DNA of 24,273 bases from Chitinophagales bacterium (GTDB lineage Bacteria > Bacteroidota > Bacteroidia > Chitinophagales > UBA2359): contig JAEUUX010000137.1 of assembly GCA_016787295.1 (NCBI GenBank), forward strand, positions 1 to 24,273, read 5' to 3'. The notes beneath the pieces were generated by a model that had not been told where the DNA came from, made no database searches, and was given only the letters and a program-made list of their open reading frames with translations. This document shows positions 1-24,273 of this stretch, in pieces. A program made the position numbers and the translations under genes. Each line of letters opens with the position of its first letter. The stretch's first letter is position 1.

Positions 1-87
1 TGACAGTGTTTGAGACAAATAATTGCGGTCACAAAAAACGCACATCTGCTTAGACTATTTTCGTCACCCGAAATAGTGCTGTTTCGG

Positions 88-216
88 TCGTTGAGGCACC
101 GAAGTCACGAAAAAACAGACAAAGAATGATAAATTGCCTCAACGATTGCCTACATTTTGTGGTAGCTAATGAGGAAAAACAGACAAAAAGCCTACGATTT
201 CGCTTGCTACCACAAA
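88..216. repeat. Two adjacent long-range perfect inverted repeats: TCGTTGAGGCA/TGCCTCAACGA (88-98 and 135-145) and TTTTGTGGTAGC/GCTACCACAAAA (155-166 and 205-216), each with a ~36-38 nt spacer.
   Basis: Read directly: 11-bp and 12-bp perfect reverse-complement arms. The second arm of the second pair starts the 235-bp repeat. Confidence 0.6.
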
Positions 217-439
217 ATTAAGCAAAGACCACAGCACGCCGGACGAATCCACTCGAAAAAGAACACCCTTTTTTTGCTAATTTTTGGGTGAGCAAAAAAA
301 TAGAGTCACCATTTGTCACTTACGATAATAGTATTTCGAGGAATGGCAAATTGCCGTTAATTGATGTTGCATTTTGAGACGAGTACGTAACATCGTTCAT
401 TATCAAATCCGAAAAGTATTTTTAATTCAATATATGTAG
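202..439. repeat. Copy 1 of a ~235-bp diverged direct repeat; copy 2 is at 24041-24273. Non-coding.
   Basis: Alignable end to end with 24041-24273 at about 85-90% identity. Differences are mostly transitions. The reading frame that is open in copy 2 is closed by a stop in copy 1. Confidence 0.8.
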
Positions 440-459
440 TTTTTAATTAATATGGTTGG

Positions 460-1629
460 CTACAAAGGAAACCGAAAAACCACTTTTTTATACAACCAAT
501 AGGTCAAAACCAAGGCAAACAAACAACGCAAGCGCATGAACCATGTAGCAAAAAAAAGCGGTTTAGCCCGATTAGGATTAGTAGGAATGTGCTTGCCATC
601 GTATCGCACAACAGGATTGAGATACATTTTTGTGTTGCGAGTTGTGATTTCGGCACGAATATAGGTGTCGTCGGGAGCAAAACCATAGCTAATCGCTTGT
701 TGTTGTGTAAAAATGGCTTTGACCATGCCATTTTGTCCGATGAGTTTAATTTCTTTCGCAACACCATCTAAACGCAAGTGCATTGCAGTTCCTTCGGTGG
801 TCAAACTTTCCAAACATAGGTCGTTGCGCCCTGCTTTGCCTTCCACACCATACGCATTGCCGCCCACCAAATTGTCAATAATTGCCTTATTACTCAACTC
901 ATTGGTGCCTACCATCGTCCATTTTACACCTGTTTCATCGGCTTTGCGAATGTTGTGGTTGTCATCGTTGGCAATAATCCAAGCCGCTTTACCTGTCGAA
1001 AGGGCTTTGTCCCAATACTTGTCCGACAAACGATAGTGGTTCAACACCTCGATAAGGTCATAACCCGTAAGGTAAGTAAAGTCGTCGAGGGTGTGTCCGC
1101 CACCAAATTTTGGATGTGCTACCGCCAGATATGGCGAGTTATGTTTGACCCGATTGATGATATATTGACGGTCGCTTAGGGTGTGAAACAGACTCACATC
1201 GTAATAAGACACCGCCTTGCTCCCTAACGCTAAACGGTGTGCCTTGAACAAATTATGTCCGTGTTCATAGACAGGAATAAAAGTGGGCGAATCAAGGTCT
1301 TGTTCGGGGTTGATGCTATGATAGTCTGATATGCAAGCTATGTCATATTGCATCGAATCATATTTTGCCAACAGCATTTTACCCGTTTGCGTTTTGCCAT
1401 CGGTCAAGCCGCCCCACGCATTGGCATGTGCATGAAAATTGCACTTTTGCCACATTTGGGTGGAGCGATAAGGAGAATACAAAGCCGTCCCGCTAAAAGG
1501 TTTGGGGTCGGGAAAATCGTAGCGCAGACTTTGCATATATTGTAGATTAGACAAGACCACAACAAGCGCCACTAAAAAAGCGAATAAGCGAATAAAAAAA
1601 TTTCGTATTTTGAGCAGTAGAAACATATT
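460..1629 (-). CDS. Membrane-anchored PHP-domain metal-dependent phosphoesterase
   Basis: N-terminal hydrophobic anchor (IRLFAFLVALVVVLS). PHP-like motifs CNFHAHANAWGG, ISDYH, AHPKFGGGH, NDDNHN. Start taken at internal Met (MFLLLK) of the 460..1707 ORF. Confidence 0.6.
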   Translation of the reverse strand, partial: NMFLLLKIRNFFIRLFAFLVALVVVLSNLQYMQSLRYDFPDPKPFSGTALYSPYRSTQMWQKCNFHAHANAWGGLTDGKTQTGKMLLAKYDSMQYDIACISDYHSINPEQDLDSPTFIPVYEHGHNLFKAHRLALGSKAVSYYDVSLFHTLSDRQYIINRVKHNSPYLAVAHPKFGGGHTLDDFTYLTGYDLIEVLNHYRLSDKYWDKALSTGKAAWIIANDDNHNIRKADETGVKWTMVGTNELSNKAIIDNLVGGNAYGVEGKAGRNDLCLESLTTEGTAMHLRLDGVAKEIKLIGQNGMVKAIFTQQQAISYGFAPDDTYIRAEITTRNTKMYLNPVVRYDGKHIPTNPNRAKPLFFATWFMRLRCLFALVLTYWLYKKVVFRFPL

Positions 1630-1783
1630 GGTTGTTTTTGGGACTATGGCAGCAAAGATAGGACATTTTAATAGAAAAAAATAGCCTATATGCTTAAAAA
1701 ACGCCAATTTATTCGTACTTTTGCCTCATGTAGCTGTTATAGTGTGCTACAAACCAAACTTATATTCTAATAGTTGTATCAAT

Positions 1784-2548
1784 ATGCGCCTAAACGCCAC
1801 TATCATTGTCCTTACATTTGTGGGTTTTGTGTTGTTTTTTGGCTACACTTTGCCACCTTTTGCCTTATTATTTTTATTATTGTTGGTCATTGCGGTCTTG
1901 TTGTGTGTTAGTTTGGTGATAAAATATCTCAACCGTCTCACCTTAGCACAATGGGCAATTTTGAACGAGCAACTACAAATCAATCTACAGATGCCCGAAC
2001 GCGCTTGGTTAGAGTTGGAGTGGAAATATCCAAGTATGGCGGGAATGTATTTGGGCAAAAAAATCAGCATTTCGATGTTTAATGCCGAAATGTTTGGCAT
2101 TACTGCGCCCCATACGCGAATTATAATCGATGCTATTCACTATGGCAATACCTTAGAGATACGGTCGGAAGGTGTTTATACGCAATTCGAAAAGTTTTGG
2201 TTAAAAGCCAACAATTTTTATACGCGCCAAGTACAAAAAGTATTACACTATTTTGGACGGGAGGTAGTTCCACTCAAAGGCGAGGTGGCAGTAGGTGATT
2301 TGGAGTTTGACCGTCGATTTTATGTCTTGACCAACAATGCTGGTTTTGTCAAAAGACTATTAGATCCCGACATAAGAGATATTATGAAAAATGATGTTTT
2401 TACCAAAATGGGTAAATTTGTTTTAAACCAAAGCCAACTGATATATACCGAACAAATCAACATCAATACTGATTTTGAGCGTCAACGGTTTCAAAAAATT
2501 ATTTTGTTGATGTATATGATGGTTAATCGAATGGAACGAATCCGATAG
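1784..2548 (+). CDS. Hypothetical membrane-anchored protein (two N-terminal TM helices, cytoplasmic domain of unknown function)
   Basis: ORF 1721..2548 with start moved to MRLNATIIV. Hydrophobic stretches IIVLTFVGFVLFFGY and LLFLLLLVIAVLLCVSLVI. No recognisable motif. Confidence 0.45.
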   Translation: MRLNATIIVLTFVGFVLFFGYTLPPFALLFLLLLVIAVLLCVSLVIKYLNRLTLAQWAILNEQLQINLQMPERAWLELEWKYPSMAGMYLGKKISISMFNAEMFGITAPHTRIIIDAIHYGNTLEIRSEGVYTQFEKFWLKANNFYTRQVQKVLHYFGREVVPLKGEVAVGDLEFDRRFYVLTNNAGFVKRLLDPDIRDIMKNDVFTKMGKFVLNQSQLIYTEQININTDFERQRFQKIILLMYMMVNRMERIR

Positions 2549-2556
2549 GAATCGAC

Positions 2557-2600
2557 AAACGCTGATAGGGATATTACTTCCTTATCAGCGTTTTGATATT
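2557..2600. terminator. Bidirectional rho-independent terminator between convergent genes
   Basis: AAACGCTGATAGGG / CCTTATCAGCGTTT stem (13 of 14 bp), 9-nt loop, followed by TTTTGATATTT. Confidence 0.6.
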
Positions 2601-2616
2601 TAATGGCTGTCTTTAT

Positions 2617-3126
2617 TTATGACTCTAAAAGGCGTTTTAACTGGCGCCTCGCTAAAAAAATACGACTTTTTACTGTACCAATGGGCAAATCCAAATCATC
2701 GGCGATTTCTTGGTATTTAAACCCATCTTTGTGCATCAAAAAAGGAATGCGAAACTCTTCTGCCAAATTGTTTATCGCATTTTGAATACTTTCAATGCCC
2801 AAATTACTCTCTCCCAAATTATAGGCAACGTCAGTAGCATGATTCAAATAATAGGCATTAACTGTTGCGTCTAAAATAGTATTGTGTTTTACTGAGCGTC
2901 TATAGTTGTTGATAAAGGTATTTTTCATAATAGCAAGTAACCATGCCTTAAGGTTAGTACCATCAGAAAATTTTTCTTGATTACCCAAGGCTCGATAAAT
3001 CGTTTCTTGTACCAAATCTTTAGCATCAATTGGGTTTTTGGTTAGTGCAAGTGCATACGGTTTTAAACTGTTTGCTAATTCCACAATGATTTGTGGATTG
3101 AAATCATTAATAATGGCTTTGCCCAT
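2617..3126 (-). CDS. ECF (sigma-24 family) RNA polymerase sigma factor, paralog 1
   Basis: Region-2 motif DLVQETIYRALGN...FINNYRR and region-4 motif LPIGTVKSRIFLARRQLKRLL. 169 aa. Confidence 0.9.
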   Translation of the reverse strand: MGKAIINDFNPQIIVELANSLKPYALALTKNPIDAKDLVQETIYRALGNQEKFSDGTNLKAWLLAIMKNTFINNYRRSVKHNTILDATVNAYYLNHATDVAYNLGESNLGIESIQNAINNLAEEFRIPFLMHKDGFKYQEIADDLDLPIGTVKSRIFLARRQLKRLLES

Positions 3127-3156
3127 GGTTTGAGGTTATTTATGATAGACTATTTG

Positions 3157-3200
3157 ATTGTGCAAATGTACCGCCTTTTTCCGAAATTTCCAAATTTTTG
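3157..3200 (-). promoter_or_regulatory. Sigma-A type promoter of ECF paralog 1 (-33 TTTG, 20-nt spacer, -7 TACATTTG)
   Basis: Minus strand reads AAATTTGgaaatttcggaaaaaggcggTACATTTG. The same architecture is upstream of paralog 2. Confidence 0.6.
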
Positions 3201-3475
3201 TTTAATTATACCACCATAAGTATTAAACGGTAGCCACTTTTTTTCATAATATGCTTTTTTTAGACGACCTAACATAGCAAAATGCCTAATATTATTGCTA
3301 AGATTCGGATTTTTTAATAAGCAAAAAAACGGACATTATTGACAAAAATAACATCATTTACATGGAATATTATACTGTATTTGCTCAAGAAAAAATAAAA
3401 AACCTGCTTGTTTTACCATAAACAAACAGGTTTTGGGGCGATGCAAATCGATGATACAATTGGACGATGTATTGA

Positions 3476-3985
3476 TTAGGTTTGTAAAAAGCGTTGCAGT
3501 TCGCGACGAGCCAAGAAAATGCGGCTTTTTACCGTACCAATGGGCAATGCCAAATCGTCGGCAATTTCTTGATATTTGAAACCGTCATAGTGCATTAAAA
3601 ATGGCACACGAAAATCATCAGACAAATTATCTATTGCCGCCTGAATGTTTTCCATTCCTAAGTTGCTCTCACCTGCATTTTTGGCAGTTTCCGAAGAGTT
3701 ATTTAGATAATAAGATGTTGCTGTTTCATCAAGAATAGTATTGCGTTTTATGGTGCGACGATAATTATTGATAAAAATGTTTTTCATAATCGTAAACAGC
3801 CATGCCTTGAGATTAGTGCCGTCAGAAAATTTTTCTTTGTTGCCTAATGCACGATAAATCGTTTCTTGCACCAAATCTTCGGCATCAGTCACATCTTTGG
3901 TTAGCATGACTGCATAAGGTTTCATTGTTGTGGTTAGTTCCACAATAACTTGTGAGTTATATTCAGTTATAATAGCTTGTCCCAT
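3476..3985 (-). CDS. ECF sigma factor, paralog 2 (about 70% identical to paralog 1, same length)
   Basis: Same region-2 and region-4 motifs (LPIGTVKSRIFLARRELQRFL). 169 aa. Confidence 0.9.
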   Translation of the reverse strand: MGQAIITEYNSQVIVELTTTMKPYAVMLTKDVTDAEDLVQETIYRALGNKEKFSDGTNLKAWLFTIMKNIFINNYRRTIKRNTILDETATSYYLNNSSETAKNAGESNLGMENIQAAIDNLSDDFRVPFLMHYDGFKYQEIADDLALPIGTVKSRIFLARRELQRFLQT

Positions 3986-4061
3986 AAAATTTTAGTTTTG
4001 ATGTTATAAAAATTATGTTTCCCCAAATCGCTAACTTAATCGATATTATAAAGTCTTTATT

Positions 4062-4100
4062 GATGTTACAAAAGTAACACTTTTTTGGGAGTTTTCCAAA
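4062..4100 (-). promoter_or_regulatory. Sigma-A type promoter of ECF paralog 2 (-33 TTTG, 20-nt spacer, -7 TACTTTTG), ~80-nt leader
   Basis: Minus strand reads AAATTTGgaaaactcccaaaaaagtgtTACTTTTG. Shares ACAAAAATTTGGAAA and TAC-TTTG-A-CATCAA with the paralog-1 promoter. Confidence 0.6.
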
Positions 4101-4280
4101 TTTTTGTGGAACTTTTTTTAAAAAAAGTTAAACCTTTTTGGTTTATTTATCTCAACATAGCTTTATATGGTGTAATTATGACAAAAATAACACTTTTGGA
4201 AGACTTTTACAAGTTTATTTTGTTAATAATGTTTAATTTTACATGAACACATAATACACAAAAAATTGAGTTGACTATAC

Positions 4281-4322
4281 AAAAAAAACACGTGCTTAAC
4301 TCATATTGAGACAAGCACATGT
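4281..4322 (-). terminator. Rho-independent terminator of the arginase-fold gene
   Basis: Minus strand: ACATGTGCTT ... AAGCACGTGT hairpin followed by TTTTTTTT. Confidence 0.55.
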
Positions 4323-4372
4323 TGTTTTGTAATTGTAGTTGGGGTGAGATGATGTTCGTTAGAAACTATTTT

Positions 4373-5533
4373 TTATTGTGTGGCGCGCCAATAGGCTTTG
4401 AGCCAACGGTCGGGAATTTCGTTGCGGCAGGCAATTTCGTAGTCGCGATAGGAGCATGGCACTAAGATATAGTTGGGTTTTCGTTTGCCACTCAAAGGCA
4501 CTTTGAGCCACCATCGGTCGCTTTTGCGGCTTTTGAGAAACACCAACTCGTGGTCTTCGTCTTTCATGCTCACGATGTAGGGAATATAGCTGCGCTCGTC
4601 TAAATCTGGAAAATCGTGTTTGCGTTCATAAAAACCCTCGACAAAATACCAAATCATTTGGGCAATGCTTTGGGCTGTATATCCGTTCAAGTCCAACAAA
4701 GGGTTGTATTCATAAAAACCCATAGAACGAATATGGTCACTCAAACCTGCATAGCGCGTCATTTGACAGGCTTCTTCGGCACCGAATCCGTGCGAAGAAG
4801 TGTGGGCAACAGCAGGAGCATCAGCCGCACGCAAGCAAGATAGATTGATAGCAAACATATTGGCATCGCGCAAAATCGGCTCTAAATCGGACATGTATTT
4901 TCTGATTTCGCCCAGGCTATAGCAGTCAAAATTTAGGTTTTCGAGTGTTTCTAAGATGTAGGGGTCAACCAAAGAACGCAAATAACCTATTTGAGCAAAA
5001 TGGCTAAGACTTTGTTTGTGGGTGATGATTTGGTACAGAAACGACCTGTTTTCTAAGGAATAATCGTTGGCATGGTTAAACAGCGCAATTTTTTCGTCGG
5101 CAAAAACAAAGTGTGTTTCGGGTTCGGTGGTGGTGTGTGCCAAAAATTGTCCATATGTCAAATCGCATGTGCCTCCGAGAATGATGGGGACAATTTCTTG
5201 TTCCATCAACACCTTCAATACGCTTTGCAAGGCAAAATAGGTGTCTTGTGGTGTTTCACCTGCTACAATATTGCCCAAATCGCAAATCTGTACGCCGTCG
5301 GTCCAGAAATAAAGTGGATAAAGATGTTTGCGGATAGCGTCGGGCGAGAGTTGGCAACCACCTTCCTCAGAACGGTCTTCACACACGCCTACAATGGCTA
5401 AACGCGTGCTTGTTAGGTCGGGAAAAGCGTTTTGGGTGTGAAGCATAAGTCGGCTTCCCCACTGATTGATGTTGAAATCGATGGGCGGCGAACACAGTTT
5501 ATCCGACAAAGGGCTTAGATAGTTTTTTAACAT
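4373..5533 (-). CDS. Arginase/formiminoglutamase-fold protein, divergent (canonical metal-binding motifs not conserved)
   Basis: Matches the ureohydrolase family: IVPIILGGTCDLTYG resembles the GGDHS loop, FAINLSCLRAADAP resembles SxDxDxxDP. The His/Asp ligands appear substituted. Family call is inference from memory of motifs. Confidence 0.45.
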   Translation of the reverse strand: MLKNYLSPLSDKLCSPPIDFNINQWGSRLMLHTQNAFPDLTSTRLAIVGVCEDRSEEGGCQLSPDAIRKHLYPLYFWTDGVQICDLGNIVAGETPQDTYFALQSVLKVLMEQEIVPIILGGTCDLTYGQFLAHTTTEPETHFVFADEKIALFNHANDYSLENRSFLYQIITHKQSLSHFAQIGYLRSLVDPYILETLENLNFDCYSLGEIRKYMSDLEPILRDANMFAINLSCLRAADAPAVAHTSSHGFGAEEACQMTRYAGLSDHIRSMGFYEYNPLLDLNGYTAQSIAQMIWYFVEGFYERKHDFPDLDERSYIPYIVSMKDEDHELVFLKSRKSDRWWLKVPLSGKRKPNYILVPCSYRDYEIACRNEIPDRWLKAYWRATQ

Positions 5534-5565
5534 ACTATTGTTTGCATTGAAAAAAGCGCGGAGGT

Positions 5566-6090
5566 TTAAAAACCGTGTTTTTTGAGTTCTTTGTTCATCA
5601 ATTTCATTTGTTCGGTTACTTGTTGCGGCGTATTTTCGGCTTTTAGTGCTTTGTCTAAATACATACGGCTACCGCGCAAATCGCGCTTCATGGCGCGGAT
5701 ATTGGCTAATTGGAAATACAAGGCACCTTCTTCTTCTTTGCGAACGCCAATGTCTAAGGCTTTTTTAAACATGCCTTCGGCGGCGGAGCTATTGTTGCGC
5801 TGAATGTCTATCATGCCGCGTGTGAGATAGTAGTAGGCTTTTTGAAATCTGCCTAAACGGTCGGGATAACGAGTCTCCGCAAGAACTTTTTCAGTCGCAT
5901 CTAAGTCGCCATTTTGCATGACTCGCATGGCGGCAAAAACGGTTCCATTCCAAAAAAAATCGAACACCAATAAACCACCTACCAATAGAGCAATGATGCT
6001 ACCAATGATATAGTGTCCTTCGATGATAAAAGATAGCGCGATAATGGCAGCAATGACTGCTATGATGATTCGATAACGCAATGTTAACAT
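5566..6090 (-). CDS. Membrane protein with two N-terminal TM helices and a TPR-like C-terminal domain
   Basis: Hydrophobic N-terminus (IIIAVIAAIIALSFII, IIALLVGGLLVF). Helical repeat region (AEGMFKKALDIG...YLDKALKA). Confidence 0.5.
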   Translation of the reverse strand: MLTLRYRIIIAVIAAIIALSFIIEGHYIIGSIIALLVGGLLVFDFFWNGTVFAAMRVMQNGDLDATEKVLAETRYPDRLGRFQKAYYYLTRGMIDIQRNNSSAAEGMFKKALDIGVRKEEEGALYFQLANIRAMKRDLRGSRMYLDKALKAENTPQQVTEQMKLMNKELKKHGF

Positions 6091-6117
6091 AATAAAACTA
6101 AATAAAGTTGTGGGCTT

Positions 6118-6867
6118 TTATGAATTAAACGGGTCTTGGTTGTTAGTAGGGCGCGGAAGTGTGGGGTCTTTGACGGGTGGCGTTTCAATGACGGCTTGGT
6201 GTGGTGACAAACGATGTGAGTGTTTCATGGCTACAAAGGCATAGCGAATACCTATGGGCAACAATAGGAGTGAAAACAAAGCTAATATTTCACTGGCTTC
6301 TTGCATAATAAAAAAATCGTATAGCCCATGCAAAATGGTGGCGCTTAATAAACCCAATAAGAGGTAACGAAAGCGGTCGACGGGAGCAGCGTGTTTTGCC
6401 AAACCCACATAGTAACCCATGATAATGCCAAAAACAGCATGGGCAGGAATGGCAGTAAACATACGGACAATGCCAATCCCGATACCGCCTTGCAAGACAT
6501 ACAAAACGTTTTCTAATGCTGCAAATCCCATGCTCACCATCACACCATAGACAATACCATCAAATGGCTCATCAAATTCGGCTTTGGGATACATATAGTA
6601 GCGCAAAAACAAAAATTTGCCCGCCTCTTCGGTTAAGGCAACCACTATAAAAGCATAAAAAGCTACATTTAGCAAACCTCCTGTTTCGGGAATGCCCCAT
6701 TTTTCATTGGCTTCACCTGCCAGCAAAGGCAAAAAAGCACTAAACATGCCAAGCAAAAAAGAGATAAATAGGTTGATAAAAGGTTCTTTTTCGTACTTGT
6801 CGCGACTATAAATGTAGCAAACCACAGCCACAACAGGAGCTAAAGCCAATAGTAATAGTTGTACCAT
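6118..6867 (-). CDS. PrsW-family intramembrane metalloprotease (anti-sigma-factor site-1 protease family)
   Basis: Multi-pass membrane protein with EExxK (ALTEEAGKFLFLRYY), FxxxH (FTAIPAHAVFGI) and a C-terminal HGLYDF motif. Start moved to MVQLLLLALAPV. Confidence 0.7.
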   Translation of the reverse strand: MVQLLLLALAPVVAVVCYIYSRDKYEKEPFINLFISFLLGMFSAFLPLLAGEANEKWGIPETGGLLNVAFYAFIVVALTEEAGKFLFLRYYMYPKAEFDEPFDGIVYGVMVSMGFAALENVLYVLQGGIGIGIVRMFTAIPAHAVFGIIMGYYVGLAKHAAPVDRFRYLLLGLLSATILHGLYDFFIMQEASEILALFSLLLLPIGIRYAFVAMKHSHRLSPHQAVIETPPVKDPTLPRPTNNQDPFNS

Positions 6868-6961
6868 ATTGTATGGGAGTAAGGGTGATGTATGTTTATG
6901 CTTGTTTGGAAAAATTATAAGCCAAATAATAATAACCGCAACATGGCAAGCCAACTCTATC

Positions 6962-8449
6962 TTAGCGATTCATCAAATTCAGAAATTCTTCGTTAGATTT
7001 AGTGTCGCGCATTCGTTCCAAAAGCGTATTCATGGCTTCTTCGGCGGTCATGTCCGTGAGGTGGTTGCGCAATATCCAGATGCGTTTGAGGGCATCGCGA
7101 TCCAACAAAAGGTCTTCGCGGCGCGTGCCTGAAGCGGGAATATCTACAGCGGGGAAAATACGTTTGTTGGCTAATCGGCGGTCGAGCTGCAACTCCATAT
7201 TACCTGTACCTTTGAACTCTTCAAAAATCACTTCGTCCATGCGCGAGCCTGTGTCGATGAGGGCGGTTGCCAAAATGGTGAGTGAGCCACCGTTTTCGAT
7301 GTTGCGTGCCGAGCCGAAAAACTGTTTGGGTTTGTGGAGCGCATTTGCCTCAACGCCTCCCGATAGCACTTTGCCCGAGGCAGGCGCAACGGTATTGTGG
7401 GCGCGAGCAAGGCGGGTTATCGAGTCCAAAAGTATTACTACATCATGCCCACACTCCACCAAGCGACGCGCTTTTTGCAGAGCAATGGTCGATACTTTGA
7501 CATGGCGTTCGGCGGGTTCGTCGAAAGTAGAGGCAATGACTTCTGCCCGCACCGAGCGTTCCATGTCGGTCACTTCTTCGGGGCGTTCGTCGATGAGCAG
7601 TATTATAAGGTATACTTCGGGGTGATTTTGGGCGAGAGCGTTGGCAATTTCTTTGAGAAAAAAAGTTTTACCTGTTTTGGGTTGCGCCACAATTAGTCCA
7701 CGCTGTCCTTTGCCAATGGGAGCAAACAAATCGATAAGGCGAAGCGAATAGCTATTAGTATTTTGGCTAAGATTAAATTTCTGGTTTGGGAACAAAGGTG
7801 TTAGGTAATCAAACGGCACGCGGTCGCGAATTTCTTCGGGATTTCTGCCATTGATAGCCGACACTTTGAGCAAAGCAAAGTATTTTTCACCCTCTTTGGG
7901 CGGGCGAATCGCTCCACAAACCGTATCACCCGTTTTTAAGCCAAACAATTTGACTTGTGAAGGCGATACATATATATCGTCGGGCGAACTAAGGTAGTTG
8001 TAGTCAGCCGACCGCAAAAAACCATAGCCGTCGGTCATCATCTCCAGCACACCCTCTCCCTCAATGAGTCCGTCCAAATCGTAGTTAAAATTGTCGGTGA
8101 AGTCATCGGTGTCTATGTTTATTCGACCTATGTTGGTGTTTTTTTCTTCGTTGTCGGAAGGTATATTTGGGGGCAAAACTGTATTCGTTTCTTCGTTGCT
8201 ATATGGCGTGTTATCCATAGCACTGTCGGTCAAATTGGTTTTACCTTTTTTGGTCACTATGTGGCGTGTGCGTGCGGTTTTGGGTTTTTCGGTAGAAGTG
8301 CCATTGTTTTCGACACGATGTTGTTCGTTTAATATGTGATGAATTAGCTCGGCTTTAGAGAGTTTTTTATAGTCAGGAATGAACAAAGACTCGGCAATAG
8401 CTCTCAATTCGTTGTCTAACAAATCGTTGAGTTGTAAAATATCATACAT
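6962..8449 (-). CDS. rho: Transcription termination factor Rho with an N/S/T/D-rich N-terminal insertion
   Basis: Walker [19 protein letters not shown]-binding and ATPase regions. A low-complexity insert of about 80 aa ([13 protein letters not shown]...[17 protein letters not shown]) lies between the N-terminal helix bundle and the OB fold. Confidence 0.95.
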
Positions 8450-8779
8450 AAAGGAAAGGTGGAAATTTGGTAATAGATAGGAAAAAATTAAGGTGGGAAA
8501 ATGGTCATTTGACCACTACAAAGGGTGGGAAGCGGAAAAACGGTACAAAGGTAGCTTTTTTTTGCGAGATTATAACATCTATGGCTTAGAAAAATGTAAA
8601 AAAATAGTACTGACGGGCTTTGAACAGTTTATTGAAGCCATTTTGTTGCGACGAAAGGAGAGAAAAACAACAAAATTTGTCTATTTTTGCTTGGAAAATA
8701 GCCCAAAATAACTCGAATTGCCCTTTTGCTACACCAATTCACAATTTTTGCTTATCTTTGTGACCAACATTTTTCAGCC

Positions 8780-9580
8780 ATGCGTTTAGATGTATTTTTA
8801 GTGGAGCGACAATTGCTGCTTAGTCGCGAAAAAGCCCAATTAGCCATAGCCGCAGGATTGGTATTGGTGAATGACAAAGTAGCCCGAAAAACTGCCCAAC
8901 AGGTTAGCCCTACGGACGTGGTGCAGTTGCTGGTACCACCTTTGGCTTATGTGAGCAAAGGCGGCGACAAATTAGCGAAGGCTTTGCAGGTGTTTGCCTA
9001 CGATTGCCACAACAAAACAGTGTTGGATATTGGTGCGTCCACAGGCGGATTCACGGATTGCGTGCTGCAAGCAGGTGCGCAAAAGGTGTATGCGGTCGAT
9101 GTTGGGTCGGGTCAATTGGTGGCGAGTTTGCGGGAAAACCCCAAAGTGGTGGTGCTTGAAAATACGCACATCAAAGACCTAACTGTTGCCGATATTGACC
9201 ATGCCGCCATCGATTTGGTGGTGATTGACGTGTCTTTCATCAGTTTATCGCAAGTTTTGGGTTTGCTTTTGCCTTTTTGCCAAGCACATACGCACATTAT
9301 CAGCCTCATCAAACCGCAATTCGAAGCAGGACAAGCCAACATTCGCAGAGGCGGCATTGTGACCTCGCCCAATGTGCATATTTCGGTCATCAAAAACCTT
9401 CAACACGCTGCCGCCACACACCAGCTTTTTTTGCACCAACTTACTTTTGCGCCTATCCAAAGTATCCAAAAAAACATAGAATATCTCGCCCTATGGCAGT
9501 GGCAAATGCCGCCCGAAGCGGTGGATATTGCGGCTGTGGTGCAAGCGGCGCAAGTGGTGCAGAAGGGTTTGGGGAAGTAG
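8780..9580 (+). CDS. tlyA: TlyA-family rRNA 2'-O-methyltransferase (S4 domain plus FtsJ-like MTase)
   Basis: MRLDVFLVERQLLLSREKAQ (S4 domain). VLDIGASTGGFTDCVLQAGAQKVYAVDVG (SAM-binding motif). Confidence 0.85.
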   Translation: MRLDVFLVERQLLLSREKAQLAIAAGLVLVNDKVARKTAQQVSPTDVVQLLVPPLAYVSKGGDKLAKALQVFAYDCHNKTVLDIGASTGGFTDCVLQAGAQKVYAVDVGSGQLVASLRENPKVVVLENTHIKDLTVADIDHAAIDLVVIDVSFISLSQVLGLLLPFCQAHTHIISLIKPQFEAGQANIRRGGIVTSPNVHISVIKNLQHAAATHQLFLHQLTFAPIQSIQKNIEYLALWQWQMPPEAVDIAAVVQAAQVVQKGLGK

Positions 9581-9700
9581 GAAAAGTAGCATAAATTAGG
9601 AGTGTTTATAGGCAAGTTAAACGTCAGTTCATTCGACAAATTAAAGTAATTGATTATATTACGACAAAAATAAAAAAAATGAACGAAAAATGTTTTTTTT

Positions 9701-9770
9701 TACTGAAAAACTTGACATGTTTGGGGAAAATTTTGTATCTTTGCGGCGAAATTGTTGCTCTGCTTGTTGG
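9701..9770 (+). promoter_or_regulatory. Promoter and leader module C, copy 1 (-7 TATCTTTG at 9736-9743; leader ATTGTTGCTCTGCTTGTT)
   Basis: The -7 box matches the Bacteroidota consensus; -33 is TTGA at 20-nt spacing. The module is shared with 14801-14870 and 17190-17235. Confidence 0.55.
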
Positions 9771-9858
9771 AAAGAGGGTGATGATGTTCATTTTTTTCAA
9801 AAGGCGAACGAAGGTTCGGGTAATAAATAATTATCATCTATTTTTAAAATAAAACACA

Positions 9859-11634
9859 ATGGAAAACAAAATCATAGCAGGATACATTAACGAAGATTTC
9901 AAAAAAGACTTTGGAATTGAAGAAACCAAAGAGGACACCTTGTTTGAAATGTTTGCCAATTATTGTATCATTTCAAGAATACACCCCGAAGCATTTTCCA
10001 CTGATTTTGACAAAATTGAGGATATGAATATTGGGGGCGGTGAAGATACAGGCATTGACGGATTAGGGATTATTGTGAATGAACATTTGGTTTCAAGCAT
10101 AGAGGAAATAGATGACCTTAAAAACTTCCGTAGAAGATTAGACGTGCAATTTATATTTGTGCAAGCAAAAACTTCCCCTAAGTTTGAGGCTGAAAAAGTT
10201 GGTACTTTCATTTTTGGCGTAAAAGACTTTTTTAGAGAACAACCATCAATCAAGTTTAATGATAATATCAAAATTTTCAGAGAACTGAAAGACTATATTT
10301 ACAAAAATAGTATTGACATTGAAGTCAAGCCAACTTGTCAGATGTACTATGTAACGACAGGGAAATGGGTTGATGATAAAAATGTTTCAGGCAGAGCTAA
10401 CTCTGAAAAAGCCGAATTAGAAAGGCTTGGAATATTTAGCAGTGTTGATTTTATTCCAATTGACGCAGATACTTTGGGTAGCATTTACCGTGAGATTAAG
10501 AATAAAGTCAAAAAGGAAATAATTTTTGAAAAACGTGCTTCATTACCTTTTATTAAGGGAGTTAGAGAGGCTTATATTGGAGTATTACCAATTTCAGAAT
10601 ACATCAATCTAATAAAAGGTTCTGATAACAAAATTCAGAAAAATTTATTTTATGACAATGTACGAGATTTTTTAGGTACAAATTCCGTCAATAGTGAAAT
10701 TGCAAATACAATCAAAAATAAAGAAGAACAAGATAAGTTTGCAATTCTGAATAATGGTGTTACAATCGTTGCCAAGTCAATAAATCCAATAGGCGACAAA
10801 TTTACAATTAGCGACTTTCAAATAGTAAACGGGTGCCAAACAAGCCACGTATTATTTAATAACAGAGATTATTTAATTGAAAGTAAGGCATTTATTCCAA
10901 TTAAACTAATTGTTACAGATGATTACGAAGTGGCTAATCAAATTACGAAAGCAACCAACCGACAAACAGAAGTAAAAGTTGAGGCATTTGCTTCCTTAGA
11001 GCCTTATCATAGAAAATTAGAAGAGCATTACAATTCATACCCCAAAGCAACCCGCATTTATTACGCAAGACGCAGTAATCAATATGATAATGCTATTCCT
11101 GCAATTCCAAAGGAAAGAATTATTACACTTGCGGCACAAATTAATGCTTTTGTTTCTGTTTTCTTAAATGAACCTCATAGCACTCACAGGTATTATGGAG
11201 AACTTTTAAAGGCTTACGAAGATAAGTTGTTTCAAGCCGAACATAATCCTGATATGTATTATGTAAGTAGTTTTGCATTGCAGGTTGTTGAAAAGGTGTT
11301 TAAGAGTAAACCACCAAAAATTGACGCATTTTATCGTGCAAACAAATTTAAGCCTCATCTACTTGTAGTTTTGAGGATTATAACTTGTGGTTTTAAATAT
11401 CCACAATTTACAAGCAAGGAAATGGCAGCATATTGTGAGAAACTGCATACACTACTTTTGAATGAAACAGAAACTTTAAAAGCATTAGCAACAGCAACAA
11501 AAATTGTATCTAATGCTATAAACAACTACAAACAAAAGTATGGTGCGACAAATGTTCGTGAATTACACAGAATGCGCAACTTTACGTTTGAACTGATAGA
11601 GGAGGCGAAAAAATATCAACCAAAGAGCAAATAA
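9859..11634 (+). CDS. AIPR-family abortive-infection protein (591 aa), solitary
   Basis: Size, composition and N-terminal region are typical of AIPR/Abi-like phage-resistance proteins. Low-GC codon usage. Family call is from memory, not a search. Confidence 0.55.
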   Translation: MENKIIAGYINEDFKKDFGIEETKEDTLFEMFANYCIISRIHPEAFSTDFDKIEDMNIGGGEDTGIDGLGIIVNEHLVSSIEEIDDLKNFRRRLDVQFIFVQAKTSPKFEAEKVGTFIFGVKDFFREQPSIKFNDNIKIFRELKDYIYKNSIDIEVKPTCQMYYVTTGKWVDDKNVSGRANSEKAELERLGIFSSVDFIPIDADTLGSIYREIKNKVKKEIIFEKRASLPFIKGVREAYIGVLPISEYINLIKGSDNKIQKNLFYDNVRDFLGTNSVNSEIANTIKNKEEQDKFAILNNGVTIVAKSINPIGDKFTISDFQIVNGCQTSHVLFNNRDYLIESKAFIPIKLIVTDDYEVANQITKATNRQTEVKVEAFASLEPYHRKLEEHYNSYPKATRIYYARRSNQYDNAIPAIPKERIITLAAQINAFVSVFLNEPHSTHRYYGELLKAYEDKLFQAEHNPDMYYVSSFALQVVEKVFKSKPPKIDAFYRANKFKPHLLVVLRIITCGFKYPQFTSKEMAAYCEKLHTLLLNETETLKALATATKIVSNAINNYKQKYGATNVRELHRMRNFTFELIEEAKKYQPKSK

Positions 11635-11703
11635 AAAACGGTTACCAACATTATGTTTTCCGAAAAGACAGACTATAGGCTTTTGTGCTTTCCATAAACT
11701 TTA

Positions 11704-11755
11704 TGCGAAGGGCAAGGATGGTGTGTTAAATCCTGTCCTTCGCATGACTTTTCCG
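11704..11755 (+). terminator. Terminator-like hairpin downstream of the AIPR gene
   Basis: TGCGAAGG...CCTTCGCA stem followed by TGACTTTTCC. Confidence 0.45.
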
Positions 11756-12018
11756 CCGTTTCCTCCCTTTTCCATAACCACTTGATTGCCAGAAGTTTAT
11801 ATAAGTATATTTTTATAAATTTAGGAAATATTAAATTTATAGCTTATTGTTTATTGGGGTTTTTTGAAAAAATGAGAGGAATTGGTGTTTCAATTTAAAC
11901 AAACAAAAATAAATCGCCCAACAAAGTATATACACATCAAGATTACTACACCATTTATAGACCGAAATGGTCTCTACAATTAAGCAAACTTTTTTACAAA
12001 ATTTAAATTTTATTCTCA

Positions 12019-12191
12019 TGGCAAAGAAAATCACACCGCAACAAAATCAGTCCAATATGCAAAATGCCAACAAAGGCACGAAAGGGACAAACAAACAGTA
12101 CGACCAAAATCAAGGTAATAAAGGTAAACAACTCAATCCAACGCCAAACAATAGCAATACGGATAAAGGCGGAGGAAAGGAGCCGAATTGA
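12019..12191 (+). CDS. Small Q/N/K-rich hydrophilic protein (57 aa), questionable
   Basis: MAKKITPQQNQSNMQNANKGTKGTNK... Followed by a perfect 13-bp hairpin. It could equally be a non-coding AT-rich region. Confidence 0.25.
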
Positions 12192-12246
12192 CGACTAAAA
12201 AAGCAAAAACAAAGCATGGTTGTATCTGATGGAGAAAACTCAATCT

Positions 12247-12284
12247 GCAAACCCAACGTAGAGCGGCTACGTTGGGTTTGTTAC
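12247..12284 (+). terminator. Perfect 13-bp hairpin AAACCCAACGTAG-agcgg-CTACGTTGGGTTT
   Basis: Read directly. The trailing U-tract is weak (TTGTTACC). Confidence 0.5.
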
Positions 12285-12349
12285 CATTGTACGAAATAAA
12301 AACAAACACACCAAAACCCACACAAATTCCTCCAAAAACCAAAAATTCC

Positions 12350-12385
12350 ACGCCAAATTTTGCGAAAAATTGCAAGATTTGGCGT
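12350..12385 (+). repeat. Module A, copy 1: 14-bp hairpin ACGCCAAATTTTGC-loop-GCAAGATTTGGCGT (one G-U pair)
   Basis: Copy 2 at 14706-14741 is a perfect 14-bp stem. The single difference between copies is compatible with wobble pairing in RNA. Confidence 0.6.
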
Positions 12386-12468
12386 AACTTTGTCTCCCGA
12401 AACCAACATTTATGCCACCAGAAGTATTAACCATTGCCGAACTATATGTTAACAAAAAAAATAATTAA
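12385..12468 (+). promoter_or_regulatory. Module B, copy 1: -7-like TAACTTTG followed by a conserved 18-codon upstream ORF (MPPEVLTIAELYVNKKNN) overlapping the MNT start
   Basis: Nearly identical module at 13161-13240, which carries a 17-codon ORF MPPEVLTIAEIKAQYPD. The att/atc difference is synonymous. Confidence 0.45.
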
Positions 12469-12742
12469 ACAGCGAATCCAACAAAATAAGGACAAACTCG
12501 ACAGTTTGGGTATTGACCTTATTGGGCTTTTTGGCTCTTATGTAAGAGAAGAACAAAGAGCAGATAGCGATATTGACATTTTTATCTCCTTCAAAGGAGG
12601 ATACGAAACGTTTAATAACTTTATGGACTTATCCTATTTACTCGAAGAAATATTTAAAGGAGTAAAAGTGGAAATAATAACCCAAAACGGATTAAGCCCC
12701 TACATTGGACCCAAAATTTTAAAGGAGGTAGAATATGTCTAA
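12446..12742 (+). CDS. mntA: MNT-type nucleotidyltransferase (antitoxin of a HepT/MNT type VII TA pair)
   Basis: GLFGSYVREEQRADSDIDIFISF matches GSxxRGxxxxxSDxD. The ORF-track start is TTG at 12434; ATG at 12446 is preferred. Confidence 0.8.
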   Translation: MLTKKIIKQRIQQNKDKLDSLGIDLIGLFGSYVREEQRADSDIDIFISFKGGYETFNNFMDLSYLLEEIFKGVKVEIITQNGLSPYIGPKILKEVEYV

Positions 12743-13085
12743 ATTGCCACTCGATTATCTGCGCCATATTTTGGACGAATGCAACTATGTCGTTTCTGTT
12801 ATTAAGGAAGATACCGTAAAAAATGACTTGCTTGATAATGAAACATTAAAACGAGCCATTGTCAGAAGTTTAGAGATAATAGGCGAAGCCACAAAAAAAA
12901 TACCTGCCGATTTTAAAGTTAAATGGACAACAATATCATGGAGAAACATGGCAGGGATGAGAGATAAACTTATTCACGATTATATGGGGGTCAATTATTC
13001 CATTGTTTGGGACGTAGTCAAAAATATCATTCCTATTCTCAAAGAGCAAATAGAAGAAATAATTAAAGAAGAAAATGCTCGCTAA
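12735..13085 (+). CDS. hepT: HepT/DUF86 RNase toxin
   Basis: Rx4HxY motif RDKLIHDYMGV. 8-bp overlap with the upstream MNT gene is typical of this pair. Confidence 0.8.
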   Translation: MSKLPLDYLRHILDECNYVVSVIKEDTVKNDLLDNETLKRAIVRSLEIIGEATKKIPADFKVKWTTISWRNMAGMRDKLIHDYMGVNYSIVWDVVKNIIPILKEQIEEIIKEENAR

Positions 13086-13160
13086 CAAAATACAGAACAG
13101 AACAATAAGCCATTTAGTCGGTTTGTTACCCATGAATGTCATTTTTTCTTAAAAAAACTA

Positions 13161-13240
13161 AACTTTGTCTCCCAAAACCAACATTTATGCCACCAGAAGT
13201 ATTAACCATCGCCGAAATAAAAGCGCAATATCCCGACTAA
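13161..13240 (+). promoter_or_regulatory. Module B, copy 2, upstream of the fic gene, with its mini-ORF (13187-13240)
   Basis: AACTTTGTCTCCCAAAACCAACATTTATGCCACCAGAAGTATTAACCATCGCCGAA aligns with 12386-12441. Confidence 0.45.
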
Positions 13241-13297
13241 TGGGTGTTCTACCGAGCAAGAGCCGTTGTGTGTAATTTTTAAACCAGAAAAGAAAAA

Positions 13298-14662
13298 ATG
13301 ATAACTATTGACCAATCTCTACTGAGTCCTGACCTTATTCAAAGACTCGATAATCTACATTCTGAAATTACTAAATTTCGTCAAGAAGGCGAATTAGACC
13401 AACTTTCAAAAGAAAAATTGCGGGACTATTTTAGAACACAACATATTTTCCATAGCGCAGGGATTGAAGGCAATAGGCTGACCTTGCAAGAAACGATGCT
13501 GGTTTTGAAAGAAGGGGTTACCATCTCTGAAAAATCCATTCAAGACTCAATAGAAGTTAAAAATTTAGGTATTGCCTTTGATTTTTTTTATGAATTGGCA
13601 CAAGAAGGCACTCCTATTTCGGAAAATTACATCAAGCAGCTCCATCAATTGGTAGTCGGTAACGATCCCTATTTGAATGCAGGAAATTACAGAAATGTGG
13701 GTGTAGTTATCACAGGTTCAGAGCATACACCGCCCGAACCTTTTGAAGTACCTTTCAAGATGCAAGAACTAATGGATTGGTTGAACGAAAATTTTGACGA
13801 AGAAAACCCTATTGTTTTGGCAGCAGTAGCTCATCACGAAATGGCAAAAATTCATCCTTTTGCAGACGGAAATGGTAGAACAGCAAGGTTGCTTCTTAAC
13901 CTTATTCTGTTGAAAAAAGGCTATCCGATTTGTAGCATTAAACGAACCGAACGTCCAAGATATTATGAGGCGATGTCGGAGGCAGACAGCGGTAACTATC
14001 ATCAAATTATTGAAATGGTAGCAGAAAGCAGCGCTGAACTTTTTGCAGTGTATGTCCGAATAAGGGAAGAAACTAACAGAAAGACACAGTTTGCTAAAAA
14101 GTGGGGAAATAAAGACATAGAAAACAGGCTCAGAAAAGAGAAAGGACGATTTGAAATTTGGCAAAATAGAATGAATCAAATCAAGTTGGAATTTAGGCAG
14201 TTTGCCAATTTGTTAAGCGAGAATTTAGAAACATATAGTGCTACTTTCTACGAATATCCGCCACTAACTTTTGAAACGTTTCAAGAATTAGTGGAACAAG
14301 GTAGTGCTAACAATACTTTTTTCTTTTCCATTCGTTTCTACCAAAGAGAAACAAAGAAGATTGTACAGACATTCCTTTTCAGATTTTTTAGAGACCACAA
14401 TAAATTTGGTATTGACAACCCTATTGTGCCTTTGGAACTGAATTGTTTTAATCCCGAAACAAAAAATTTTCTTGTTATAGAACGTTTCACTTGGGCAGAC
14501 CGCATACAACTAAGAGCTTTTTACTTCAATCAGTCAAATGATTTGGTAATTAGAAAATATAATCGTTCAACAAAAACCATCAACGAAGAAATCAACCTAA
14601 ACCTATATAAAGTGGCTGAAACATTTTTTGATGATGTACTTGCTAACGTGCTTGGCGTGTAA
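13298..14662 (+). CDS. Fic/DOC-family protein (AMPylator) with an intrinsic inhibitory motif
   Basis: Fic motif HPFADGNGRTARLL. N-terminal SAGIEGN fits the (S/T)xxxE(G/N) auto-inhibitory helix. Confidence 0.85.
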   Translation: MITIDQSLLSPDLIQRLDNLHSEITKFRQEGELDQLSKEKLRDYFRTQHIFHSAGIEGNRLTLQETMLVLKEGVTISEKSIQDSIEVKNLGIAFDFFYELAQEGTPISENYIKQLHQLVVGNDPYLNAGNYRNVGVVITGSEHTPPEPFEVPFKMQELMDWLNENFDEENPIVLAAVAHHEMAKIHPFADGNGRTARLLLNLILLKKGYPICSIKRTERPRYYEAMSEADSGNYHQIIEMVAESSAELFAVYVRIREETNRKTQFAKKWGNKDIENRLRKEKGRFEIWQNRMNQIKLEFRQFANLLSENLETYSATFYEYPPLTFETFQELVEQGSANNTFFFSIRFYQRETKKIVQTFLFRFFRDHNKFGIDNPIVPLELNCFNPETKNFLVIERFTWADRIQLRAFYFNQSNDLVIRKYNRSTKTINEEINLNLYKVAETFFDDVLANVLGV

Positions 14663-14705
14663 AACAAAACTATGCTCAACACACACAAAAAAAACCAAAA
14701 ATTCC

Positions 14706-14741
14706 ACGCCAAATTTTGCAATATTTCGCAAAATTTGGCGT
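14706..14741 (+). repeat. Module A, copy 2: perfect 14-bp hairpin ACGCCAAATTTTGC-aatatttc-GCAAAATTTGGCGT
   Basis: Read directly. Confidence 0.6.
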
Positions 14742-14800
14742 AATTTCGTTTACGATGCTTTACAAATTATGGCAAAAATGCGCTAAGAGAAATGAATTTT

Positions 14801-14870
14801 TTTACTAGAAAGTTAGACTATTAAAAAAAGTTTGTATCTTTGCAATTGAATCATTGCTTTGCTTGTTACA
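14801..14870 (+). promoter_or_regulatory. Promoter and leader module C, copy 2 (-7 TATCTTTG at 14834-14841), ~290-nt leader to the next gene
   Basis: TTTACTaGAAAgTTaGAC...TTTGTATCTTTGC...ATTGCTTTGCTTGTT aligns with 9701-9770. Confidence 0.5.
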
Positions 14871-15131
14871 GGGTTCCTTATTTGATAGATTTTGAGACTT
14901 CTGAATAGTAGAATACCGAGAGGATTAGTAAATTGATGAACTTGAAAAAATGTAGAGAACAAAGTGTGGACATATATGGCGGCGAAAACCCAACCCGCGA
15001 AACCAACACATGGCGGTAGCTATGCCTACATAAATAATTGCATTTAAATAATATAATACATTACGATAATTACTTGTATAAATATAAACAATACTGCTTG
15101 TTATGTCTCATTCAAAAAAACAAATTAAACA

Positions 15132-15917
15132 ATGGGAAATAAATTCAAAATAGTTCTCTTTTTAATTTTTGGAATTTCGACAAATGCTTATTGCTGTTTA
15201 ATCGCAACACAAGAAAGAATAATTCCAATTGGTACTAGCGAAAATTGCTTAATTGGAATTGAAATAATTTCAAATAGATATGGAGGGGGCGATTACGGAG
15301 AAACCGCAGTTTGGAATTATAAATTCACTTTAAAAGGCTTCAACGAAGATTACTCAGAATTCCTAATTGAGGAATTGAGTTTCGAAAAGGTAATAAAGAA
15401 TAATAATTTAGAGAATATATTGAAAAATAAAATTAATATCGCTCTTCAAATTTGTAATGATTTAACAGATTTTGAAGTATTTGAGCCAAAAGAAATTACT
15501 TTTTGTGATTTTCAAAAGAATTGTTCTGTTCTCAAATTAATCGAATCCGCAGGGCAATTAAAATTCCGCACAATCAACGAAAAAAAAAATCATCAAATAC
15601 ACTATTTAAGTGAGAATTATACAGGAGAAATTGCTAAACAATACAAAGAATACTTTAAAGCCCATTTTGATTCAAGTGATATTATTGGAACAGATTTAAA
15701 AATTTCGTCAATTAGACAATACGAAAATAGTTCTTACAAATTATTGATTTTTCATTTAGGAACGGGACAGGAACCAGAGGAAGTAGAAACAGGTAAATTG
15801 CGAAAAAAAGAGTATAAATTTGACAGGGAATTTAAAACGATTGAAGATGTTATATTTATTGAACCAATTTTACATCATGGAGCTGGATTCGATTATTTTA
15901 AAATGGATAAAAAATAA
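15132..15917 (+). CDS. Secreted or lipoprotein of unknown function (261 aa)
   Basis: N-terminal signal peptide MGNKFKIVLFLIFGISTNAYC. No recognisable domain. Confidence 0.5.
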   Translation: MGNKFKIVLFLIFGISTNAYCCLIATQERIIPIGTSENCLIGIEIISNRYGGGDYGETAVWNYKFTLKGFNEDYSEFLIEELSFEKVIKNNNLENILKNKINIALQICNDLTDFEVFEPKEITFCDFQKNCSVLKLIESAGQLKFRTINEKKNHQIHYLSENYTGEIAKQYKEYFKAHFDSSDIIGTDLKISSIRQYENSSYKLLIFHLGTGQEPEEVETGKLRKKEYKFDREFKTIEDVIFIEPILHHGAGFDYFKMDKK

Positions 15918-16449
15918 AAAAGGGTTGCAACAGGGTATACGGCAATCAAAGGAGACTGTGCCTGCTCAACCCATTTTATTCAAAAAAACAATCTCAATTA
16001 GCTACTTTTCGCTGAACAAAGGTTTGTATATTTTGGTATTTAGCATAATGTTTTGGGGATTCGGATGGGTAGACTTTTTGTTCATTGCCAACCGATATGT
16101 CGTATTATTGAAACCATATTACAACAAAAATAGGTCAAAAATAACAGAATTTGACACTTTTATGCATTATTTTCGCGTATTTGAGATGTAAAATAGGATT
16201 TTGAACTAAGTATTTCAATTTGTTTTTTGCCAATATTTTTTAACGAAAGGTAAGGTGAGTGGAGAACGAAATTAAAATAAAAACAACTATTAACACAAGG
16301 TATTGCCAAAAGCGGAGTTGAATGGCTTGAGTAGACATGGTCATAGCTGTAAGCAAGTGGCGTACAACGTAGCGAGCAGACAACAATCAAGGAGACTGCG
16401 TATGCACAAGCCGTTTAGGGTATTTTAAAACAACAAAATATAACAAATA

Positions 16450-17019
16450 ATGAACACACTTTCATTTGACATATTGCCTATTAATGAATATCATGACTAT
16501 GAAGTACGAATTCTTATTGACAACAGCGACATTCTTGGGAATGACTATTTAGGAATAGACCCGCCTGAATTTTTCGAACAACATAATTTATTAACTGCTG
16601 GACGAATATTAATAGGTAGATGCTCTTGCGGTGTTGTAGGTTGCGATGACTATCCAGTTTACGTAAACGTTTTTAATGACAAAGTTATCTGGACAAATGA
16701 CGACGGACTCAATTTAGCATTTGATAAATCAGCATATGAAAAAACCATTTTACATGCCAAAATAGACCATACTTGGGAGAGCAAAGAAAGAAGAATTGAA
16801 AGACTAACTTCTGATGTCTTAAAAAACACCAAGACAATAGATGATTATAAGTTTGACTGGACTTCTGCAAGAATAAAAGAAAACATAATTATGGTAAGTT
16901 ACAGCAAAGACGGGCAACAAAAATTATTTGAATTTAACTGGGATGGGCAAACAGAGCAAAGTGCATTGAAAGAAGCTAATCATTTCTTGACACAACGACC
17001 AATACAAAACATCCTATAA
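16450..17019 (+). CDS. Cytoplasmic hypothetical protein (189 aa) with a CxCGxxGC cluster
   Basis: ORF with no TM segment. Motif RCSCGVVGCDDYP. No family recognised. Confidence 0.45.
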   Translation: MNTLSFDILPINEYHDYEVRILIDNSDILGNDYLGIDPPEFFEQHNLLTAGRILIGRCSCGVVGCDDYPVYVNVFNDKVIWTNDDGLNLAFDKSAYEKTILHAKIDHTWESKERRIERLTSDVLKNTKTIDDYKFDWTSARIKENIIMVSYSKDGQQKLFEFNWDGQTEQSALKEANHFLTQRPIQNIL

Positions 17020-17189
17020 CAAGTTTTGCGTCATTGAGCTAACATACACACGATTCGTAGGTATTATTGACCATTTATAGCTAACTTCCCTCCCTCCGAA
17101 GCCTCAAAAGCCTTCGAAAGGAGGGATTTTTATTTGACATGAATGCTTTTTCCAAAAAAATTGCCCCACAATTGCCAAAAAAATGAAAA

Positions 17190-17235
17190 ATCCGTACCTT
17201 TGCCCCCAAGTTTGTTGCTTTGCTTCTTTGAAAGC
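17190..17235 (+). promoter_or_regulatory. Promoter and leader module C, copy 3 (-7 TACCTTTG at 17195-17202; leader TTTGTTGCTTTGCTTCTTTG)
   Basis: The -7 box and a leader homologous to copies 1 and 2. Confidence 0.5.
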
Positions 17236-17294
17236 AGAGTGATGAGGGTAATTATATTTTTTCACAAATGGCGGGCTAAAGTGCGATTAAAAAA

Positions 17295-17936
17295 ATGAAA
17301 AAAAAGAAAATATTTTGGGTTCTTTCAATCTCAATAATTTTGACAATCATCACAACAATTTGGTTAGCAAATAGAAAAATTGATGAAATAGCCAAAGATT
17401 CTGTTTATAATGAAGTTTCAAAAATTCCATACAATAAGGTAGGGTTGTTATTGGGGACTTCCAAAACATTAAGCTCCGGCGAAGAAAATTTGTATTTTAT
17501 GAACCGTATTGTGGCTGTAAATGAATTATTCAAAGCCCATAAAATTTCTTACATCGTGATTAGTGGCGATAATAGCAAAAAAGAATACAATGAACCATTA
17601 GACATGAAAAACGAATTATTGAAAGTAGGCATTCCTGATAGTTCAATAATTTTGGATTATGCAGGATTTAGAACTTATGATTCGGTGATTCGAATAAATA
17701 AAATATTTGGTCAAGAAAAATTTACAATTATTTCGCAAGAATTTCATAATCGAAGAGCCATTTATATTTCAAATCGATTAGGATGCGAAGCCATAGGATT
17801 CAACGCAAAAGATGTCAATATGTACAAGGGATTTAGAACCAAATTAAGAGAAAATTTTGCTCGTGTAAAAGTATTCATTGATTTTTGGGTTAATGAAGAA
17901 CCGAAATTTTTGGGAGAAAAAATAGACATAAAATAA
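17295..17936 (+). CDS. SanA/YdcF (DUF218) family envelope protein
   Basis: N-terminal TM anchor. Matches a remembered SanA/DUF218 consensus (VISGDN, YNEP, DYAGFRTYDS, FH); family call is inference, no search run. Confidence 0.7.
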   Translation: MKKKKIFWVLSISIILTIITTIWLANRKIDEIAKDSVYNEVSKIPYNKVGLLLGTSKTLSSGEENLYFMNRIVAVNELFKAHKISYIVISGDNSKKEYNEPLDMKNELLKVGIPDSSIILDYAGFRTYDSVIRINKIFGQEKFTIISQEFHNRRAIYISNRLGCEAIGFNAKDVNMYKGFRTKLRENFARVKVFIDFWVNEEPKFLGEKIDIK

Positions 17937-17992
17937 ATAGGCGAAATTATATTGCGACCTATCTCTCCAAAAACCGAATTAGTACAAACACA

Positions 17993-18042
17993 CAAAAAGT
18001 TGTCACTTTCCATTAGAAAGGACAACTTTTTGTGAAAATAGC
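17993..18042. terminator. Bidirectional terminator between the sanA-like gene and the OMP gene
   Basis: AAAAAGTTGTCACTTTC-cattag-GAAAGGACAACTTTTTG. Confidence 0.55.
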
Positions 18043-18056
18043 GTGAATATATATTT

Positions 18057-24273: not shown

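Follow-up and report, generated by a model that had tools for sequence, protein, structure and literature searches.

Tandem ECF sigma factor genes with a predicted palindromic operator and no adjacent anti-sigma gene in a Chitinophagales bacterium

Introduction

The common picture of an ECF sigma factor is that of one half of a sigma/anti-sigma pair. In a contig of a Chitinophagales bacterium (phylum Bacteroidota; GenBank assembly GCA_016787295.1, contig JAEUUX010000137.1, 24,273 nucleotides, all of which was analysed and is referred to below as the window), two such sigma genes lie in tandem and neither is followed by an anti-sigma gene. This raises the question of how the two factors are controlled. 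A first-pass annotation had looked for post-translational control, with a nearby membrane protein of two transmembrane helices (2-TM protein) and a PrsW-family protease as candidates. The anatomy of the locus, its promoters and the neighbourhoods of the wider sigma family are considered here in turn.

Two tandem paralogues of a Bacteroidota-wide family

2617-3126, minus strand: ECF sigma gene 1, a 169-aa ORF with the Pfam domains Sigma70_r2 and Sigma70_r4_2
3476-3985, minus strand: ECF sigma gene 2, a lineage-specific tandem paralogue of gene 1, a 169-aa ORF with the same Pfam domains

Both proteins consist only of a sigma2 (residues 17-78) and a sigma4 (residues 112-163) domain as delimited by Pfam, without region 1.1 or 3, which is the architecture of ECF (group 4) factors of about 170-200 aa. 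Both also score over the cut-off of the NCBIfam model TIGR02937 (sigma70-ECF). The closest solved structures are those of SigH from M. tuberculosis and SigR from S. coelicolor (ECF12), with E values of 1e-25 to 1e-27.

The pairwise alignment of the two proteins is gap-free, with 71% identity, close to the 70% first estimated, and 88% similarity. Identity amounts to 79% in sigma2, 80% in sigma4 and 59% in the linker, and 25 of the 26 residues (96%) of the 4.2 helix-turn-helix are the same. Thus, the earlier description of near-identical promoter-recognition regions holds. The pair arose by recent tandem duplication of an ECF sigma factor found throughout the Bacteroidota, the members of this wider family being about 170 aa long and 50-60% identical to the gene 1 product. 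In a neighbour-joining tree, gene 1 and gene 2 are sisters and branch beside a LitR-sigma-crtIB locus. The pair is kept in the relative L093.

Absence of an adjacent anti-sigma gene

3399-3434, minus strand: intrinsic terminator after gene 2, a 15-bp stem followed by a T-run, conserved in relatives
2557-2593, scored on the plus strand: hairpin between gene 1 and the convergent 2-TM gene, with a 15-bp stem and a weaker T-run on the minus strand

Downstream of either sigma gene there is no ORF of more than 60 aa, and the 349-nt spacer between the genes holds none of more than 48 aa wholly inside it. Among the ORFs of 20-60 aa around both genes, none resembles an anti-sigma factor. Both sigma genes are monocistronic, each ending in its own terminator, the hairpin at 2557-2593 being likely bidirectional. 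The ORF search and the terminators together bear out the initial observation that neither gene is followed by an anti-sigma gene. This feature is a property of the whole sigma family; indeed, a search of 84 family loci for a conserved small or membrane neighbour yielded none.

Promoters of the sigma-A type

3163-3197, minus strand: gene 1 promoter, with the -33 TTTG at 3191-3194, a 20-nt spacer and the -7 box TACATTTG at 3163-3170
4069-4103, minus strand: gene 2 proximal promoter, with the -33 TTTG at 4097-4100, a 20-nt spacer and the -7 box TACTTTTG at 4069-4076
4182-4216, minus strand: distal second copy of the promoter-like block upstream of gene 2, TTG-N20-TATTTTTG, which fits the promoter pattern with 3 mismatches

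The sigma-A consensus of Bacteroidota combines a -33 TTTG with a -7 TAnnTTTG, and an ECF-type promoter has a CGT -10 box (PMC9723704). By these definitions, both sigma genes carry promoters that match TTTG-N20-TAnnTTTG and fit the sigma-A consensus, a pattern occurring 5 times in the 24-kb window against 0.35 expected. The longer pattern AAATTTGGAAA-N16-TACNTTTG is matched exactly at 3163-3197 and 4069-4103 on the minus strand, and when up to 3 mismatches are allowed, the window has 4 matches where shuffles predict 0.26. The gene 1 promoter stands 37 nt 5' of the ATG and is invariant in the relatives L091 and L093, and the gene 2 proximal promoter is conserved in L091, L092 and L093.

Upstream of orthologues, this consensus is found in 53 of 87 cases, versus 9 of 126 for other genes. 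Similar promoters also precede unrelated genes of the window (MVP-like, DUF218 and AIPR), including AAATTTGG and GTACnTTTG contexts. An autoregulatory ECF-type promoter, with an AAC-containing -35 and a CGT-type -10, was sought at both genes and no CGT -10 box was found. The promoters therefore look sigma-A-type rather than ECF-type, and the first-pass annotation, which had assigned the same sigma-A-type promoter to each gene, is supported on this point. Of the two marks of a canonical ECF sigma/anti-sigma module, an adjacent cognate anti-sigma gene and an autoregulatory ECF-type promoter, the locus lacks the first and, as far as its sequence shows, the second, with some contribution from the ECF holoenzyme still conceivable.

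A predicted palindromic operator abutting the promoters

3199-3229, minus strand: predicted operator O1 of gene 1, CGTTTAA-N17-TTAAACA, with AAAA between it and the -33 TTTG
4105-4134, minus strand: predicted degenerate operator O1 of gene 2, GGTTTAA-N16-TTCCACA
4230-4260, minus strand: partial palindrome of the distal block upstream of gene 2, the second-best of the window (score 14.9)
3150-3162, minus strand: "ATCAA box" downstream of the gene 1 promoter, perhaps the remnant of a second half-site

Upstream of the promoter, the conservation continues into a palindromic operator, the main regulatory feature of the locus, which had been missed at first. The predicted operator is a TGTTTAA-N16/17-TTAAACA palindrome abutting the -33 element and lying upstream of the -7 box at a fixed distance of 28 nt. 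When the window is scored with the position weight matrix (PWM) of the family, O1 of gene 1 is its best palindrome (score 21.4), with 1 mismatch to the core and a right half-site whose end is 28 nt from the -7 box, the commonest distance in the family. O1 of gene 2 ranks third (score 14.3) with 3 mismatches; it keeps the promoter spacing seen at gene 1, aligns to the gene 1 block without gaps and is conserved in L091-L093. In L093, the left half of the gene 1 O1 is lost. The top three palindromes of the 24-kb window all fall inside the 736 nt that precede the two sigma genes, and a score above that of the best site was reached in 1 of 20 mononucleotide shuffles of the window.

Across the family, palindromes with at most 1 mismatch number 98 in 680 kb of related loci versus 2.25 in shuffles. 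Among these sites, 83 are located within 260 nt upstream of the sigma gene of this family and 8 upstream of the MerR/B12 gene, and 26 of the 84 family loci have no site at this threshold. The right half-site lies 27-29 nt from the -7 box in 23 loci, the gene 1 site among them, and the spacers between inverted half-sites measure 16 or 17 nt (57 and 36 of 97 sites, respectively). The half-site PWM has the consensus AAAATTAAACAAAAT, in which more than 95% of 194 half-sites agree at each of the positions T6, A9, C10 and A11. The half-site AAAATTAAACAAAA agrees with the published CarH repeat nAnnTnnACAn at its best-conserved positions (PMC8156234). Literature searches on the operator sequence, and on CarH together with Bacteroidetes and ECF, returned nothing relevant.

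The operator of gene 1 is the one good operator of the window, and the promoter-overlapping second operator of many orthologues is missing or decayed there. A "CATCAA box" had been described as conserved downstream of both promoters; ATCAA is shared by the two genes, but the full CATCAA is not common to them (CAATCAA versus CATCAA). The same columns in the relative L091 read AATTAAACAG, a good operator half-site, and in other orders a right half-site comes straight after the -7 box. By its sequence, the gene 1 box is possibly a decayed second half-site. The loci were also tested against a simple rule by which stand-alone sigma genes would keep O1 only and crt-linked ones would have both O1 and O2, and they did not obey it.

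Family neighbourhood and proposed control

In about 40% of the family loci, the genes are arranged in the order MerR/B12-binding regulator (CarH/LitR type), sigma, crtI and crtB. Within about 86 genome loci, crtI follows the sigma gene in 36, a MerR/B12 gene precedes it in 34 and crtB is present in 32, and metagenome loci found through the MerR/B12 protein have the sigma gene of this family immediately downstream in 35 cases out of 80. The regulators conserve the DNA-binding helix GIKAHT[IL]RIWEQRY and the Wx9EH AdoCbl motif across orders. The LitR gene, too, has the palindrome immediately before it, among others in two loci (L154 and L172) with no sigma gene found in the available DNA. Neither a CarH/LitR gene nor crt genes were found in the 24-kb window, and Rfam detected no RNA family there. 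The operator and the tie of the family to CarH/LitR-type B12 regulators and carotenoid genes point to transcriptional, not proteolytic, control.

Given the MerR/B12-sigma-crtI-crtB gene order and the palindrome before the regulator gene, a light cascade resembling LitR-LitS and devoid of anti-sigma factor is likeliest. Control would act on the amount of sigma factor made, without a dedicated anti-sigma factor. Each sigma gene would be transcribed from its own strong sigma-A-type promoter, with the palindromic operator placed directly against the -33 element and bound by a dimeric or tetrameric transcription factor. This factor would most probably be an AdoCbl-dependent MerR-type photoreceptor of the CarH/LitR family, encoded elsewhere in the present organism and adjoining the sigma gene in about 40% of genomes. 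By repression or activation, it would gate sigma-A RNA polymerase in response to light, in the manner of LitR at the litS gene of Streptomyces. The newly made sigma factor would be active by default and would send RNA polymerase to a photoprotection and carotenoid regulon. Both copies would read the same promoters, as their 4.2 helix-turn-helix is 96% identical. An anti-sigma-free tandem sigma pair under operator control, probably exerted by a CarH/LitR-family photoreceptor and serving a photoprotection/carotenoid regulon, is the reading that we favour, with slightly more confidence than doubt.

A broader form of this proposal is put forward tentatively, its chances being somewhat short of even. 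The CarH/LitR regulators of Bacteroidota may use an undescribed operator geometry, in which up to four inverted half-sites (A)TTAAACAA stand two helical turns apart and sandwich the sigma-A -33/-7 boxes. Their direct output would be an anti-sigma-free ECF sigma factor, whose gene would have undergone separate tandem duplications in at least three lineages, the present one among them, and the window would represent a light-controlled sigma pair detached from its sensor and from the carotenoid genes.

Regarding the targets of the sigma factor, inspection of the intergenic regions before crtI, idi, a CruF-like gene and others revealed no convincing shared two-block motif. An element CAAC-N18-GTTAGG lies before the CruF-like gene of Algoriphagus, and its assignment as a sigma target is speculative.

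Alternative explanations

The operator may be real and yet be bound by a regulator outside the CarH/LitR family, encoded away from the sigma gene and responding to a signal that need not be light. Of the 52 loci that have no MerR/B12 gene close by, 31 do carry the palindrome. Its geometry is unlike that of known CarH operators (PMC8156234), and the window has neither LitR nor crt genes. However, the operator becomes more frequent where LitR is adjacent, being present in 27 of 32 genome loci with a neighbouring MerR/B12 gene and in 33 of the 35 LitR-sigma metagenome loci. Its occurrence before LitR genes would be typical of autoregulation, its half-site matches the CarH repeat consensus and no other regulator gene recurs in the neighbourhoods of the sigma family. 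Such a foreign regulator is thus rather unlikely, with perhaps one chance in a handful.

The conserved block or palindrome could also be a promoter read by the ECF sigma factors themselves in a positive feedback, the likeness to sigma-A being coincidental or the promoters dual. SigH and SigR, the closest solved relatives, use GGAA-type -35 elements, with which the TTTGGAAA found here can be compared. The motif occurs almost nowhere but at the sigma and partner-regulator genes, the half-site spacing of 16-17 nt equals the typical ECF -35/-10 spacer, and AAC occurs inside the half-sites. Against this, the inverted repeat is symmetric including its flanks (TTTGTTTAA and TTAAACAAA), which fits a dimeric DNA-binding protein and not a directional promoter. 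The GGAAA after TTTG is not conserved, orthologues reading TTTGG[ATC], and the spacing of GG(A/T)A-N16-GTA falls about 3 nt short of that of SigR/SigH; a SigR/SigH-type promoter reading (GGAA-N-GTT) was rejected on spacing. Moreover, the TTTGG...TAnnTTTG architecture also precedes unrelated genes of the window and a CGT-type -10 box (PMC9723704) is lacking. Autoregulation is therefore judged improbable.

The post-translational model of the first-pass annotation involves two further genes:

1784-2548, plus strand: 2-TM protein, convergent with gene 1 and first proposed as the anti-sigma candidate
6118-6867, minus strand: PrsW-family membrane protease (Pfam PF13367, E = 1.3e-38)

According to this model, sigma factors made constitutively from housekeeping promoters are held by the 2-TM protein as anti-sigma factor, which PrsW destroys. 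The family assignment of the protease stands on the Pfam match, with an NCBIfam score below the equivalog cut-off (154 versus 225 bits), but no evidence ties it to the sigma genes. The gene belongs to a separate prsW-TPR-arginase-like string, and a hairpin with a T-run and 387 nt lie between this string and gene 2. A tblastn search with the window PrsW, covering the DNA within about 4 kb of the sigma gene, found it absent from all 84 other non-redundant sigma loci, the linkage being kept only in close relatives that are roughly 85% identical. Because the sigma family has no partner anti-sigma gene and is apparently switched on by transcription, the PrsW protease is most likely an unrelated neighbour.

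The convergent membrane protein likewise exists as described, but it is not a conserved neighbour of the sigma genes and no anti-sigma fold was recognised in it. Its N-terminal cytoplasmic part had been proposed as the place to look for one. There is no such part: the first transmembrane helix starts at about residue 6, behind an MRLNA start that is invariant in homologues, which leaves no N-terminal cytoplasmic sigma-binding domain. As both helices are N-terminal and followed by K/R residues, the C-terminal domain of the protein, about 200 aa long, is probably cytoplasmic, a point in favour of the model. The AF2 prediction, built from an alignment of 6 sequences only (pLDDT 62), shows an alpha/beta domain, and a Foldseek comparison of this low-confidence model with the PDB gave no match with E <= 0.001 and no anti-sigma fold. 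The protein has no Pfam or NCBIfam match and a word-indexed search of a 5.8-billion-protein database returned 5 homologues only. In L011, the nearest genome match, a 43%-identical homologue adjoins a sigma gene in divergent orientation, which also speaks for the model; the contexts of two closer homologues (L094 and L095; 57-59% identity), however, have no sigma gene called or matched in the available DNA. Furthermore, the 2-TM gene is convergent with gene 1 and not co-transcribed with it, and no partner is conserved across the sigma family. An anti-sigma role of the 2-TM protein is not supported and the model built on it is very unlikely.

The least credible explanation, to which we give almost no weight, is that no specific control exists and that the sigma factors are redundant and constitutive, their upstream conservation reflecting only a recent duplication: some identity is expected of paralogous upstream regions and the promoters are strong and sigma-A-like, but the operator-promoter architecture with its fixed 28-nt offset is kept across orders at 50-60% protein identity, and outside the conserved block the upstream regions of gene 1 and gene 2 fail to align.

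Comparison with known systems

In the LitR-LitS system of Streptomyces coelicolor, the AdoCbl-binding MerR-type LitR represses or activates litS, and sigma-LitS, whose promoter reads GCATCCR-N15-CVGAAD, drives the crt promoters (PMC11519972). The proposed cascade resembles it in that the control point would be the amount of ECF sigma factor and not its sequestration. The present family also has a B12-binding MerR regulator beside the sigma gene with crt genes alongside, and an operator both at the sigma promoter and at the promoter of the regulator. It differs in phylum and in promoter grammar (-33/-7 here), and its crtI and crtB usually share a transcript with the sigma gene; in the window, LitR and crt genes are not nearby and the sigma gene is duplicated.

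CarH of Thermus, Bacillus and Myxococcus blocks sigma-A promoters in the dark as an AdoCbl tetramer, on operators made of 3-4 tandem direct repeats of 11 bp with the unit nAnnTnnACAn (PMC8156234). A large operator with several half-sites that overlaps or abuts a sigma-A promoter is common to both cases, as are the fit of the half-site to this unit and the Wx9EH motif kept by the neighbouring regulators. Here, however, the half-sites are inverted and 23-24 bp apart centre to centre, with at most four over about 74 bp and no 11-bp direct repeats, and the target is a sigma-factor gene. CarQ of Myxococcus xanthus, an ECF sigma factor of light-induced carotenogenesis, shares its transcript with the 6-TM anti-sigma factor CarR, is sequestered by it and regulates itself from an ECF-type promoter (PMC8156234). 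None of the co-transcribed 6-TM anti-sigma gene, sequestration or ECF-type autoregulation is seen at the present locus, the shared feature being an ECF sigma factor, here with a proposed role in light-induced carotenogenesis.

Sigma-W of Bacillus subtilis is controlled through regulated proteolysis by PrsW of RsiW, a single-pass anti-sigma factor. The window shares with this system a PrsW-family protein encoded 2-3 kb from the sigma genes, whereas it has no RsiW-like gene, its transcription units are separate and PrsW is not co-conserved with the sigma family. SigH and SigR are the best sequence matches among characterised ECF sigma factors, and the canonical region 2 motif DAxDLVQET is present. 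Nevertheless, no downstream gene encodes a ZAS anti-sigma factor of the RshA/RsrA type (HxxxCxxC), and the window proteins score far below the NCBIfam SigH cut-off (107 versus 252 bits). Finally, carotenoid clusters listed for Echinicola, without an operator or regulatory model, have the order merR-rpoE-crtI-crtB (PMC8683446), as in about 40% of the present family loci.

Significance

As regards annotation, proximity alone is a poor ground for inferring a PrsW-anti-sigma pathway. To our knowledge, light regulation in Bacteroidota is almost unstudied. If the operator is a LitR/CarH site, it would offer a testable DNA target and reveal a different binding geometry for the B12 photoreceptors of this phylum. 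In that case, operator, sigma-A promoter and orthogonal ECF sigma factor would also form a compact light-switch module, of a kind already exploited in Streptomyces. A phylum-wide family controlled only through its own promoter would be a clean example of the minority class of ECF sigma factors under transcriptional control.

Two paralogous sigma genes and their family

Two ECF sigma genes follow each other in the window:

2617-3126, minus strand, sigma gene 1, ORF of 169 aa
3476-3985, minus strand, sigma gene 2, ORF of 169 aa

Their products align without gaps at 71% identity and 88% similarity, in agreement with the tandem of related 169-aa ECF factors described in the first-pass annotation. 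Each protein carries only Sigma70_r2 and Sigma70_r4_2 domains and passes the generic ECF model TIGR02937. Identity is unevenly distributed, with 59% in the linker, 79% in sigma2, 80% in sigma4 and 96% in the region-4.2 helix-turn-helix, so both proteins should read the same promoters, and the near-identical promoter recognition previously claimed is borne out. A hairpin terminator lies 3' of each gene, an ORF search downstream of both returned none of useful size, and an Rfam search of the window gave no match.

Both are members of a very large family of ~170-aa proteins in Bacteroidota, which are 50-60% identical and have extended invariant segments in common, among them GTNLKAWL and G[FY]KY[QH]EIA. 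A scan of one genome per species provided 80 loci from Saprospiraceae, Chitinophagales, Sphingobacteriales and Cytophagales, in which the top match is only 60% identical to the window sigma; thus, the organism itself is absent from this genome collection. The metagenome contigs L091-L093, close relatives whose DNA is ~85% identical to the window, keep the tandem pair. Clustering of all ORFs around the sigma gene in 84 non-redundant loci revealed no conserved small or membrane protein partner. The absence of an adjacent anti-sigma gene, noted earlier for both window genes and confirmed here, is therefore a family trait.

In the same clustering, crtI follows the sigma gene in 36 loci and crtB in 32, and a protein with MerR_1 and B12-binding_2 Pfam domains (MerR/B12 protein) is encoded before it in 34. 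Extended carotenoid clusters also contain idi, ispH, crtZ and lycopene cyclase genes, as assigned from sequence with no profile search. Saprospiraceae loci have housekeeping neighbours instead (tgt, lptG, mutY, ssb, gldE). The identical order regulator-sigma-crtI-crtB has been listed, descriptively only, for Echinicola (PMC8683446).

Between the sigma gene and crtI, several genomes of Spirosomataceae and other Cytophagales carry a conserved element of ~40 nt, ATTGATTGAGTAGTTTTTGGTTAAAAAAGAGGAAGGTTC, with a hairpin terminator behind it; loci L069 and L087 have weaker copies. The element, which the window lacks, may act as a small RNA or an attenuator. Approximate positions, just 3' of the sigma stop codon, are:

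L057:4560-4680
L062:4530-4600
L066:4525-4600
L084:4550-4620

Tandem or near-tandem sigma duplicates, in which each copy retains its own promoter, are found in the following loci:

L001-L004, 4220-5513
L050, about 4000-5430
L015
L093
window, 2617-3985

In a neighbour-joining tree, the window paralogues are each other's nearest relatives and branch beside a LitR-sigma-crtIB locus. The pairs of L001-L004 and L050 likewise group pairwise, indicating that the duplication arose independently at least three times.

Proposed post-translational control

Two genes near the sigma pair had been proposed to control both factors post-translationally:

1784-2548, two-transmembrane (2-TM) protein
6118-6867, PrsW-family protein

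This proposal is unsupported. PrsW homologues are absent from every other locus of the sigma family. The PrsW assignment itself is correct, the protein being a genuine PF13367 member. Its gene lies in its own prsW-TPR-arginase-like string, separated from gene 2 by a T-run hairpin and 387 nt.

The 2-TM protein begins with a transmembrane helix at a start, MRLNA, that is invariant among homologues, and thus has no N-terminal cytoplasmic domain; the remainder is an alpha/beta C-terminal domain of ~200 aa, probably cytoplasmic. The N-terminal cytoplasmic part for which the first-pass annotation suggested structure prediction is therefore absent, and the weak AF2 model of the protein (pLDDT 62) matches no fold. 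Searches against Pfam and NCBIfam gave no match, and a word-indexed search of a large database found only 5 homologues. Those at 57-59% stand in other contexts: the L094 copy follows a sigma-54 activator, and the L095 copy has a PP2C-like phosphatase fragment (assigned from sequence) on one side and a UDP-glucose dehydrogenase gene on the other. In neither locus was a sigma gene called or matched in the DNA examined. The phosphatase fragment, upstream of the L095 homologue (L095:3-527, plus strand), represents the C-terminal portion of a PP2C/SpoIIE-type enzyme. The nearest genome hit has a 43%-identical homologue (L011:2886-3440, minus strand) divergent from the sigma gene, the arrangement in the window being convergent. 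This adjacency may reflect leftover synteny or a weak functional connection, and because of it a role of the 2-TM protein with the sigma factors is given a small probability.

Other genes of the window

Several further features of the window were noted:

6962-8449, minus strand, 495-aa Rho factor whose N-terminal part contains a long low-complexity insertion
9859-14662, plus strand, defence- or toxin-type run with an AIPR abortive-infection protein (591 aa), a HepT-like RNase toxin (116 aa) and a Fic/DOC protein (454 aa)
19317-20870, plus strand, HemC (porphobilinogen deaminase) and HemD (uroporphyrinogen-III synthase) fused in one 517-aa ORF
21349-23811, minus strand, 820-aa protein with Major Vault Protein (MVP) shoulder and Vault_3 repeat domains (Pfam E = 6e-31)
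23936-23967, minus strand, promoter-like site of the MVP-like gene, near-consensus TTTG-N20-TAnnTTTG

This bacterial 820-aa protein is homologous to the shell protein of eukaryotic vaults. Long low-complexity N-terminal insertions are typical of Bacteroidota Rho, which supports the phylum assignment of the window.

Promoters of the sigma genes

The upstream regions of the two sigma genes can be aligned over a single block only. The pattern AAATTTGGAAA-N16-TACNTTTG, previously reported before each gene, is indeed present in exact form at both, and allowing up to three mismatches gives 4 matches in the window (0.26 expected), including a third, weaker copy:

3163-3197, minus strand, exact match, gene 1
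4069-4103, minus strand, exact match, gene 2
4182-4216, minus strand, weaker copy upstream of gene 2

For TTTG-N20-TAnnTTTG, the window has 5 occurrences versus 0.35 expected. The -33 element of Bacteroidota sigma-A promoters is TTTG. Their -7 element is TAnnTTTG, at -12 to -5, and flavobacterial ECF promoters carry a CGT -10 box (PMC9723704). Neither window sigma promoter contains a CGT box, the GGAAA after TTTG is unconserved among orthologues, and comparable promoters precede unrelated window genes (AAATTTGGCT...TAGCTTTG before the MVP-like gene, ...CGTACCTTTG before a DUF218 gene), which argues for the sigma-A type as the better, if unproven, reading of these sequences over the ECF type. 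The earlier view of sigma-A-type promoters combined with a missing anti-sigma gene is thus supported, and holds for the whole family. Of 87 sigma genes, 53 have TTG-N17-21-TAnnTTTG no more than 130 nt from the start codon; the corresponding count is 9 among 126 other genes whose upstream regions are long, and shuffled sequences give 0.7. TTTG inside the half-sites of a palindrome accounts for part of this excess.

A conserved palindromic operator

The upstream regions of all orthologues contain recurrent TTGTTTAA and TTAAACAA motifs. Counted as TGTTTAA-N15-18-TTAAACA with at most one mismatch, the palindrome has 98 sites in 680 kb versus 2.25 in shuffles, with 83 of them within 260 nt upstream of a sigma gene, 8 upstream of a MerR/B12 gene and only 7 elsewhere; at least one site is present in 58 of 84 loci. 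It is symmetric, flanks included, with the half-site consensus AAAATTAAACAAAAT and a spacer of 16 nt (57 palindromes) or 17 nt (36 palindromes). In 23 loci, the right half-site of a first palindrome, O1, ends 27-29 nt before the TAnnTTTG box and thus abuts the -33 TTTG; also in 23 loci, the -7 box lies within the spacer of a second palindrome, O2. The fullest operators comprise four half-sites at ~0, 23, 44 and 67 bp, flanking the -33 and -7 boxes.

The top three palindromes of the window all fall within 736 nt (3% of its length) upstream of the two sigma genes:

3199-3229, best of the 24-kb window (score 21.4), O1 of gene 1, at an exact 28-nt offset to the gene 1 -7 box
4230-4260, second best, upstream of gene 2
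4105-4134, third best, upstream of gene 2

The window thereby conforms to the operator-promoter architecture of the family. The promoter/operator block is invariant in the 85%-identical relatives, except for the gene 1 left half-site, lost in L093. The "CATCAA box" of the first-pass annotation sits where the right half-site of O2 would, and L091 reads AATTAAACAG in those columns; we infer that it may correspond to this half-site.

A candidate operator-binding protein

Several observations make the neighbouring MerR/B12 protein the best candidate to bind the palindrome. Across orders, both its DNA-binding helix and the operator are nearly unchanged. The Wx9EH AdoCbl motif of CarH is conserved in it, and the half-site fits the CarH repeat nAnnTnnACAn at the most conserved positions (motif and repeat: PMC8156234). 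In a metagenome search from this regulator, the sigma gene was directly downstream in 35 of 80 loci, with the palindrome between both genes in 33 of these 35. The palindrome also precedes the MerR/B12 gene itself by ~60-110 nt and covers the -33 position of a sigma-A-like promoter, as would be expected if that gene were autoregulated; L154 and L172 have it there with no sigma gene found in the locus DNA examined. As caveats to this candidate, the operator is present in 31 of 52 loci without a nearby regulator, and neither LitR nor crt genes were found within the 24-kb window.

Known CarH proteins occupy, as tetramers, large operators that overlap sigma-A promoters, and light releases them (PMC8156234). 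Streptomyces LitR controls litS, an ECF sigma gene whose product directs transcription from crt promoters (PMC11519972). A further caveat is that the CarH operators known so far consist of direct repeats in tandem, whereas the repeats described here are inverted and 23 bp apart. This operator geometry and the Bacteroidota-wide module, both deduced comparatively, would be the sole moderately novel aspects. An ECF sigma factor lacking an anti-sigma factor would most likely be gated transcriptionally through the conserved operator, the protein bound to it being probably a CarH/LitR-type B12 photoreceptor, so that the locus would represent a detached, duplicated member of a LitR-LitS-like module.

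Follow-up and report, generated by a model that had tools for sequence, protein, structure and literature searches.

A probable defence and accessory gene hotspot on the chromosome of an uncultured Chitinophagales species, between tlyA and an outer-membrane protein gene

Core defence hotspots have been described in Pseudomonas aeruginosa, where they are named cDHS1 and cDHS2 (PMC10250203), and corresponding defence-island hotspots are known from E. coli (PMC10121019). For cDHS1, one proposal is that content is exchanged by homologous recombination via the conserved flanks (PMC10250203). These are the closest described kinds to the region reported here, with the rAID-1 arrays of Bacteroidales resembling it more loosely. 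The region is an interval between the core gene tlyA and an outer-membrane protein (OMP) gene and hemCD in an uncultured Chitinophagales species; by "the window" we mean the whole 24.3-kb contig (24,273 nt) that was analysed. We consider the interval to be, probably, a hotspot of defence and accessory genes in the chromosome, with at least three independent slots that turn over by homologous recombination. We see it as a good representative of a type of region already described, and not as a new kind of system; what is new is the recovery of same-species metagenome contigs with different genes at three slots of the locus.

In 500-nt sliding windows along the contig, the GC fraction ranges from 0.27 to 0.39 across 9501-18250, whereas the flanks have 0.41-0.53 at rho and tlyA (7001-9500) and 0.43-0.52 at hemCD; the fall starts directly 3' of the tlyA stop at 9580. 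Gene by gene, GC and GC3 are 0.47 and 0.51 in rho and 0.50 and 0.54 in tlyA, while the island genes have a GC of 0.28-0.36 and a GC3 of 0.21-0.35, the one exception being a 57-aa ORF with a GC of 0.41. The interval as a whole (9581-18056) has a GC of 0.332 versus 0.417 for the remaining contig. The sliding-window check thus agrees with the original prediction, which had claimed an abrupt drop, here measured as 0.33 over 9581-18056 after about 0.47-0.50 in rho and tlyA. Low GC on this contig is insufficient as a marker of variability, because a second low-GC stretch at 1500-4400, with two ECF sigma genes, has the same structure across the strains compared. The features of the interval and its borders are as follows.

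8780-9580, plus strand: tlyA, S4 and FtsJ rRNA methyltransferase, conserved left flank (Pfam FtsJ, 1e-34, and S4)
9685-9828, plus strand: module P copy 1: -7 box TATCTTTG at 9736-9743, followed by a leader, a CGAAC-GAAG-GTTCG hairpin and TAATAAAT
9829-11767, plus strand: slot-1 cassette of the window haplotype, an AIPR/AbiU gene (9859-11634) and a 3' hairpin (PADLOC, Pfam, PHROG)
11768-11883, plus strand: module S, where homology resumes after slot 1 (99% identical in contigs L209 and L210)
12018-12191, plus strand: Lys/Asn/Gln-rich 57-aa ORF, called as a gene in contigs L001 and L190
12314-12393, plus strand: module Q copy 1, palindrome ACGCCAAATTTTGC...GCAAGATTTGGCGT at 12350-12385 (repeat and inverted-repeat scan)
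12386-12444, plus strand: module R copy 1, 95% identical to 13161-13219
12434-13085, plus strand: MNT (12434 or 12446 to 12742) and HepT (12735-13085) (Pfam, PADLOC)
13161-13240, plus strand: module R copy 2, located upstream of Fic and containing an ORF remnant that runs from an ATG at 13187 (MPPEVLTIAEIKAQYPD) to a stop at 13238-13240 (repeat scan and direct sequence reading)
13298-14662, plus strand: predicted class II, AMPylase-type Fic with an N-terminal inhibitory SxxxEG motif (Pfam Fic, 8e-26)
14677-14749, plus strand: module Q copy 2, palindrome at 14706-14741, terminator-like, directly downstream of Fic (repeat scan)
14787-14867, plus strand: module P copy 2, 5' half only, -7 box TATCTTTG (14835-14842), 265 nt upstream of unk261
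15132-15917, plus strand: unk261, predicted secreted protein or lipoprotein (no family match)
16450-17019, plus strand: unk189, cytoplasmic protein, slot 2 in the window haplotype (invariant Cys58, Cys60 and Cys65)
17023-17294, plus strand: SanA upstream region, carrying a terminator-like hairpin (~17085-17130) as well as module P copy 3; 99.7% identity with haplotype b
17295-17936, plus strand: SanA/DUF218, GC 0.29 (kept in both haplotypes, 99.7% identical)
17938-17982, no strand: slot 3, 45 nt in the window haplotype (compared with haplotype b contigs)
18057-18878, minus strand: putative outer-membrane beta-barrel protein, conserved right flank (weak NCBIfam OMP_TP0733 match)

The principal evidence comes from short metagenome contigs of the same species, which carry an identical Rho or OMP and flanks of 99.3-99.7% identity; no single contig of haplotypes b, c or d spans the whole region. 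The window haplotype itself was assembled independently in three contigs (L001, L168 and L190), tlyA is present in all haplotypes, and the identical OMP protein occurs on 21 contigs covering both haplotypes at the right end. Alignment across related strains was the refutation test set beforehand for the original prediction, and its outcome favours that prediction: the contigs carry different genes in the interval, with three states at slot 1 and two each at slots 2 and 3. At slot 1, the AbiU cassette (9829-11767) alternates with a two-gene DUF4145 cassette or with an AntA-like gene and an ISL3 transposase. Three contigs (L209, L210 and L215; identical Rho, 98.9-99.3% nt identity) track the window to 9828 and then enter the DUF4145 cassette with its 440-aa protein. 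The replacement is complete in L209, where it measures 1448 nt and comprises genes of 440 and 82 aa; homology resumes at 11768 in L209 and L210, and L215 stops inside the cassette. A further contig (L211, haplotype d) departs at 9748 into the AntA-like gene and the transposase, so that module P copy 1 is retained to 9828 in haplotype c and to 9748 in haplotype d. At the right end, four contigs (L172, L174, L177 and L178; identical OMP, 99.4% nt identity) have a DUF4241 gene in place of unk189 at slot 2, where the edge of the swap can be placed on the right side only, at 17022/17023. The same contigs have a 1733-nt insert at 17938-17982, the haplotype b state of slot 3, which holds a minus-strand gene for a 517-aa membrane protein.

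The alternative cassettes are all of low GC (0.30-0.36), the limits of the swaps coincide exactly with conserved intergenic modules, and no empty-site strain was found among the conspecific contigs compared. The slots are separated by conserved dividers, namely module S with the 57-aa ORF, which is conserved to 12073, the end of the L209 contig, and SanA with its upstream region (99.7% identity). Hence, the single insertion between tlyA and the OMP gene that had been predicted gives way to at least three separately variable slots. SanA had likewise been counted as an island gene; since it is conserved in both haplotypes despite its low GC, it is not a variable cassette.

Counted per 250 nt, between-strain differences number about 0-4 at a distance from the slot and reach 5-8 within the 3' part of tlyA, approximately a tenfold increase in divergence towards the junction, and this gradient is seen in two different haplotypes. 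Module P beside the junction has 6 between-strain differences in 79 nt. Together, the ending of the swaps at conserved modules and the tenfold rise within tlyA suggest allelic replacement by homologous recombination. Under such a mechanism, donor DNA from diverged relatives would enter the cell, the left crossover would fall in tlyA and module P and the right one either within module S or upstream of SanA, and whole cassettes would thereby be exchanged without a locally encoded recombinase.

Every unit would have a Bacteroidota-type promoter of its own, driving plus-strand transcription, and several of these promoters appear to be paralogous copies of shared promoter-leader modules. The original prediction envisaged one repeated promoter module with a copy for each transcription unit. 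The repeated upstream modules are real and above chance, but they are heterogeneous and fall into three families, P, Q and R, with unk189 having no repeated module upstream at all and the 57-aa ORF being preceded only by the single-copy module S (an 87% identical S-like copy lies left of DUF4241 in L172). Module P is a promoter and leader found before AIPR, where its -7 box is of the Bacteroidota type, before unk261 (5' half only) and before SanA, where copy 3 occupies 17185-17294 with the -7 box TACCTTTG at 17195. In front of AIPR, DUF4241 and the DUF4145 gene alike, the resemblance to module P breaks off after TAATAAAT; a common endpoint in three cassettes is also what a site-specific mechanism predicts. 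Module Q is a palindrome that also scores as a terminator-like hairpin and is found before MNT, where it adjoins the -7 box TAACTTTG (12385-12392) of the MNT-HepT operon, and after Fic. Module R precedes both MNT and Fic and includes a broken 5' portion from a small ORF.

Profile searches with Pfam, PADLOC and NCBIfam recover the predicted content of AIPR, MNT/HepT, a self-inhibited Fic, two unknowns and SanA/DUF218; nothing in the analysis backs the additional label of stress genes. The AIPR/AbiU protein matches PADLOC AbiU (7e-135) at full length, with residues 3-584 aligned to profile positions 3-535 of 537, as well as Pfam AIPR (1e-46, 160 bits versus a cut-off of 25) and the Abi-alpha-like PHROG (8e-77). 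MNT combines Pfam NTP_transf_2 and Polbeta with PADLOC PDC-S09 (2e-30), and HepT matches the HepT-like profile (1e-24); the two genes overlap by 8 nt, and their sequences contain the catalytic motifs GSx..DxD and Rx4H. We accordingly read the pair as a predicted type VII toxin-antitoxin system, the Pfam matches lying over their cut-offs and the NCBIfam MntA and HepT equivalog scores under the curated ones. The Fic protein matches PADLOC SoFic and PDC-S04 (both ~3e-37) and FICD in PDB (4e-36 over residues 46-245), and its translation has the HxFx(D/E)GNGRxxR-type motif HPFADGNGRTAR along with SAGIEG, motifs by which it is predicted to be a self-inhibited, class II enzyme. Residues 250-454, the C-terminal ~200, have no match in profile or PDB searches. 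The protein does not score as a SoFic equivalog, the NCBIfam SoFic score being 37.6 bits versus a cut-off of 550 and the SoFic C-terminal domain not being matched. PADLOC thus recognises more than one defence system within 5 kb (AbiU, PDC-S09 MNT and SoFic/PDC-S04), of which PDC-S09 and PDC-S04 are candidate systems only. AbiU, MNT-HepT and Fic are probably self-contained abortive-infection-type or toxin-type modules, a defensive role being assigned to them by family membership only.

Neither unk261 nor unk189 has a family match in profile searches, and the 57-aa ORF has none in Pfam, PADLOC or PHROG. The unk261 family is very small (17 clusters) and lacks a fold match, and its homologues in other taxa lie in unrelated co-directional accessory arrays. 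A weak CdiI-like fold match was obtained for unk189, whose homologues (~79-82% nt identity) lose homology within 43 nt of the ORF and occur in differing contexts, e.g. beside Mrr, an EcoRI methylase or GmrSD. DUF4241 is, at the protein level, 78% identical to a named Flavobacterium protein. These three, unk261, unk189 and DUF4241, may have no link to phages. SanA matches NCBIfam SanA at E=2e-50, but its 171 bits are below the 363-bit cut-off. The strain swaps and the non-syntenic homologues in other taxa bear out the predicted cassette-like, horizontally acquired region of defence genes.

The same observations make an ancestral, vertically inherited low-GC region devoid of horizontal turnover highly improbable: while SanA is of low GC yet conserved between strains, and the stretch at 1500-4400 is structurally constant, the conspecific contigs with different genes at three slots already contradict it, as do the non-syntenic homologues of the cassette genes. 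An unlikely but more serious contender is a decayed mobile element, either an integrative-element remnant or an IS-delivered composite, whose mobility genes were lost in the window haplotype. The ISL3 transposase and phage-type AntA anti-repressor domain in the conspecific slot 1 fit such an origin, and the broken ORF in module R and the scattered partial copies of Q and R suggest past rearrangements. The scanned ORFs of the 24.3-kb contig include no integrase, transposase or recombinase domain, so the original claim of a region lacking any mobility gene stands for the window haplotype and fails for haplotype d. The contig also has no tRNA, tmRNA or Rfam family, hence no tRNA target, and no conjugation or phage structural genes, att-like exact repeats or phage or plasmid matches other than the MNT-HepT genes; the three slots moreover vary independently and not as a single element. 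Regarding the att repeats, whose apparent absence had also been predicted, the module P copies are indeed not att-like, but diverged direct copies of P flank the ends of the region and therefore repeats do exist there.

Rather doubtful, too, is an integron- or rAID-like capture array. Its tyrosine recombinase would be encoded at another place in the genome and would insert and excise cassettes one by one, using as its site in module P the hairpin CGRAC-N4-GTTCG and the TAATAAAT after it; every cassette would thus gain a ready-made promoter and leader. The co-directional low-GC genes with repeated modules between them, features also given in the rAID-1 papers, would be expected of such an array, as would the single position at which P similarity stops, the P hairpin with its conserved stem and varying loop, and the homologues of single genes whose homology is limited to the ORF. 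Against it, no recombinase is encoded within 24 kb, and a scan of both strands for attC-like sites (R''-L''...L'-R', RYYYAAC / GTTRRRY), by a simple pattern and end-complementarity filter and not the IntegronFinder covariance model, returned 0 candidates. The modules are heterogeneous (P, Q, R and S, with none at unk189), the P copies resemble one another at only ~72% and are missing from the few other-species loci examined, the right-hand cassette ends have no common motif, and the divergence climbing through tlyA indicates homologous recombination. We therefore favor a hotspot in which cassettes are exchanged through homologous recombination.

Among described systems, integrons and CALINs resemble this region in having single-gene cassettes on one strand, toxin-antitoxin and defence genes among them, and in the precise replacement boundaries. 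Unlike them, the region has no IntI on the contig, no attC sites and long intergenic spacers (200-530 nt), and its cassettes carry their own promoters, whereas those of integrons are promoterless behind Pc. The resemblance to rAID-1 lies in co-oriented short genes, GC below 41%, repetitive intergenic sequence, strain-variable content and some members outside known families, among them unk189 with its weak CdiI-like fold; the rAID-1 gene criterion is at least two co-oriented genes with GC of 41% or less, and there are eight such plus-strand genes here (GC 0.28-0.41). In contrast to rAID-1, tlyA stands upstream, no XerD-like tyrosine recombinase is seen on the contig, at the 5' end or elsewhere, those genes that can be recognised belong to anti-phage or toxin modules (AbiU, MNT-HepT and Fic) and are not T6SS immunity genes, and the bacterial order differs. 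At the gene level, the full-length AbiU profile, the NTase, HEPN and Fic motifs and the SxxxEG helix recall AbiU of Lactococcus, type VII MNT-HepT and class II SoFic/FICD, while the NCBIfam scores below cut-off and the unmatched Fic C-terminus set these proteins apart from curated MntA, HepT and SoFic. Compared with the core defence hotspots, the Chitinophagales region belongs to a different phylum, has no flanking non-coding RNA gene that we could find, is smaller (~8 kb), is divided into slots by conserved internal modules and has paralogous promoter-leader modules before several cassettes. It shares with them a variable defence set between conserved core genes, a low GC and, in the window haplotype, a location not obviously within a mobile element.

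The region between tlyA and the OMP gene stands apart from the remainder of the contig, which the window covers in full (24,273 nt), in composition. Measured in 500-nt windows, GC content is 0.41-0.53 over rho and tlyA, drops to 0.27-0.39 between ~9500 and 18250 and goes up again over hemCD; the segment 9581-18056 as a whole has a GC content of 0.332 versus 0.417 for the remaining contig. The same break is seen at third codon positions, with GC3 values of 0.51 (rho) and 0.54 (tlyA) as against 0.21-0.35 for the genes of the island, the exceptions being a 57-aa ORF and the doubtful unk104. No integrase or transposase domains and no tRNA were found on the contig, and an Rfam search of the window returned no matches. 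The GC windows, the GC3 values and profile searches of the contig thus confirm the original prediction of a GC drop over roughly 8.5 kb, with its gene content and without a mobility gene.

Several genes of the region belong to known abortive-infection or toxin families. The AIPR protein is a full-length match to the PADLOC AbiU profile (7e-135) and to the Abi-alpha-like PHROG (8e-77), and it is followed by overlapping MNT and HepT genes, both with the expected motifs. The 454-aa Fic protein displays HPFADGNGRTAR together with the inhibitory SAGIEG motif and is closest to the FICD-type class II Fic proteins (4e-36 over residues 46-245). No Pfam family or PDB sequence matches its C-terminal half (residues ~250-454, window 14050-14662), which stands where SoFic-type proteins have their winged-helix region and may be a domain for sensing or for binding a target. 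Each of the three, AbiU, MNT-HepT and class II Fic, is a single-locus toxin or abortive-infection module, for which family membership predicts a role in defense. Searches of phage and plasmid DNA with the region gave matches only to MNT-HepT, and family searches, including PADLOC and PHROG, recovered no match for unk261 and unk189. A 104-aa ORF at 15877-16191 (+), which overlaps the end of unk261, is a gene call in one assembly and has an atypical GC3 of 0.40; no homologues of it adjoin the relatives of unk261, so it is unlikely to be a genuine gene. The 532-nt spacer preceding unk189 (15918-16449) contains a point, 16213-16229, at which short-read contigs from several samples end.

Several of the genes in the window have upstream -7 boxes of the form TAnnTTTG, which are consistent with Bacteroidota promoters. 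It had been proposed that every transcription unit carries a copy of one repeated promoter module. We instead find several families of modules (P, Q, R and S), each scoring higher than shuffled sequence (null maximum 27), and unk189 is without any shared module. They are distributed among the genes as follows.

Intergenic modules and selected genes of the low-GC region
9685-9828, module P, before the AIPR gene
11768-11883, module S, where inter-strain homology picks up again 3' of slot 1, the variable position after tlyA
12314-12393, module Q, abutting the -7 box of MNT-HepT
12386-12444 and 13161-13219, module R, 95% identity between the copies
14677-14749, module Q, directly after the Fic gene
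14787-14867, module P, 5' half, before unk261
15132-15917, unk261, ORF without a family match
16450-17019, unk189, ORF without a family match, protein JNM36_09840
17185-17294, module P, before the SanA gene
17295-17936, SanA/DUF218 gene

Module P is made up of a -7 box (TATCTTTG or TACCTTTG), a stretch TTGTTGCTYTGCTT, a leader, a hairpin CGAAC-N4-GTTCG (more generally CGRAC-N4-GTTCG) with a preserved stem and variable loop, and then TAATAAAT. Compared for a conserved RNA structure, effectively three sequences of the P leader show just one compensatory pair. A conserved leader peptide encoded in P was considered and rejected: a 1-nt indel breaks its frame in the near-identical (99%) haplotype c and the copy preceding a DUF4241 gene lacks a start codon. 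Module Q comprises a 36-nt near-perfect palindrome (ACGCCAAATTTTGC..GCAARATTTGGCGT), at 12350-12385 and 14706-14741, which also has a terminator-like score and may act as an operator, as a terminator or in both roles. In module R a small ORF begins (MPPEVLTIAEIKAQYPD; window 13187-13240 and from 12412), which is interrupted by a stop in the Fic-proximal copy, the frame going on as WVF...; by appearance this is the disrupted 5' portion of a small antitoxin-like gene, duplicated before both MNT and Fic. A GCTAACA motif near some cassette ends is not above chance (5 observed vs 2.8 expected).

Repeated elements and a second low-GC stretch also occur elsewhere on the contig. The latter (1500-4400) houses tandem ECF sigma-factor paralogues (2617-3126 (-) and 3476-3985 (-); 72-74% nucleotide identity), each with a repeated promoter-like block upstream, and its structure is identical in other strains. 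A dispersed repeat of ~235 nt is present in direct orientation at both contig ends (202-434 and 24041-24273; 85-91% identical); it has no Rfam match and is likely to be an intergenic element that this genome holds in several copies, and short-read contigs from many samples end at 393 and 24069. At 21349-23811 (-), an 820-aa bacterial protein with MVP_shoulder (Pfam, 6e-31) and Vault_3 repeat (2e-06) matches is homologous to the shell protein of eukaryotic vaults and is kept in all conspecific contigs.

TlyA searches of genome and metagenome contig collections recovered only distant homologues (39-48% identity) that gave no synteny information; contigs of the same species were retrieved from metagenomes by exact-protein look-ups. 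Sequencing runs containing the different haplotypes include SRR17326792, SRR14610241, SRR23702531 and SRR14932510. Three independent assemblies (L001, L168 and L190) reproduce the window haplotype at 100% identity. The haplotype c contigs (L209, L210 and L215), which share the identical Rho protein, are collinear with window 368-9828 at 98.9-99.3% identity and past this point have a cassette for a 440-aa protein that carries DUF4145 at its C terminus. L209 covers this entire 1448-nt slot-1 cassette, which also encodes an 82-aa ORF, and both L209 and L210 match the window again from 11768 at 97.5-99% identity. In slot 1 of haplotype d, L211 departs at 9748, the -7 box lying immediately before this point, and continues with an AntA-domain gene and then an ISL3 transposase. 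At the other end, the haplotype b contigs (L172, L174, L177 and L178), retrieved by the identical OMP protein, are 99.4% identical to the window from 24069 down to 17983, where 17938-17982 is replaced by an insert of 1733 nt with the gene for a 517-aa membrane protein (slot 3, between SanA and the OMP gene). Contig L176 has the same junctions; there (L176:2224-3777, JGI 3300006092) the slot-3 gene is called in two pieces of 336 and 66 aa, perhaps because of a frameshift or because it is a pseudogene. Haplotype b then matches the window at 99.7% identity over SanA and the sequence upstream of it (17937-17023), so that SanA, which the original prediction had placed at the right edge of the island, is conserved between haplotypes despite its low GC. 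Beyond it, in slot 2, haplotype b has a DUF4241 gene instead of unk189, preceded by the 3' part of module P and also by a copy of module S (87% identical).

The alternative cassettes are all of low GC (0.30-0.36), and no empty site was seen among the conspecific metagenome contigs. Alignment of the tlyA-OMP interval across strains thus bears out differences in content, and since these affect slots 1, 2 and 3 among the haplotypes, the region comprises at least three independently variable slots.

The cassette genes also occur in other genomes. The unk189 family comprises 34 clusters in a word-indexed search and 437 representatives in a profile search; close homologues in other Chitinophagales lie within unrelated runs of co-directional accessory genes, with the DNA similarity of ~79-82% ending no more than 43 nt beyond the ORF. 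A fold search with unk189 gave weak CdiI-like matches and nothing else, and domain fusions among its relatives were uninformative. In a Chitinophagales MAG of a different species (L203:1-3816, JAXLUN010000008.1), a homologue 76% identical to unk189 has a defense context, being flanked by a Mrr-type restriction nuclease and by an EcoRI-type methylase with a GmrSD/HNH gene. The unk261 family is small: its 17 clusters all come from metagenomes of Saprospiraceae or Chitinophagales, and they too lie in unrelated arrays. One long co-directional array with an unk261 homologue (L207:7323-8179, Logan SRR20820731 contig) also has two adjoining genes, one coding for EAD11 and Lockin domains and the other for TIR_2, which look like a candidate conflict system. 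The DUF4241 protein of haplotype b shares 78% identity with a protein of Flavobacterium cerinum and has a best match of 87% in the homologue search; a literature search for DUF4241 returned no paper.

The window and L209 differ at 0-4 positions per 250 nt between 4750 and 8750, and at 8, 7 and 6 in the last bins, the final 6 falling in a stretch of P only 79 nt long; in L211, divergence climbs likewise through tlyA. Because of this gradient, and because homology resumes exactly at conserved modules, the sequence comparison favors allelic replacement via the conserved flanks—diverged DNA would be imported by homologous recombination, with crossovers in the flanking core gene. The same explanation, exchange through conserved flanks, has been proposed for the core defense hotspots (cDHS) of Pseudomonas (PMC10250203). 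Site-specific insertion of cassettes at module P, the much less likely alternative to homologous recombination, would draw on the P similarity stopping at an identical TAATAAAT in three different cassettes and on the retention of the hairpin stem while the loop changes; however, a scan of the window finds no attC-like sites, the contig is without a recombinase, the right-hand cassette ends have no common motif and the putative P leader peptide is frame-shifted in a 99%-identical strain. It is quite improbable, in our estimate, that module P is the attachment site of an undescribed trans-acting cassette-capture system in Chitinophagales and that the orphan cassettes (unk261, unk189, DUF4241 and the DUF4145 two-gene unit) are new anti-phage or anti-toxin immunity genes; were this true, the system would parallel integrons in function, with every captured gene gaining its own promoter. 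Allelic replacement remains the favored reading, and nothing in the region points to a new mechanism. The ISL3 copy in haplotype d shows that the locus does receive insertion sequences.

Defense hotspots have been mapped mostly in cultured Proteobacteria. The region described here fits the working definition of a core defense hotspot or defense island, and reveals an equal organization in an uncultured Chitinophagales lineage: flanks of core genes, cargo of low GC and a content that turns over from strain to strain with no recombinase encoded locally, with exact cassette boundaries resolved using public metagenome contigs alone. As their slots otherwise contain defense genes, the small mobile genes unk189, unk261, DUF4241 and the DUF4145 pair are reasonable candidates for testing, along with the Fic C-terminal domain. 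The locus is a clean, well-resolved hotspot in a poorly studied lineage, with a few orphan genes open to testing. In gene orientation, in GC and in the repetitive nature of its intergenic DNA it is similar to the rAID-1 arrays of Bacteroidales, but the recombinase that defines rAID-1 is absent from this contig, and the rAID-1 cargo is T6SS immunity whereas the recognizable cargo here is of predicted anti-phage type. Nor is the region an integron. Its one unusual feature is that the cassette boundaries coincide with paralogous promoter-leader modules, which could double as portable signals for expression and as arms of homology.

Follow-up and report, generated by a model that had tools for sequence, protein, structure and literature searches.

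Strain-variable defence hotspots between conserved core genes are known in E. coli, Vibrio and Pseudomonas. At the level of single transcripts, 5'-terminal stem-loop stabilisers are described for the E. coli ompA 5' UTR and the B. subtilis aprE and ermC leaders, along with the STAB-SD of B. thuringiensis cryIIIA. The locus considered here belongs with the first group and, in the predicted structure of its leaders, recalls the second. It lies in the window, the whole 24,273-nt stretch of DNA that was analysed, which comes from an uncultured Bacteroidota species. Three transcription units in this window begin with look-alike promoter and leader DNA, referred to as module C. The reading that is somewhat favoured is that module C represents three paralogous copies of a resident promoter/5'UTR platform at a tlyA-sanA hotspot for defence cassettes.

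There are exactly three exact occurrences of the repeated block TTGCTYTGCTTSTT in the window (9755, 14854 and 17215), always on the + strand. When up to two mismatches are allowed there are six matches against a shuffle mean of 1.48, a count reached in 0 of 100 shuffles. As RNA, the 14-nt block (UUGCUYUGCUUSUU) is the same, within Y/S, in all three copies and lies near the predicted mRNA 5' end. The sigma-A -7 box of Bacteroidota is TAnnTTTG at -12 to -5 (PMC9723704). Each copy carries such a box (Table 1), and the transcription starts were predicted from its position, giving +1 at 9748/9749 in copy 1 and at 17207/17208 in copy 3. The distance from box to block is 11-12 nt in all three, which puts the block close to the predicted +1. 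The -33 element of such promoters is TTTG/TTG, about 19-21 nt before the -7 box. It was judged here by eye; copy 1 has a TTG with a 21-nt spacer, copy 3 an ATTG with a spacer of ~20 nt and copy 2 only GTTA. The sequence-only reading had placed the three -7 boxes correctly, and the near-identical initial transcribed stretch that it described does recur in the three units. The downstream genes are also those that it named, with AIPR, an unknown ORF (261 aa) and a sanA-like gene. The extra upstream likeness that it reported between copies 1 and 2 amounts to 75% for 9685-9716 against 14787-14818 and 79% for 9727-9768 against 14826-14867.

Table 1. Features of the three copies of module C (window coordinates)
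Feature	Position	Strand	Remarks
Promoter module U (copy 1)	9685-9748	+	-33-like TTG 9712-9714, 21-nt spacer, box TATCTTTG 9736-9743
Leader module D, resident 5' UTR (copy 1)	9749 to ~9830	+	Present in L163 to 9828, also in copy 3
uORF1, 23 codons, MMFIFFKRRTKVRVINNYHLFLK	9781-9852	+	AUG in 3' arm of hairpin 1
AIPR/AbiU cassette	9846-11759	+	ORF 9859-11634; taken in as one unit
Promoter module U' (copy 2)	14787-14846	+	~77% identical to U; box TATCTTTG 14834-14841
Cut-down leader (copy 2)	14847-14867	+	First ~20 nt of D (hairpin 5' arm) alone
Terminator-like hairpin and T-run	17111-17133	+	End of preceding gene
Promoter Y (copy 3)	17134-17207	+	Unrelated to U except box TACCTTTG 17195-17202
Leader D', 87 nt (copy 3)	17208-17294	+	Entire sanA 5' UTR; hairpin 1 at 17211-17246, 15 bp
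uORF3, 18 codons, MRVIIFFHKWRAKVRLKK	17242-17298	+	UGA stop overlaps sanA AUG (AUGA)

The likeness among the copies is a mosaic, with U-core-D in copy 1, U'-core in copy 2 and Y-core-D' in copy 3. Homology between copies 1 and 3 extends for ~82-87 nt, beginning at about +1 and reaching the site of the sanA start codon, compared with the 20 nt reported before. Copy 2 has only the first 20 transcribed nt in common with D, followed by ~265 nt of unrelated leader and then the 261-aa ORF (15132-15917). In copy 3, the terminator-like hairpin ends the preceding gene; therefore, the DUF218/SanA gene (17295-17936, AUG at 17295) is a separate transcription unit. The AIPR/AbiU cassette of copy 1 shares 89.9% nucleotide identity with L127, which has other genomic surroundings, and the match is limited to 9846-11759; the 95%-identical AIPR gene in L127 is without leader D. 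Since the likeness to L127 is confined to this interval, leader D does not travel with the AIPR gene.

Two strains of the same species as the window, L146 and L163, differ from it behind the platform. L146 is 99.3% identical to the window over 4247-9748 and then unrelated, so that homology stops exactly at 9748 (+1); U is kept, D is absent, and an AntA-domain gene and ISL3 follow the promoter. L163 is 98.9% identical over 6520-9828 and keeps both U and D, with another ORF, of no known function, after ~+80 in the place that AIPR/AbiU takes in the window. U is 99% identical in both strains. At sequence level the platform is thus shown to have two separable parts, a sigma-A promoter U (to +1) and a leader D of ~82 nt (+1 to the ORF start). 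The leader junctions are scattered (+1, ~+80 and ~+98), and copy 2 is cut at +20. Because the junctions fall inside the promoter/5'UTR, incoming genes come under the resident promoter. The left flank is conserved, with rho and then tlyA; sanA on the right is known from the window alone. The island has a GC content of 0.31-0.35 against 0.43-0.50 in the flanks, and its PADLOC matches include AbiU (7e-135, the AIPR ORF product), PDC-S09 (MNT, 2e-30) and SoFic/PDC-S04 (3e-37), in addition to a HepT domain. Both the gene-content variation among conspecific strains and the enrichment in defence genes are those of a strain-variable defence hotspot.

The look-alike leaders are most simply explained if the exchange of gene cassettes was accompanied by duplication of the resident promoter and its leader. 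The copies would arise by duplication or homology-facilitated recombination during cassette build-up. Copy 2 is an older or foreign copy cut at +20 inside the island, and in copy 3 sanA retains the full D' downstream of another promoter. Because copies made in this way inherit their likeness, selection would not be required for the first transcribed bases to agree. Comparison of copies 1 and 2 gives 80% identity for the 20 transcribed nt and 77% for the 22 untranscribed nt immediately before them. Since the leader is no more conserved than the flank, common descent by duplication is sufficient. The suggestion that a common site of post-transcriptional control underlies the conserved first 20 nt was therefore not borne out. 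What stands of the sequence-only reading is the homologous promoter/leader DNA in three units; the shared control site that it drew from this DNA is unsupported, and nothing so far points to a regulatory signal common to them. The island-free allele (tlyA-U-D-sanA) was looked for and not found, so the order of events is only inferred.

Both full leaders are predicted to fold into a G·U-rich 5' hairpin of 14-15 bp, with the SD-like box and the short-uORF AUG buried within it. The hairpins of copy 1 (9751-9785, loop 9766-9771, G9762 bulged) and copy 3 begin 2-3 nt past the predicted +1. Because many of the pairs are G·U, the hairpin can form only in + strand RNA. The folding energy is -11 kcal/mol in copy 1 (z = -1.46) and -14.1 kcal/mol in copy 3 (z = -2.87), where the hairpin is more stable than 196 of 200 shuffles. 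All 14 pairs are kept in three leaders, with one-side changes at three pairs and a two-side change at one; pairing is thus kept by all four stem substitutions. With three sequences the covariation is not significant, being matched by 163 of 500 shuffles. In both comparisons, no part of D is better conserved than the hairpin. It is 81% identical in copies 1 and 3, against 60% for the remaining leader (p = 0.06), with D and D' ~70% identical overall. Between copy 1 and L163 it has one change in 35 nt, compared with four mismatches and one gap in 43 aligned positions of the remaining leader. The SD-like box, GAAAGAGGGUGAU, is near the leader 5' end, a long way before the main start codon. For pairing of the 3' arm with a 16S anti-SD tail the energies are -13.6 kcal/mol in copy 1, -19.6 in L163 and -9.2 in copy 3, against a 1st percentile of -11.0 for the window background. 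A U-run begins 5-10 nt beyond the stem. The hairpin alone in D hints at constraint, and it would probably act in cis on each mRNA. It may shield the 5' end from decay, and it may also hide the SD-like box and the uORF AUG, which would set the ribosome load ahead of the downstream gene.

Copy 2 has no predicted hairpin (z = +1.64). Its 5' arm is kept at 14 of 14 positions, the 3' arm is absent, and the remnant is predicted to be unstructured and single-stranded. If the hairpin is functional, copy 2 is a dead remnant; if a linear motif is functional, the idea of a cis-acting hairpin is incomplete.

The duplicated DNA may instead have no leader function, the hairpin and uORF being accidents of U/G-rich sequence and each gene using whatever promoter precedes it. 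This is unlikely, though it keeps a real chance. The near-equal identity of leader and untranscribed flank in copies 1 and 2 is consistent with such a relic, as are the loss of most of D in copy 2 and all of it in L146 with the downstream genes intact, the frameshifted uORF in L163 and the lack of significant covariation. No conserved element was found upstream of sanA in other Bacteroidota, which points in the same direction. However, a relic does not readily account for stem substitutions that all preserve pairing, for a hairpin that is conserved above the rest of D and that in copy 3 beats nearly all shuffles, or for leaders of 87-110 nt in a phylum with a median 5' UTR of 24-32 nt (PMC9723704). 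The uORF (MMFIFF.../MRVIIFF...) could also couple or attenuate the downstream gene, through the stop/start overlap at sanA or by stalling of the ribosome at the Phe-rich, +x+ (K-V-R) segment. Copies 1 and 3 have an ORF in the same aligned frame, an SD-like box lies upstream of the uORF AUG, and uORF1 stops 6 nt upstream of the AIPR AUG, much as uORF3 runs into that of sanA. Differences at codon positions 1/2/3 number 6/3/10 including the terminal AAT/TGA and 5/2/9 without it, five of them synonymous; this bias comes from ~16 differences, however, and is roughly p = 0.05-0.1. In L163 one extra T (T7 to T8) leaves a uORF of 10 codons that lacks the K-V-R part; selection therefore probably does not act on the peptide. 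Module D also does not extend to the C-terminal third of uORF1, and a terminator scan found no terminator/antiterminator alternative in the leaders. SD-led initiation is, moreover, seldom used in Bacteroidota (PMC6847099). Control by a leader peptide is accordingly considered highly improbable.

The sequence-only reading had proposed a common target in trans, with an sRNA or RNA-binding protein binding UUGCUYUGCUUSUU on the three mRNAs and co-regulating the island. The block is kept in copy 2 though all that follows is replaced, it is predicted to be single-stranded there, and it is absent from the other window promoters. It had been cautioned that the motif might be ubiquitous; it is present at 3 of ~14 TAnnTTTG boxes upstream of genes and missing at the other ~11 in the window, and L146 has the same promoter without the leader. 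Judged by this distribution, the motif is not a generic extended promoter consensus. On the other hand, the window yielded no RNA-binding-protein site, no candidate regulator and no complementary sRNA, and Rfam 15 gave 0 matches at gathering thresholds, the only weak match being wcaG (19.6 bits, threshold 42, E = 3.9). In keeping with the paralogous-copy reading, covariance model R1 detected no additional copy, either in 85 kb from this lineage or in 603 kb around 80 sanA orthologues. Matches to the hairpin pattern in metagenome and viral scans, and to the promoter-plus-block pattern in the viral scan, were chance-like only. The block is base-paired within the hairpin in copies 1 and 3, copy 2 is without the 3' arm, and the L146/L163 locus drives other cassettes with or without the block. 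Three linked paralogous copies are also no proof of a regulon, and a trans target is therefore regarded as quite improbable. A site-specific recombination origin, with the core as an att/attC-type insertion point and the copies as cassette boundaries, has a very remote chance. The island is bracketed and subdivided by direct repeats, strain and copy homology ends inside or at module edges, and the mosaic of cores would suit such a site. However, the breakpoints are scattered (+1, +20, ~+80 and ~+98), the copies are just 75-80% identical, and several hairpin pairs are G·U, which can form neither in DNA nor on the other strand. A scan of 20 window ORFs gave no integrase or recombinase domain.

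A further extension of the resident-platform reading, improbable as it stands, is that the tlyA-sanA hotspot is an integrase-free, integron-like capture platform. U and the ~82-nt D would give transcription and a 5' hairpin/SD-sequestering element to landing cassettes, and the D copies at the left edge and before sanA would provide homology for cassette gain, swap and loss. The 5' arm may in addition be the handle of one regulator. If the platform reading is true, the locus is a small, clear example of defence-island growth in which incoming genes without promoters become linked to the promoter and 5' UTR already in place. Platform copying during cassette build-up would then leave similar leaders that could pass for the signal of a regulon, a caution for reading repeated promoter-proximal motifs inside islands. 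The SD-masking 5' hairpin, seen locally, is a candidate cis-element specific to this lineage, whose phylum seldom uses SD-led initiation.

The leaders resemble the erm/cat, pheL and tnaC leaders in having a short Phe/Ile-rich uORF with its start masked by structure and, in copy 3, a stop/start overlap. They differ in that the uORF lacks conservation within the species, being open in copies 1 and 3 but shortened in L163, there is no attenuator terminator, and neither Phe nor antibiotic sensing is connected with the genes downstream. The hairpin 2-3 nt from the predicted 5' end and the SD-like box near that end recall the 5' stabilisers and STAB-SD; however, the box is paired in the hairpin here, the host phylum is largely without SD-led initiation, and there is no sequence homology.

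An integron, which expresses promoter-less cassettes from Pc at attI, is a functional analogue, with a single resident promoter before exchangeable, mostly single-gene cassettes. The locus is not a member of that class, with no IntI among the 20 window ORFs scanned, no attI/attC site and no fixed crossover point; the island palindromes at 12350 and 14706, compared by eye, do not fit the attC R''/R' consensus. A site-specific att-flanked island was also rejected, D and D' being ~70% identical (81% in the hairpin) with no integrase found in the scanned ORFs. No integrase or mobile-element backbone was seen in the island. The defence hotspots share with this locus a conserved left flank, variable content in 99%-identical strains, anti-phage/toxin genes, low GC and an IS in one variant. 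Unlike in those hotspots, the junctions here are within the resident promoter/5'UTR and the platform is duplicated inside the island.

At the level of sequence, the comparisons establish homologous, modular copies of a predicted promoter and 5' UTR at a strain-variable defence hotspot. The 9600-19200 region, which encodes AbiU, an MNT/HepT pair and a Fic protein, is a small defence island with a GC content of 0.31-0.35 vs 0.43-0.50 in the flanks. The source organism belongs to an uncultured Bacteroidota lineage known solely from short metagenome contigs; samples with this species include SRR17326792, ERZ27258552 and SRR14932510/511. Its nearest SanA homologue is 68% identical, and its TlyA homologues are 97%, 85% and 81% identical before identity drops straight to 49%. 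A domain scan found no recombinase domain in the window ORFs, and no tRNA or tmRNA gene was found as a possible integration target. Elsewhere, the window has an 820-aa MVP-like gene (21349-23811, - strand; Pfam MVP_shoulder, 6e-31, and Vault_3) in a Bacteroidota-type genome; this major-vault-protein-like gene is present in locus L001 too. Two tandem ECF sigma-factor genes encode 169-aa paralogues (2617-3126 and 3476-3985, - strand); at this position L153, the relative with an 85% identical TlyA, has one or more full sigma-factor copies as well as a second, incomplete gene.

Features of the island and of the three promoter/leader copies (U, promoter module of copy 1; D, its leader; D', the D-like leader of copy 3)
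Feature	Coordinates	Strand	Details
rho	6962-8449	-	
tlyA-like methyltransferase gene	8726-9580		
AIPR gene	9859-11634		PADLOC AbiU, 7e-135
MNT/HepT pair	12434-13085		MNT matches PDC-S09 (PADLOC)
Fic protein gene	13298-14662		SoFic/PDC-S04 (PADLOC)
Unknown ORF	15132-15917		261 aa
Unknown ORF	16450-17019		
DUF218/SanA gene	17295-17936		
-7 box, copy 1	9736-9743		TATCTTTG
-7 box, copy 2	14834-14841		TATCTTTG
-7 box, copy 3	17195-17202		TACCTTTG
Copy 1	U 9685-9748; D 9749-~9830		
Copy 2	to 14867		~77% copy of U and first 20 nt of D only
Copy 3	D' 17208-17294		promoter unrelated to U; D' from about +1
Terminator-like hairpin	17111-17133		before copy 3 promoter
Hairpin 1, copy 1	9751-9785		-11 kcal/mol, z = -1.46
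Hairpin 1, copy 3	17211-17246		-14.1 kcal/mol, z = -2.87
uORF1 (in D)	9781-9852		23 codons; stop 6 nt before AIPR AUG
uORF3 (in D')	17242-17298		18 codons; UGA stop overlaps sanA AUG

The sequence-only reading had described three -7 boxes, each followed by a shared block, and all three sites are as described. The 24,273-nt window has exactly three occurrences of the block TTGCTYTGCTTSTT (9755, 14854 and 17215), all of them on the + strand, and each begins 11-12 nt 3' of its -7 box. At up to two mismatches it has six matches vs a shuffle mean of 1.48, and none of 100 shuffles reaches six. Flavobacterial transcription start maps place the sigma-A box TAnnTTTG at -12 to -5 (PMC9723704). Since the box occupies these positions, the block is predicted to lie within the first ~20 transcribed nt; starts predicted from box position are ~9748/9, 14846-8 and 17207/8. 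The further upstream likeness claimed for copies 1 and 2 was confirmed (9685-9716 vs 14787-14818, 75% identity), and 9727-9768 is 79% identical to 14826-14867. About 14 TAnnTTTG boxes lie upstream of window genes and these three only carry the block, while the conspecific locus L146 has the promoter without it; therefore, the block is not a generic promoter extension.

The similarity among the three copies is a mosaic. Beyond 14867, copy 2 continues into unrelated sequence, a leader of ~265 nt before the 261-aa ORF. D' is homologous to D right up to the sanA start codon. A 28-codon ORF (MMNLKKCREQSVDIYGGENPTRETNTWR; 14933-15019, + strand) is situated within the long leader (~285 nt) that separates the 261-aa ORF from copy 2.

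Two loci from conspecific strains, L146 and L163, provide decisive sequence evidence on the modularity of U and D. L146 (grouped with L147-L152) matches window 4247-9748 at 99.3% identity and parts from it exactly after TATCTTTGCGGCG, at ~+1; past the breakpoint, another leader precedes an AntA-domain gene and an ISL3 element. L163 came from a search of 1.84 billion proteins in which a spurious 57-aa ORF across copy 1 served as query. Its identity to the window is 98.9% over 6520-9828, and it keeps U and D, followed by a different unknown ORF (3343-3930, 196+ aa, running off the contig) that has no PADLOC match. Therefore, U is resident at the locus and D is a separable resident 5' UTR, and together with the window these loci place at least three different cassettes behind U/D within one species. 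The L146 hotspot, with the AntA-domain gene and the ISL3-family IS, spans 5461-7832; the inverted ends of the IS (GGTTCATCCATGATTTTGGCGA) are at 6563 and 7811-7832.

Movement of the leader together with AIPR is ruled out by two AIPR homologue loci, both without the leader. L127 has a 95% identical AIPR in another gene neighbourhood, with nucleotide homology to the window over 9846-11759 only, and the homologue in L129 is 83% identical. In the relatives with 85% and 81% identical TlyA, the sequence after tlyA contains no homologue of the promoter or of the leader, and in locus L155 the gene after tlyA is pheS. Downstream of tlyA, L153 has ~60-nt head-to-tail repeats (including TACGAGGCTTCATACACGTGTTTTTGGGTGC) at 7170-7352, to the contig end. 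Exact look-ups of the TlyA, AIPR, Fic, 261-aa, SanA and 46-aa products gave the same arrangement only and no island-free allele; the assembly breaks in them match internal island repeats, not variants.

Junctions between resident and variable sequence fall at +1 (L146), +20 (copy 2), ~+80 (L163, also the end of copy 1/copy 3 homology) and ~+98 (the start of AIPR homology). These scattered junctions argue against one site-specific crossover and rule out a single att-like core. The island has other repeats. A 60-nt direct repeat (12334-12393 and 14690-14749, 87% identical) brackets the MNT-HepT-Fic segment and contains a 36-nt palindrome (ACGCCAAATTTTGC...GCAAAATTTGGCGT) followed by TAACTTTG/TAATTTCG. 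Both of its copies are terminator-like in the scan, and Logan assemblies break there. A 59-nt direct repeat (12386-12444 and 13161-13219, 95% identical) consists of a promoter box and the first MNT codons (MPPEVLTIAE), repeated before the Fic gene; its sequence indicates that another putative promoter/5' module has been duplicated within the island.

Rfam gave no match at gathering or permissive thresholds, and blastn against plasmids and phages gave nothing relevant. The pattern TTGCTNTGCTTN{8,11}AGNGTGATGA had 32 metagenome-contig matches and one viral match, all chance-like, in collections that do not include the organism's own contigs; the TAnnTTTG box is absent from all of these hairpin-pattern matches. 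A viral scan with TTTGN{10,13}TTGCTYTGCTTSTT gave at least 120 matches, likewise chance-like, with the hairpin 3' arm in none among those listed. R1, a covariance model built from the copy 1, L163 and copy 3 leaders, found no additional copy in 85 kb of this lineage. An ancient sanA leader was rejected, since nhmmer and R1 found no homologous leader upstream of the gene on the correct strand at any of 80 sanA orthologue loci (GTDB genomes, 49-69% amino-acid identity), and the 36 of these loci scanned for a conserved uORF upstream of sanA had none. The species is absent from this genome-contig collection, since the best SanA match there is 69% identical. Three Paludibacteraceae MAG loci (L061, L065 and L071, ~3860-3928) have their own conserved promoter-proximal sequence before sanA (TTATCTTTGCGAATGGTTGTGTGGATGGTCACCAACC...), which is unrelated to D.

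Hairpin 1, the stem at the 5' end of D and D', is separated by 2-3 nt from the 5' end predicted for the transcript. It has 14-15 pairs, and because six of them are G·U it is confined to + strand RNA. No structure is predicted for copy 2 (z = +1.64), in which the 3' arm is missing. The 3' arm includes GUGAUGA, the start of the short uORF, and is SD-like (GAAAGAGGGUGAU at window 9770-9783; GAAAGGGGGUGAU at L163 3251-3264). Its duplex with a generic 16S anti-SD tail is unusually strong in copy 1 (-13.6 kcal/mol) and in L163 (-19.6 kcal/mol) and weaker in copy 3 (-9.2 kcal/mol), and the 1st percentile of all 25-nt window segments is -11.0 kcal/mol. Bacteroidota seldom use SD sequences (PMC6847099). 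A terminator scan detected no intrinsic terminator or attenuator within the leaders.

Each of the three full leaders forms all 14 stem pairs; three of the pairs differ by a one-sided substitution and one by a double substitution. Hairpin 1 is 81% identical in copies 1 and 3, vs 60% for the rest of the leader (p = 0.06). Between copy 1 and L163, hairpin 1 has one change in 35 nt and the rest of the leader has four mismatches and one gap over 43 aligned positions. The stem covariation is not significant, as 163 of 500 shuffles of the three sequences reach the observed value. Signs of constraint are restricted to hairpin 1, and none is statistically secure for three sequences.

uORF1 and uORF3 differ at 6, 3 and 10 sites in codon positions 1, 2 and 3 (five differences are synonymous), a third-position bias; if the terminal AAT/TGA codon is left out, the counts are 5, 2 and 9. 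A T-run (T7 at window 9791-9797 vs T8 at L163 3271-3278) shifts the uORF frame, so that the 23 codons of the window become 10 in L163 (MMFIFFQKAN). The tract may be mutable, or the difference may stem from an error in assembly. The frameshift weakens a coding reading of the uORF, and with this truncation the peptide is unlikely to be a selected feature.

The sequence-only reading had proposed that the leader may be a common sRNA or protein target. For the 14-nt block, the one part that every copy shares, such a role is possible but improbable. Between copies 1 and 2, the transcribed part is identical at 16 of 20 positions vs 17 of 22 in the untranscribed sequence just upstream. Since the transcribed part is no better conserved, shared ancestry suffices to explain the likeness and selection on the leader is not needed. 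The sequence-only reading is partly supported: the proposed promoter/leader homology holds, but shared regulation does not follow from it. The copies were probably produced by duplication or homology-facilitated recombination while cassettes were added, and copy 2 would be a remnant cut at +20. With lower confidence, a cis-acting role may be proposed for hairpin 1. The stem, being 5'-terminal, could protect the mRNA end, and its pyrimidine-rich 5' arm could pair with both the uORF AUG and the SD-like box, so that fewer ribosomes would be loaded before the main ORF.

Hairpin 1 resembles 5'-terminal stabilisers and SD-sequestering leaders in architecture only and matches no Rfam family. The function of the resident promoter is reminiscent of that of an integron, but the locus fails every defining feature of one, having no IntI, no attC and no fixed crossover. 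Other bacteria have defence hotspots between conserved core genes, and this locus behaves like them. The copies are a lineage-specific case of known kinds, namely duplicated promoter/5' UTR modules at a defence hotspot.
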